Shown one piece after another: positions 1 to 39,585 of a stretch of 39,585 nt of DNA (within the stretch, counting starts at the first letter, position 1; each line of letters opens with the position of its first letter). Location: the IMG/VR virus record IMGVR_UViG_3300009071_000004. The stretch is one strand, 5' to 3'. Origin of the DNA: a virus. The position numbers were made by a program, and so were the translations under genes. The notes beneath the pieces were generated by a model. It had not been told where the DNA came from and searched no databases. It saw only the letters and a list, made by a program, of their open reading frames with translations.

Positions 1-123
1 GTGGGATTCATTACGAGTTTCTTGTGGCTCCGTTGATTGCGATTGTTAAAGATTTGAAAACCCGATTGGCTGCGGTAGAGGCGGCATTATGACATCTCTG
101 ATCCGATTCCTAATCGAGCCGAA
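1..123. repeat. Terminal direct repeat, copy A. Identical to 39463..39585 and most likely a circular-assembly overlap.
   Basis: The first 123 nt (gtgggattcattacgag...aatcgagccgaa) recur exactly as the last 123 nt. The repeat covers the 3' end of the 999-aa fibre gene plus 31 nt downstream. Confidence 0.95.
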
Positions 124-169
124 GTTGATACGCTAGAGTAATCAGGAAACTAACTTTTAAGGATTTGTC

Positions 170-331
170 ATGATTGAAGTAACCGCAGACGAAGTAGTCC
201 AAGCATTCAAGGAACGTTACCCAACAGAGTTTGAGTTGTGTGTGCTGCTCGTACAGAACATCAAGATGCAGCAACAGTTGGCTGTTGATCCCGACACCGA
301 GGATGTAGAAGCCGAAGATACCGCTATTTAG
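170..331 (+). CDS. Hypothetical acidic 53-aa protein (MIEVTADEVVQAFKERYPTEFELC...). Not in the ORF track because it is under 60 aa.
   Basis: An ATG at 170 is preceded by taaggatttgtc (AAGGA SD). The frame is open to the TAG at 329-331. It is the first gene after the fibre gene across the circular junction. Confidence 0.5.
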   Translation: MIEVTADEVVQAFKERYPTEFELCVLLVQNIKMQQQLAVDPDTEDVEAEDTAI

Positions 332-370
332 GCGGTAGAACGCCGTCCACCTCCATATAGGAGGCTAGTT

Positions 371-802
371 ATGTCTGTGTCTGATTTCTTTGCTGCCGAG
401 AAGCCTGCGTTTGATCGCCAGCGCGACATCGCCGATTACGGCTATCAGAATGCTTTGGTCCGTAACTCTGCTCAACGGCAGTCGTTGAACGTCGAGCGCC
501 TCGATGCGACTCGACGTTTGGGTAAGCAGTTGACTGCGCGTCGGCAGCAGATCCCTGGGCAGTTCACGGGTCGTGGGTTGCTGAAGAGCGGCATTTATGG
601 CAAGGCGTTGGGCGATTTTGAGACTGCTCGTTTGCAGGCTGAGTCTGGTTTGGCTCGCGGGTTTCAGAAGCGGGGCATGGATTTGTCTCAGCAGCTTTCT
701 TCGGCTGAGATGAATCGTTTGATTCAGTTGGCTGATGTTGATTTGAATGAGGCTCAGCGTCGTACTGCGATTGCGGGCATGTTGCAGGGGGCTACGAGCT
801 GA
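371..802 (+). CDS. Putative internal virion or ejection protein, 143 aa, helical and Q/R/L-rich.
   Basis: A strong SD (ataggaggctagtt) precedes the ATG. The stop overlaps the next start (TGATG). Position is analogous to podovirus core proteins. No motif recognised. Confidence 0.6.
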   Translation: MSVSDFFAAEKPAFDRQRDIADYGYQNALVRNSAQRQSLNVERLDATRRLGKQLTARRQQIPGQFTGRGLLKSGIYGKALGDFETARLQAESGLARGFQKRGMDLSQQLSSAEMNRLIQLADVDLNEAQRRTAIAGMLQGATS

Positions 803-2169
803 TGGCGCTTGGACCATATGAGTGGGACAAAGAAAACGAAACACTTGCTGAATGGCAGGAGCGAATCGCAGATGCGTCTGCGCCAACGTCGAAGAACGGC
901 GTGCCGATACCAACCATTGAAGAATATAACCAGATGGGGCCAGATGATCTAGCGGGACTTCGGGCCGCTGGGATCACGTTGACGGATATTACGGTCGGGC
1001 CTGGTTCTCCAGAGCAAAACGGTCAGACTTTGATCAACTATGCAATGACTGGCGAAACTCCTGTTTCGTCTTACGGATCTCCAGAGGCGGGTGTAATCGC
1101 AGCCAGAGCTAAGGCCGCTTTTGCCGCTGCAGATCCATCCTCGGCGCACCCTTATGCATCGCAACGCGTACCAGGCGGACTCGGCGCCGATATTAGGGCG
1201 GCAGAAGCCGAGTACGAGCGTGCAGCGAACATGGCGCACTTCGACCAGTATTACAAGCAGGGCACCAAGGGTGGCACGGGTGTAGACACAGCTAAATTGG
1301 CGATGCAGCAGGCCGCTATCGAGGACACTCTTGCTTGGTCGATGGAACACATCGCTTCACAGTTCAAGTTGATGACTGAGGAGATGGAAAGGCAGAAGGA
1401 ACAGGGCAAGCAGGAGATGGATTCTGCCCGTCTGGATGCTCTTGATTCGTTGACGAAGATGTCTGCCGATTTGGAGTCGACTTCAAATCGCACTAATGCG
1501 ATGATGGCTAGTGCTGCTATGCGTACTGGCGGCGATATTGGTGCTGCTACGGAGGGTGCGTTGCGTCGTTTGGGTTCGACTTCTGATGTGATTTCTGATG
1601 GGGCGCGTCGTGCCATTGAGGAGGAGGGCCAGTCTGAGGTTGGTTTGGCTGCGTCTGAGGCTCAGATTCAGTCTGATTTGTCTGCCCGTTTGGCGCAGAT
1701 CACTGAGGGCCAGTTGGGTCGTTCTAGGGGGTCTGCTGAGCAGATCGCTCAGGGCGGCAAGACGGCTATGTCGGCGAGTATGGCTGCGCTGTTGGCGCAG
1801 CGGCAGGCTGATCGTTCTGGCACGGAGTTTGAGGTGAGCGAGAATGCCCGTCAGGCTGCTTTGGAGTTGGCGTTGAATCCGCCGACTCGTTCTTGGGGTG
1901 GTACTGCTGGTGGTCGGTTTGCTGGGATGGATTTGGAAAGGTCCATGTTGCAGGAGTTGGGTTACGGCGAGGCTGAGATTGCTGCGTTGTTGTCGAGCGG
2001 CCAGTATGCCGCTGTGATGGAGGATTACTTCAACGTTGGCGGCGGGTCAGACTTGTCGCCTACTAGTCAACTGTTGTTCGACACACAGACGCCTGAGGAG
2101 CTTGCTGCGATCGGAACGGACCCTGAGCATAAGTTCCAAGAAGATGCCGCTGCAGCGCTGATCCGATGA
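802..2169 (+). CDS. Putative internal virion or ejection protein, 455 aa, Ala-rich with coiled-coil character.
   Basis: Translationally coupled on both sides (TGATG upstream, ATGA downstream). Long helical A/E/Q/R-rich segments. It lies directly upstream of the giant ORF. Confidence 0.6.
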   Translation: MALGPYEWDKENETLAEWQERIADASAPTSKNGVPIPTIEEYNQMGPDDLAGLRAAGITLTDITVGPGSPEQNGQTLINYAMTGETPVSSYGSPEAGVIAARAKAAFAAADPSSAHPYASQRVPGGLGADIRAAEAEYERAANMAHFDQYYKQGTKGGTGVDTAKLAMQQAAIEDTLAWSMEHIASQFKLMTEEMERQKEQGKQEMDSARLDALDSLTKMSADLESTSNRTNAMMASAAMRTGGDIGAATEGALRRLGSTSDVISDGARRAIEEEGQSEVGLAASEAQIQSDLSARLAQITEGQLGRSRGSAEQIAQGGKTAMSASMAALLAQRQADRSGTEFEVSENARQAALELALNPPTRSWGGTAGGRFAGMDLERSMLQELGYGEAEIAALLSSGQYAAVMEDYFNVGGGSDLSPTSQLLFDTQTPEELAAIGTDPEHKFQEDAAAALIR

Positions 2170-5100
2170 GTGAAGCTTTTGATCAGGCCATTGCTGATAT
2201 AGCGGCAAAGCACAACATGTCGGCGACTGCTGTTACGCGCATTGCCAGCCGTAATCCAGCGTTTGCGAGCTTTGATCCTGATAATCCTGCGGCGTGGAAG
2301 CCTACGGACACCATTACTGACAATGTTGGTATGGGTGGCGGTTCTTTGCCGTCGACGGGCCTGCGCCCTTCGTTGTCTGGGCGGGAGCCTGGGGTCAGTG
2401 TTCTTTCTGATGAGTTGTTGGCGACGTTGCGTGAAGGGTTCTTGAAGGCGGGCGAGTCGAAAGATTTCTCGCTTGGTGGCAGCCTGTTAGACGTTGGCAC
2501 AAGGATGTTAGATATCGCGTCGATGGGGATGCGGAGCAACATTTCGCTCCTCAAAGAGGTCGGCGACTTGTTTGACGATGAAGAATCGTTTTCGCTGGGC
2601 GATTGGAAACGTCAAGCCTTCGATGAGAAAATCACGTTTGGTGACGTTCTCGACGAGTGGGCACCTGGCTTGGGTGAGATCGAAATGTTCGGCTACAAGC
2701 CGCTGGACAATATCGCTGGGTTTGTTGGCGATGTCGTGTTGGATCCGTTTACTTGGTTGACGTTGGGCACTTTGCCGTTAGCTCGCCAGGGCACTATGGG
2801 TGTCGTCAGGTTGGGTTTGAAGACAGGCGGCGGAGCGACTGACGACATTGCTCGGCAGATCTTTGGCCACGGGATCCGTGCAGCTAAAGCCGATGATCTT
2901 GCCCGTTTGACTAAAGCAGGCCAGAGTGCTGGTTTGTTGGGTGCTGACGACATCATCAAGGGCGGACTTCAGTTCAGGATCCCTTTCGGGAAGACTTTGA
3001 GTCGGCTCAGTAGCAGCCCGACCAAAGCCAAATATGTGCAGGTCTTGGGGCAGGACAACCCGCTGCTCAAGGTGCTTCCTCGTACGTGGGCGAACGCGGG
3101 GTTCCAGAAGATTCGTCGTTCGAAGTTTGGTGGCCTGTTCGGCGGCGACATGCAAACTTGGAAGAAGATCGTTCGGGATCCGACTTCGTCGATCACCGAT
3201 TGGAAAGCTGCGTTCCTAAGCATCGATGCGAACAACTTGGGCAAGGGCATCGGGAAGCAGCTCAACAACCAGTTAGAGAATGTTGCACAGTCGATTGCTC
3301 GGCGTCTTGTAGACGCAAACATCAACGGCAAGGACGCTTATAACGCTATGGGTTCTGACGTTCTCCCTGCAGGGATGGACGCTGGCTTGTGGCGAGAGTT
3401 GAAAGACTTTGGTGACATGGTTCGCGATGAGGCGAACAATGCTGTCACTGTCAACAAGATGCCTGACGCTAATGGCAATGTTGTTGTTGAGGATTGGATT
3501 AAGTACCGCGAGAATTGGCAGCCTGCAGTGCCATCCAAGGAGGTTGCTGAGGGAATTAGTGAATGGGCGCGGCAGGCTCGTCGCGGTTTGGCTGCGGACA
3601 ACACGAAGCTACAAAGCTTCGAAATGAAAGCCAAAATTGTTGCTGGCAATGACTTTATGGGCGTCCCTTTGGTCGATGCTTCTGCACACCCGTTCAAGAA
3701 AACTCCTCGTGAGCAGGCTCTTGAAATTATGGAGTCTGCGGAACAGGAGTGGGGCGGCGACATCGTTAAGTGGTTCTCGGACGACTGGTTTGAGGCTATG
3801 CCTCAACACATTTCGATGCTTTCTCGACGGGTTCAGGGCAAGTTTGCTGAGAACTATCTGATCGCTAATGGTATAGCGATCACTCGGGAGGTTGCTGATG
3901 ACAAAGCCCATTTGGCGTTGGCGACGTTCCGAAAGAAGCAGGTTCAGGTTTATAAGTGGGAACGGCATGTAGCTGATGCTGAGGCGACGCACAATCATGC
4001 TGTCGCTCAAGCTGCTGATTCCACTGCTGAACAGGTGCAGGCGGCGTTGGATGTGGCGCAGGCTAGGCGTGCCCGTTCGCAGCGTTGGGGTGTCGATCTG
4101 GATCCTCCTACTAATGGCCAGGTGTGGCGGGATGCTGGTGACGATCTGAACGCTGTTGCTGATGATTCTCGTGCAGCGTTGGACAGGTTGAATGCGGGGC
4201 ATGCTGGCGCTGTTGAAGAGCTTGAGGGTGCTGCTACGGCTAGTTTGAAGGCAGCGAATGACGCTGACATGTCGTATCACCGCATTCAGCAGGGGCTGAA
4301 TGATTTAGCTGAGACTCGTCGGGCGTTGTGGGCTGAGGGCACGGATCTCGCTAGGGCTTATGACGACAACTTTGAGGGTGCGGCTCAGGTTCTTGAACGT
4401 CTTAGCGAGTTGGATACGGAGATCCGTCAGATAGACGATGTGATATCACAGGCTCGCGCTGATTACATTTTGTCGTTGGGTGACCCTGAGGCTCCGATGG
4501 AGCTGATTAAGAAAGCTAATGCTGTTGTCGAGGGCGGCACGGCGATGTCGGCTGTCGCTAAACGGGCGATGCAGTTGACAGAGGCCATTTATCGTTCCGA
4601 TAGCTCATTTGATCGGGAAGTAGTTGCAGCGTTGAATGCTGAGCTGTCTCCTTTGCTGAAGCAGTTGGGTATGCCTAGCGGGAACGTGTCATCGTTTGGT
4701 TCGCCTGCGTTGGATCTCCACAACAAGATCAAGGGTTTGAAGACGAATATCGATGCGACTGTAGTCGCACATAGCCGAATATCTGGCACCGTTAGGGACA
4801 CGTTGGAGTGGACCCCTGAGCGGGTGCATTTCCGTGAGGCTGAAAAGCTCCGTAACGAGCTGACGGATGAACTTAACGAACTTGTCGAGTTGTTGGATGA
4901 CGAACTTGCGCCTGAGTTGTTGGCTGAGATCGAGTTGGGGATCAGGCAGCTTGGTGTTTCGGCCAAGGGCTATTTGACGTATGGCGGCGATCAGGTCGTC
5001 TGGTATCACGGGGTGAATTCGAAGTTTGATTCGATGGATTTGGGTACTCAGGTTGCTGCGGGTGACCGTGTTACTCTTGAGCTGGATTCGTTCTTGGGTG

Positions 5101-8100
5101 TTCATTCGGCTCAGAACGTCGAGTATGCGTCTTTGTATGCAGGCGAGTTTGGTGAGGCCGCTCAGGGATCCGACAGTTTGTTGGGGTTCCTAGTTCGGGC
5201 TGATAACCCTGCCGTTTATGGCGGCACCATTGCCGACATAAGTACGGCGAACAAGCTGCCTGATCCAGCAGATTGGTCGCATCGAACACGCGGTGCTGGT
5301 TTGGCTTTGATTCATTCCGACATGTTGGATTCGGGGTTTAAGAACGGCCATTACGGTTTGGAAGATTTGGAAGCCGCTGGGATCCCGCACGCTAAAGAGA
5401 TCTGGCTTTTGATGCAGGGCCGCGACGTTAACCGCAAGGTGATTTCTCGGCCTTTGTCGTATACGGAAGCTGCGATCAAGTTCGCTGATCAGAGTTCGTT
5501 GGATTCGACGACGAGAATCGTTGATGAATTGATGGATTCCCAGTTTACGAACAACTTCATGCGGACGGCGTTGAGTAACTCTGTCGATGGCGAACCCTGG
5601 GATTCTCCTGCTCTTCGGCGTCGCTTTGTTGACACGTTGCGTGGCATGGAGCAGCAGGGCGATCAGGCTATTTCCAAGTTCAAAGCCGCTCAGGCAGGTG
5701 GTCAACACTCGGGCAAACATGAGGATGAGTACATCGAGTTAATTGCGGCTTTGGAGGGTGGGTTGTCTAATCGGGTCAAGTTTGATCCAACGAAGCAGAT
5801 CGTTCCTCCTGTTGATGCGAAGCTCGGCACCTATCAGGGGATCCCGAAGGCTGATGATGCCCGTGAGTGGCCTCCTCCGAACATGTCGGTGTCGGATGCC
5901 GTCTTGGCGAATGCTGGCGGTTTCTTTGATGACTTCATTTATCCGCTGACAAATAACTCTCACTGGGCTGCGAGCGGGAGATCCATAAGTGATGTTGATG
6001 AGATCTTGCAGTCGGTTGCCCGCGACTTTAAGCAGGAGTTGAAGGGCCGCGGTCACGATTCGATCCTGTACCCGATCCGTCAGGATAAGGGTTCGTGGGG
6101 AGTTATCACTTTCGATCATGCCCAGTTGGAGATTCCGCCGCGGCTGCCTGGGACCAGCGAGTCGGGGTTCAACCGTGCGAAGCTTGGGGGTGATTTCACC
6201 GACGGGATGCAGGAAGGTGTCGCTCTCAGACAGGCGATTGAGCAGCCGCAACCCAGGGTCGTGTTGGAAGACCTTGAAGATGCTTCTGAATCATTCACGG
6301 CACCCACAAAGACAACGTCGGGGGCGGGAGATCCTGAACTCCATAGAGCTGTCGACAAGCTCGATCAAGATCTCCAAGATCTGGCCCCTTATGCCGAGAT
6401 GTCGTCGTTGAATACAGATGGCTGGGGTCGGACCGTAAGCCGTTATAGGCATTTGTTGACTGAGCAATCTGACTTGTGGGGCGAGTTGGCAAACCCTGTG
6501 GGGCGAAGGACTAAGGTCACTGGTGGCCTACGGGGCGGAGAAGTCACGTCCATATTGCCGAGGATGAACGCTATGCGTGGGCGTGCTGGTCAGCTACTCG
6601 GCCAGATGCGTAAGCAGTACAGGCGGTCTTTGAACGACCTTGGTGTCAACGACATCGATGATTTGATCGATCTGCAAGAAGTGGTCGAAGAGATCGACCT
6701 CGATCTGGTTTCGTCTTTGAAGAGCATGATCGATGGTCAGGAGAAGTTCCTTTCAGAAACGATGGAGGCTACTCAGAAGCTGCGGCGTGCTGTAGACGCC
6801 GCTAACGAGTTGGGCGCTGGGAAGGTTTATGCAACGACTTCGTCGGGGTTTGTGAAGACCGTTGATGATGCTCGTGCGTTGATGCGTACGAAGCGTATGG
6901 AGTTGATGCAGGAAAAGTTTGATGAGGCTGAGGCTTTGGGCGATGTTGGTCGCGACATGCATGGCGCTGCTGATCAGGCGAAGCGGCAGGCTGACAAGAA
7001 CCGCAAGATTGTTCGTGATCGTCGACGCAAGATTCGAAATTTGGAAGATGCCCACGATGAGGCTTCTATCAAGTTGGAGCAGGAAGAGCTTCGGCTTCGG
7101 GGCGAAGCCGATGACGCTTACAGGACTGCTGACAGGCTGGAACGTGAGCACTACGACAACGTGCAGAAGCAGTTTGGTGTCTTGCATCAGGGTGTGGTGA
7201 CTGCTGAGGCTAACGAGAAGCTGCTAGCTGCGGAGTCGTTGCGGCTACAGGCGCAGGCGAAGCAGGCTGAGGCGGATCTGATTTTCCGTCAGGGGTATCG
7301 GGACATTTTGGCTGACGAGTTTTCGTCGTTGTCGATGCCGACTCGGTTGACGATGTTGAGTAAGGCGATGGATGGTTGGGTGAACTTTGGTTCGACTCAC
7401 CAGTTGCCTGAGGATATTGCTCGGGGGTTCTCGGAGTTGGGGCAGACGATGGGGCCACGTAACGGCCCGTCGTTCTTGTTGCGTTCTGTTGACAAAGTCA
7501 ACGACTTGTTTAAGGCGTGGGCTATTGCGTCGCCTGGTTTCCATTCTCGGAACTTCATGGGTGGCACGTTCAACAATGCGTTGGCTGGCGTGTCTGTTTC
7601 CTCATATAAGCGGTTCCATAGCATGTACACGCCTGTTCGTCGGGTGATGGATGCGGGCGGCACGGTCGATGAGCAGGTCATGGCGTTGCGTAGTAGTAAA
7701 CGTGGTTTGAAACTGAAGGAGACTCCTAAGGGCACGAAGCTGCTTAATGACATGGAGTTGATGGTTCGGATGGGTGTCTTGACTGGCGGTCAGACAACGG
7801 AGCTGGGTCGAATTGTGAAGGGTGCCCGTCAGGGTGGCGCTTTGAATCCGTTCAACCCGAACAACCTTGTGGCTGGTGGGTTGCGGAAGCCGACGATGCA
7901 CGTTGAGAACTATTTGCGTGGGGCGTTGGCGTTGGACAGGTTGACCACTGGGGCGACGATTGAGCAAGCCGTGGCTGACGTGTTCAAATATCATTTCGAT
8001 TACGACAATTTGTCTGCGTTTGAGCGTGGTGTGATGCGTCGGGTGTTCCCGTTCTATACGTGGACGCGCAACAATCTGCCGTTGCAGTTGGAGATGATGG

Positions 8101-8708
8101 CTACGAACCCGAAGATCTACAATCGTGCTGGGTCTTTGAAAGCTGAGATTGAGCAAGACACGGAGGGTGAGGCGAACACGCCGAAGTGGATTGCGGAGCG
8201 GTTCAATATCCAGTTGCCGTGGACACGCAACGGGAACTCGATATTCCTCGTTCCCGATCTGCCGTTCACCGATGTCGACGAGTCGTTTAACTTGCGGCGG
8301 GTTGCTGCTCAGACTTCGCCGTTGATCAAGGTGCCTTTGGAGATGTTGGGCAAACGTGACTTGTTCTTCGATGCCGAGTATCGGGGCCGTCAGGAGCCGT
8401 TGCCTAGTGCTTGGAAGGTCATTTTGGCTCCTGCTATTCCTGCGTTGTATGCGGCGGGGATGATCGAGCATGACGAGGACGGGGTGATGACTGCCACGAA
8501 GGAACACATGCGGTGGTTTGAATCGTTTATGCCTGTGATGGCTACCACTAGGCGTTTGTTCCGCACGGAGGGCGACCCGAAGTCGGGGGAGCGTTGGCTT
8601 CAGAACATTGTGAACTGGACTTCTGGTGCGGGTATTCGGGAGACTCTCCCGAGGGATGTCGAGTTTGAGAAGTTCCGTCGCAACAACCCGTCGTTCTTCG
8701 AAAACTAG
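2166..8708 (+). CDS. Giant 2180-aa virion-associated multidomain protein, a candidate ejection or polyvalent protein.
   Basis: An uninterrupted 6.5 kb ORF, about one-sixth of the genome, with an ATGA overlap to the upstream gene. It has coiled-coil blocks (roughly aa 560-930 and 1500-1700). Two sequence islands (VVWYHGVNSKFDSMDLG...GVHSAQNVEYASLYAG and GRGHDSILYPIRQDKGSWGVITFDHAQLEI) resemble domains I recall from phage polyvalent proteins. The C-terminal ~430 aa are a distinct non-repetitive domain (PFYTWTRNNLPLQLE). Confidence 0.85.
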   Translation: MSEAFDQAIADIAAKHNMSATAVTRIASRNPAFASFDPDNPAAWKPTDTITDNVGMGGGSLPSTGLRPSLSGREPGVSVLSDELLATLREGFLKAGESKDFSLGGSLLDVGTRMLDIASMGMRSNISLLKEVGDLFDDEESFSLGDWKRQAFDEKITFGDVLDEWAPGLGEIEMFGYKPLDNIAGFVGDVVLDPFTWLTLGTLPLARQGTMGVVRLGLKTGGGATDDIARQIFGHGIRAAKADDLARLTKAGQSAGLLGADDIIKGGLQFRIPFGKTLSRLSSSPTKAKYVQVLGQDNPLLKVLPRTWANAGFQKIRRSKFGGLFGGDMQTWKKIVRDPTSSITDWKAAFLSIDANNLGKGIGKQLNNQLENVAQSIARRLVDANINGKDAYNAMGSDVLPAGMDAGLWRELKDFGDMVRDEANNAVTVNKMPDANGNVVVEDWIKYRENWQPAVPSKEVAEGISEWARQARRGLAADNTKLQSFEMKAKIVAGNDFMGVPLVDASAHPFKKTPREQALEIMESAEQEWGGDIVKWFSDDWFEAMPQHISMLSRRVQGKFAENYLIANGIAITREVADDKAHLALATFRKKQVQVYKWERHVADAEATHNHAVAQAADSTAEQVQAALDVAQARRARSQRWGVDLDPPTNGQVWRDAGDDLNAVADDSRAALDRLNAGHAGAVEELEGAATASLKAANDADMSYHRIQQGLNDLAETRRALWAEGTDLARAYDDNFEGAAQVLERLSELDTEIRQIDDVISQARADYILSLGDPEAPMELIKKANAVVEGGTAMSAVAKRAMQLTEAIYRSDSSFDREVVAALNAELSPLLKQLGMPSGNVSSFGSPALDLHNKIKGLKTNIDATVVAHSRISGTVRDTLEWTPERVHFREAEKLRNELTDELNELVELLDDELAPELLAEIELGIRQLGVSAKGYLTYGGDQVVWYHGVNSKFDSMDLGTQVAAGDRVTLELDSFLGVHSAQNVEYASLYAGEFGEAAQGSDSLLGFLVRADNPAVYGGTIADISTANKLPDPADWSHRTRGAGLALIHSDMLDSGFKNGHYGLEDLEAAGIPHAKEIWLLMQGRDVNRKVISRPLSYTEAAIKFADQSSLDSTTRIVDELMDSQFTNNFMRTALSNSVDGEPWDSPALRRRFVDTLRGMEQQGDQAISKFKAAQAGGQHSGKHEDEYIELIAALEGGLSNRVKFDPTKQIVPPVDAKLGTYQGIPKADDAREWPPPNMSVSDAVLANAGGFFDDFIYPLTNNSHWAASGRSISDVDEILQSVARDFKQELKGRGHDSILYPIRQDKGSWGVITFDHAQLEIPPRLPGTSESGFNRAKLGGDFTDGMQEGVALRQAIEQPQPRVVLEDLEDASESFTAPTKTTSGAGDPELHRAVDKLDQDLQDLAPYAEMSSLNTDGWGRTVSRYRHLLTEQSDLWGELANPVGRRTKVTGGLRGGEVTSILPRMNAMRGRAGQLLGQMRKQYRRSLNDLGVNDIDDLIDLQEVVEEIDLDLVSSLKSMIDGQEKFLSETMEATQKLRRAVDAANELGAGKVYATTSSGFVKTVDDARALMRTKRMELMQEKFDEAEALGDVGRDMHGAADQAKRQADKNRKIVRDRRRKIRNLEDAHDEASIKLEQEELRLRGEADDAYRTADRLEREHYDNVQKQFGVLHQGVVTAEANEKLLAAESLRLQAQAKQAEADLIFRQGYRDILADEFSSLSMPTRLTMLSKAMDGWVNFGSTHQLPEDIARGFSELGQTMGPRNGPSFLLRSVDKVNDLFKAWAIASPGFHSRNFMGGTFNNALAGVSVSSYKRFHSMYTPVRRVMDAGGTVDEQVMALRSSKRGLKLKETPKGTKLLNDMELMVRMGVLTGGQTTELGRIVKGARQGGALNPFNPNNLVAGGLRKPTMHVENYLRGALALDRLTTGATIEQAVADVFKYHFDYDNLSAFERGVMRRVFPFYTWTRNNLPLQLEMMATNPKIYNRAGSLKAEIEQDTEGEANTPKWIAERFNIQLPWTRNGNSIFLVPDLPFTDVDESFNLRRVAAQTSPLIKVPLEMLGKRDLFFDAEYRGRQEPLPSAWKVILAPAIPALYAAGMIEHDEDGVMTATKEHMRWFESFMPVMATTRRLFRTEGDPKSGERWLQNIVNWTSGAGIRETLPRDVEFEKFRRNNPSFFEN

Positions 8709-8727
8709 ATGCCGTCCACTATGGGGC

Positions 8728-8913
8728 ATGATGTTTCATGTTCGTAACCTGTTGGCGGCTGAGCCTGTTGCGGTTGTAGCAGCCCTACAGGCGTCGTTGG
8801 CGTTGGCTGTGCTGTTCGGTGTCGAGTTGTCGGCCGATCAGCTTGCTGGTGTGGGCGCGTGTGCTGCTGCTTGGCTAGGGCTTGTGACTCGTCGACGTGT
8901 CAGTCCCGTCTAG
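8728..8913 (+). CDS. Small hydrophobic (membrane) protein, 61 aa.
   Basis: MMFHVRNLLAAEPVAVVAALQASLALAVLFGVELSADQLAGVGACAAAWLGLV has two hydrophobic stretches. The start is chosen 20 nt after the giant ORF stop. The 3' end overlaps the convergent minus-strand gene by 39 nt. Confidence 0.4.
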   Translation: MMFHVRNLLAAEPVAVVAALQASLALAVLFGVELSADQLAGVGACAAAWLGLVTRRRVSPV

Positions 8914-9249
8914 GCAGTAGTTGAGGGTGACTAGCGCACCCATGTTCCACTGGACGGCGGCAGCGTGCAGCGTGCCTGTCTCTGAGTCTCGGGTTTCGCC
9001 TTGAGCCATCTTCATTAGGTGCCGTAGGGCGGCGTCTATGTACTCGGAGTCTGGTTTGCCTCCGAGTATCCAGTTTGGTTTGCCGTCTACGTCGGGGTAT
9101 TTCTTGCGTCCGATATGGCAGTGCCATGCGAGCGGTGACCAGTCGAACCAGCCTAGTTCTCCCAGTGGGGCTTTGTGGGCGTTGTCGCGTGCAGCGTTAC
9201 GCTGCTTCATCTTCACCGACCCATTCTTGCATTTCTGCCCAGGATTCAT
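8875..9249 (-). CDS. DUF5664 / dATP-dGTP pyrophosphohydrolase N-domain-like protein.
   Basis: The pattern KKYP...NW..GGKP.SEYIDAALRHLMKMAQGETRDSETGTLHAAAVQWNMGALV matches the DUF5664 signature as I recall it (KY..NW...YLDSALRHL...GE..EDHLAAV.WN..AL). The start is uncertain; the alternative is M14 at 9210. Confidence 0.6.
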   Translation of the reverse strand: MNPGQKCKNGSVKMKQRNAARDNAHKAPLGELGWFDWSPLAWHCHIGRKKYPDVDGKPNWILGGKPDSEYIDAALRHLMKMAQGETRDSETGTLHAAAVQWNMGALVTLNYCLDGTDTSTSHKP

Positions 9250-9490
9250 CTCCGAAGACGTACCAGTCGCCTTCGATGGTGTTGACTAGCCAGTCTGTGG
9301 GGCTAATTTCGATGATCGTTCCGTAGATGCATAGCTGTGTGGTGTTGTTTTGTAGCTGTTCTTCTGGTTCGGGGGCGATGTCGCCTTCGATCCAGGCTTG
9401 CATCAGGTAGGCCGTGTAGACGGACCCGTCGTATTGCACCGCTATTGCGGTGGTTTCTAACCCTTCGAAGTATCCCATGGCTGCAGTCAT
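9197..9490 (-). CDS. Hypothetical acidic protein, 97 aa.
   Basis: ORF whose start overlaps the upstream stop by 1 nt (both at 9490), in the co-directional leftward gene chain. No motif recognised. Confidence 0.6.
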   Translation of the reverse strand: MTAAMGYFEGLETTAIAVQYDGSVYTAYLMQAWIEGDIAPEPEEQLQNNTTQLCIYGTIIEISPTDWLVNTIEGDWYVFGDESWAEMQEWVGEDEAA

Positions 9491-10023
9491 TACTCTGTTT
9501 CCTCTCGGCTGTGTCGCTGTAGGTATCTGATTACTTGTGGACGGTTTTCAAGAGCGGCTTCCATTTTTTCGGTAGCTCTGGTTACCGTCAGGTAACATGT
9601 TGACTTGGGGAGCGCCATCCGTTGTGAGACGGATGCGTATGTTTCTCCTCCGAGAACGATGGAGATCATAGCTTCGGCTTCCCGTAGCGTCAAAGTATCC
9701 TCTATGGCGTCTAGGAGCGTCTCTCGTAGCTCCTGTAGCTCTTCGGTGGTATATCCGCCCATTGGCTTGTGCGGCTCTTGCATGAGCTTCTCAGTGGCGT
9801 CCATCAATCTTTGGTCGTAGCCGAGAACGTCGATCAGGTTCGAACTGATCTCGCGCGGCCCTCTCCACTTTCGAACCCCACCAGAATCTTTCTGCTTGTC
9901 TCTCATCAACGGACGCCTCGGTTCAACAGGCAACCCGTCACGAAGCAGTATTCGGTCCCACTTGTTAAACAGTTCTTCCCGTTCTCCATCGGACATTTCT
10001 TCCCTACGGCGACGGTTCGACAT
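9490..10023 (-). CDS. Sigma-70 region-4-like HTH protein, a putative transcription regulator or late activator.
   Basis: The C-terminal LTLREAEAMISIVLGGETYASVSQRMALPKSTCYLTVTRATEKME resembles the sigma region 4 / LuxR-type HTH. The N-terminus is basic. Confidence 0.45.
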   Translation of the reverse strand: MSNRRRREEMSDGEREELFNKWDRILLRDGLPVEPRRPLMRDKQKDSGGVRKWRGPREISSNLIDVLGYDQRLMDATEKLMQEPHKPMGGYTTEELQELRETLLDAIEDTLTLREAEAMISIVLGGETYASVSQRMALPKSTCYLTVTRATEKMEAALENRPQVIRYLQRHSREETE

Positions 10024-10495
10024 GATGGACCTCGCCGATCTCTGTTAGGAGATCGGACGGGAACGCCCAGTAGGGCTTCGGGATAGCGTCGTCAAACACG
10101 CCTTTCCCTACCCGCGGGGAGGTTTCTACAGCCCGTACGAGGGCACCTAGCTCGACAACTATTGAACGGTCTTCGTGGGAGTCGTAGAAGAACACTTCTA
10201 CGGGGTGGTGTTTCTGCCATTCGATCAAAGCATCCAGATTGGCGTACTTGATTTTGGCGAGCTTGTCGCGTCCGAACCCTTTCGCTTCGACTAGAGCCTG
10301 CGATGTCAGGAAGTCGGGGGTGTGTCGGATGAACTCGGACAGCATCGATAGTTTGAGTGGGGGACGGTTCAGGCCGTACGGGATCCAGCCACGGTTCTGG
10401 CTGTCGAGCCATGCGGCGCAACGCTCTTCTGCCACATCGCCCATCTGGGCGTAGCGTTGGCTCCACGCCATGTCTCTGAACGGCCCGCCAGCCAT
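10004..10495 (-). CDS. PD-(D/E)XK nuclease, T7 endonuclease I-like junction-resolving enzyme.
   Basis: HTPDFLTSQALVEAKG...HHPVEVFFY parallels T7 gp3 YTPDFLLPNGIFVETKG...QHPELDIRIVF, with an upstream acidic residue (VAEER). Confidence 0.6.
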   Translation of the reverse strand: MAGGPFRDMAWSQRYAQMGDVAEERCAAWLDSQNRGWIPYGLNRPPLKLSMLSEFIRHTPDFLTSQALVEAKGFGRDKLAKIKYANLDALIEWQKHHPVEVFFYDSHEDRSIVVELGALVRAVETSPRVGKGVFDDAIPKPYWAFPSDLLTEIGEVHHVEPSP

Positions 10496-10497
10496 CG

Positions 10498-10725
10498 TTA
10501 CACGTCTTTCTTCAAGTACACCCAGCCGCTGTCAACGGCAAACGGGACGTACCCATCTGCAGTTTTTTTACGCAACTGGATCTGCTTGTCGTACAAGACT
10601 TTGACGATGTCAATCTTGTAGTCGTTTTGCCACGGCTCTAGTTCGATCACAGGCTCTTCAACCTTGGGGATCGGCACAGCCAACTGGCGTTTCTTTGCTG
10701 CTTTCTTCGCTGGCTTTGGTCCCAT
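10498..10725 (-). CDS. Hypothetical protein, 75 aa, with a Lys-rich N-terminus.
   Basis: Start chosen at MGPKPAKKAAKK, preceded by aataggaggcgac. In the leftward chain. Confidence 0.55.
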   Translation of the reverse strand: MGPKPAKKAAKKRQLAVPIPKVEEPVIELEPWQNDYKIDIVKVLYDKQIQLRKKTADGYVPFAVDSGWVYLKKDV

Positions 10726-10733
10726 GTCGCCTC

Positions 10734-10889
10734 CTATTGGCATGACTCGCACGACTCGGGGTTTTCCAAGTCGCAGGATTGTTCGATCAGTTCATCGGCA
10801 TCTTCGCCCCAGTCGATACCGACTGTGCCGTATTCGCCCATCAGTTCGCCTTCTTCGTAAAGCTCCACCAGCGTCTTGGGATCAGTCAT
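10734..10889 (-). CDS. Small acidic protein, 51 aa, with a C-terminal Cys cluster. Not in the ORF track.
   Basis: My own translation: MTDPKTLVELYEEGELMGEYGTVGIDWGEDADELIEQSCDLENPESCESCQ. The ATG overlaps the RusA stop (ATGACTGA). It fills an otherwise empty gap. Confidence 0.5.
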   Translation of the reverse strand: MTDPKTLVELYEEGELMGEYGTVGIDWGEDADELIEQSCDLENPESCESCQ

Positions 10890-11277
10890 TTTCTTCACTC
10901 TTGCTTTCACTTATCCACAGGTGCCCTGTGGATGTGGATTCTAGTACAGATATCTGGCCATCGTCCATGTAGGCGATCCCGTTCAAAGCGTCCAACACGG
11001 CCTTCATGTAGTTGTCGATGTCGCCTCGCAGTACAGTGGGCAGCTCTGTAGGAGCAACTTCGATCCACATGCCATGCTTGTCGAAGTCGACCGTGACTTT
11101 CACTGGCCCTTCCAGAGGTTTCCGTCGACCAAACTTTGTCTTCCATGCTGCAGCTATCGCTGCTTCATGCACGAGTGTCGCTTCGGGCGTGAAGACACGC
11201 CCTCGACGACCCAGCCGTGGCCTTTGCTTAACTCTAGGCTTTATCTGTATGTAAGTCCGCATCGGTTTACGTGACAT
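10882..11277 (-). CDS. rusA: RusA-family Holliday junction resolvase.
   Basis: RGDIDNYMKAVLDALNGIAYMDDGQI matches the E. coli RusA catalytic region [27 protein letters not shown]. Start MSRKP is preceded by gaaaggctacct. Confidence 0.85.
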   Translation of the reverse strand: MSRKPMRTYIQIKPRVKQRPRLGRRGRVFTPEATLVHEAAIAAAWKTKFGRRKPLEGPVKVTVDFDKHGMWIEVAPTELPTVLRGDIDNYMKAVLDALNGIAYMDDGQISVLESTSTGHLWISESKSEEND

Positions 11278-11539
11278 AGGTAGCCTTTCGTCTGGGTTTG
11301 CGTCTGGTGTCCTTGCCCCTGAGCCTGTGTCGTTGAGCGGGGGTAGTCCCACCGTAGATCCCGCAGTCATCTAGTGGGGTTTCTTCCATCTCTTCCATGC
11401 GGGCCTGCAGGCAGTCGGCTGCTACAGGGCAGGGGGCGCACGTCGCTAGGGCTTCTCGTTTTCTGCTTGGTTCTACGCTGAAGAAAGCGAGAGTGTCTTT
11501 GCCTTGGCAGTTCGCTGAGTTTCTCCAGTCGTCACTCAT
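11267..11539 (-). CDS. whiB: WhiB-family Fe-S transcription factor.
   Basis: Four-Cys pattern C-x23-C-x2-C-x5-C (NCQG...TCAPCPVAADC), followed by GIYGGTTPAQR (the G[VI]WGG turn) and a basic tail. Confidence 0.9.
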   Translation of the reverse strand: MSDDWRNSANCQGKDTLAFFSVEPSRKREALATCAPCPVAADCLQARMEEMEETPLDDCGIYGGTTPAQRHRLRGKDTRRKPRRKATYVT

Positions 11540-11693
11540 CGCTCCACCAGCGTTTCGACTTGGGCGAGTCGGCGTCGTTCAGGTCATCGTTCAGGTCTTT
11601 GCGGATCAGGTACCACATCAGGGTGAGGAACATCGATGCCCAAAGTATCCCGAAGGTGAGTATGGCTGTGTCTGTGATTTCGAATTGCATCAT
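11532..11693 (-). CDS. Small membrane protein, 53 aa. Not in the ORF track.
   Basis: My translation: MMQFEITDTAILTFGILWASMFLTLMWYLIRKDLNDDLNDADSPKSKRWWSDE, with one TM helix. The stop overlaps the WhiB start, and the start overlaps the upstream stop (ATGA). Confidence 0.5.
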   Translation of the reverse strand: MMQFEITDTAILTFGILWASMFLTLMWYLIRKDLNDDLNDADSPKSKRWWSDE

Positions 11694-11839
11694 GTGCCTT
11701 TCGCGTAATATCTGTAGCGGCGTGGGCCGAGGATGCGTGCGACCCAGTCTTCGGGTAGCTCGTCGCCTCGTATGTCTTTGCGGTCCTTTAGCTCCAAGTT
11801 CTGTGGTCGTTCTTCTGGTGGTAGCTGGCTGATTCCCAT
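11690..11839 (-). CDS. Hypothetical 49-aa protein. Not in the ORF track.
   Basis: My translation: MGISQLPPEERPQNLELKDRKDIRGDELPEDWVARILGPRRYRYYAKGT. The SD taaggaaacc lies directly after the prim-pol stop. Confidence 0.45.
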   Translation of the reverse strand: MGISQLPPEERPQNLELKDRKDIRGDELPEDWVARILGPRRYRYYAKGT

Positions 11840-11854
11840 GGTTTCCTTAGGTGG

Positions 11855-12778
11855 TTATGCGGCGTGGCCAGATGCTTTGGAGAGCATCCTGTCTAGCTGT
11901 GGGCGTCCCTGGTCTGCTCGGGTCACCCATTTGGGTGCGTGTTGGTCGTGGGCCTCGTACAGGAACCCTTGTGCTTCTGTGAAGCTCAAGTCGCATTTGG
12001 CTAGTTCCCGAGAGAAGCTCCACAGCCATTCGGATCGGTCGTCGTTGCGGCCTACGCCTTGCGTGTACATGTGGAACGCTAGACCCGAGAGACGGTTACG
12101 TGCAGACTTGTTGCGTGTGACGGATCCTGCGCCGAAGTTCTTGGCTGTGACCAGAGCGGGTGCTTTGTACAGGGCGGCTAGAGGCTCCAGTTGCGACCCC
12201 TTGACGGTCGAGGCGGCAGCTTGGCTAGCGAAGTCTTCCATCGTGCAGTCGACAATCATGCGTCGATGCTCTGCCTCGCCTGGGTTGTTTCCTGGGTACG
12301 GCAGCCGCACGTAGTTGCCGACGGCACCGTCGGCGAGAGATGCTTGCTTCGGGTTGATCTCGCGGGTCGGTGCCTGAGCGATCTGTGCTGCTGCCAGCAG
12401 TGCGTGGCGCATCAGTTCGGCGGGCAGCCAGCCGTCAGCGAACACCCATACGTGGTAGCCCTTTGAGCGGGATCGTTCGATCCATCCTGTGATCCCGAAC
12501 TTGTCGAGAACGGTCGTGATGTTCTGGGCGTGGATCAGCGACGCTTCTTCGCCCTCGTCTACGTCGATGCAGCCCCAGCAGACAACGAACCCTGTGGGGG
12601 CTTTGACCATGGGGTAGACGCCTGCTTGTGGCCCGCCGTCTAGGTGCTGCTCTAGTTGTCCAACCCACCACCTAATTTGGGCCTCTAGCGTCTTGTGTGG
12701 GCTGCGGTCGCAGCCGCCTTTCTCGGTGCCGATCACGGCAGGGTTGCCCCCGAAGAGGGCGATAAATGCTTCTCTCAT
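11855..12778 (-). CDS. AEP-family DNA primase-polymerase (prim-pol).
   Basis: WGCIDVDEGEE (DxD metal site) and SRSKGYHVWVF (the sGxGyHvw motif) are typical of the bifunctional prim-pol N-terminal domain. It lies directly downstream of the helicase in the leftward chain. Confidence 0.7.
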   Translation of the reverse strand: MREAFIALFGGNPAVIGTEKGGCDRSPHKTLEAQIRWWVGQLEQHLDGGPQAGVYPMVKAPTGFVVCWGCIDVDEGEEASLIHAQNITTVLDKFGITGWIERSRSKGYHVWVFADGWLPAELMRHALLAAAQIAQAPTREINPKQASLADGAVGNYVRLPYPGNNPGEAEHRRMIVDCTMEDFASQAAASTVKGSQLEPLAALYKAPALVTAKNFGAGSVTRNKSARNRLSGLAFHMYTQGVGRNDDRSEWLWSFSRELAKCDLSFTEAQGFLYEAHDQHAPKWVTRADQGRPQLDRMLSKASGHAA

Positions 12779-12785
12779 GTCTTCC

Positions 12786-13892
12786 CTAGAACATCGGTCG
12801 GTTGACGATGGGGTCAGCGGTTGGCTGTACCGTTTTGATCTCGTCTTTCAGAGCTGCGAGAGCGGCAGCGTTGTGCGACGCTCGGGAGGCTGTTGGGCCT
12901 GCGCCGTCGTCGGGCGGCGGGACGTACCCGTCGCCCTCCTGCAGCGGGCGGATCGCCCCTGTCTGCGACGCTATGTGCAGGTCCACGTAGCCCGTCTTCG
13001 ACGGGGGACGCTTGTTCTTCACGACACCTACGGTGATCGTGTTCTTCTCCGCTTCACGTTCGTAGGCGTCTAACGACTCGTCTTGGCATTTGCGGAACAC
13101 TTCGACCACATAGGTGGCCTCGTTCTCGCCTCCGTAACGCATCGAATCCATGCCTCGTGCTGTGCCTCGGTCGGAGCGTTTGCCTTGATGCAAGCAGACG
13201 ATGGGGCGTTTCGCTGACTTGGCGAAGCGCTTCAGCTCCTGCACCTTCCATGTCACTCCGTCGTGGTCGCCGTCGCCTGGGATCAGCTCCAGATAGTCGA
13301 TGAAGACTCCCTGTGTAGGCGCACCCCAATACTGTTCGCATTCCATGACGGCTTTGCCCATGTCGTTGAAGTCAAGACCCTCGTCTATGACCACAAGGTT
13401 CGGGAAGTCGTCTACAGCGACTGCTCTCAGGGTGTCGATCATGTCGTTGTCGCCTGCCTTGATGGCTTGCTCTACATGTTCGGGGTTCAGTCCTCGCATG
13501 ATGGCTGCAAGCTTCATCAGTACAAGCTCGGCCATCTCGTCAGGGGTGAACAGGATGAAACGGCCGTGGGCGTTGTTGCAGATGGCTTGCATGACGAGCT
13601 GCGTTTTGCCGCTGTGTGCTCGGCCTGTGACGAAACACAGGTCGCCGTCGCCTACGCCTCGCATCATGATGTCGATGTCGCGGATGCCCCACATGAGGCG
13701 TCCGTCTATGTTCTGTAGGGCGTCAACGAGCGGGTCGACTGCGGACCCGAGGTGGCGCACGAACCTCCACTCAGGGTCGGACACGGGCGAATGAGCATCG
13801 TCTGTGTCCGACCCCGTGCCATGGGAGGTGGTCTGTTGCGCAGCTATCGCTGCTTCGATTTGGGCGTCGTCAAGGATATGCGGCATTGCCAC
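12786..13892 (-). CDS. DnaB-like replicative helicase (RecA-type C-terminal domain).
   Basis: Walker A GRAHSGKTQLVM, Walker B-like VFIDYLELI, CLHQGKR, and a C-terminal linker. It is adjacent to the prim-pol. Confidence 0.8.
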   Translation of the reverse strand: MAMPHILDDAQIEAAIAAQQTTSHGTGSDTDDAHSPVSDPEWRFVRHLGSAVDPLVDALQNIDGRLMWGIRDIDIMMRGVGDGDLCFVTGRAHSGKTQLVMQAICNNAHGRFILFTPDEMAELVLMKLAAIMRGLNPEHVEQAIKAGDNDMIDTLRAVAVDDFPNLVVIDEGLDFNDMGKAVMECEQYWGAPTQGVFIDYLELIPGDGDHDGVTWKVQELKRFAKSAKRPIVCLHQGKRSDRGTARGMDSMRYGGENEATYVVEVFRKCQDESLDAYEREAEKNTITVGVVKNKRPPSKTGYVDLHIASQTGAIRPLQEGDGYVPPPDDGAGPTASRASHNAAALAALKDEIKTVQPTADPIVNRPMF

Positions 13893-13929
13893 GTTCTACC
13901 TCCCAGTAGGCGGGTGTGTTGGTTGGGTC

Positions 13930-13963
13930 GGGCAGGGGCGGCTGTGAAGCTGCACCCCTGCCC
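13930..13963 (-). terminator. 9-bp GC stem-loop after the 161-aa gene, a terminator or RNA-processing candidate.
   Basis: GGGCAGGGG (13930-38) pairs with CCCCTGCCC (13955-63). It sits 11 nt downstream of the stop. The loop contains GCTTCACA on the transcribed strand. There is no U-tract. Confidence 0.4.
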
Positions 13964-13974
13964 ATTTGATGGAC

Positions 13975-14460
13975 TTAGTCTAGCCAGAGGGCTAGGGCTG
14001 AATCCTTGTGCTTCAAGTCGGGGCTGGTGGGCTTGTACTCGCCAGCGGCCTTCTTTGGGCGGTTGTCCCAGAACTCGTCTGGGGCGATGGCGTAGCGGGC
14101 TTTGCCCCACGCCTTGTTAGCTGCCTTCTCTGCTTTGTCTCGGGAGTCTCCCGAGTGCGGCGGCATGGGTGCCACGTCGGACGTGGGCATCGAGATGACC
14201 TGCGCTCCTCCGAAGGCTTCACGGGCAGCGTCTGCGAAGGCGTCGGGTGCCATGGGGGCAGCCTGTGGGGCTGGGACAGACTGGAGCGTAGTAGTTGCTC
14301 CTCCGCTGCCTGCCAGATCCCACACAACCTTCTCGATGTACGCTGCAGCCGCAGCGAGCGGCTGGTCCGTCTTGTCGGCCACGATCATGTCGATCGCTCC
14401 CTTGACGCAGACCTGTGCGACAATCAACTGGTCTTTGGGTGTGTAGTCATTCTTACTCAT
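13975..14460 (-). CDS. Hypothetical protein, 161 aa, in the replication-module position.
   Basis: Start MSKNDYTPKDQ is preceded by cataggagggcacac. It has an Ala/Pro-rich linker and a basic C-terminus. No motif recognised. Confidence 0.6.
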   Translation of the reverse strand: MSKNDYTPKDQLIVAQVCVKGAIDMIVADKTDQPLAAAAAYIEKVVWDLAGSGGATTTLQSVPAPQAAPMAPDAFADAAREAFGGAQVISMPTSDVAPMPPHSGDSRDKAEKAANKAWGKARYAIAPDEFWDNRPKKAAGEYKPTSPDLKHKDSALALWLD

Positions 14461-14598
14461 GTGTGCCCTCCTATGGGCGGTACTGGCAACGAACTCTGCT
14501 TGCCGTTGCTCAGGTCTACAAGGTACAGCCACTGCTGCAGTGACGTACAATCAGTCTTGAATATGACTTTAAAGTCATGTACGGCCACTGTACGGCCA

Positions 14599-15450
14599 TC
14601 ATTGTGTGAAGTGTCTGCCTTTGCAGTCGCCCCACGCTGGACACCATTTGGCGCTGCACAGAGCGTGCTGGTCGTTCTTCGGCCATGCGTAGTCGACGCC
14701 TACGCCCTCGTACAGGGTCACGAACGAGCGTAGTTGCTCTGCGAGCCATGAGGCGTGCCCGATGTTGCGCGTCGTGTGGAACAGTTGAGCGATGGGCTGT
14801 GTGGACTTGGACACGACTGCGAATGTGAAGTCGACCTCGGCCATCGCGCTCGTAGGCGCTTCTTTCCACATCAGCTCCATGGCTGTGTCCTCGCCGTACT
14901 CGTCTACAAGGTCAACGATGGCGGCTGCGACACAGTAGAAGGTCGGCTGCACGTACCAGCGGTCGATCTCCCACCCTTGGTAACGGTCGATCTGTGCTGC
15001 GGTCTTCCAGTCCCAGATGCGGCCGTTGATGTCGCGCGCGTCCCATGCGCCCTTGAGGCGTATGGTGCCGTCGGCTGTGAGGGGAACGTTGAAGACGCGT
15101 TCGATCTCTGCAGGGTCCACTGGAGGGACCGATGGAACGACGCTGGTGTTCATGCGCGACGCCATCCCCACGAGCTTCCCTCGCAGGGTGTCGTCTCCTT
15201 TGATCTGGATCCGTTCGAAGTCTTTGGCTTCCATGCGCGCGTCGAGCCACGCCACAGCGTCCTCTTCGGCTTCGCTGTGGCTCAGCCCGTGCAGGCGCGA
15301 CTCCATGTACTCGTGCAGGGCTGTGCCCAGCACTGTGGCGTCTGTGTCTGGCGAATCCCACTCGGGATCGAACGCGGAACGTCTGCTGCGCTCGGGGCAC
15401 AGCAGAAAGTCTTTGGCCCACGACTGACGGAACGTGTACGTCTTCCTCAT
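14599..15450 (-). CDS. Cas4/RecB-family PD-(D/E)XK exonuclease with an Fe-S Cys cluster.
   Basis: N-terminal Cys (FLLCPERS), a DARD...IWDWKT (D..D/ExK) core, QPTFYCVA (QxxxY), and C-terminal CSAKWCPAWGDC. Confidence 0.8.
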   Translation of the reverse strand: MRKTYTFRQSWAKDFLLCPERSRRSAFDPEWDSPDTDATVLGTALHEYMESRLHGLSHSEAEEDAVAWLDARMEAKDFERIQIKGDDTLRGKLVGMASRMNTSVVPSVPPVDPAEIERVFNVPLTADGTIRLKGAWDARDINGRIWDWKTAAQIDRYQGWEIDRWYVQPTFYCVAAAIVDLVDEYGEDTAMELMWKEAPTSAMAEVDFTFAVVSKSTQPIAQLFHTTRNIGHASWLAEQLRSFVTLYEGVGVDYAWPKNDQHALCSAKWCPAWGDCKGRHFTQ

Positions 15451-15959
15451 GGCCTACGGCCTTTCCCCCTAGCTAGACGGGTGCGTTCTGTGTTGGTAGC
15501 GGCATCTCCGCCGTTGCGATTCAGGAACTGGTAGAACGCCCATTGTGTGCCGTCGAAACCCATCTCGACCATGTGCCTGTACACGTCGGCCTTGGTCAGG
15601 TGAGGGTTCGCGCGCCACACAGCTTCGCCGTACTTGTTGTACATGCGTCTCACAGCCCTGACCCCGTGCGGGCCTCGGGCCTGCTCGGGTGACTCGTTGT
15701 GGACGTTGTATGCGTCCAAGATCTCCAGCCACACAGGGTAGCGATCCTCTTCGACCCAGTCGTAGAACTCGTCCATGATCTCCACGAAGTCATGGACACG
15801 AACCTGCTGCTCCAAGTAGTCGAGTAGCGGCAGCTCCTCAGGCACCCTGTAGACGCCCGTTCGCACAGGCGTAGGAGTTGTGATGATGACATCGTCCAGA
15901 TCCCTGCGCGGGCCTCCTGCGAGGATGTCGGCGATCTCGACGTTGTCCATGTAGCCCAT
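15447..15959 (-). CDS. Hypothetical protein, 170 aa.
   Basis: Start MGYMDNVEI lies 1 nt after the upstream stop. The stop overlaps the exonuclease start (ATGA-type). No motif recognised. Confidence 0.6.
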   Translation of the reverse strand: MGYMDNVEIADILAGGPRRDLDDVIITTPTPVRTGVYRVPEELPLLDYLEQQVRVHDFVEIMDEFYDWVEEDRYPVWLEILDAYNVHNESPEQARGPHGVRAVRRMYNKYGEAVWRANPHLTKADVYRHMVEMGFDGTQWAFYQFLNRNGGDAATNTERTRLARGKGRRP

Positions 15960-15960
15960 G

Positions 15961-16242
15961 CTACCCGTCCATCCCGAGGCGTGCTGGGCGAGTGTTGGGC
16001 CTGTGTGCTGGCCCACCGCTCACCCAGAACGACATCTTGGCGTCTACAACGACGAACATGTCGGGGCAGCCGAGCCGTCGGTCTGCGTGCCATTTGCGTA
16101 CGGCTGCGATGGCTGACGGGAGATCGTCTGTGTGCATCTCTACGTCTGGGGCATGGCCACCGTTGCCGAGATAAATCTCGACGCCGATGCCCGTCTCGTA
16201 TTCTTCTGCGTCTGCAGGGTAGATCATTACTGATGTGCTCAT
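15961..16242 (-). CDS. Hypothetical protein, 93 aa.
   Basis: The ATG is preceded by acacacacaaggccgaggaggccaca (CA-tract plus AGGAGG). Confidence 0.6.
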   Translation of the reverse strand: MSTSVMIYPADAEEYETGIGVEIYLGNGGHAPDVEMHTDDLPSAIAAVRKWHADRRLGCPDMFVVVDAKMSFWVSGGPAHRPNTRPARLGMDG

Positions 16243-16403
16243 TGTGGCCTCCTCGGCCTTGTGTGTGTGTATGCCTTGCCTGTGCCCCGATTCGCAGCCA
16301 CCGTAGGCGTGATGGAATTTCCATCGGTGGTCTGCTCAGACGGGGTGCAGCTCACGCTGCTGTCTGATGTGTGTATGTGTTCTCCTGTGATTGCGGACAT
16401 CAG

Positions 16404-16436
16404 GCAGCCCGCCACCCTGTGGGGGCGGCGGGCTGC
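16404..16436 (-). terminator. 10-bp GC stem-loop, an intrinsic-terminator candidate between transcription units.
   Basis: GCAGCCCGCC (16404-13) pairs with GGCGGGCTGC (16427-36). It sits 8 nt downstream of the stop at 16444 and is followed by a ~160-nt non-coding gap. Confidence 0.55.
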
Positions 16437-16443
16437 TTGTCGC

Positions 16444-16635
16444 CTACAAGTCTCGACTGTGCATGAGCGGCTTGGGAGCGGGCTGTACGGCCACGCTGGT
16501 AACCCACCACTCGTTCCTGTCGTTTGCTTGGAAGCCTTCCAGAATCGTTTCGGCGATGCCTTCCATCGCTTCCAGATACGCGGCCTTGCCCTCGGGCAGG
16601 CCGTCACGCAGGTGGACGTTCAACACGAGCCTCAT
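16444..16635 (-). CDS. Hypothetical protein, 63 aa.
   Basis: Start MRLVLNVHL overlaps the upstream stop (ATGA at 16632-35). Confidence 0.55.
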   Translation of the reverse strand: MRLVLNVHLRDGLPEGKAAYLEAMEGIAETILEGFQANDRNEWWVTSVAVQPAPKPLMHSRDL

Positions 16636-16814
16636 CGGGATCGCTCCAGCGACGCTGCGAAGTCGTCCATCGCTTCGGCTGTGCCGCATGCGGAGCAGAC
16701 CATGGTCTTGTTGTCCTTGCGGGACAACGCTCCTGGGTACAGCCCTGGCGTGTCGTTGTTGGGTATGTAGCCCCCGCATCCTGGGCATATTGGCTTGTTG
16801 GTTGTATCGGTCAT
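16632..16814 (-). CDS. Zinc-ribbon miniprotein, 60 aa.
   Basis: MTDTTNKPICPGCGG...MVCSACGTAEA has two CxxC pairs. Upstream lies ttcacacagacagaaagaaaccgat. Confidence 0.6.
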   Translation of the reverse strand: MTDTTNKPICPGCGGYIPNNDTPGLYPGALSRKDNKTMVCSACGTAEAMDDFAASLERSR

Positions 16815-16849
16815 ATCGGTTTCTTTCTGTCTGTGTGAACGGTTGGTGC

Positions 16850-16876
16850 GGGGCAGGAGCATGACGCTCCTGCCCC
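16850..16876 (-). terminator. 11-bp GC stem-loop after the DUF932 gene, a terminator or processing candidate.
   Basis: GGGGCAGGAGC (16850-60) pairs with GCTCCTGCCCC (16866-76). On the transcribed strand it is followed by ccaaccgTTCACACAgacagaaag and the next start. Confidence 0.45.
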
Positions 16877-16890
16877 ACAGAGGCTGCCTA

Positions 16891-17817
16891 TCAGGCTCGG
16901 ACGAGGATCCGTGCGGCCTTGTTGGTCAGCGGGAAGTTGTCTTTGGCCCAGTTGCCAGCGATGCGAGCCTGACGGCCCTTGTCGTTGCCTTGTACGTGTA
17001 GCTCGTACTCGTTCACCGTCTGCAGGAAGTGCCATGCAGTCTGCTCGCCTCCGATGGTCGGCCCATCGAAGATGCGGCGCATGTCTGCACGTCGCTCCAT
17101 CCAGTTGGCCTTGACACGGTCTGTGGCGTCATCCGCAGGCTTCGGGAACAACGCAGGCAGCAGCTCCTCGCCGAAGGTGACACGGCTGTACGCCTTGTCC
17201 ATCAGCCCTGCAGCCCAGGCATCGAACTCGTCAAACGCTGTGTACGTCTCGACGAGTGCAGCCTTCGCCTCGGCCAGACGTTCCTGTGCAGATGAACGGT
17301 GCTGGATGCTGTGGAACAGCTCGCCGCCAGAGACAGCGATCTTGAGCGTGTTCTCACAGACGACTCGCATGTTGACACCCTCGATGCGGAACGAGCCGCT
17401 GCCGTGCCATGTGGAGATGAGCAGCCAACGGTGGATGGCCTCGTCGGTGCCGTCGAAGCGAGGCGACTCGCCCAAGTCGACGAGCATCCAGACGAACTTG
17501 CCGCCCCACATCTGGCCGCAGGTCTGGACGCTCAGGTCCAGCTCGTCGGCGATGTCGGCCAGCTCCGTGTTCTGCAGGATCTCGTACTTGGGTGAGACGA
17601 CATCCAGCACAGCTCCGTCCGTCGTCTTCAAGGCGACGTGAGTTTCCAACGGCGTGTAGCTGCCTCCCAGGTACAGGGATGACTTGTGGACGCCCCAGGC
17701 AATGCCGCCTAGGTGCAGAGCTTCACGGCCTGTGCAGAAACGGTCGATGACCGTTCCGATGCCATGCCACGGCGTGGTGCCGCTGTTGCTCATCATGGTT
17801 TCGGGGATTGCTCCCAT
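16891..17817 (-). CDS. DUF932 (phage/plasmid-like protein, TIGR03299-type).
   Basis: TTPWHGIGT..., SPKYEILQN, GGKFVWMLV, LLISTWHGSGSF and RVVCENTL match the DUF932 signature blocks as I recall them. Start MGAIPE is preceded by AGGAGGtcacata. Confidence 0.8.
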   Translation of the reverse strand: MGAIPETMMSNSGTTPWHGIGTVIDRFCTGREALHLGGIAWGVHKSSLYLGGSYTPLETHVALKTTDGAVLDVVSPKYEILQNTELADIADELDLSVQTCGQMWGGKFVWMLVDLGESPRFDGTDEAIHRWLLISTWHGSGSFRIEGVNMRVVCENTLKIAVSGGELFHSIQHRSSAQERLAEAKAALVETYTAFDEFDAWAAGLMDKAYSRVTFGEELLPALFPKPADDATDRVKANWMERRADMRRIFDGPTIGGEQTAWHFLQTVNEYELHVQGNDKGRQARIAGNWAKDNFPLTNKAARILVRA

Positions 17818-17838
17818 TATGTGACCTCCTGTGGTCAT

Positions 17839-17863
17839 GTGTGTGTGAAGTCGGAAGACTTCG
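17839..17863 (-). repeat. Early-arm stem-loop plus CTTCACACA element, copy (GAAGTC-GGAA-GACTTC).
   Basis: Stem 17847-52 / 17857-62. The transcribed strand reads cGAAGTCttccGACTTCACACACACAtgaccacAGGAGG..ATG. Confidence 0.7.
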
Positions 17864-17907
17864 CCCATGCCACACAGTACGCAGACTGTGTGACATCGAC
17901 GCTGCCG

Positions 17908-18063
17908 TCAGGTGCCGAGAGAACGTTCCGCCTCGTAGCGTCGCAGCTCCCAACGGATCTGGCCGTTGACAGAACGCTCGTTGGCTTCTGCACGTTCTTT
18001 GATGCGGATGTGGTGGTCCGTTGGTAGGGCCACCAGAACCTTGTGCTGAGGTTGCTTGGTCAT
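17908..18063 (-). CDS. Ribbon-helix-helix (Arc/CopG-like) DNA-binding protein, 51 aa.
   Basis: MTKQPQHKVLVALPTDHHIRIKERAEANERSVNGQIRWELRRYE fits beta-strand, helix, helix with the typical K/R-x-hydrophobic alternation at the N-terminus. Confidence 0.6.
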   Translation of the reverse strand: MTKQPQHKVLVALPTDHHIRIKERAEANERSVNGQIRWELRRYEAERSLGT

Positions 18064-18082
18064 AGGTCTGTATGTGCTTCCT

Positions 18083-18105
18083 GTGTGTGAAGTCGAATGA
18101 CTTCG
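18083..18105 (-). repeat. Early-arm stem-loop plus CTTCACACA element, copy (GAAGTC-GAAT-GACTTC).
   Basis: Stem 18089-94 / 18099-104. The transcribed strand reads cGAAGTCattcGACTTCACACACAGGAAG. Confidence 0.7.
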
Positions 18106-18149
18106 CCCACCCCGCAGAGCGTGTGTGCCCTGCAGGGTGGACGCTGCCA

Positions 18150-18443
18150 TCAGGCCAGATCGGACGGGGCGGTGTACATGGCGACGTTCCCCTTGAGTAC
18201 GAGGAAGCCGCTGTCGATCATCACCTTGACTGCCTCCCTGACGGCATGGCGGAACGCTGCGCTCTGCAGGGTCGCAGCCTGTGCCTCGGCGATCAGGTTG
18301 CGGATGTCATGAGCACTCAGCTCTGACGCATCCTCGTCTCGGGTGTCCAGCACGTCCTCGATCATCGACTCGATCGAGCTACGGGCCTCTTCGACCAGCT
18401 CGTCAGCGTCAATGTCGACGTCATTGCAAATTTCGATGTTCAT
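18150..18443 (-). CDS. Strongly acidic 97-aa protein, function unknown.
   Basis: MNIEICNDVDIDADELVEEARSSIESMIEDVLDTRDEDASELS... The SD is ggaggtacacata. Confidence 0.6.
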   Translation of the reverse strand: MNIEICNDVDIDADELVEEARSSIESMIEDVLDTRDEDASELSAHDIRNLIAEAQAATLQSAAFRHAVREAVKVMIDSGFLVLKGNVAMYTAPSDLA

Positions 18444-18464
18444 TATGTGTACCTCCAAGGTACG

Positions 18465-18488
18465 TATGTGTGAAGTCGGAAGACTTCG
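18465..18488 (-). repeat. Early-arm stem-loop plus CTTCACACA element, copy (GAAGTC-GGAA-GACTTC).
   Basis: Stem 18472-77 / 18482-87. It shares the 17-mer gaagtcggaagacttcg with the copy at 17847. Confidence 0.7.
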
Positions 18489-18528
18489 TGCAAGGCACAG
18501 AGTCGCTGTGGCCCTGTGCCCTGCACGC

Positions 18529-18822
18529 TCACTTCCAGCTATTCATCGGGATCTCGACGAAGTCGCCGACCCCATCGGATGTCCAGTTCCATGTCAGCCC
18601 GAAGACGCTGCACTGCACGTCCTGAACGTCCCGAGTGAAGGCAACGAGTACGTGACCGTCTTTGCGACGGAACCCGTTGTGCTTCTCGGCGTTGTCGAGA
18701 GCCTCGTCGTAGGTGTTGCCGTTACCCCAGAAGCCGTAGCCATAGACGACGAAGCGCCAACGCTGCTTCTCGCTTGTCTCGGTGTCTGTGATGGTGGATG
18801 TGTCTGTGTTCGTGTCGGGCAT
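18529..18822 (-). CDS. Hypothetical protein, 97 aa.
   Basis: The ATG is preceded by cataggaggtcggc. It is the first gene after the promoter at 18874-18903. Confidence 0.6.
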   Translation of the reverse strand: MPDTNTDTSTITDTETSEKQRWRFVVYGYGFWGNGNTYDEALDNAEKHNGFRRKDGHVLVAFTRDVQDVQCSVFGLTWNWTSDGVGDFVEIPMNSWK

Positions 18823-18873
18823 GCCGACCTCCTATGTCTGCCGAACGACTTGCTCGGCGTTGATTGCCCCATC

Positions 18874-18903
18874 AATCTACCACGGATGGTGGCAGCTCGT
18901 CAA
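18874..18903 (-). promoter_or_regulatory. Sigma70/SigA-like leftward promoter: TTGACG-N18-(TGg)TAGATT.
   Basis: The minus strand reads cGATTTGACGagctgccaccatccgTGgTAGATT. It lies in an intergenic region and shares the cGATTTGAC and ccgtrG blocks with the promoters at 21884 and 22503. Confidence 0.6.
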
Positions 18904-18923
18904 ATCGGGGATTCCCGTAGGGC

Positions 18924-19055
18924 CTAGAACAGTCGAGGCTCGTTGCCGTCCCTCTCCTCCGCAATGATGCGGGTGGCGAGCGGTCCGCAGATGCCACGGG
19001 CACGCTCCACACGTTCTTGGTGCTTGTCTGCCTGTGATCGGTCTGAATGGTTCAT
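18924..19055 (-). CDS. Hypothetical 43-aa protein.
   Basis: Start MNHSDRSQADKHQ is preceded by gggaggtgaagtc. There is an ATGA overlap with the upstream gene. Confidence 0.4.
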   Translation of the reverse strand: MNHSDRSQADKHQERVERARGICGPLATRIIAEERDGNEPRLF

Positions 19056-19318
19056 GACTTCACCTCCCAGTCGGCGTAGTAGTTGGGGACTTCGGGGTAC
19101 TCCGTGGGTAGGAGCGGAGCCTCTGTGATCATGTCTGCGTCTGTGAAGTTGTGGCCCTGCACGAAGCCGCCATGCATGGCAGCTTCCAGCACATGGCCGA
19201 AGGCTTCGCCGTCGGCTTCTCGTTTCTTCATGCGTTCGTGACACAGGCTCAGCACCCAGCTCCCTGTGATCAGGATCATGACCATGATCCCCCAGAACGC
19301 TCCGATGTCTGTTCTCAT
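19052..19318 (-). CDS. Membrane protein, 88 aa, with one N-terminal TM helix.
   Basis: MRTDIGAFWGIMVMILITGSWVLSLC contains the TM segment, followed by an acidic tail. Confidence 0.6.
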   Translation of the reverse strand: MRTDIGAFWGIMVMILITGSWVLSLCHERMKKREADGEAFGHVLEAAMHGGFVQGHNFTDADMITEAPLLPTEYPEVPNYYADWEVKS

Positions 19319-19376
19319 ATCTGCTCTCTTTCTGTGGCTGCTACAGCAGCCAACTTTGTAGGTTCTTTCTTAATGA

Positions 19377-19398
19377 GCGGCTCCCTGAGGGGAGCCGC
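19377..19398 (-). terminator. 9-bp GC stem with a tetraloop, a terminator or small-RNA 3' end candidate.
   Basis: GCGGCTCCC-TGAG-GGGAGCCGC. It is intergenic, ~30 nt downstream of a TATAAT promoter, and has no U-tract. Confidence 0.4.
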
Positions 19399-19426
19399 GA
19401 ATGCAAGGCTGGAGAACTGCGTTCTC

Positions 19427-19456
19427 ATTATACGCAGCCCTCACAGCCCTGTACAA
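19427..19456 (-). promoter_or_regulatory. Sigma70-like leftward promoter: TTGTAC-N18-TATAAT.
   Basis: The minus strand reads TTGTACagggctgtgagggctgcgTATAAT, with a perfect -10. It lies in the 160-nt gap upstream of the 88-aa membrane protein gene. Confidence 0.55.
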
Positions 19457-19476
19457 ACGCCCCTGTGTAGTAGCCC

Positions 19477-19593
19477 CTATGTGCAGGATGTCCAGCAGGC
19501 ATCAGGGCCGAGAACGTAGGGGATCCGAGTCGCTGCAAGGATTGCTAAAGCAAGCAGTGCGGCAACGAAGGCAGCATCGTGGATGCGGCTCAC
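19477..19593 (-). CDS. Possible 38-aa hydrophobic peptide. Not in the ORF track.
   Basis: The GTG start overlaps the upstream stop (GTGA). My translation is V/MSRIHDAAFVAALLALAILAATRIPYVLGPDACWTSCT. Confidence 0.3.
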   Translation of the reverse strand: MSRIHDAAFVAALLALAILAATRIPYVLGPDACWTSCT

Positions 19594-19814
19594 GCTTCAC
19601 CGTCCTGAGCGGAGGCGATGACGATGGATGCGCTGACGAAGGTGCCGTGGGCTTCGAGGACTTTGTCGATCTCTAGCAGGACGGCCTTGGCTCTGGCAGC
19701 GACGTTCGGGAAACCCTCGTCTGTGGCGACCCGCATGTCGTGCCGCAGAGCGGCTTGCAGATCGACCAAGGGGATGTGGATTCGGGACTCAAGGATGGTC
19801 TTCGGGGTGGTCAT
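19590..19814 (-). CDS. Hypothetical protein, 74 aa.
   Basis: Start MTTPKTILES is preceded by acacAGGAAGacacacacac. Confidence 0.55.
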   Translation of the reverse strand: MTTPKTILESRIHIPLVDLQAALRHDMRVATDEGFPNVAARAKAVLLEIDKVLEAHGTFVSASIVIASAQDGEA

Positions 19815-19832
19815 GTGTGTGTGTCTTCCTGT

Positions 19833-19856
19833 GTAGGTGAAGCCTGAGTGCTTCGT
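19833..19856 (-). repeat. Early-arm stem-loop element, copy (GAAGC-CTGAGT-GCTTC).
   Basis: Stem 19839-43 / 19850-54. It shares ctgagtgcttcgtga with the copy at 21978. Confidence 0.65.
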
Positions 19857-19895
19857 GATCCCCACAGACAGATGCCTGCAGGGATCCCGCTGTAC

Positions 19896-20513
19896 TCAGA
19901 GCGACCAGCGGTCTACGACTACGTCGTACGCTTCACAGCCGTGGCAGACGACTTCGGTGCCGTCGGCTTCCGTCTCGCCGTACAAGCAGCCGAACTTGTG
20001 CATGCTGTGTGTGAGCCGACGGACCATGGCCGTTGACGCTTCGCCCATCTCTGTGGCAGCGATGAAGGCGTTTGCACCTTCGACGATGTCGACGGGGTGT
20101 GGCTGATCGTCTTGCACCAGCCGCACAGTCTGTGAGTCGAGCCTGTCGCCGTGGCTGACGGCGTACTCACTCAGCATCTGAGCTGCCAAGCCGTCGACGG
20201 TGCCATTCAGGCTGTAGCCTTCGGCAACGAAGCTGTACTGCATGGCGTGCCGCTGGCTGTGAAGCTTGGCTTGGAACTTCACGACGGCTTCGCCCCACGA
20301 CAAGTCGTAGGAGCCGCTTCCCCAAGAGTCGGCGTCGATTCGTGCATCTGTGAAGAACACGAAGCGACGTGCAGGGTTGTGAGTGCCTCGGCACATGTTC
20401 GGGGCATCGACGATGCCATGCCAAACTTGGACGGTGCCTTGCCCTGCAGCTTGCAGGAACGCGGCGACCACACGTTGGCCGTTGAGGGTGGATGGGACAG
20501 TTCCGATCGACAT
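19896..20513 (-). CDS. Hypothetical protein, 205 aa.
   Basis: Start MSIGTVPSTL is preceded by aaaggatcgact. No motif recognised. Confidence 0.6.
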   Translation of the reverse strand: MSIGTVPSTLNGQRVVAAFLQAAGQGTVQVWHGIVDAPNMCRGTHNPARRFVFFTDARIDADSWGSGSYDLSWGEAVVKFQAKLHSQRHAMQYSFVAEGYSLNGTVDGLAAQMLSEYAVSHGDRLDSQTVRLVQDDQPHPVDIVEGANAFIAATEMGEASTAMVRRLTHSMHKFGCLYGETEADGTEVVCHGCEAYDVVVDRWSL

Positions 20514-20528
20514 AGTCGATCCTTTCAT

Positions 20529-20570
20529 GTATGTGAAGCGGAGTGCTTCGGTGTGTGATGCAGAGCATCC
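20529..20570 (-). repeat. Tandem pair of early-arm stem-loops (GAAGC-GGAGT-GCTTC and GATGC-AGA-GCATC).
   Basis: Stems 20535-39 / 20545-49 and 20557-61 / 20565-69. The transcribed strand reads GATGCtctGCATCACACACcGAAGCactccGCTTCACATACATGAAAGG. Confidence 0.65.
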
Positions 20571-20608
20571 CTCATCCCGCCCCCCGAAGGGGACGGAGTG
20601 AGAGTCGT

Positions 20609-20851
20609 CTACAGCTCGTCCCAGCAGGGGCCACACAGGAAGTGCGGGAAGGGACGGGGGACGTTGTCCATGATCACTTCACGGTTCTGGGCCGTGTATT
20701 CCCCTACGGGGAAGTGAGACTGGACTGAGCCGCCTCGCTTGTATGCCTTGAAGGCAGCGGTGGGCACTCCGCAGCCTTCTTCGTGGCCGCACTGGGTGCA
20801 TTTGGCTGTGAGGTGGGTGATGGATGCCGAAGGCATGTTGAGGTATGTCAT
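20609..20851 (-). CDS. Cys-rich (zinc-finger-like) 80-aa protein.
   Basis: Start MTYLNMPSASI. It carries CTQCGHEEGC ... CGPC. Confidence 0.55.
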   Translation of the reverse strand: MTYLNMPSASITHLTAKCTQCGHEEGCGVPTAAFKAYKRGGSVQSHFPVGEYTAQNREVIMDNVPRPFPHFLCGPCWDEL

Positions 20852-20870
20852 GGTGCTTCTTTCTGTATAT

Positions 20871-20890
20871 GTGAGTGATGCAGAGCATCG
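20871..20890 (-). repeat. Early-arm stem-loop element, copy (GATGC-AGA-GCATC).
   Basis: Stem 20877-81 / 20885-89. The 15-mer gtgatgcagagcatc is identical to the one at 20555-20569. Confidence 0.65.
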
Positions 20891-20941
20891 GAGACGGCAC
20901 CACCACACAGGGCGATGCCGTCGCCGTCGCCGTCGACTACG

Positions 20942-21805
20942 TCAGGCAACTAGGGAGACTGCCGTCTCCTGTATGAAGCCGTGATGGTTGACGCTACGGT
21001 CACGGGGCAGCTTGTACCGAAGACCGACGATGTTGCCAGGCTCGTCGAGGAACCGAAGGTCGTGCTTGTCACCGTCGATGACAGGCATGCCGTGCCACTC
21101 GGCGATCATCTCGCCCTTCGGGACGATGTCGAACGGGACAACTACGTTGTGGCCAGCTTCCAGCAGGGTACGGATCTGTGATATCGGCGTGTTCTCCGTG
21201 GCGGAAAAGACTCGGTACTGGTTGGGGTGCCGTAGGGACCAGCTCAGCTTCACATCCTCGTGCTTCGTGTAATCCGAGAAGATCACATCGTGATGCTTCC
21301 GAAGGATCCAGCCAGGGATCTCGACATCGGACGTTCCGTTGACACGAACGACCAGCGTCTTGCCCTTGGCTGCCACACGGGCCTTGTTTCGTGTGATCTC
21401 GGCGTCGGCGAGCCGCCAGAAGGCTGAGTAGTCGCCGTCTGTGAGGTGTGTCATGGAGAACAGCACCGTTCTGGCTAGCTTCGCTATTTCGGCCATGGCC
21501 AGACGGCCCGAAGTGTGAAGGCAAGCTGCCCTGCAACCTCTGGTTGAAGAGCGGCAAACGTTCCGAAACTTGACCGACATCGTAGGCCCCGTCCACAGCA
21601 GCTCATAGAGCCGCTTGGCTAGGGTGTGAGGCAACATGTAACAAACGATCTGCTCGAAATCGTCGGTCACATCTCGGTTGTGGTTCAGCTTGGTGCTGGC
21701 ATGCTGAGGTGTGAAGAGGTACGGCGCTTTGCCGCCACCAAGAGTGGTACTGATGAAGACGAACAAAGTTCGGATCATCGATAGTTGGAATGTTGCAGCT
21801 TTCAT
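20942..21805 (-). CDS. GP88-family-like protein (mycobacteriophage gp88 domain), function unknown.
   Basis: NVCRSSTRGCRAACLHTSGRLAM resembles the Cys-rich CP..T.GC...CLY..GRG block of GP88-family proteins as I recall them. The SD is cacAGGAGGctcacat. Confidence 0.45.
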   Translation of the reverse strand: MKAATFQLSMIRTLFVFISTTLGGGKAPYLFTPQHASTKLNHNRDVTDDFEQIVCYMLPHTLAKRLYELLWTGPTMSVKFRNVCRSSTRGCRAACLHTSGRLAMAEIAKLARTVLFSMTHLTDGDYSAFWRLADAEITRNKARVAAKGKTLVVRVNGTSDVEIPGWILRKHHDVIFSDYTKHEDVKLSWSLRHPNQYRVFSATENTPISQIRTLLEAGHNVVVPFDIVPKGEMIAEWHGMPVIDGDKHDLRFLDEPGNIVGLRYKLPRDRSVNHHGFIQETAVSLVA

Positions 21806-21883
21806 ATGTGAGCCTCCTGTGAAGCCATTGTGTGTATGTCGAGATGCCTTGGTCGGCGTCTCGGGGTTTCGAATTTCTGCCGT

Positions 21884-21913
21884 ACCTTACACCACGGCAA
21901 GCCAACCAGTCAA
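21884..21913 (-). promoter_or_regulatory. Sigma70/SigA-like leftward promoter: TTGACT-N18-(TGt)TAAGGT.
   Basis: The minus strand reads cGATTTGACTggttggcttgccgtggTGtTAAGGT. It is intergenic, ~80 nt upstream of the GP88-like gene. Confidence 0.6.
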
Positions 21914-21974
21914 ATCGGCTGGCCCACCGTAGGTAAGAGTCGCTATGTACGGGTGCCTAGTTGGCGGGCAGCCC

Positions 21975-21994
21975 GTTGAAGCTGAGTGCTTCGT
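21975..21994 (-). repeat. Early-arm stem-loop element, copy (GAAGC-TGAGT-GCTTC).
   Basis: Stem 21978-82 / 21988-92, in the gap downstream of the 61-aa gene. Confidence 0.65.
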
Positions 21995-22036
21995 GAAACC
22001 CTCACACGATTGCCGTGTGAAGGCTTCCCGCTGCAA

Positions 22037-22222
22037 TCACTTGCGACGCTTGTCTTTCGACGGTCGAAACACTGCACGATCTCCATCGGAGATCCATTTG
22101 CCGTCACGCTTGTTATCGTCACAGCAGCCCCTGTTGGGGCGGCAGTGGGTGCATTGGCCGTCGTTGTTTCGGTCCCTGTTACGAAGGAACTTCGTAGTAG
22201 CTGAATCTCTGCCACCTGTCAT
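22037..22222 (-). CDS. Small basic Cys-containing protein, 61 aa.
   Basis: The ATG is preceded by ccacacacatAGGAGGtcacc. It carries CTHCRPNRGCC and a K/R-rich C-terminus. I prefer it over the overlapping 21943..22215 ORF, which lacks an SD. Confidence 0.55.
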   Translation of the reverse strand: MTGGRDSATTKFLRNRDRNNDGQCTHCRPNRGCCDDNKRDGKWISDGDRAVFRPSKDKRRK

Positions 22223-22269
22223 GGTGACCTCCTATGTGTGTGGTTGGTTCCTGTGATACCGCGACGGCC

Positions 22270-22449
22270 CTAGAAGGGATTCTCGCAGACGACTTCGTCG
22301 TAGAAGCAATCTCCGTCCCAGATGGCGTCCTGTGAAGACTTCATGCGGGGGAAATCGTAGTCCCAGTCGAAGAACACTGCTTCGGCGTCTACGACGGTCT
22401 TCGGCATCACAGCCGTACTGACGGGGGAAACTGTGGAGCTAGTAGCCAT
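22270..22449 (-). CDS. Hypothetical protein, 59 aa.
   Basis: Start MATSSTVSPV is preceded by ccacacataacAGGAGGtggcca. Confidence 0.55.
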   Translation of the reverse strand: MATSSTVSPVSTAVMPKTVVDAEAVFFDWDYDFPRMKSSQDAIWDGDCFYDEVVCENPF

Positions 22450-22502
22450 TGGCCACCTCCTGTTATGTGTGGTTGGTCCGAGTTGAATCGGCGACGGCAA
22501 TC

Positions 22503-22532
22503 ACCATACTACGGAAACTGCCGAGCCGTCAA
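22503..22532 (-). promoter_or_regulatory. Sigma70/SigA-like leftward promoter: TTGACG-N18-TATGGT.
   Basis: The minus strand reads cGATTTGACGgctcggcagtttccgtagTATGGT, in the 183-nt gap upstream of the 59-aa gene. Confidence 0.6.
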
Positions 22533-22565
22533 ATCGTTACCGTATGCATAATGCGGCACGGTAAC

Positions 22566-22584
22566 CATGAAGCAAGCTGCTTCG
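22566..22584 (-). repeat. Early-arm stem-loop element, copy (GAAGCA-AGC-TGCTTC).
   Basis: Stem 22569-74 / 22578-83. The 19-mer catgaagcaagctgcttcg is identical to the one at 23465-23483. Confidence 0.7.
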
Positions 22585-22632
22585 GGATCCCGCAGAGCCA
22601 CTCAGGCCCTGCAGGATCACGCTGCCACTCGC

Positions 22633-22866
22633 TCAGTCCCTGCTCATGAAGCCTTTACAGCCGCAATCGGAGTCTTCGGCACAATCACGGTGCTCTGCAA
22701 GCCAGTCAGCTTCCCAGTCGGGACTGGATGCTTCACAGGGGCACGCATCAATCTTCGATGCCGCATGTTCGGCGTTACTGGCACAGTCGCCACAGCCACA
22801 GCAGATCTCCGTGTAAATGTCGAGATCGAGCTGAAAGCACTTTTCGCATTCAATTTCGTCGGGCAA
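22633..22866 (-). CDS. Acidic Cys-rich miniprotein, 77 aa, 12 Cys.
   Basis: The TTG start is preceded by cacatAGGAGAagacc. It carries CEKC...CCGCGDC...CPC...C...CGC. Confidence 0.55.
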   Translation of the reverse strand: MPDEIECEKCFQLDLDIYTEICCGCGDCASNAEHAASKIDACPCEASSPDWEADWLAEHRDCAEDSDCGCKGFMSRD

Positions 22867-22908
22867 GGTCTTCTCCTATGTGTTCCTTCACACCAGAATG
22901 GCGTGAAG

Positions 22909-22929
22909 GGATGAAGCAAATCGCTTCGT
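22909..22929 (-). repeat. Early-arm stem-loop element, copy (GAAGC-AAATC-GCTTC).
   Basis: Stem 22913-17 / 22923-27. Confidence 0.6.
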
Positions 22930-22935
22930 GAACCT

Positions 22936-22963
22936 CCTTCCCGTGAATTGCTTCACAGGAAGG
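22936..22963 (-). terminator. Composite 11-bp stem-loop after the 142-aa gene, a terminator or processing candidate.
   Basis: CCTTCC-c-GTGAA-ttgc-TTCAC-a-GGAAGG, 29 nt downstream of the stop at 22992. Confidence 0.4.
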
Positions 22964-22991
22964 AAGTTCCCGCTGCGATCAGCGAAGCTGA

Positions 22992-23420
22992 TTACAGGTT
23001 ACGACGGTCCCAAATCATCGACTTGACACCTTCACAGAGCCGAACTTCACGGTACGAATCTCCGTCTTCCAAATCGGCCTCGTAGTGGCCATCACAGTAC
23101 AGCTCGAACATGCAGTCCTGAATGCGTTCGCCGCCGTAGTTCCACAGCCACACGATCGCCTCGTACTGCCATTGTCCCGCAATTTCTTCGAAGAGCGACA
23201 TGTGCAGCTTCGCTGCAAGCCGAGCCATTTCGTCTCTATCACAGCCCTCCTGAACGACAAAGTCGTCGGGTGTGATGTCTTCACAAACCAGCTCGGCGAC
23301 TACGTCGAGCCGTCGAGCCAAATCGGCCAGCCCAATCACACGGCGCCGTGACCATGGGCCAAGAGCCTCCATGCCCTTCGGGATATCCTGATAAATTTCC
23401 GTACCTTCGGTGGTGCTCAT
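22992..23420 (-). CDS. Acidic hypothetical protein, 142 aa.
   Basis: Start MSTTEGTEIYQD is preceded by acacataaggaaaatttg. It is D/E-rich. No motif recognised. Confidence 0.6.
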   Translation of the reverse strand: MSTTEGTEIYQDIPKGMEALGPWSRRRVIGLADLARRLDVVAELVCEDITPDDFVVQEGCDRDEMARLAAKLHMSLFEEIAGQWQYEAIVWLWNYGGERIQDCMFELYCDGHYEADLEDGDSYREVRLCEGVKSMIWDRRNL

Positions 23421-23443
23421 CAAATTTTCCTTATGTGTTCGTT

Positions 23444-23483
23444 CCTGTGAAGGGTTCACAGGAGCATGAAGCAAGCTGCTTCG
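23444..23483 (-). repeat. Pair of early-arm stem-loops (CCTGTGAA-GGG-TTCACAGG and GAAGCA-AGC-TGCTTC).
   Basis: Stems 23444-51 / 23455-62 and 23468-73 / 23477-82, directly upstream of the 142-aa gene. Confidence 0.7.
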
Positions 23484-23542
23484 TGATCGCCAACCATGCG
23501 TCATTGCTTCACACGGTTGGCGATCCCGCTGCATCTAGCTGC

Positions 23543-24298
23543 TCAGCCAGCGAGGCAATCCACGAAGCTCTGAGCGTTGTTGATCTTCGAAACCACTACG
23601 TGGTCCAGCCGACCGACAGCAGGGCTTTCCTGCAGCTCTGTGAGGGCAGCCCAGGTCTCGATGAACAAATCCTCTTCGAGGACCAAGTGGCCTCTTCGAG
23701 GCCGTTCGATGAAGCTAATCAGCGCTTCGTCGACTCCGATAGCTCCCAGCTCGTCACGGAGCTTCGCTCCGAAGAGCACCTTCAACTTCGTTGACTCAGG
23801 AAGCTTCGCTTCTTTCACAGGAGCCGAAGGCTCCCCGCCAGGAAGCTTCGCTTCTTTCTTCACAGAAGCCTTCGGCTTCGGCTTGGTGGAAGCCTTCGGC
23901 CTCGGCTTCGGCCTCGGAGCAGCTTTCTTCGAAGCCTTCGGCTTCACTGGAGCCTTCGGCTCTGTCGAAGCCTTCGGCTTCAGCCTGCCGTCCGTCTTCG
24001 ACGGGTTCCAACCATTGTCTCGGCAAAGCTGCTTCGCAGCTTCCAAATCACCTTCGGTGATAAGAGCCGAAACCCTTGCCCTAACGGCTTTGCCGTCACG
24101 CTTCGGAGCTTCGCTCCGCTTAGTTGAAGCCTTCGGCTTGGTCGAAGCCTTCGGCTTAGTTGAAGCCTTCGGCTTCCGTACTGGCTTCGTAGAAGCCACT
24201 TCCGTAGTTGAAGCCTTCGGCTTCGTCTGAGCTTCGCTCAGCGTAGTTGTGATGAACAAGTCGCCGAAGCGAATCTCGATGGTCTGTGGACGAGCCAT
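23543..24298 (-). CDS. Lysine-rich repeat protein ([K]PKAST repeats), candidate histone-H1/HupB-tail-like nucleic-acid binder. It is the first gene of the leftward arm.
   Basis: KPKASTKPKASTKPKAST plus further KPKAS(T/K) units are spread over aa 25-150. A helical insert VRARVSALITEGDLEAAKQLCRDNGWNP follows, and the ~90-aa C-terminal domain is non-repetitive. Confidence 0.7.
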   Translation of the reverse strand: MARPQTIEIRFGDLFITTTLSEAQTKPKASTTEVASTKPVRKPKASTKPKASTKPKASTKRSEAPKRDGKAVRARVSALITEGDLEAAKQLCRDNGWNPSKTDGRLKPKASTEPKAPVKPKASKKAAPRPKPRPKASTKPKPKASVKKEAKLPGGEPSAPVKEAKLPESTKLKVLFGAKLRDELGAIGVDEALISFIERPRRGHLVLEEDLFIETWAALTELQESPAVGRLDHVVVSKINNAQSFVDCLAG

Positions 24299-24860
24299 GG
24301 TGGCCCTGCTTTCCTATGTGAGGGCTTCGCCCCGTGGGGTAAAGCCCGCCGAACCGACTGGCTCGACTTCTCCATAGGACCATAGATCGGCCCCAAAAGT
24401 CAAGCAGAAATCCCCCAATGGCCCCCTACGCCCCCCATTGGTTTCTGCCTCACTCGCGCTGCCCGCTCGCACGCTCGATCGGGGGCGGGTACGTGCATGC
24501 ATGTGATCGCATGCTGAGCGAAGCTCAGTGCGAGGGCGGGTGCGGGTATAGGGGGGGGTGGGCGCGCGCGTCAAGATGTAATAATCCTTTGTTCTGCGGA
24601 TTGTTTCCCCCCCCAGGATGCTTGTCCGCTTGTTTGTCCGCTGTTCGTGTGTTAACGGTCGTTAACATGAACGCTGTCCATGTGATATTAGCTTCTCGCT
24701 TTGCAGCGGGGCCGCCCGAGCGGACCCGCACCAGCGCAGGCTCGCTTGGGGGACGTATGGCTCTCTTTTTCTACGGTTCTGGACTGTAGTAGCCGCTCTG
24801 GCATTCGTGGCCCCTGAGGGGGGCCACTCATTAAAGCATTGTTTCTGGCGTTCTAACATT

Positions 24861-24934
24861 GGGTGTGAAGGTTGGCTTCGCTGCTCCTCCTACTGGGGGT
24901 GCGGGATACCTGGGTTCGATCCCCAGCACATCCA
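24861..24934 (+). other. tRNA-like element with a canonical T-arm and acceptor stem. The D and anticodon arms are not canonical.
   Basis: CTGGG-TTCGATC-CCCAG forms the T-arm (24910-26). The 7-bp acceptor GGGTGTG (24861-67) pairs with CACATCC (24927-33) with one G-U, followed by discriminator A and then CCC. I could not fold positions 8-49 into standard D and anticodon arms. Confidence 0.3.
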
Positions 24935-24991
24935 CCCATCCTTCTAGCGGAGGGGCGTCTACGACCCCCGACGCTGTACGCTGTCCACGGT

Positions 24992-25471
24992 ATGGACATG
25001 GAAGCTGGAGAGACGCCATCTGATTACCACTGGTCTTACAATTCGACAACGGGGGAGGAGGATCCTCCACCGATTGTGCTGACGTATTTAGAGAACTTGA
25101 CTTCTCTGGAGCATGATCGTTTGTCTGATAAGGCGTGGGCTGCCGAGTTTGGGATTGCGGATCGGACGTTGCGGCGTTGGAAGAAGGATGAGCGGTTTCG
25201 GAAGCTGTGGACGAAGATGGCTGACAACTCGGTGTTGGGGCCTGACGCTATTTCGCCGATTTATCATGCGGCGTTGAAGATTGCTGCTGATCCTGATCAT
25301 CCGAAGTGGGATGCTGCGTCGAAAATGATTTTGTCGTTGGCTGACAAGGTGCGGCCTCCGACTCTTCAGGTGAATGTGACTGCTGAGGATCGGTTTACTA
25401 ACATGTCTGACGATCAGCTTCAGGCGTACCTGGCTCAGGGTAAGGACGTGTTGGAGATCGGCCCGTCGTGA
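24992..25471 (+). CDS. terS: Terminase small subunit (N-terminal HTH).
   Basis: SDKAWAAEFGIADRTLRRWKKDERF is an HTH. The stop overlaps the TerL start (GTGA). The start is uncertain (M at 24992 or 24998), and the upstream part of the tracked ORF overlaps the tRNA-like element. Confidence 0.55.
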   Translation: MDMEAGETPSDYHWSYNSTTGEEDPPPIVLTYLENLTSLEHDRLSDKAWAAEFGIADRTLRRWKKDERFRKLWTKMADNSVLGPDAISPIYHAALKIAADPDHPKWDAASKMILSLADKVRPPTLQVNVTAEDRFTNMSDDQLQAYLAQGKDVLEIGPS

Positions 25472-27057
25472 GCTTGGGTGGCGATCAGGTCGAGTTGGCC
25501 CGTAGGGAGGCTGGTTGGCGTCGTGGCGCTGCGGATCCTCATTGGGTCGCTGAGCAGGCTTGGAAGATTCAGCATCCGTTGGGTGAGCGTCTGTTCACTC
25601 TTAGGGCTTCTCAGTCTGAGGCTCTTCAGCGTTGGTTGGATGGTGAGAACAGCATCACTCTTAAAGCCCGTCAGATCGGCTGGTCGACGTTGGTCGCGTT
25701 TTACGTGTTTTGGTTGGCGTTTTGGTTTCCAAATACTCGGATCATGTTGCTCTCTAAGGGTGAGCGTGAGGCTCAGGAGTTGTTGGGCAAGGTCAAGTTT
25801 GGGTTGGAGCGGATCCCTGGGTGGCTTCAGGCCCGTGGGCCTCGGGTTCGCACTAGCAACTTGACGAAGATTGAGTTGTCGAACGGGTCTGAGATTTTGT
25901 CGTTGCCGTCGGGCAATAACCCTGCCCGTGGGTTTACGGGTCGTTTGATCGTTGTTGATGAGTTCGCGTTTTTGGAGAACGCTGGCGAGGCTTGGGCTTC
26001 GATTGAGCCGACCGCCGATATTGGCGGTCAGCTCATCCTTCTCAGCACAGCGAACGGGTCTGGTAACAAGTTTGAAGATTTGTGGGTGCGTGCCCAGTCA
26101 GGCAAGTCTGTGTTCAAGCCAATGTTTTATGGCTGGGATTCGGTTTATGAACGCGACGAGGATTGGTATAAGCAGAAGCAGTTTGATTTGCCTGAGTGGC
26201 AGCTTCATCAGGAATATCCGTCGAACCCGTCTCAGGCGTTTATTCGTTCTGGGATGATGGTGTTCAACTCTGAGTTGTTGGAAGAGTTGAATGCTGGGGC
26301 TAAGGAGCCGTTGTTGACGGTGAACCTTGAGGGGCCAGGCCCAGATTTCCCTCGGACGTTTGAGGCTGTGCCTAATACGCCATCGAATTCGTTTGTGCAT
26401 GTTTGGGAAGAACCTGATGAGGGCACTTCTTACGTTATTGGTGCTGACGTTGCTGAAGGTTTGGCGCATGGCGACTACAGTTCGGGGCATGTGGTGTCTG
26501 TGGGCGATGAGCCTCGGGTTGTTGCCGAGTGGCACGGCCACATTGAGGCTGATTTGTTTGCCTATGAGCTGTTCAAGTTGGGTACGTGGTACAACACGGC
26601 CCTAATTTTGCCTGAGGTTAACAATCACGGGTTGACGACGGTTACTGAGCTGCGAAAGTTGGGTTATCGCAGAATTTGGCGAAGAATGTCGTTGAATTCG
26701 GCTACTCGTAAACGTCAGATGGAATGGGGTTGGAAAACGACCAGAATCACTAAACCGCTCATGATCGATGGTCTTCATCAGTGGATGAGGGTTCGTAGGT
26801 CGGCTGGTGTGCCGTCTGTTGCTGCTTGTGCAGAGTTGGCCCGTTTCACCCGTAACCATCGGGGCCAGATGTCTGGATCTCCGCACGATGACCGCGTCAT
26901 TTCGTTGGCGTTGGCAGTGCATGCGTTGGACTTTGCTTACTCCCCCGAATATCAGGAAGAAGTTGTTCACCCGTACGGATCGATGGGCTGGTACGAGGAA
27001 CAGGTACAAAAAATGGACGGCGCGCTGTCGTCCGACGACGAATGGGTCATCCACTGA
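25468..27057 (+). CDS. terL: Terminase large subunit.
   Basis: LKARQIGWSTLVA is a Walker A-like P-loop variant, LIVVDEFAF is Walker B, and LLSTANG is the coupling motif. The C-terminal nuclease-like region carries IGADVAEG and SPHDDRV. Confidence 0.85.
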   Translation: MSLGGDQVELARREAGWRRGAADPHWVAEQAWKIQHPLGERLFTLRASQSEALQRWLDGENSITLKARQIGWSTLVAFYVFWLAFWFPNTRIMLLSKGEREAQELLGKVKFGLERIPGWLQARGPRVRTSNLTKIELSNGSEILSLPSGNNPARGFTGRLIVVDEFAFLENAGEAWASIEPTADIGGQLILLSTANGSGNKFEDLWVRAQSGKSVFKPMFYGWDSVYERDEDWYKQKQFDLPEWQLHQEYPSNPSQAFIRSGMMVFNSELLEELNAGAKEPLLTVNLEGPGPDFPRTFEAVPNTPSNSFVHVWEEPDEGTSYVIGADVAEGLAHGDYSSGHVVSVGDEPRVVAEWHGHIEADLFAYELFKLGTWYNTALILPEVNNHGLTTVTELRKLGYRRIWRRMSLNSATRKRQMEWGWKTTRITKPLMIDGLHQWMRVRRSAGVPSVAACAELARFTRNHRGQMSGSPHDDRVISLALAVHALDFAYSPEYQEEVVHPYGSMGWYEEQVQKMDGALSSDDEWVIH

Positions 27058-27123
27058 CCTTGTAGAAGCCGAACACTGTCCACTAGAGGCTTGAACGCAT
27101 TATTGTCCTGATTAGGAGTTCAA

Positions 27124-27366
27124 ATGGGTCCAGATAAACTTCAGTACGACAGCACTGGTGCTGGTGAGATGGTGAAGTCACACAGCGGCGAAATCATGGG
27201 TGGCTTTGCGTCGCCTGGCGGCGGTTCGACGCTTCCTTCCTCGGCTTCTGGCGACGTTGTTGCCCCTGGCAGCCAGCACGCTGGTTCTGACGTACGCACC
27301 ATTACTGGCGCAAGCGGTGGGACCATCGGTGGTTTCGCCTCTCCTGGCGGCAGCCAGGAAGTCTGA
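27124..27366 (+). CDS. Gly/Ser-rich 80-aa protein with a duplicated GGFASPGG motif.
   Basis: The SD is ttaggagttcaa. The internal duplication is IMGGFASPGGGS / TIGGFASPGGSQ. Confidence 0.55.
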   Translation: MGPDKLQYDSTGAGEMVKSHSGEIMGGFASPGGGSTLPSSASGDVVAPGSQHAGSDVRTITGASGGTIGGFASPGGSQEV

Positions 27367-27378
27367 TACGTTTGCCTG

Positions 27379-27723
27379 ATGGGCATCCGTACAGCTAGCG
27401 CTGAAGAACCAACTCCCACCGTGTGGGACTTGTCTTACGAGCCGTGCCCTTGCGGGGGCACGGCCCAACGCTTTTTCCATGAAACAAAGACGTTTTACCC
27501 CGTGCCATGCGAAGGCGAAGCCACAGGGCAACGTGTTTCGTGGGAATGCAAGATGAAACACCACCATAAAGAATTTGCTCAAGGGCGCGACCCTGTCGGC
27601 AAAGGCGGAACCCCGTTCCGTGTTTCGGCTGCTGAAGGCTGGACACAATTCGGGGCGATGAAAGAATCACAAGATTACGCCCGCTCTGAAGGCGTAGATC
27701 TTCAGCGCTCTTCCCGTTCGTAG
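27379..27723 (+). CDS. Hypothetical 114-aa protein with scattered Cys and His.
   Basis: An ORF between TerL and the portal. It carries CPCGG..PCEGE..WEC..HHH. The SD is weak. Confidence 0.5.
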   Translation: MGIRTASAEEPTPTVWDLSYEPCPCGGTAQRFFHETKTFYPVPCEGEATGQRVSWECKMKHHHKEFAQGRDPVGKGGTPFRVSAAEGWTQFGAMKESQDYARSEGVDLQRSSRS

Positions 27724-27731
27724 GAGAAACC

Positions 27732-29579
27732 ATGCCTGTATTTGGGCGGAAGCCACCACACAAGCCACAGGCAGAACTTTTGTCCTACTACGGGGGCGAA
27801 CTTGAACGTTCGCGTTCTTGGCGAGAATCTGAAGGCTACGACGCCCTGTGGACCGACATGGTCAACATTTACAAGGGCGACTCGATCATCCCTAGCGGCA
27901 GCTCGTCTGATGATCGCATAGCGATCAATCAGGCGTTCTCAACGATCAATGTGATTTATCCTGCGATTTCGGTTTCTCGGCCAGAGATCACAGTGCAGGC
28001 GAATCGGTCTGACATGGAATCCCGTGCCGTGTTTGTTCAGGCAATGGTCAACCACCAGTGGGAGCGTTACCGCTTTCAGGAGCCGTTCCGTCGCGCCGTT
28101 AAAGATTCGCTTCTTGTGGGTCACGGCTGGTGCAAGATGCTTTGGTCTTATGAAGAGACTGAGAAAGACCTGACCGAAGAAGAGTTCGCTGTTCGGTTCC
28201 AGTCGGCTTTGCAAAACGAAACTGCTATAGCTGCTGAAGAAGAACGTGACATGGTCACGGACGAAGAGTTAGCTAAGCAGATCATGGCGCAATCAAAGCA
28301 AACGCTGGTTGATCGTCCCGTCATGGAACGCATCTCGGTTCACGACATGTTCGTTAACCCTGAAGCTACGTCGTTGGAAGATGCCCGTTGGGTATCTCAA
28401 CGCATTGTGCGTCATATCGATGATGTTCACAATGACCCTGCGTATTCAAGGAAAGCGCGAGAATCGGTTCAAGCAGGGCTTCTACTCTCCGATTCGCAAT
28501 ACAAGACGGCAGAAGAAAGCTACAAATCGAAGGAACTGGTCGAAGTTTTCGAGTTCTACGATTTGCATCGCAAGACGATGTCGACCTTCGCTACGGGTGC
28601 CCGAGAGTACCTGATTCGTCCTCGGGCAATGCCGTACGCTTTCGGTCACCCATTCGAACAGCTCCGCAACTACGAGATCCCCGACCATTTCTATCCGATG
28701 GGAGATTTGGAATCGGTTGCTCCTCTCATCAAGGAACTATCTAAGACTCGTTCCGAAATGATGAACCATCGTGCCCGTTACGCACGCAAATACATTGCAC
28801 GCAAATCGGCCATCAACAAAGCAGACCTGTCGAAGATCGCATCAAAACGTGACGGTGAAGTGATCTTCATCGAAGATGACAACGTCCCACTAAACGACGT
28901 TATTCAGCCTGTGAATCAGGTTTCGATGGACCCTGGCCTGTATAACTGGTCGCAGTTGATCACTCAAGATATCGAGGAGATTTCGGGAGTTTCCGAATTT
29001 ATGCGTGGCGGCGGCGGTCAGATCCGCCGTACCGCCACGGAAGCATCGTTGATGCAAGATGCTGCGAATGTCAGAACTGCTGAAAAACTCGACCGTGTCG
29101 AAACGTTCATCGCTCAGCTCGCTACCAAACTTCTCCAAATCAACCAGCAATACGTGACGGGTGAACAGGCCGCTAAGATCGTTGGCCGAGACGGTGCCGC
29201 TTTGTGGGTGCCGTACACCCGAGAAGACATCAAAGGCCAATACGATTTCCGTGTCGAGGGCGGTTCGACCGTTCCGAAGAACGAAACATTCCGACGCCAG
29301 TCGGCGCTCGGAATGTTGCAGGCAATGACCCCGTTTATTCAGTCTGGGCAAGTCAACGTTCAGGAACTGATGCGGGTCGTGCTCCGAGACGGGTTCAACA
29401 TCAAAAACCCTGAGAAGTTCCTGCAACAGCCACAGCAGCAAGACCCGATGGCTCAACAGGGCGGAATGCCTGGGCAGCAAGCTTTGAGCGCAGGAGGCGG
29501 CGGAAGTGGAGCTGACGCTCCGCAGCTTGAGCCAGCTCAGCAAGCAGAAGCTGACGCTGCCGCTCAACTAGGGATATAA
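27732..29579 (+). CDS. Portal protein.
   Basis: It is 615 aa, lies between the terminase and the scaffold/capsid genes, has the SD taggagaaacc, and has an acidic Q/A-rich C-terminal tail. The call rests on position and size. Confidence 0.75.
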   Translation: MPVFGRKPPHKPQAELLSYYGGELERSRSWRESEGYDALWTDMVNIYKGDSIIPSGSSSDDRIAINQAFSTINVIYPAISVSRPEITVQANRSDMESRAVFVQAMVNHQWERYRFQEPFRRAVKDSLLVGHGWCKMLWSYEETEKDLTEEEFAVRFQSALQNETAIAAEEERDMVTDEELAKQIMAQSKQTLVDRPVMERISVHDMFVNPEATSLEDARWVSQRIVRHIDDVHNDPAYSRKARESVQAGLLLSDSQYKTAEESYKSKELVEVFEFYDLHRKTMSTFATGAREYLIRPRAMPYAFGHPFEQLRNYEIPDHFYPMGDLESVAPLIKELSKTRSEMMNHRARYARKYIARKSAINKADLSKIASKRDGEVIFIEDDNVPLNDVIQPVNQVSMDPGLYNWSQLITQDIEEISGVSEFMRGGGGQIRRTATEASLMQDAANVRTAEKLDRVETFIAQLATKLLQINQQYVTGEQAAKIVGRDGAALWVPYTREDIKGQYDFRVEGGSTVPKNETFRRQSALGMLQAMTPFIQSGQVNVQELMRVVLRDGFNIKNPEKFLQQPQQQDPMAQQGGMPGQQALSAGGGGSGADAPQLEPAQQAEADAAAQLGI

Positions 29580-29647
29580 GTGTTATGAACGCCGTCTATG
29601 CATAGTGTAGGAGCAACCCAACATTTGGGACTCTTAAGGAGCAATCC

Positions 29648-30451
29648 GTGAATCAGACCGAAAGTGGACTCCCAACTGGAGCACCCACCACAAGTCAGCA
29701 GCAGCAGAATTCAGAAATCCCTTTGCCTGACGGCACGGTGATCAGTCTGGAAGAAGCAGCACAAGGCTATATGCGTCAAAGGGATTACACCCAGAAAACG
29801 CAGGACTTAGCCAACCAGCGTCGTATCGCCCAAAGAGGAGTTGATCTTCTTCAGGCGCTCGATACCGATCCCAAAGCAACCGTTGATCTGATTGCAGAGA
29901 CTTACAAAGTTCATGTTCCGCAGGCGTCAGCGCCTGCGGCAGCTACGAACGAGTGGGGCGAAACAATCGAGGCTTCTACGCAGGACACCGCAGAGGTGGC
30001 TGCTTTGAAGTCTGAGGTTCAGCAACTTCGGGGGACTGTCGGGAATGTGGCACAACAGCAGCAGCGTTCTGTTTTGATGAACGAAATCGCTGAGGTTCAA
30101 GCTCGTTATGGTGATTTTGATCAGGATGTTATTCTTCGGCACATGCAGGCGAATGATATTCCAACGGTCGAGATGGCTTATCGGGATTTGAACTGGGCGT
30201 CTGCACAGGAAGCGGTGTCTACACAGCGCGAACTGGAGCAGGAGCAACAGCGGGTTCTGGAAGAGAAACGTGGAATGCAGGGTGTTGTGGCAGCGGGCGC
30301 TGGAATCCCTGGAATGAATACAGACACTGGTCCGAAAGAATACAGTGCCTCGTCCCAGGGTTCATGGCGAGATTCTCTCGCCGAGGCTTTCCGAGATTCG
30401 ATGTCAGAACGTGGCTTTTCGAATGTTGGAGATCCTTTGCTGAACGGCTGA
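29648..30451 (+). CDS. Scaffolding protein.
   Basis: It is 267 aa, Q/E/A-rich and helical, has a GTG start after taaggagcaatcc, and lies directly upstream of the capsid gene. Confidence 0.6.
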   Translation: MNQTESGLPTGAPTTSQQQQNSEIPLPDGTVISLEEAAQGYMRQRDYTQKTQDLANQRRIAQRGVDLLQALDTDPKATVDLIAETYKVHVPQASAPAAATNEWGETIEASTQDTAEVAALKSEVQQLRGTVGNVAQQQQRSVLMNEIAEVQARYGDFDQDVILRHMQANDIPTVEMAYRDLNWASAQEAVSTQRELEQEQQRVLEEKRGMQGVVAAGAGIPGMNTDTGPKEYSASSQGSWRDSLAEAFRDSMSERGFSNVGDPLLNG

Positions 30452-30493
30452 CGTTTGGCTGATCCCATCCCATCTACTCCTTAGGAGTCAATC

Positions 30494-31510
30494 ATGGCTT
30501 TCGGTTACAAAGACACCGATGCTAACTGGTCAGATATTCTGACCACGACCTTTGCGAAGGTCACACCACAATTCATCGATCAGGTCTTCCAGGCCCGTCC
30601 TCTCGCTTATTTCTTGGCGCAGGCTGGTCAGGTCATCCAGATCGATGGTGGCGCACGTATCCAAGAGGCTTTGATCGGCCTTGACAACGCGGCTAACACA
30701 GTCACCTACTCGGGTGCGACTGCTATCAACAACGTCGCTCAGGAAGAAGTCACTTCGGCGATTTACGATTGGAAGCAGCTTGCTTCTACCGTGTCGATCA
30801 CTGGTCTTGAAGAGGCTCAGAACAGCGGCGAAGCTGCGTTCCTTGATCTTCTCAACACCAAGATCGAAATTGCCCGCGAATCTGTTGTTCAGAAGATGAA
30901 CAGCATGTTCTGGGGTGCCTCGCCTGATGCAACCGACTTCCACGGCCTTACCCTTCTGGTCAAGGACGTTGCCTCTACTGTCGGTGGCATCACCCCTGGT
31001 GATTCCCCCGACGATTACTGGTGGAGGTCTGCGGTTCACAACGCTGCTCAGGCAGCTACGGGGCCGACGGCTGGCATTTCGGGCTTCGCTCACACCGATG
31101 CCACGGAACTCGACCGTGAGATGATGACGAACGTCTTCAACGATGCTTCTGTGGGTGGCGACACTCCGCAGTTCATCATCACCACTCAGGAACTACACGA
31201 GCACTACGAGTCACTTCTGCAGGCGAACATGCGTCACACCGACGCTAAGCTCGCAGACGCTGGCTTCCAGGCTTTGGAGTTCAAGGGCCGTCCCGTCTTG
31301 TTCGATGACGATTGTCCCACTGGTGAGATGTACTTCATCAACCCGAAGTACCTGCGCCTCAAGGTCCACAAGGACCGCTTCTTCAAGGCTGGACCCTTCA
31401 TCCAGCCGACCAATGCGGATACCCGCACCATGAAGATGCTGACCTACGGCAACCTCACGATCAACTCCCGTCGTCACCAGGGAATGATCTACGGCCTCAC
31501 CACTGCCTAA
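30494..31510 (+). CDS. Major capsid protein.
   Basis: It is 338 aa, has the strong SD ttaggagtcaatc, lies after the scaffold gene, and is followed by a strong stem-loop. The call rests on position and size. Confidence 0.8.
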   Translation: MAFGYKDTDANWSDILTTTFAKVTPQFIDQVFQARPLAYFLAQAGQVIQIDGGARIQEALIGLDNAANTVTYSGATAINNVAQEEVTSAIYDWKQLASTVSITGLEEAQNSGEAAFLDLLNTKIEIARESVVQKMNSMFWGASPDATDFHGLTLLVKDVASTVGGITPGDSPDDYWWRSAVHNAAQAATGPTAGISGFAHTDATELDREMMTNVFNDASVGGDTPQFIITTQELHEHYESLLQANMRHTDAKLADAGFQALEFKGRPVLFDDDCPTGEMYFINPKYLRLKVHKDRFFKAGPFIQPTNADTRTMKMLTYGNLTINSRRHQGMIYGLTTA

Positions 31511-31531
31511 TCCAGGGCGAATGGTTTGAGT

Positions 31532-31565
31532 GGAGCGGGCTAGATCTTAGGATCTGGCCCGCTCC
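31532..31565 (+). terminator. Long stem-loop after the capsid gene, an attenuator or terminator candidate.
   Basis: GGAGCGGGC-t-AGATC-ttag-GATCT-g-GCCCGCTCC, 21 nt after the capsid stop. There is no U-tract. Confidence 0.5.
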
Positions 31566-31598
31566 AAGGACGAACGTGACGAATGTTGGGAGAGGTCT

Positions 31599-32303
31599 GT
31601 GGCATACAATCTTGCAAGTTTCCGTGAACTTATACGGGCAACGTTGGACTTGGATGCGACGGATCTCCCTGACATTCTCGTAGACGATTGGATTCGTGAC
31701 GGCGCTACTCGTGCCCAAACGCGTCGCCAGCAATGGCCGTTCTATGAGAAAGACTGGACGTTCAACTCTGTTGACGACCAGGGCACATACACGTTGTTGG
31801 CCATTCAGGCCGACAGTGGAAGTACCGATGCGATAGCTGAGATCCGTCAGATCCGCGGCCCTGATTGGGAGCTGCGATGGCAGGACATCACAACGCACGA
31901 CAAAACGAACCCTCGGGGTTCTGTTTCTAGCGGCACTCCCAGGTTCTGGTCGCAGTGGAACAACAGCGATGTGATCTTGGATCCTGTGCCCACCAATTCG
32001 ACTGATACGTTCATTGTGCGTGGTTACGCTAAGCGTGCCGATTGGGTTTCGAATGGGGCTGCTGCCCTGTCAGATATGCCTGTCGAGTTCGATAACACGA
32101 TCCTGAATTGGGCTATCGGTAAAGCGCACGCTCAGCAGGGTGACCCTGCTTCGGCGTTGCATTATGCCGACATGTCTGATCTTCGGTTGCGGGAACTTGT
32201 CAGATACTATGACGATCCTTCTCCCAGCCACGAAGTTACTTTCGGCGGCAATTACAACCGTCAAGTAGGCGGGCTGTCGGATCCTCGCTTCTCGTGGGAG
32301 TGA
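31599..32303 (+). CDS. Putative head-tail adaptor or tail tubular A-like protein, 234 aa.
   Basis: The GTG start follows gggagaggtct. The call rests on position after the capsid gene, as in podovirus modules. No motif recognised. Confidence 0.35.
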   Translation: MAYNLASFRELIRATLDLDATDLPDILVDDWIRDGATRAQTRRQQWPFYEKDWTFNSVDDQGTYTLLAIQADSGSTDAIAEIRQIRGPDWELRWQDITTHDKTNPRGSVSSGTPRFWSQWNNSDVILDPVPTNSTDTFIVRGYAKRADWVSNGAAALSDMPVEFDNTILNWAIGKAHAQQGDPASALHYADMSDLRLRELVRYYDDPSPSHEVTFGGNYNRQVGGLSDPRFSWE

Positions 32304-32308
32304 GCTGA

Positions 32309-34012
32309 ATGGCTATAGATGTTCGTAGAGGCGGCGCTCGACCCCCACAGTTGAGGCTAGACCCACAGGTTGATTTCACTGGCGGGCTAAACGCTATTGA
32401 AGATCGTTTCCAGTTGGCTCCAAACGAGTCGCCTGATTGTTTGAACGTCGACATTCATCGGCGTGGCGGCGTTCAACGCCGCCGTTCTGTGCGTTCTTGG
32501 GGCAGCTATGACCCGTTCGGCACTGGCGCTTCGCCCCTGGAGTTGTTTGAACATCGCGATCAGATAAACGACTCGGCCAAAGTGGTCGCTACCAAAGGCG
32601 GCGGCGTCAACGCTTTGATGGCTGTCGGCGTTGGGGCTGGCTGGACGGCTGTGACGAACACGGGCCAAGACAAGATCCACGATCACGCCATGATGAACGG
32701 CAAGTCATGGTTTGCTTGCAAACTTCAAGCCACCCAGTCGTGGGAAACCCCGTCAGGTGTCCCTGCCGCTGCCACAACCGTGATCGGTGATTCGGCTGGC
32801 GGATACCAAAACGACTATGCGACAGCGGTAGGGAACATCTTCCCTCATTGCCAGTTTGTGGAATCTCACGGCGGGTTCATGTGGGCTGCCTGGACCGACG
32901 AGGGAGCAATTACTCACCCGACCCGTATCAGGTTCTCGCATCCTGGCTATGCCGACAGGTGGGCTGAAGACGACTGGATCGATGTCGGAGACGAAGACGG
33001 CGACGAGATCGTCGCCATCAAATCGTTCCGTGATCACCTGCTCGTGTTCATGCACCGCTCAGTACATGCCGTGTTCGGCTACTCTCGTCAGAACTTTCAA
33101 GTCGTCAAGGTCTCGTCTTCTGTAGGAGCCGAATCAAAGAAGAACATATCGGTCACACCGCAGGGTGTTTGGTTCTTCTCTCCTGATCGGGGGGTTTACT
33201 TCTATAACGGTGACGGGGAACCGCAGTGGGCGTTTGAAAAGATTTGGCCGTTGATGGATAGCGGCTCGTTCAACGAAGCTTTGTTTGCCGATGTCGTTGT
33301 CGCTTCGGTGAGCGGCAAGATTTGGGTTTCGGTTCCGCAAGATGACAGCACAGATGTGACGTTTGTGTTTGATCCAGCCGTTGGTGCGTGGGTTCGTTAC
33401 GGTCTTGCTATCACTGGTCATGTTGAGTTCCAGAATTCTTCTGGTTTGGTTGAACATTTGGCGTCTACAGCGGGTAACGCTGGTTTGATCAAGTTGGATA
33501 CTGGTGCGGCGTCTGATTCTTTCAATGATGCGGCATCGCCTGCCGATGTGGGCATAAATTCGTATTACCGTACGCGGTGGATGGATGGCGGGTCGCCGTT
33601 TCTTCCGAAACGGTATAAGAAGCCTGAGTTCATTGTGTCGGGCGTTTCTACTCACGTCATTCAGGCTCACATCTATTTCGATTATGACGATGCGACGGCT
33701 GCGAAGACTTTGCAGTTGAATGTGGTCGGGGATCTTTCGACTACGAATTTGGTTTGGGACGACGACGACGACAGTGCTCCATATGTTGTTACCAGCGATC
33801 CCACAACGAACCATTCTGCAGACTCGGGATTTCTCTGGGACAGTAAGCAGTGGGCTGTTCAGTCGGCTGCAACTCAAGACGAGATTATTCGTGGCGGCAC
33901 CATTGGCGGCACTGGCCGTGCTGTTGCTATCAACTTTGTCGGCCCAACCGACGTCCAGTGGGAAATAAGGGGATTTACTCTGAAGTACCTAGCCAAGAAA
34001 CCGAGATCTTAA
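32309..34012 (+). CDS. Putative tail tubular B / nozzle-like structural protein, 567 aa.
   Basis: A large beta-rich protein located between the adaptor-like gene and the fibre gene. The call rests on position only. Confidence 0.35.
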   Translation: MAIDVRRGGARPPQLRLDPQVDFTGGLNAIEDRFQLAPNESPDCLNVDIHRRGGVQRRRSVRSWGSYDPFGTGASPLELFEHRDQINDSAKVVATKGGGVNALMAVGVGAGWTAVTNTGQDKIHDHAMMNGKSWFACKLQATQSWETPSGVPAAATTVIGDSAGGYQNDYATAVGNIFPHCQFVESHGGFMWAAWTDEGAITHPTRIRFSHPGYADRWAEDDWIDVGDEDGDEIVAIKSFRDHLLVFMHRSVHAVFGYSRQNFQVVKVSSSVGAESKKNISVTPQGVWFFSPDRGVYFYNGDGEPQWAFEKIWPLMDSGSFNEALFADVVVASVSGKIWVSVPQDDSTDVTFVFDPAVGAWVRYGLAITGHVEFQNSSGLVEHLASTAGNAGLIKLDTGAASDSFNDAASPADVGINSYYRTRWMDGGSPFLPKRYKKPEFIVSGVSTHVIQAHIYFDYDDATAAKTLQLNVVGDLSTTNLVWDDDDDSAPYVVTSDPTTNHSADSGFLWDSKQWAVQSAATQDEIIRGGTIGGTGRAVAINFVGPTDVQWEIRGFTLKYLAKKPRS

Positions 34013-34013
34013 T

Positions 34014-35408
34014 ATGGTTGCAAACGTAGTTGTCCCAAATACTTTCGTCGCTGCGTCCGATGCGATTGCCGCTGAGGTAAACGCAAACTTTGTCGCGCTT
34101 CGTGACCACATCAACAACTACATGGTTTCTAACGACGGTGTAGTTGCTATAGCTGGCACTCAGACTTTGAACAATGTGACGGTTACTGGCGATCTGACGT
34201 TGACTGGCAACCTTGTGGCTAATGCCACGATCAAGGGCGATGTTGTTGATACTGGCGGTTCAACTGTCATTTTGGATAACACTGCGGGTGCTGCTTGGTT
34301 CCGTGGCGATGTCAAGGACGCTAGTGGCACAGTAATTGTGGATGTTTCAGCGGCCACGTTCGCTGGCAACGCCACTACTGCGACTACTGCGACAACTACG
34401 TCTGGTAACGCTGCGACAGCGACGCTTGCTACTACTGCTACAAACCTGTTGAGCGGGACCAGTAAACCTGGGAACGGCTCGGCTGGTGCCCCTGGACATT
34501 CATTTAGCGGCGATGCGACCACGGGCATGTATCTGGTAACGACCGATCAGGTTGGGTTCTCAACTAACGGCACTCTGAGAGGCAGGTTCTGGTCTGGCGG
34601 TCTGTTGATGGGCAGTAGTGCTCTCGATGGTGCGGCACAGATACGGGTCGAGGTGGGGACAGCGGCACTCCCTAACTACACTTTCTATAACGATCGCGAT
34701 ACGGGCATGTACCGTTCCTCTGCTAACGTCCTCGGGTTCTCGACCGCAGGAGCGTTGCGTCTCCATATTGATTCGGCTGGGGCTTTGTTGCATCAGTCTG
34801 GGGTGGATAACGCAATTTTCTACACGGGCAATATCGCCTGCAACTATGCCAGCGGCGCTGAGGCGACCATCCATCATTACAACCGCCGCGCTTGGGGCAA
34901 CGAATATGGCCTGAAGATGTATGCGGCTGGCGATACTGATGTGAACTGTGCTTGGGGCAGAACCCTCTGGTTCAAAACAGATGCTTACATTCGGGCGTCT
35001 ATCCAGAATGACGGGTTTCGTCTCAATTCGTTTCCCGTTATTTCTGGCTGGAATAGCGTTCGTCGTCGTACATCCGATTTTTTGTGCGGCTACGACGGGT
35101 CGTCGTTGCGTTACAAAGACAACGTTGTAGACGCTGACGAAACATGGCGTTCGGTTTACAATCTGCGTCCTGTTGACTTCGATTGGAACAACGAAATACA
35201 TAGTGACGATGACGGCGAACGCCACGATTACGGTCTGATCGCTGAGGAAACGGCGATCACCATGCCAAGCGTCGTTACGTCCCGTGTCGTTGAAGGGCAG
35301 GGTGACTTGCCTGTACCAGACGGCATCCAGTATGAGAAACTATCTGTTTATCTGATTCCTTTGGTGCAGGATTTGAACGCTCGTTTAGAGGCGCTTGAGG
35401 CTGTCTGA
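34014..35408 (+). CDS. Tail fibre or spike with a C-terminal intramolecular chaperone (peptidase S74-like) domain.
   Basis: The C-terminus SSLRYKDNVVDADETWRSVYNLRPVDFDWNNE...DYGLIAEE...IQYEKLSVYLIPLVQDLNARLEALEA fits the S74 autoproteolytic chaperone pattern. An ATTATTATTTSGNAATATLATTAT low-complexity tract is also present. Confidence 0.7.
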   Translation: MVANVVVPNTFVAASDAIAAEVNANFVALRDHINNYMVSNDGVVAIAGTQTLNNVTVTGDLTLTGNLVANATIKGDVVDTGGSTVILDNTAGAAWFRGDVKDASGTVIVDVSAATFAGNATTATTATTTSGNAATATLATTATNLLSGTSKPGNGSAGAPGHSFSGDATTGMYLVTTDQVGFSTNGTLRGRFWSGGLLMGSSALDGAAQIRVEVGTAALPNYTFYNDRDTGMYRSSANVLGFSTAGALRLHIDSAGALLHQSGVDNAIFYTGNIACNYASGAEATIHHYNRRAWGNEYGLKMYAAGDTDVNCAWGRTLWFKTDAYIRASIQNDGFRLNSFPVISGWNSVRRRTSDFLCGYDGSSLRYKDNVVDADETWRSVYNLRPVDFDWNNEIHSDDDGERHDYGLIAEETAITMPSVVTSRVVEGQGDLPVPDGIQYEKLSVYLIPLVQDLNARLEALEAV

Positions 35409-36277
35409 TGCTTAACCGTCAAGCGTTTGCGGCGCTAATCGACTACCAGCGCACCGACTGGGACGTGAACGAGGTTCCTCGTTTATCGAACCGTTCATGG
35501 AACGACATCCAGGGCATCGAGATCCACCACACGGGCGCAGTTGGGCCTAAGAGCATGACGTTTGCCGACATGCAATCTTGGTTGCTGTCGGTGGAGAGGT
35601 ACCACGAGCTGACAAAGGGCTGGAGCGACCTGTTCTACAACGTGTTTGTGGACGCTGAGGGTCGCGTGTGGGCTGGTCGGCCGACGCTGGCGTCGTCGCA
35701 ATCAAGTCTGCATAACTGGTTGACGGTTCATGTGCCTGGAAACAACGCTGTGTTGACCGACGTTCAGAAAGCAAAGCTGTCGGAGTTGGCGGACGCTGTT
35801 GGTGGTCGCAAAGCGATCCGTGGTCACGGTGAGCGTTCAGCTACGGCGTGCCCTGGTTCTAATGCGATGGCGTTCATCAACGAGTGTCGTGCCTCTGTTG
35901 GGGCCGTGCCGTATCCTGGGAGTTACGTCCGTCGAGATTCGACTGACACTGCTGCGGTCAAGCTGGTTCAGGCTGTCGTTGGGACAGTGATTGACGGGGC
36001 GTTTGGTCCGAACACTGAGGCGGCTGTGAAGAGTTGGCAGACGGCGCAGGGTTTGGTCGCTGACGGGATCGTTGGTCCTGCGACATGGGCCATCATGTTC
36101 CCGCCACCGCCACCAGCACCTAAGCCAGCACCAGCACCAGCACCTAAGCCTGTGCCAGAGCCTGAGCCAGAGCCTGTGCCAGAACCCAGCGATGTCGTCC
36201 CTGACAAGGCCATCGGCAAGTTGATACGTCGCCTAGTTGAGTGGCTTATGAGTATCGTCAAGGACGGGGATAGATGA
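35408..36277 (+). CDS. Endolysin: N-acetylmuramoyl-L-alanine amidase (amidase_2/PGRP) plus a PG_binding_1 domain and a Pro-rich tail.
   Basis: IEIHHTG, WSDLFYNVFVDAEGRVWAGR and GHGERSATACPG are Zn-amidase motifs. VKLVQAVVGTVIDGAFGPNTEAAVKSWQTAQGLVADGIVGPATW is the PG-binding repeat. A (PAPK/PEPE) linker follows. Confidence 0.9.
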   Translation: MLNRQAFAALIDYQRTDWDVNEVPRLSNRSWNDIQGIEIHHTGAVGPKSMTFADMQSWLLSVERYHELTKGWSDLFYNVFVDAEGRVWAGRPTLASSQSSLHNWLTVHVPGNNAVLTDVQKAKLSELADAVGGRKAIRGHGERSATACPGSNAMAFINECRASVGAVPYPGSYVRRDSTDTAAVKLVQAVVGTVIDGAFGPNTEAAVKSWQTAQGLVADGIVGPATWAIMFPPPPPAPKPAPAPAPKPVPEPEPEPVPEPSDVVPDKAIGKLIRRLVEWLMSIVKDGDR

Positions 36278-36280
36278 CCG

Positions 36281-36544
36281 ATGAAAGAATGGGCGGCAAT
36301 CTTCGGCGGATCAGGAGCAGCATTGATTACAGGCGTGTTTGCTGTACTAATAAACAGGTTCCGTCGAGAAAACACGAGACAGCACGACGAAACTAATGCG
36401 TTGCGTGCTATCGGGCACGCAGACAACCTCGCCAAGATGGAAGACATCTCGGAACGGATCACTGAGGTCCGCGACGATGTGAAAGAAGTTCGCAACTGGC
36501 AGTTCGATCATTTAGAATGGCACGCCGAGCAGAAGAAGAAGTAG
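36281..36544 (+). CDS. Holin-like protein, 87 aa, with one TM helix and a charged C-terminus.
   Basis: [24 protein letters not shown] is the TM segment. The gene lies immediately downstream of the endolysin. Confidence 0.5.
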
Positions 36545-36554
36545 GGGATTAGAC

Positions 36555-39554
36555 GTGTCTAACTGGATAAACAGGCAATACAGCATCAACCCAGAGCAAC
36601 CCCCTGTCAACCTCGCTCTCGCCAGCGGCTTGACTTACATCGGGGCGTATTCGGCTGCAACTACTTACGCCATCGGCGATGTAGTCGCCGACGGCTCAGG
36701 CAACTCGTTCGTGTCCAGAACCGCTTCGAACGTGGGCAACGCACTCCCCTCTGTAGGAGCCTCTAACACGAATTGGCAGACGCTGGCGCAGCGGGGCACT
36801 GCGGGCATCCAGGGGAACACAGGCCCCACGGGAGCTACTGGGACAGCCGCTACTGTGGCTGTCGGGTCTGTCGGCTCTGTCACCAATGCAGGTACTGCTT
36901 CTGTTAACAACAGTGGTACTTCTGCAGCAGCCACGTTCGATTTCGTCTTAAGAGATGGTCCTACTGGACCTACAGGCGCTACTGGTGCAGATTCAACAGT
37001 CGTTGGCCCGACGGGTGCAACTGGTACGGCTGCGACTATTGGAGTTGGCACCACCAGTTCGGTTGTAAATAGCGGCACGGCTTCTGTTGCAAACAGTGGA
37101 AGTTCTAGTGCGGCTACGTTTGACTTTGTCTTAAGGGATGGGCCGACTGGCCCCGCCGCCACTATCGCTGTCGGCACTGTCGGCTCTGTAACTAATGCTG
37201 GAACGGCAACTATTACGAATAGCGGCACTTCAGGTGCTGCGACGTTTGACTTTGTCCTTAGGGACGGTCCTCAAGGCGTTCAGGGTACCCAGGGCATCCA
37301 AGGTATCCAGGGCATCCAGGGTGTTACTGGTACCGCAGCCACTATTGCATTGGGGACCGTTGGTTCGGTTTCGAATGCTGGCACTGCCAGCATCGTCAAT
37401 AGCGGCACATCTGGGGCAGCTACCTTTGATTTTGTTCTCAGGGATGGCCCCACTGGCCCCACTGGTCCCACTGGGCCGACTGGGCCTACTGGTTCAACAG
37501 GTGCGACTGGCCCGACAGGTTCTACTGGTTCTACTGGTCTTACTGGTTCTGCAGCAACAGTAGCTGTCGGGACGACAGGTTCGGTTACTAATGCTGGCAC
37601 GGCTTCTGTTGCCAATTCGGGTTCTTCGTCGGCTGCTACGTTCGACTTCATCCTGAGGGACGGCCCTACGGGGCCGACAGGTCCGACAGGTTCGACTGGT
37701 GCTACAGGTGCGACTGGCGCTACTGGCCCAACTGGTGCTGATTCTACGGTTGCTGGCCCTACGGGACCGACTGGCCCGACTGGCCCTACTGGTAGCACTG
37801 GTTCTACGGGCGCTACGGGTCCAACTGGCGCTACGGGCGCAGACTCTACGGTTGCTGGGCCTACGGGGCCGACTGGCCCCACTGGTTCGACAGGTTCAAC
37901 AGGCGCTACTGGCGCTGCGGGCGCGGATGGTGTCATTGACACCGTCACGGCTGGCACGAACTTGAGTGGTGGCGGTTCTGCCGCCACCGTGACGTTGAAC
38001 CTTGATAACGACATTGCGTTGACTTCGTTGACGACGACTGGCAACGTCGGTATCGGCACTGCGTCACCCTCCGTGCCACTACACCTCAACATCGGAACGG
38101 ACAACAACGGCATCCTCGTTGAGTCAACCGATGCCACCGCCCGCATGTCGTTCAAGGACAGTTCAAGCTCTGGCACCACTCATGTAGGTATCGGAGCTGT
38201 CGGAGACGACATGAGTCTGTGGGCGGGCAACTCCAAGAAGATGACGATTCTGTCTGACGGCAAGGTCGGTATCGGCACTACGTCTCCTGCTGTTGCTCTT
38301 GATGTGGCAGGTGAAATCAACGCTGACGGATTCATCACCATCGGAGCCACAAGCACAACCGAAGGTGGCGAAATACGTCTCGACGGTGGCACCTCGTATG
38401 CGGCAAATTACGCCCGCATCGACCGTTACGGAGACAACCTGCTCCGTTTCATGGATCAGTCAGCGGTACGCATGTCGCTTGACATTACTAACGGCAATCT
38501 GGTTGTCACTGGCGATGCAACAACCACGACAACTAGGGGGACGACTGCGTTCTATGTCGGGTCGTCTGGCGACGACGGCATCGGCCCTGTCACTGGTCAG
38601 TTCGGCAACGTTCAGACGGTCGGTTCTGGCGTAGGCAACTATGAGGGGTACAGCATCAGCGGGCGTGCCGTATTCATGCACGACGGCGGGTCTGCTACAG
38701 GCCTCTACAACGATGTAAACAACCAGTGGATTCTATTTAGTAGCCACGGTGCTGCCACGGACATCCGTTACGCTGGTGCCGCCAAGGTAACTACGTCTTC
38801 GACTGGTGCGACGATCACTGGGTCGTTGGCCGTGACTACTAATGCGACGATCACTGGGCAGTTGAACTGTAGCCATATAAGAGGGGATGAAACCACCCAA
38901 TACTTCGGCCCGAGTACCTCATGGGAGATGTATCTGAACACTTCAGGTCTCTACCCGTACACCGATAATGGCAGTGCGCTGGGCAGCACCTCAAAGTATT
39001 GGAACGGCGTTTACTCGAAGAACTGGTTCCGTTCTCACGGCAGCACAGGTTGGTACAACCAGACGTATGGGGGCGGCTGGTATATGACAGACTCGACATG
39101 GGTTCGTGCATACAACGGTAAAGGCATCCTGACCACAGGTAAAATCTACCTTGGCGCAATGACCACCTTTACGAGTGGCGGTTACGCTACCGCTAGGCGC
39201 AAAGACTCAACAGGTTATTTCATGGAACTTGTGTCTTCGGAGCGTTTCAAAACAAACATCACCGACCTAGACCTAGCCGAAGCTTCCAAGATTTTGGATG
39301 CACGACCCATCAAATATCAAGACATTGTAGAAGCGGCAGAAGACCCTGACTCTCCTTATCAGGTAGGTTTATCTGCCGAATCGTTACATGAAGCTGGGTA
39401 CCCGTGGGTTTTGAAGTACGACTACGACGAGGAAACGAAGATAACTGATTTCACTAAGCCTCGTGGGATTCATTACGAGTTTCTTGTGGCTCCGTTGATT
39501 GCGATTGTTAAAGATTTGAAAACCCGATTGGCTGCGGTAGAGGCGGCATTATGA
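36555..39554 (+). CDS. Collagen-like tail fibre, 999 aa, with a C-terminal S74-type chaperone domain.
   Basis: The N-terminal YAIGDVV..G..F......N..P......W motif is followed by G-X-Y tracts (GPTGATG, GIQGIQG). These alternate with five ~37-aa modules ([38 protein letters not shown]). The C-terminus is [12 protein letters not shown]...VGLSAESL...[28 protein letters not shown]. Confidence 0.9.
36795..37928 (+). repeat. In-frame tandem repeat region: collagen G-X-Y tracts interleaved with five beta-module repeats.
   Basis: It corresponds to aa 81-458 of the fibre protein. The DNA-level repeats include ggtcctactgg / ggcccgac triplet arrays and near-identical gctacgtttgactttgtcttaagggatgg blocks. 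Confidence 0.85.
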
Positions 39555-39585
39555 CATCTCTGATCCGATTCCTAATCGAGCCGAA
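39463..39585. repeat. Terminal direct repeat, copy B (identical to 1..123).
   Basis: An exact 123-nt match to the start of the window. Confidence 0.95.

Follow-up and report, generated by a model that had tools for sequence, protein, structure and literature searches.

A giant late gene of a small podovirus: a probable gp26-like ejection protein with a predicted ADP-ribosyltransferase-like cargo domain

The viral record IMGVR_UViG_3300009071_000004 (the window, a stretch of 39,585 nucleotides to which all coordinates refer) contains one uninterrupted gene of 6543 nt. It occupies 16.6 % of the genome, in agreement with the one-sixth given by a first-pass annotation made from the sequence alone. 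The question raised by this locus is what a small podovirus does with a protein of 2180 residues.

The gene, its operon, and its conserved blocks

The podovirus genome is ~39.46 kb long and its assembly is circular, with bases 1–123 recurring at 39463–39585 of the window. The reading frame matches the ORF list exactly, and all motif strings quoted earlier occur in its translation; an open frame of 2180 codons at 54–56 % GC cannot have arisen by chance. At least 16 metagenome contigs, from Logan, JGI, and ENA samples, encode the identical protein, and 16 full-length homologues share 34–88 % identity with it. Their alignment reproduces the proposed three-block conservation, in which the blocks are separated by variable linkers that are either helix-prone or flexible. 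The features are the following.

371..802, + strand: gene for a 143-aa protein, translationally coupled by a TGATG overlap at 800–804
802..2169, + strand: gene for a 455-aa protein, coupled to the giant gene by an ATGA overlap at 2166–2169
2166..8708, + strand: giant gene (2180 aa, ATG start), probable gp26-like ejection/polyvalent protein, last gene of the late operon
2388..3920, + strand: N-terminal conserved domain (aa ~75–585), delimited by conservation across homologues
3921..4877, + strand: linker 1 (aa ~586–904), variable, helix-prone, of low conservation
4953..5303, + strand: central domain, N-terminal half of the split beta core (aa ~930–1046), with invariant residues
5304..6035, + strand: helical-bundle insertion in the central domain (aa ~1047–1290, ~250 aa), with confident AF2 helices
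6036..6140, + strand: central domain, C-terminal half of the split beta core (aa ~1291–1325), GHDSILY (Asp1298) ... SWGVITF (Trp1311)
6141..7397, + strand: linker 2 (aa ~1326–1744)
7398..8705, + strand: C-terminal domain (aa 1745–2180), gp26-like, the family-defining module

Only three genes are translationally coupled rather than the four originally counted, as the 53-aa ORF at 170–331 lies 39 nt upstream of them. The 143-aa gene is kept upstream of the giant gene in L006–L009 and L018, and its product is homologous to a 168-aa protein at the equivalent position in the distant phage L011 (E 1.3e-8). The syntenic counterpart of the 455-aa gene is a 418-aa gene in L018; family searches with the 455-aa protein gave no match. 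Judged by position, both the 143-aa and the 455-aa products are probably co-packaged internal proteins.

The genome also harbors an AEP primase-polymerase and a DnaB helicase, which contradicts the earlier statement that no recognisable DNA polymerase is encoded. It further carries WhiB, which points to an actinobacterium as the probable host, and a weak sigma-region-4-like protein. With these four proteins encoded, the idea of an injected polymerase that makes up for absent ones is not supported.

Linker 1 is composed of 43–53 % A/E/R/L/Q/K and 8–9 % Pro/Gly. Linker 2 begins with a little-conserved region rich in Pro/Gly (aa 1326–1500) and continues with a helix-prone region (aa 1500–1700). 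Of the long coiled coils claimed previously, the helix propensity is retained at aa ~560–900 and ~1500–1700, but the heptad signal is confined to two short stretches, aa 726–771 and 1601–1629, which alone passed the shuffled 99th percentile used as the cut-off in a crude scoring. The region at aa 1320–1500 is Pro/Gly-rich and poorly conserved.

The C-terminal domain and its kinship with gp26 of cyanophage A4

The first-pass annotation left the C-terminal domain unplaced. Its characteristic motifs are SPGFHSRNF (FHSRNF at aa 1792), VENYLRG, YHFDYxxLSxFER, PFYTWTRNNLPLQLE (aa 1962), and VPDLPF, and its AF2 model has a pLDDT of 85 and a pTM of 0.80. The C-terminal ~435 aa of the giant protein share homology with the last ~550 aa of gp26 from cyanophage A4 (Anabaena phage A-4L; PDB 9K2V/9K3A; phrog_19395; Hou et al., PNAS 2025, PMC12002296). 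By cryo-EM and mass spectrometry, gp26 resides in a pentameric pre-ejectosome inside the A4 capsid (PMC12002296). Alignment of the C-domain with the gp26 family by hhalign yields 98.6 % (E 9.4e-16) over 404 collinear columns and, in a second run, 98.0 % (E 2e-13), versus 0.2 % for the central-domain control; among the six A4 proteins compared, the score is positive for gp26 only. The C-domain also matches 9k3a_A in a PDB sequence-profile search (E 0.004), and short family members match phrog_19395 with E values of 1e-8 to 6e-5. A Foldseek search of BFVD with the C-domain model gave 32 matches at E<=1e-3, and A-4L gp26 was matched with E 8.1e-5 and probability 1.0. In the PDB, the best Foldseek match of the same model had an E value of 0.5, and the deposited gp26 chain (9k3a/9k2v) was not recovered. 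The searches thus found more than the coiled-coil or tape-measure likeness that would have spoken against the earlier proposal. The gene lies at the ejection-protein position, as proposed, and its product is related to a pre-ejectosome component.

The N-terminal domain is most conserved at aa 161–200 (WAPGLGEIEMFGYKPLDNIAGFVGDVVLDPFTWLTLGT). It was present in 114 of the 170 family proteins then collected, in which it starts near residue 70, and it co-occurs with the C-terminal block. Short family members tentatively link its second half to the N-terminal half of gp26 (hhalign 92.3 %, E 5.4e-7, 138 columns), and a 48-sequence N-domain profile reaches P 0.003 against the same half, while the N-terminal tile of the query subfamily itself is not significant (P 0.13, hhalign). 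Short members additionally match phrog_36598, a PHROG of unknown function.

The likeness to A4 comprises a homologous C-domain (98 %, about 405 columns) and a putative link, via intermediates, of the second half of the N-domain. Both phages are podoviruses of ~40 kb, both proteins are all-alpha, and both genes lie in the late operon downstream of adaptor/nozzle and other internal-protein genes. However, there are several differences between the two systems. The query is only ~12–17 % identical to gp26, which has 1114 aa and practically no slot, in contrast to the ~1,160 aa inserted in the query. The A4 host is a cyanobacterium, whereas that of the query phage is probably an actinobacterium. 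The A4 partners gp27, gp28, and gp29 bring lytic transglycosylase and M23 domains, and gp27 is disulfide-linked to gp26; the giant protein contains no cysteine. Homologues of these partners could not be detected in the query phage: all tiles of the giant protein gave P >0.1 against gp25 and gp27–29, and the 143-aa and 455-aa proteins show no detectable relation to them. A check for lytic transglycosylase or peptidase domains was likewise negative, with no Pfam-detectable domain in the giant protein and no cell-wall hydrolase domain found in it or its two coupled partners. Thus, the ejection complex cannot be a copy of that of A4.

An exhaustive HMMER search detects the C-block in 16,276 protein clusters, where it nearly always sits at the very end of the protein; in 155 of 175 proteins, the domain ends <=40 aa before the C-terminus. 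The slot between the N- and C-domains spans 0 to ~2,460 aa (4–2,463 aa among the 175 proteins measured). In relatives it is occupied by DUF6884; NUDIX and GNAT are present in long members, at unmapped positions in the protein, and P0022 has an SNase located after the C-domain. The family thus combines a fixed N-domain, a fixed C-domain, and a variable slot with differing enzyme modules. In the query phage as well as in L010, L011, L012, L018, DS1, Pf-WMP4, and Lbo240-yong1, a family member is the final late gene, and the gp26 homologue is near-last in the late operon of A-4L.

The best BFVD matches of the C-domain are C-terminal segments of phage proteins (E 1.8e-17 to 1e-3, TM up to 0.76) in entries named "Large polyvalent protein associated domain", "ART-PolyVal-like", "Zeta toxin", "LT_GEWL", "Helicase/UvrB", and "methylase". 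Among actinophages, Microbacterium phage Shocker and Arthrobacter phage GurgleFerb are matched by structure and Cellulosimicrobium phage DS1 by sequence. Phage polyvalent proteins (Iyer, Burroughs, Anand, de Souza, Aravind 2017, PMC5512222) are similarly encoded by a very large late gene, are predicted to be packaged and injected, and bear swappable enzymatic modules on a conserved framework. The earlier polyvalent-protein-like label agrees with these observations, as the top structural matches are UniProt entries with LPD or ART-PolyVal names and the relatives carry interchangeable enzyme modules. In contrast to that class, the query has no threshold-passing Pfam LPD or ART-PolyVal domain: Pfam LPD models do not match it, and in the scans made neither of the two chassis domains matches Pfam, LPD models included. 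The class is defined by 2–15 modules of differing biochemical activity in a single chain (PMC5512222); the query has one candidate enzymatic module, which is sub-threshold. The Microbacterium cluster EK and Burro podoviruses (Jacobs-Sera et al. 2020, PMC7302621), likened here by description, are actinophages in which much of the genome is likewise taken up by a single gene, with giant proteins of >4,400 aa; the Burro product is virion-associated (~250-kDa band), does not resemble the N4 RNAP, and is of unknown role.

The central split domain

The slot of the giant protein holds a domain that probably resembles an ADP-ribosyltransferase (ART), with a similarity below significance thresholds. 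The N-terminal half of its beta core harbors WYHG (His948), LGVHSA (His980), a helix with YA, and NP..YGG, with WYHG...GVHSAQNVEYASLYAG at aa ~946–996. The C-terminal half contains GHDSILYPIRQDKGSWGVITFDHAQLEI at aa 1296–1323, where G1296, D1298, S1299, I1300, Y1302, G1309, and W1311 are invariant. Across the homologues (34–88 % identity), ~25 residues of the split core are invariant, including His948, His980, Asp1298, and Trp1311. The spacer at the site of the helical bundle is far shorter in distant relatives, and in P0012 and P0014 it contains an extra nested insert of ~250 aa.

The prototype of ART-PolyVal (PF18760; Tox-ART-HYD2 clade), a domain defined by H-Y-D residues (PMC5512222), is the vRNAP of Roseovarius Plymouth podovirus 1 (RPP1). 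The query shares with it a collinear series of motifs: hydrophobic-x-[WY]HG; G-x-aromatic/His-x-[STA] followed by a helix ending in YA; NP; G[YH]D[GS][IV]; and a last hydrophobic strand, with the His and Asp invariant. The N-terminal half aligns with YHG...NP of the RPP1 prototype, and His948, invariant in the 16 homologues, falls on the strand-1 His of YHG. Asp1298 in G[YH]DS, invariant and kept in every distant relative inspected, falls on the strand-5 Asp, GYDS aligning with the prototype GYDG in an alignment of moderate significance. In contrast, the strand-2 Tyr is absent: G-x-[YF]-x-T aligns with LG-x-H-x-A, which has the invariant His980 in place of the aromatic residue, and the three N4-like prototypes used have Phe there. 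The query further differs in the ~250-aa helical bundle before the Asp strand and in the invariant Trp near the last strand, and the position matching the prototype Glu before that strand is not conserved.

The query itself does not match the Pfam ART-PolyVal model at E<=0.1. The model recognizes one of 12 subfamily members (E 0.26) and, over positions 76–133 of 140, the counterpart of the C-terminal half in compact relatives with E 0.0027 and 0.033 (18.9 and 15.4 bits), all sub-threshold; the gathering cut-off is 31.2 bits, and the best score of 18.9 bits comes from relatives only. Against an alignment of three prototype sequences, profile–profile comparison reaches P 3e-4 in local and 2.6e-5 in global mode, and the two halves match in collinear order. 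AF2 predicts strands at tile positions 41–44, 76–78, 103–106, and 111–113 with low pLDDT; the order of strands and helices fits ART, and the pLDDT of the beta core is <50. A Foldseek search of the PDB with this model, whose beta core is poor, returned helical noise only. Support for the ART-like islands suggested earlier is thus moderate, and the central domain is predicted to be a divergent ART-PolyVal-like domain.

Alternative readings and a proposed mechanism

The gene product is probably an ejection (pre-ejectosome) protein that this small podovirus carries inside its capsid, built on the A4 gp26 chassis and belonging to the phage polyvalent protein class. A considerably less probable alternative is a purely structural ejection protein, in which the central domain has degenerated into a non-catalytic relic or adopts an unrelated fold. 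The central domain and linkers would then add length or DNA-/envelope-binding surface to the ejection conduit, and the extra conduit might serve the crossing of a thick actinobacterial wall. This would agree with the structural, DNA-binding role of gp26 and gp27 in A4, with an ART similarity that is sub-threshold throughout, with a central domain that has no structural match, and with the absence of the canonical strand-2 Tyr and, in the distant P0096 and P0158, of the strand-1 His. However, the ~25 invariant residues of the split core and the Asp found in all distant relatives inspected form a pattern that fits an active site better than a spacer, and genuine enzyme domains occur elsewhere in the family.

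Database labels would make the product an external tail fibre or host-specificity protein (RefSeq and phrog_19395 labels of gp26 homologues) or an SMC-like "chromosome segregation" protein (the label of a relative, MW202803.1). These are very improbable readings, for which the labels and the location of the gene after the fibre genes are the only arguments: gp26 is inside the A4 capsid by cryo-EM, the A4 fibre is gp24, and separate fibre proteins, bearing collagen repeats and S74 chaperone domains, are encoded in the window. Helical low complexity accounts for the SMC label, as full-length profiles match TolA, keratin, and SMC via the linkers only. Least probable of all is a virion-packaged RNA polymerase, N4- or crAss-like, for early transcription after injection. 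Although the size, the position, and the absence of an RNAP gene are in its favor, as is a weak Foldseek match (E 0.05) between the C-domain and the C-terminal part of an N4-like vRNAP, the giant protein has no DxDGD, and its [YF]xDD-type palm matches are not conserved; the motif check also yielded no zincin or P-loop motifs. There is no match to Pfam vRNAP_dom (RPP1 control 1e-46), and hhalign against the RPP1 vRNAP gives P >0.15. The encoded WhiB and weak sigma-like protein suggest instead that the phage redirects the host RNAP.

For the preferred reading of a cargo-bearing ejection protein, T7 gp14/gp15/gp16 and P22 gp7/gp16/gp20 offer a functional analogy as capsid-internal proteins ejected via a short tail. 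The N4 vRNAP is itself a cargo-bearing ejection protein, and a giant enzyme can travel in this manner. No sequence or fold relationship was detected between the query and the T7 and P22 ejection proteins or the N4 vRNAP. By extension from the A4 structure and the T7, P22, and N4 precedents, a few copies of the giant protein would assemble on the procapsid portal with the coupled 143-aa and 455-aa products, and the genome would be spooled around these portal-bound internal proteins. At adsorption, they would exit via the tail, before or with the DNA. The N- and C-domains may provide packaging, ejection, conduit, or DNA-end functions, and the helix-prone and flexible linkers would let the central module ride as a passenger.

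The giant protein belongs to a very large, unnamed family of cargo carriers. Its own cargo would be the divergent ART-PolyVal-like domain, split by the helical bundle of ~250 aa, with His948 in strand 1, Asp1298, and a His980 that replaces the usual strand-2 Tyr. The putative activity of this cargo, for which support is likewise moderate, may be the early modification of a host target, in host takeover or anti-defence.

The giant gene and its genomic setting

The giant gene lies at 2166–8708 on the + strand, starts with ATG, and encodes 2180 amino acids, exactly as first proposed, and all peptide strings quoted in the first-pass annotation are present in its translation. Bases 1–123 of the window recur identically at 39463–39585, such that the sequence represents a complete genome of ~39,462 bp assembled as a circle, of which the giant gene occupies 16.6%. 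At least 16 contigs, drawn from independent Logan, JGI, and ENA samples, encode exactly this protein within a constant gene order, and 16 full-length homologues share 34–88% identity with it. On the basis of the exact ORF, the identical copies, and these homologues, the gene is real and conserved.

Features of the late operon, in order, and of the divergent early module
24872 to 8708 (+), late operon, crossing the assembly junction
operon start (+), small and large terminase, portal, scaffold, and major capsid protein
next (+), SU10-type adaptor
next (+), 567-aa nozzle-like protein
next (+), fiber protein with an S74 chaperone domain
35408–36277 (+), amidase with a PG_binding_1 domain
36555–39554 (+), 999-aa collagen-repeat fiber
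operon end (+), 53-aa, 143-aa, and 455-aa ORFs, then the giant gene (last)
8875–9249 (−), early module, MazZ-like dGTP diphosphohydrolase domain (N-terminal domain of dATP/dGTP diphosphohydrolases, PF18909, E 2.6e-16)
11267–11539 (−), early module, WhiB-family transcription factor (Pfam E 6.4e-15)
early module, also weak sigma-region-4 protein, RusA, AEP primase-polymerase, DnaB, PD-(D/E)XK nuclease, and DUF932

Translational coupling had been claimed for the last four genes and applies to three. The start of the giant gene overlaps the stop of the 455-aa gene (ATGA), which in turn overlaps the 143-aa gene (TGATG), while the 53-aa ORF (170–331) sits 39 nt further upstream. A search for an intrinsic terminator after the giant-gene stop codon found none. 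The 143-aa protein has a homologue at the same position in the distant phage contig L011 (E 1.3e-8). A member of the giant-gene family is the last late-operon gene here and in each relative examined, i.e., contigs L010, L011, L012, and L018 and Cellulosimicrobium phage DS1, as well as, for homologues of gp26 (the pre-ejectosome protein of cyanophage A4, also known as Anabaena phage A-4L), Lbo240-yong1 and Pf-WMP4. The 3′ end of the collagen-repeat fiber ORF falls within the duplicated 123-nt stretch. The amidase gene is endolysin-like and is found between two tail-fiber genes, outside any lysis cassette; its product could be a virion-associated wall hydrolase, compensating for ejection proteins that lack one.

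The replication module (11855–13892, −) harbors an AEP-TOTE-type primase-polymerase and a DnaB-like helicase but no DNA polymerase of family A or B; given the prim-pol, the earlier claim that the genome lacks polymerases is not fully accurate. The RusA, AEP, DnaB, PD-(D/E)XK, and DUF932 module recurs in the distant relatives L011 and L018. MazZ-like enzymes accompany 2-aminoadenine (Z-base) genome biosynthesis in some phages; the ORFs scanned in the window include no PurZ-like gene. The WhiB gene here, a second one in L018, a sequence match to a 1783-aa protein of the cultured phage DS1, and structural matches of the giant protein's C-terminal domain to proteins of Microbacterium phage Shocker and Arthrobacter phage GurgleFerb (BFVD) together suggest an actinobacterial host for this phage, which is met in several metagenomes. 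A GTDB genome scan for relatives found none.

The C-terminal domain and the A4 pre-ejectosome

Among the 16 homologues, conservation is concentrated in three blocks at aa ~75–585 (N-domain), ~930–1325 (central domain), and ~1745–2180 (C-domain), the last being the strongest. The previously described long coiled coils hold as helix-prone stretches at aa ~560–900 and ~1500–1700, rich in A/E/R/L/Q/K and poor in Pro and Gly, but their heptads are only local, with a crude heptad score exceeding the shuffled 99th percentile solely at aa 726–771 and 1601–1629. Residues 1320–1500 are Pro/Gly-rich and poorly conserved. The giant protein has no transmembrane-grade hydrophobic segment (maximum KD19 1.49), contains zero cysteines, and carries a net charge of about −58.

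Neither the whole protein nor its tiles had a match in Pfam, PHROGs, or PDB sequences, and a first C-domain profile (13 sequences) returned only noise from the PDB. Against 50,697 phage records, tblastn gave one partial match with the giant protein and three with the family consensus, while a homologous-protein search with the C-domain profile gave 11 short matches only. The exhaustive HMMER search with the C-domain profile yielded 16,276 representative clusters (E ≤ 1e-3), of which 6,702 have E ≤ 1e-30; protein lengths among the best 150 of the 16,276 clusters range from 400 to 3,600 aa. A deeper, 26-sequence profile matched one solved chain among PDB sequences, 9k3a_A (E 0.004), which is gp26, a 1114-aa protein with three all-α domains. 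The 9K3A entry is the cyanopodophage A4 pre-ejectosome, a pentameric cylinder within the capsid whose outer layer consists of gp26 and gp27; the cylinder is seated on the portal and binds the packaged DNA at its first turn (PMC12002296).

Since the HMMER match to 9k3a_A is weak and non-collinear, the link to gp26 was tested further. Profile–profile comparison of the C-domain with a gp26-family alignment (A-4L, Pf-WMP4, Lbo240-yong1, PP, and CHP58) gives 98.6% probability and E 9.4e-16 over 404 collinear columns; a second hhalign run gives 98.0% and E 2e-13, and the central domain, used as a control, gives 0.2%. Short family members match phrog_19395, the PHROG of gp26, with E values of 1e-8 to 6e-5, whereas a full-length short-member profile is swamped in the PDB by helical low complexity (TolA, keratin, SMC). 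The AF2 model of the C-domain (pLDDT 85, pTM 0.80) matches the predicted A-4L gp26 structure in BFVD (E 8.1e-5). In contrast, Foldseek finds nothing significant for it in the PDB, the deposited gp26 chain included; within the capsid, gp26 may adopt a conformation other than its predicted ground state. The C-domain, which could not be placed from the sequence at first, is thus a homologue of a structurally resolved, capsid-internal ejection protein. Its model also weakly matches the C-terminal segment of the N4-like Vibrio phage phi 1 vRNAP (BFVD A0A0B5H2N7_3, E 0.05).

Several other identities were considered for the giant protein. An RNA polymerase would carry a DxDGD or a conserved palm-type motif; neither is present, there is no Pfam vRNAP match, and hhalign shows no relation to the virion RNA polymerase of Roseovarius Plymouth podovirus 1 (RPP1 vRNAP), a comparison that likewise gives no sequence support to an N4-vRNAP scaffold. 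Scans for HExxH and Walker A motifs are negative, which argues against a zincin or P-loop enzyme. A fusion of A4 gp27 with gp26 is opposed by the tile comparisons, in which none matches gp27 and all those with gp25 and gp27–29 have P > 0.1.

A tail-fiber/host-specificity or SMC-like protein is favored only by database labels, which helical low complexity explains and the A4 structure contradicts. RefSeq and PHROGs (phrog_19395) name gp26 homologues “tail fiber protein; host specificity” (e.g., A-4L 4767–8111), and MW202803.1 names its relative “chromosome segregation”. Both are propagated misannotations; the fiber label is wrong for gp26, as cryo-EM places this protein inside the capsid.

Terminal domains, slot, and a candidate ART-like cargo

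Distant relatives have only the N- and C-domains in common with the giant protein. Across a set of 178 family proteins, the C-domain stops ≤40 aa short of the C-terminus (155 of 175), the N-domain starts near residue 70 (107 of 114), and the intervening slot spans 4–2,463 aa (median 847; 1,160 aa in the giant protein). In 14 short members (≤1,350 aa), the N-region can be aligned with the N-terminal half of gp26 (92.3%, E 5.4e-7), and gp26 therefore looks, by sequence, like a minimal family member whose slot is almost empty. The N tile of the giant protein's own subfamily has no direct match to gp26, and hence this step rests on intermediates.

Pfam domains in the relatives include DUF6884, NUDIX, and GNAT, and the family protein P0022 harbors an SNase downstream of the C-domain. 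The family is thus built from an N-domain, a slot, and a C-domain, with swappable enzyme modules. In BFVD, the C-domain is matched best (E down to 1.8e-17, TM 0.75) by C-terminal segments of proteins that UniProt names after polyvalent domains (LPD, ART-PolyVal-like, Zeta toxin, LT_GEWL, helicase, and methylase), and on this basis the initial suspicion of a polyvalent protein is borne out, placing the giant protein in the class of Iyer et al. 2017 (PMC5512222). In A4, residues 1543–1715 of gp27 (A-4L 8117–13270) match phrog_33290, a “ParB-like partition nuclease”, at the C-terminus (E 1e-9). As polyvalent proteins typically feature ParB-like domains, gp27 could be another ejection protein that bears cargo.

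The central domain consists of two conserved halves (aa ~930–1046 and ~1291–1325) that are also found in more distant relatives, where the spacer between them is much shorter. The ~250-aa helical bundle between them, confident in the AF2 model, is thus an insertion into a split β core; in the family proteins P0012 and P0014, a further ~250–400-aa segment is nested within this insertion (aa ~1085–1500). The polyvalent-protein ARTs of Iyer et al., whose prototype is found in RPP1 vRNAP, are defined by a strand-1 His, a strand-2 Tyr, and a strand-5 Asp (PMC5512222). His948 and Asp1298 are invariant here, the Asp being kept in every distant relative inspected, while the strand-2 position is occupied by an invariant His980 in place of Tyr.

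Pfam ART-PolyVal detects the prototype in RPP1 vRNAP with E 1e-8 and, below threshold, one of 12 subfamily members (E 0.26) and two compact relatives (E 0.0027 and 0.033), in which the GYD half occupies profile positions 76–133 of 140. When the insert-excised core is compared by hhalign with the prototype alignment (3 sequences), P is 0.002 and improves as family members are added; the enlarged core alignment reaches P 3e-4 (local) and 2.6e-5 (global) at 40–50% probability, whereas control N and C tiles give 0.4–0.5. The pairings are collinear: YHG/YHG, G-x-H-x-A/G-x-F-x-T, NP/NP, and GYDS/GYDG. The AF2 β core has pLDDT < 50, and Foldseek finds nothing significant in the PDB for the central-domain model. 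The central-domain profile matches only designed helical repeats (noise) among PDB sequences, a homologous-protein search with the RPP1 ART domain returned nothing, and the 178 family proteins include no bridging canonical ART-PolyVal. On balance, an ART-PolyVal-like fold is modestly favored, making the central domain a candidate atypical ART, while its predicted catalytic activity is rather doubtful. The relative L012 encodes a separate 662-aa ADPrib_exo_Tox protein (R-S-E type ART; 6970–8958) in its late operon, two genes upstream of the family protein, another sign that ARTs recur in this gene neighborhood.

Proposed delivery and implications

By analogy with A4, T7, P22, and N4, a few copies of the giant protein would be mounted on the portal along with the products of the coupled genes (143 and 455 aa), DNA would be spooled around them, and the copies would leave via the tail at infection, with the central module entering as cargo on flexible, helix-prone linkers. 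This cargo would plausibly be an atypical ART-like enzyme with a host target. There are several differences from A4. Homologues of gp27, gp28, and gp29 were not detected in this phage, and the 143-aa, 455-aa, and giant protein trio carries no wall-hydrolase domain, in contrast to the A4 ejection proteins. A disulfide joins gp26 and gp27, whereas the giant protein has no cysteine with which to form one. The host is probably Gram-positive, unlike that of A4.

Giant ejection proteins and polyvalent proteins are both already known kinds. What is new is that the C-domain defines a very large family without a Pfam or PDB-sequence match, reached in PHROGs only via short members and not via the giant protein, and that this family is tied to a protein that cryo-EM has located in the virion. 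A 2180-aa “hypothetical” protein and a 16,276-cluster family are thereby placed, and the propagated “tail fiber; host specificity” misannotation is exposed.

Polyvalent effector proteins were reportedly predicted in 2017 to be injected. Passengers held between two gp26-like domains could provide a structural route for packaging and expelling them, which suggests a general carrier mechanism for injected effectors. The content between the N- and C-domains also provides a mining rule for injected phage effectors in metagenomes. Ejection-protein machinery has been studied mostly in Gram-negative hosts; the present family hints at its presence in actinobacterial podophages too. A broader, tentative reading, unlikely to hold in all its parts, is that gp26-like N- and C-domains form a general packaging-and-ejection carrier for interchangeable effectors in podophages and perhaps other tailed phages, with the unnamed >16,000-cluster family as the main delivery vehicle of polyvalent proteins. 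The marine actinophage cargo would then be an ART-fold variant of a His-His-Asp type not described before, with a helical bundle embedded in it, that modifies a host target at DNA entry, and an ejectosome-type system would act on the Gram-positive envelope of an actinobacterium while lacking the partners that usually degrade the wall.

Follow-up and report, generated by a model that had tools for sequence, protein, structure and literature searches.

Two-hairpin elements between the early genes of an uncultured phage: putative RNA punctuation of polycistronic transcripts

The analyzed window (the whole 39,585-nucleotide stretch of the IMG/VR record IMGVR_UViG_3300009071_000004) comes from an uncultured phage, which is probably actinobacterial, as suggested by the presence of a GP88 gene and of a gene encoding WhiB (Pfam E-value 6e-15), a protein treated as an actinophage marker (PMC10202952). 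Between its early genes there are about 10 copies of a 50-60-base element composed of two hairpins. On the minus (sense) strand, the stop codon is followed by the motif GCAG-CG or CTGTAG(G/A)CGAC, then by a long, G+C-rich hairpin of variable sequence (HP1, 13-18 bp) and, directly abutting it, by a short conserved hairpin (HP2, 5-7 bp) with the stem 5'-GAWGY...RCWUC-3'; HP1 and HP2 together give about 20-24 stacked pairs. A related 5' motif, GYAG(N)CG, is conserved in both class I and class II copies. HP1 begins 1-22 nt after the stop codon (1-7 nt in seven copies), and in eight of the 10 elements HP2 is separated from a start codon by 20-47 nt, while downstream of the other two (22570-22621 and 21978-22029) lie an additional hairpin and a sigma-70-like promoter. 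The elements, together with related or neighboring features, are as follows:

24318..24345 (-): leader hairpin of gene 1, GGGCTT..AAGCCC, then TCACATAGGA
23468..23527 (-): Element A, class I, separates gene 1 (23543-24298) from gene 2 (start 23420); GCAGCGG, HP1 of 16-18 bp, HP2 GAAGCA-GCT-TGCTTC
22913..22969 (-): Element B, class I, upstream of the TTG start at 22866; HP1 of 18 bp, HP2 GAAGC-GATTT-GCTTC, sense dG -36.8 kcal/mol
22570..22621 (-): Element C, class I, at the end of an operon; instead of a Shine-Dalgarno (SD) sequence, an additional hairpin and the promoter-like site 22503-22532 follow
22503..22532 (-): sigma-70-like promoter TTGACG-N18-TATGGT
21978..22029 (-): Element D, class I, 3' of the 61-aa ORF 22037-22222 and followed by the promoter-like site 21884-21913
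21884..21913 (-): promoter-like TTGACT-N18-TAAGGT, read from the sequence; its leader contains a small hairpin, then ACATACACACA
20877..20925 (-): class II element; HP1 GGCGACGGCATCGCC/GGTGGTGCCGTCTCC, HP2 GATGC-TCT-GCATC, followed by ACTCACA and the start at 20851
20534..20603 (-): class II element; CTGTAGACGAC, which includes the TAG stop of ORF 20609-20851, HP1, HP2 GATGC-TCT-GCATC, and a second, class I-type HP2 (GAAGC-ACTCC-GCTTC) with CACATACA ahead of the start at 20513
19839..19888 (-): Element F, class I, upstream of the start at 19814
19427..19455 (-): promoter-like TGTACA-N17-TATAAT
18874..18903 (-): promoter-like TTGACG-N18-TAGATT with TG ahead of the second hexamer
18473..18527 (-): Element G, class I; HP2 GAAGTC-TTCC-GACTTC, then CACACATA and the start at 18443
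18090..18143 (-): Element H, class I, upstream of a 51-aa Arc/RHH-like ORF (start 18063)
17848..17901 (-): Element I, class I, upstream of the DUF932 gene (start 17817)
16845..16885 (-): degenerate relative; GCAGCC, 11-bp hairpin GGGGCAGGAGC/GCTCCTGCCCC, then CACCAACCGTTCACACA
16400..16448 (-): degenerate class II copy; CTTGTAGGCGAC (with the TAG stop) and hairpin CAGCCCGCCGCC/GGTGGCGGGCTG
13930..13965 (-): unrelated strong hairpin GGGCAGGGGTG/GCCCCTGCCC, then a CA-rich leader and the DnaB-like gene

All 10 matches of the sense strand to the strict two-hairpin descriptor are located within 17848-23527 and none was found in the late arm, whereas dinucleotide shuffles (n = 20) gave a mean of 0.55 matches with both strands summed. 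The repeats pointed out in an earlier note on this sequence are real, and the elements are limited to one temporal class of genes. No matching family was found in Rfam. The stem-loop which that note had described as the repeat unit is real, but it corresponds to HP2, i.e., only the 3' half of the unit, with HP1 directly upstream. Its four subfamilies of exact words are present (plus-strand positions 17847 and 18472, with the variant at 18089; 22566 and 23465; 20555 and 20875), although in the fourth pair, given as 19844 and 21983, the second word begins one nucleotide earlier, at 21982. The hairpins reported for other gaps are likewise visible at about 16850-16885, 13930-13965, and 24318-24345. 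On the other hand, the statement that nearly every gene start is preceded by such a structure was too strong, as there are 10 elements, eight of them ahead of a start codon.

The CACACA box, which had been merged with the hairpin into one consensus, is a distinct feature found in the leaders of early genes and of some middle ones, occurring with or without hairpins: CA-rich leaders without the two-hairpin element precede the starts at 22448, 22222, 21805, 16242, and 13892, and they are absent from the late plus-strand genes. The exact box CTTCACA(C/T)A has only five occurrences (versus 0.65 expected), four of them in elements. The excess of the word TGTGAAG was confirmed (31 occurrences versus 6.6 +/- 2.7 in shuffled sequences, with 31 reached in 0 of 100 shuffles), but not its mostly intergenic location, since coding DNA holds about half of its plus-strand occurrences from 13.9 to 24.9 kb. 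A small hairpin followed by the CA box and SD is also found in promoter-proximal leaders, namely those of gene 1, where the module has no upstream gene on the minus strand, and downstream of 21884-21913 and 18874-18903. The latter two promoter-like sites share the string cgaTTTGAC with 22503-22532. The sigma-70-like promoters are few and separate from the two-hairpin elements, which have no promoter-like hexamers inside and are placed between cistrons, within the operons governed by these promoters. Neither is there a U-tract after their hairpins and, in agreement with the earlier observation, the minus strand has no called terminator of the hairpin-plus-T-run type from 8700 to 25200. Typical terminators have stems of 7-14 bp and energies of -15 to -25 kcal/mol (PMC3013805); the stems of the elements are longer and their folds more stable.

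The pairing of HP1 is under selection. When its ten basal pairs were scored across 34 copies and compared with 500 shuffles, 95.8% of the cells were paired versus 61.0% in shuffled data, and the covariation score was 0.842 versus 0.215, a value reached in none of the 500 shuffles; sliding the partner by 1-3 columns lowered the score to 0.10-0.19. Among 763 pairs there were 98 G.U and only 6 A.C combinations, even though the search weighted both equally, which indicates selection on the fold of the sense strand, most simply as RNA. It should be stressed that G.T-tolerant single-stranded DNA (ssDNA) hairpins of the same strand would give an equal asymmetry. The sense folds (-29 to -41 kcal/mol) were more stable than the antisense ones in all 10 copies, by 2.4-10 kcal/mol (e.g., -34.9 versus -28.9 kcal/mol for Element A). 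In 35 of 36 HP2 copies, which come from several phages, pairs 1, 2, and 4 do not vary (G-C, A-U, and G-C); covariation is seen at pairs 3 and 5 (A-U with U-A, C-G with U-A), and the loop is variable in sequence and in length (3-7 nt, with 12 nt in one outlier and 3 nt in six of the 36).

The elements are also present in related phages: sense-strand copies, in varying number, were identified in L001-L006, L021, and L022, and upstream of the DUF932 gene in L024 and L025, so that the site of Element I is occupied in relatives down to 43% DUF932 protein identity. At the site matching 16845..16885, which has no HP2 in the window, L005 (6351-6405) carries both HP1 and HP2, and the HP2 eroded in the window at 16400..16448 is intact (GATGTC-N4-6-GRCATC) at the syntenic site of L004, L005, L006, L019, L021, and L022. 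Moreover, junctions of gene gain and loss between relatives fall inside the elements. The order X-H-RHH-I-DUF932 of the window is replaced by X-H-DUF932 in L001, where Element H alone is kept at this site, and by X-I-DUF932 in L002; the rearranged gene order of L001 has its crossover inside HP2. In L001, the element following the 61-aa ORF (22037-22222 in the window) joins this ORF to a different downstream gene, and the element 20877..20925, 86-93% identical to its copies in L001, L003, and L006, is also followed by a different gene in L001. Element F forms an island in L001 and L002: the element is about 90% identical, whereas the DNA directly flanking it on both sides shows no detectable similarity. 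There are also sites at which otherwise orthologous genes flank different HP1 cores. Related phages have swapped genes at these elements.

The explanation that we tentatively prefer, at somewhat less than an even chance, is that the elements serve as RNA punctuation of polycistronic early transcripts, combining 3'-end formation or RNase III-type processing with the provision of a 5' hairpin leader. The host RNA polymerase would produce such transcripts from a handful of sigma-70/sigma-A-like promoters. HP1 would set the 3' boundary of the upstream cistron, either as a target of a double-strand-specific endonuclease of the RNase III type, as at the early sites of T7 and SP82, or as a barrier where transcripts end or are trimmed back. 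HP2 would stack on HP1 and, with the unstructured CA-rich spacer, constitute the 5' hairpin-plus-leader of the downstream cistron, so that every early gene would have its own 3' hairpin and 5' hairpin-plus-leader, largely independent of its neighbors; these hairpins may stabilize the message or aid its translation. As a side effect, the elements act as linkers of homologous recombination, because about 50 nt of near-identical flanks are repeated in one orientation, and small early genes are thereby gained, lost, and reshuffled. Among the three roles proposed before, RNase III/E-type processing fits best. Against RNase III itself speak the near-perfect HP1 helix, which has no internal loop typical of the T7 sites, and its length, as HP1 alone (13-18 bp) is below the approximately 20 bp usually quoted for this enzyme. 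The host RNase repertoire is, in addition, assumed, since an actinobacterium was deduced from the WhiB and GP88 genes only.

The conserved HP2 stem and 5' motif, which the RNase III model does not require, suggest a sequence-specific reader. HP2 and GYAG(N)CG might accordingly form an RNA operator for a phage RNA-binding protein or endonuclease, co-regulating or processing all early messages. The near-invariance of three HP2 pairs across several phages despite variable loops, the retention of the motif in both classes, and the restriction to one temporal gene class are consistent with this, but the early ORFs that were searched against Pfam or PHROGs gave no RNA-binding or nuclease domain, no candidate protein could be linked to the elements by co-occurrence, and the invariant pairs could also reflect shared ancestry of the copies. 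We consider such an operator improbable. A less doubtful, but still unlikely, possibility is that the elements are tandem "V-shaped" intrinsic terminators or attenuators devoid of U-tracts, metering read-through from the few early promoters, which would create a gradient of polarity or postpone the middle genes; a phage factor might relieve them. Their geometry, with the second hairpin directly after the first, is that of the WebGeSTer V-shaped class (PMC3013805); they lie just past stop codons, two of them at operon ends ahead of promoters, on a strand without canonical terminators, and the phage looks actinobacterial. However, eight copies precede genes without their own promoters and three stand in series ahead of DUF932, with the replication genes further downstream, and so the elements cannot terminate efficiently. 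Furthermore, in vitro work on mycobacterial RNA polymerase demonstrated its requirement for a U-tract (PMC3993855), HP1 would be partly covered by a terminating ribosome in the seven copies closest to a stop codon, and the conserved HP2 stem sequence would be left unexplained.

The junctions within elements, the divergent HP1 cores between orthologous genes, and the variable copy number would all be expected of selfish or neutral repeats (PeSL-like or MITE-like) kept for recombination and cassette exchange, with no expression role of their own. Recombination, however, needs identity and not pairing, yet compensatory changes maintain the pairing and G.U is favored on one strand only; together with the strict way in which the elements are oriented and spaced with respect to stop and start codons, and the occupancy of the DUF932-upstream site even in phages with only 43% DUF932 protein identity, this gives such an origin little probability. 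Least credible are ssDNA hairpins, i.e., N4-type promoters of a virion RNA polymerase, as considered in the earlier note, or REP/attC-like sites of an HUH or tyrosine recombinase. Being a perfect palindrome, HP2 could form on the plus as well as the minus strand; class II copies start with GTAG and a palindrome, as REPs do; and a structured element after each ORF with mobile cassettes resembles integron attC sites. Nevertheless, the 2180-aa virion ORF had no Pfam match, its 15 closest homologs no precomputed Pfam domain, a profile of this ORF and 13 homologs no RNA polymerase match in PDB, and the ORF itself no DxDxD or T7-type motif B strings; host-type promoters are already present in the region, HP2 loops have 3-7 nt rather than a uniform 3 nt, and the HP1 wobble pairs favor the non-template strand, all of which leaves N4-like promoters unsupported. 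No integrase, RAYT, or HUH gene was found among the Pfam and PHROGs matches, and one narrow pattern scan of bacterial genomes gave single, chance-level matches only, with no genome containing multiple copies.

Several known systems share part of this architecture. REP/BIME sequences belong to bacterial chromosomes, number in the hundreds, and are tied to RAYT transposases; REPs stabilize upstream mRNA and affect translation when close to a stop codon. Like the window elements, they are imperfect palindromes that are transcribed from intergenic positions within operons and follow a GTAG-like tetranucleotide, although no RAYT was found in the window. RNase III processing sites are known in T7 early RNA. 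They are also described for early mRNA of the Bacillus phage SP82 (cited in PMC4838370). Both sets resemble the window elements in being conserved intercistronic hairpins without a U-tract, of which several similar copies stand in each early region, within polycistronic early transcripts that the host polymerase makes; each T7 site is one irregular hairpin interrupted by an internal loop, whereas the window elements combine a near-perfect 13-18-bp helix with a separate small hairpin. The V-/I-shaped terminators of WebGeSTer, reportedly favored in high-GC lineages, likewise include two hairpins, the second directly after the first, at most about 50 nt from the stop codon and without a U-rich tail (PMC3013805), but membership in this class depends on shape alone and there is dispute over its function (PMC3993855), while the window copies stand inside operons upstream of promoterless genes, with stems longer than those of typical terminators and a conserved HP2. 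Finally, the promoter-early stem-loops (PeSLs) of T4-type phages (PMC2839356, PMC4122927) are built around a strong sigma-70 promoter whose upstream region is AT-rich, in contrast to the window elements, which have no promoter-like hexamers and consist of two abutting hairpins, one with a conserved stem. Both, however, are short repeated cassettes of ORFan-rich early regions that span from the upstream stop codon to the downstream SD and start and form a stem-loop with G-T pairs, and in both inter-copy recombination explains indels and gene replacement between close relatives.

The repeated element between the early genes is composed of two adjoining hairpins, a long variable one (HP1) and a short conserved one (HP2). 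On the sense (minus) strand, the upstream stop codon is followed by a 5' motif, HP1, HP2, usually an A/C-rich stretch, a Shine-Dalgarno sequence (SD) and the next start codon. HP1, which begins 1-22 nt after the stop codon, is a G+C-rich hairpin of 13-18 bp whose sequence varies between copies, and a spacer of 0-2 nt separates it from HP2 in all ten copies. HP2 has a stem of 5-7 bp and loops mostly of 3-7 nt (12 nt in one outlier), and usually lies 20-47 nt from the start codon. The 5' motif and HP2 define two classes: in class I the stop codon is followed by (G/A)CAG|CG and HP2 reads 5'-GAAGY...RCUUC-3', and class II has CTGTAG(G/A)CGAC, itself holding a TAG stop, with an HP2 that reads 5'-GAUGY...RCAUC-3'. 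MAFFT aligned the 3' half of HP2 inconsistently across the two classes. When the minus strand was read and searched, the repeated words reported in the earlier note were found where it had placed them, and the excess of TGTGAAG was borne out (31 copies vs. 6.6 expected). The short stem-loop that it described in front of most early genes is also present, although it constitutes merely the 3' part of this larger unit.

A loose two-hairpin descriptor (HP1 of at least 9 bp) gave 98 and 65 matches on the two strands, which was uninformative, and the descriptor was therefore tightened (HP1 score of at least 11, loop 4-20, spacer 0-3, HP2 stem 5-7, loop 3-7). The strict version matched 10 minus-strand copies, all within 17848-23527, as well as three unrelated plus-strand sites, and had no match in the late arm. 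Twenty dinucleotide-preserving shuffles gave a mean of 0.55 matches on both strands together. Two degenerate relatives were also distinguished:

~16845-16885, minus strand: degenerate relative without a good HP2
~16400-16448, minus strand: degenerate relative without a good HP2

Separately, the word TGTAGRCGAC (at most one mismatch) occurs 16 times vs. 4 expected, with eight sites on the minus strand (including 13407, 13647, 14899, 16039, 16439, and 20604), several of them within coding DNA, beyond the class II elements; this excess may reflect a codon effect or a second signal.

The pairing of HP1 was analyzed by counting the ten basal pairs in an alignment of 34 copies, some of them in the window and others in its relatives. 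As many as 95.8% of the cells were paired (61.0% with partners shuffled), double-change cells numbered 103 (32.5 shuffled), and the covariation score was 0.842 (0.215 shuffled), a value reached by none of 500 shuffles, though this control is generous because the copies are mutually related. Sliding the partners by 1-3 columns lowered the score to 0.10-0.19, and this result, together with the diversity of pair types despite the kinship of the copies, points to real selection on HP1 pairing. Three HP2 pairs (1, 2, and 4) stay constant as G-C, A-U, and G-C in 35 of 36 copies; pair 3 is either A-U or U-A, and pair 5 changes from C-G to U-A or U-G. HP2 was also considered as a protein-binding DNA palindrome, which was rejected, as the half-site spacing varies from 3 to 7 nt (12 in one outlier) and the half-sites change compensatorily.

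Among 763 HP1 pairs of 49 family members, collected in a search scoring both mismatches alike, there were 98 G.U and 6 A.C pairs. Moreover, the sense RNA folds (-29 to -41 kcal/mol) were more stable than the antisense ones in 10 of 10 copies. The two observations together indicate that the fold is selected on the transcribed-sense strand. The selected molecule is most simply taken to be RNA, with a hairpin of single-stranded DNA on the same strand as a possible alternative.

The window resembles a complete phage genome of ~39.6 kb with two arms, within which the following features were distinguished:

~24.9-39.5 kb, continuing 0.2-8.7 kb, plus strand: arm with large terminase, P22/SU10-type portal, major capsid protein, tail fibre-like proteins, and a 2180-aa protein
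2166-8708, plus strand: ORF of the 2180-aa protein, in the virion-gene arm
~24.3 kb down to 8.9 kb, minus strand: arm beginning with small ORFs of unknown function; further genes encode DUF932 protein, PD-(D/E)XK nuclease, DnaB-like helicase, AEP-type primase, WhiB, RusA, and a weak sigma-70 region-4 protein
20942-21805, minus strand: GP88-family protein (family search)
11267-11539, minus strand: WhiB-family protein (Pfam E 6e-15)
9490-10023, minus strand: weak sigma-70 region-4 protein (family search)

The WhiB, GP88, and weak sigma-70 region-4 proteins suggest an actinobacterial host, WhiB being regarded as an actinophage marker (PMC10202952). The host habitat is probably freshwater; lake and spring metagenomes were the source of the relatives. 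A megablast search of the region against GenBank phages gave no match, and the capsid protein of the nearest GenBank relatives shows at most ~31% identity.

Three other sites of this genome are worth mentioning. At ~24885-24945 (plus strand), a string ending in GGGTTCGATCCCCAGCACATCCACCC resembles part of a tRNA, namely the T-arm with the 3' acceptor half; ARAGORN called no tRNA, family searches of the ORFs tested returned no integrase, and the string could be an attP-like core or what is left of a tRNA. Where the two arms diverge (~24540-24680), the intergenic DNA carries homopolymer runs of G and of C together with repeated GCGGACAA(G/A)C words, and is a candidate origin, packaging site or late-promoter region. 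The middle region has a single AT-rich gap, which separates the nuclease gene from the following ORF; there, the perfect palindrome ATGACTTTAAAGTCAT (~14570-14598, minus strand) adjoins two direct repeats of TGTACGGCCAC, and the site may be an operator or a middle promoter.

Six relatives were found in IMG/VR, with DUF932 protein identity to the window of 98% and 94% (two of them) or 67-69% (the other four), and more distant ones (L019-L025) were obtained from protein-collection look-ups. Both element classes occur on the sense strand in the related contigs L001-L006, L021, and L022, and an element also lies just upstream of the DUF932 gene in L024 and L025 (50% and 43% protein identity, respectively), the latter having a G+C content of 65%. 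No clear family member was found in MW202803.1, a more distant relative that is among the nearest in GenBank. The GP88-like gene has no IMG/VR relatives because it sits in a variable cassette.

Comparison with these contigs revealed that gene content changes at the elements. In the window, a gene here called geneX is followed by element H (class I, 18090-18143), a 51-aa Arc/ribbon-helix-helix-like ORF (17908-18063, minus strand), element I (class I, 17848-17901) and the DUF932 gene, whereas the order is geneX-H-DUF932 in L001 and geneX-I-DUF932 in L002. The small ORF is thus a cassette of the window, absent from the two closest relatives, and the equivalent sites (L001 ~5436-5489, L002 ~5069-5122) each keep a different flanking element. 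In L001, furthermore, the 61-aa ORF found at 22037-22222 in the window is joined via an element to the gene starting at 20513 in the window, with HP2 as the crossover point, and the class II element 20877-20925 has a different gene downstream. Element F (class I, 19839-19888) forms an island of ~90% identity, immediately on either side of which DNA similarity is undetectable.

The sequences following the elements proved less uniform than had been proposed, since the exact CTTCACA(C/T)A box, earlier taken as general, follows four elements only. Early and middle genes without a two-hairpin element have a CA-rich leader (CCAACCACACAYAGGAGG-like) in front of them too, and late genes have none, so that this leader is a feature of the arm and does not belong to the hairpin repeat. 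No SD follows elements 22570-22621 and 21978-22029; instead, another hairpin and then a sigma-70-like promoter were found. Promoter-like sites are few (~24374-24403, 22503-22532, 21884-21913, 19427-19455, and 18874-18903; that at 21884-21913 was read from the sequence), and three share the string cgaTTTGAC. One promoter-like site (23451-23424) lies within the leader after class I element A, the others outside the elements. A promoter inside the element was ruled out: the distance from the 5' motif to HP2 varies with HP1, there is no conserved -10-like hexamer, and the aligned elements show no conserved hexamer pair.

Promoter-proximal leaders also carry a small hairpin with a CA box and SD after it, among them that of gene 1, which has no upstream gene on the minus strand. 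Gene 1 (23543-24298, minus strand), the first of the early genes, codes for a basic protein of 251 aa in which (K/R)PKAS(T) repeats are numerous, and its codons AAGCCGAAGGCTTC make perfect GAAGCC-GAA-GGCTTC palindromes, similar to HP2; a gene of this kind is also present in L004. As a further observation, the SDs of the DUF932 gene (17822-17838, minus strand) and of the gene starting at 18443 (18448-18463, minus strand) sit in small conserved hairpins, GACC-nnnGGA-GGTC and GTACC-TTGGA-GGTAC, respectively, which recur at equivalent sites in L001, L003, L004, and L021 and would half-sequester GGAGG.

Host-type promoters are few, small genes without a promoter are many, and classical terminators are absent from the minus strand, a layout that implies polycistronic early RNAs. 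The reading that we favor, tentatively and at somewhat below even chances, is that the elements punctuate these transcripts at the RNA level. The long helix after each stop codon would be a target for a double-strand-specific nuclease or, alternatively, a 3'-end-forming or 3'-protecting structure of the upstream cistron. HP2, stacked on it, would lead into an unstructured leader as the 5' end of the downstream message, which is supported by the small hairpin, CA box, and SD of the promoter-proximal leaders. The stems are also longer and the folds more stable than those of typical terminators (7-14 bp, -15 to -25 kcal/mol; PMC3013805). The main rival is an attenuator without a U-tract. A canonical Rho-independent terminator is a G+C-rich hairpin with an immediate U-rich tract, whereas no terminator-like site was called over 8700-25200 of the minus strand and, in agreement with the earlier note, no U-tract follows the stems: next to HP1 comes HP2, and after HP2 comes CACACA or another non-U sequence. 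By shape only (the 0-2 nt spacer and the 1-22 nt from stop codon to HP1), the elements fit the rare V-shaped class of WebGeSTer (PMC3013805). Against the attenuator, most copies precede promoterless genes, and mycobacterial polymerase requires a U-tract in vitro (PMC3993855).

The suggestion of N4-type hairpin promoters found no support. The N4 promoter hairpin has a 5-7-bp stem and a 3-nt loop and is formed on the template strand, whereas only 6 of 36 HP2 loops are of 3 nt, the HP1 wobble pairs lie on the non-template strand (98 G.U vs. 6 A.C), and host-type promoters are present. Nor was the virion-packaged RNA polymerase that such promoters require found. The 2180-aa protein, with 15 full-length homologues (34-88% identity) and a highly conserved C-terminal part of 400 residues, had no sequence match in Pfam, PHROG or PDB (the latter by phmmer), a profile of 14 homologues matched no polymerase chain in PDB, and DxDxD and motif-B strings are absent; an internal or ejection role is probable for it. 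HP2 may have a sequence-specific reader. In a bolder and rather improbable version, an unrecognised early protein would read the GAWGY/RCWUC hairpin by the long helix and cut or remodel all early messages, in the manner of Cas6/Csy4, with the sites serving as portable joints of ORFans; single ORFan genes would move between phages as in an integron cassette array, but without an integrase.

If the elements define transcript ends, they reveal the early-gene expression strategy of an uncultured, probably actinobacterial podophage clade, at present without an experimental model, in a host that apparently works without classical terminators on the minus-strand arm. The family is also a compact natural case of covariation, with dozens of paralogous and orthologous copies combining a freely varying helix with a fixed small hairpin, and the element is a possible insulator or processing part for high-GC hosts.

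Finally, the elements were compared with known systems. Rfam gave no match at gathering score over the whole window, and only chance-level miRNA and sRNA matches at E<=5 over 16400-24900. Integron attC sites involve the IntI tyrosine recombinase and R''/R' core sites (RYYYAAC/GTTRRRY) at the palindrome ends, whereas the elements end in CGTCCA/TGGGCG or CGGGATC/GATCACG. REP/RAYT systems combine GTAG and an imperfect palindrome, in many genomic copies, with a RAYT (HUH Y1) transposase; here, GTAG occurs in class II only, class I having GCAG, and no HUH/RAYT family was returned by Pfam or PHROGs searches of the ORFs tested. The narrow pattern GCGAAGYC-N4-GRCTTCACACA had 13 single matches in 185,579 bacterial genomes, none with repeats, which lack both a two-hairpin context and similarity to the window and were treated as chance. 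RNase III sites of the T7/SP82 type span about two helical turns of double-stranded RNA between the cistrons of a polycistronic transcript, and T7, with conserved sites between its early cistrons, is a precedent for the punctuation reading. A second precedent of this kind is SP82 (PMC4838370, citing Panganiban and Whiteley 1983). HP1 alone provides 13-18 bp, or ~20-24 bp if HP2 stacks on it, with no internal loop. With the PeSLs of T4-type phages (PMC2839356, PMC4122927) the elements share a stem-loop that follows the upstream stop codon and precedes the downstream SD and start codon, and copies acting as recombination points between relatives, with gene-content junctions likewise inside the repeats; the PeSL sigma-70 promoter (-35, -10, and AT-rich upstream region) is absent here. 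The PeSL idea is that regulatory repeats also act as linkers in the recombination that shuffles ORFans; the junctions within the elements extend it to another kind of motif and to phages of a very different group. PeSLs and phage RNase III sites are the closest analogues in the literature searched. Intercistronic hairpin punctuation and regulatory repeats acting as recombination linkers are of a known kind, while the bipartite anatomy, the phage group, and a repeat free of a promoter are new.
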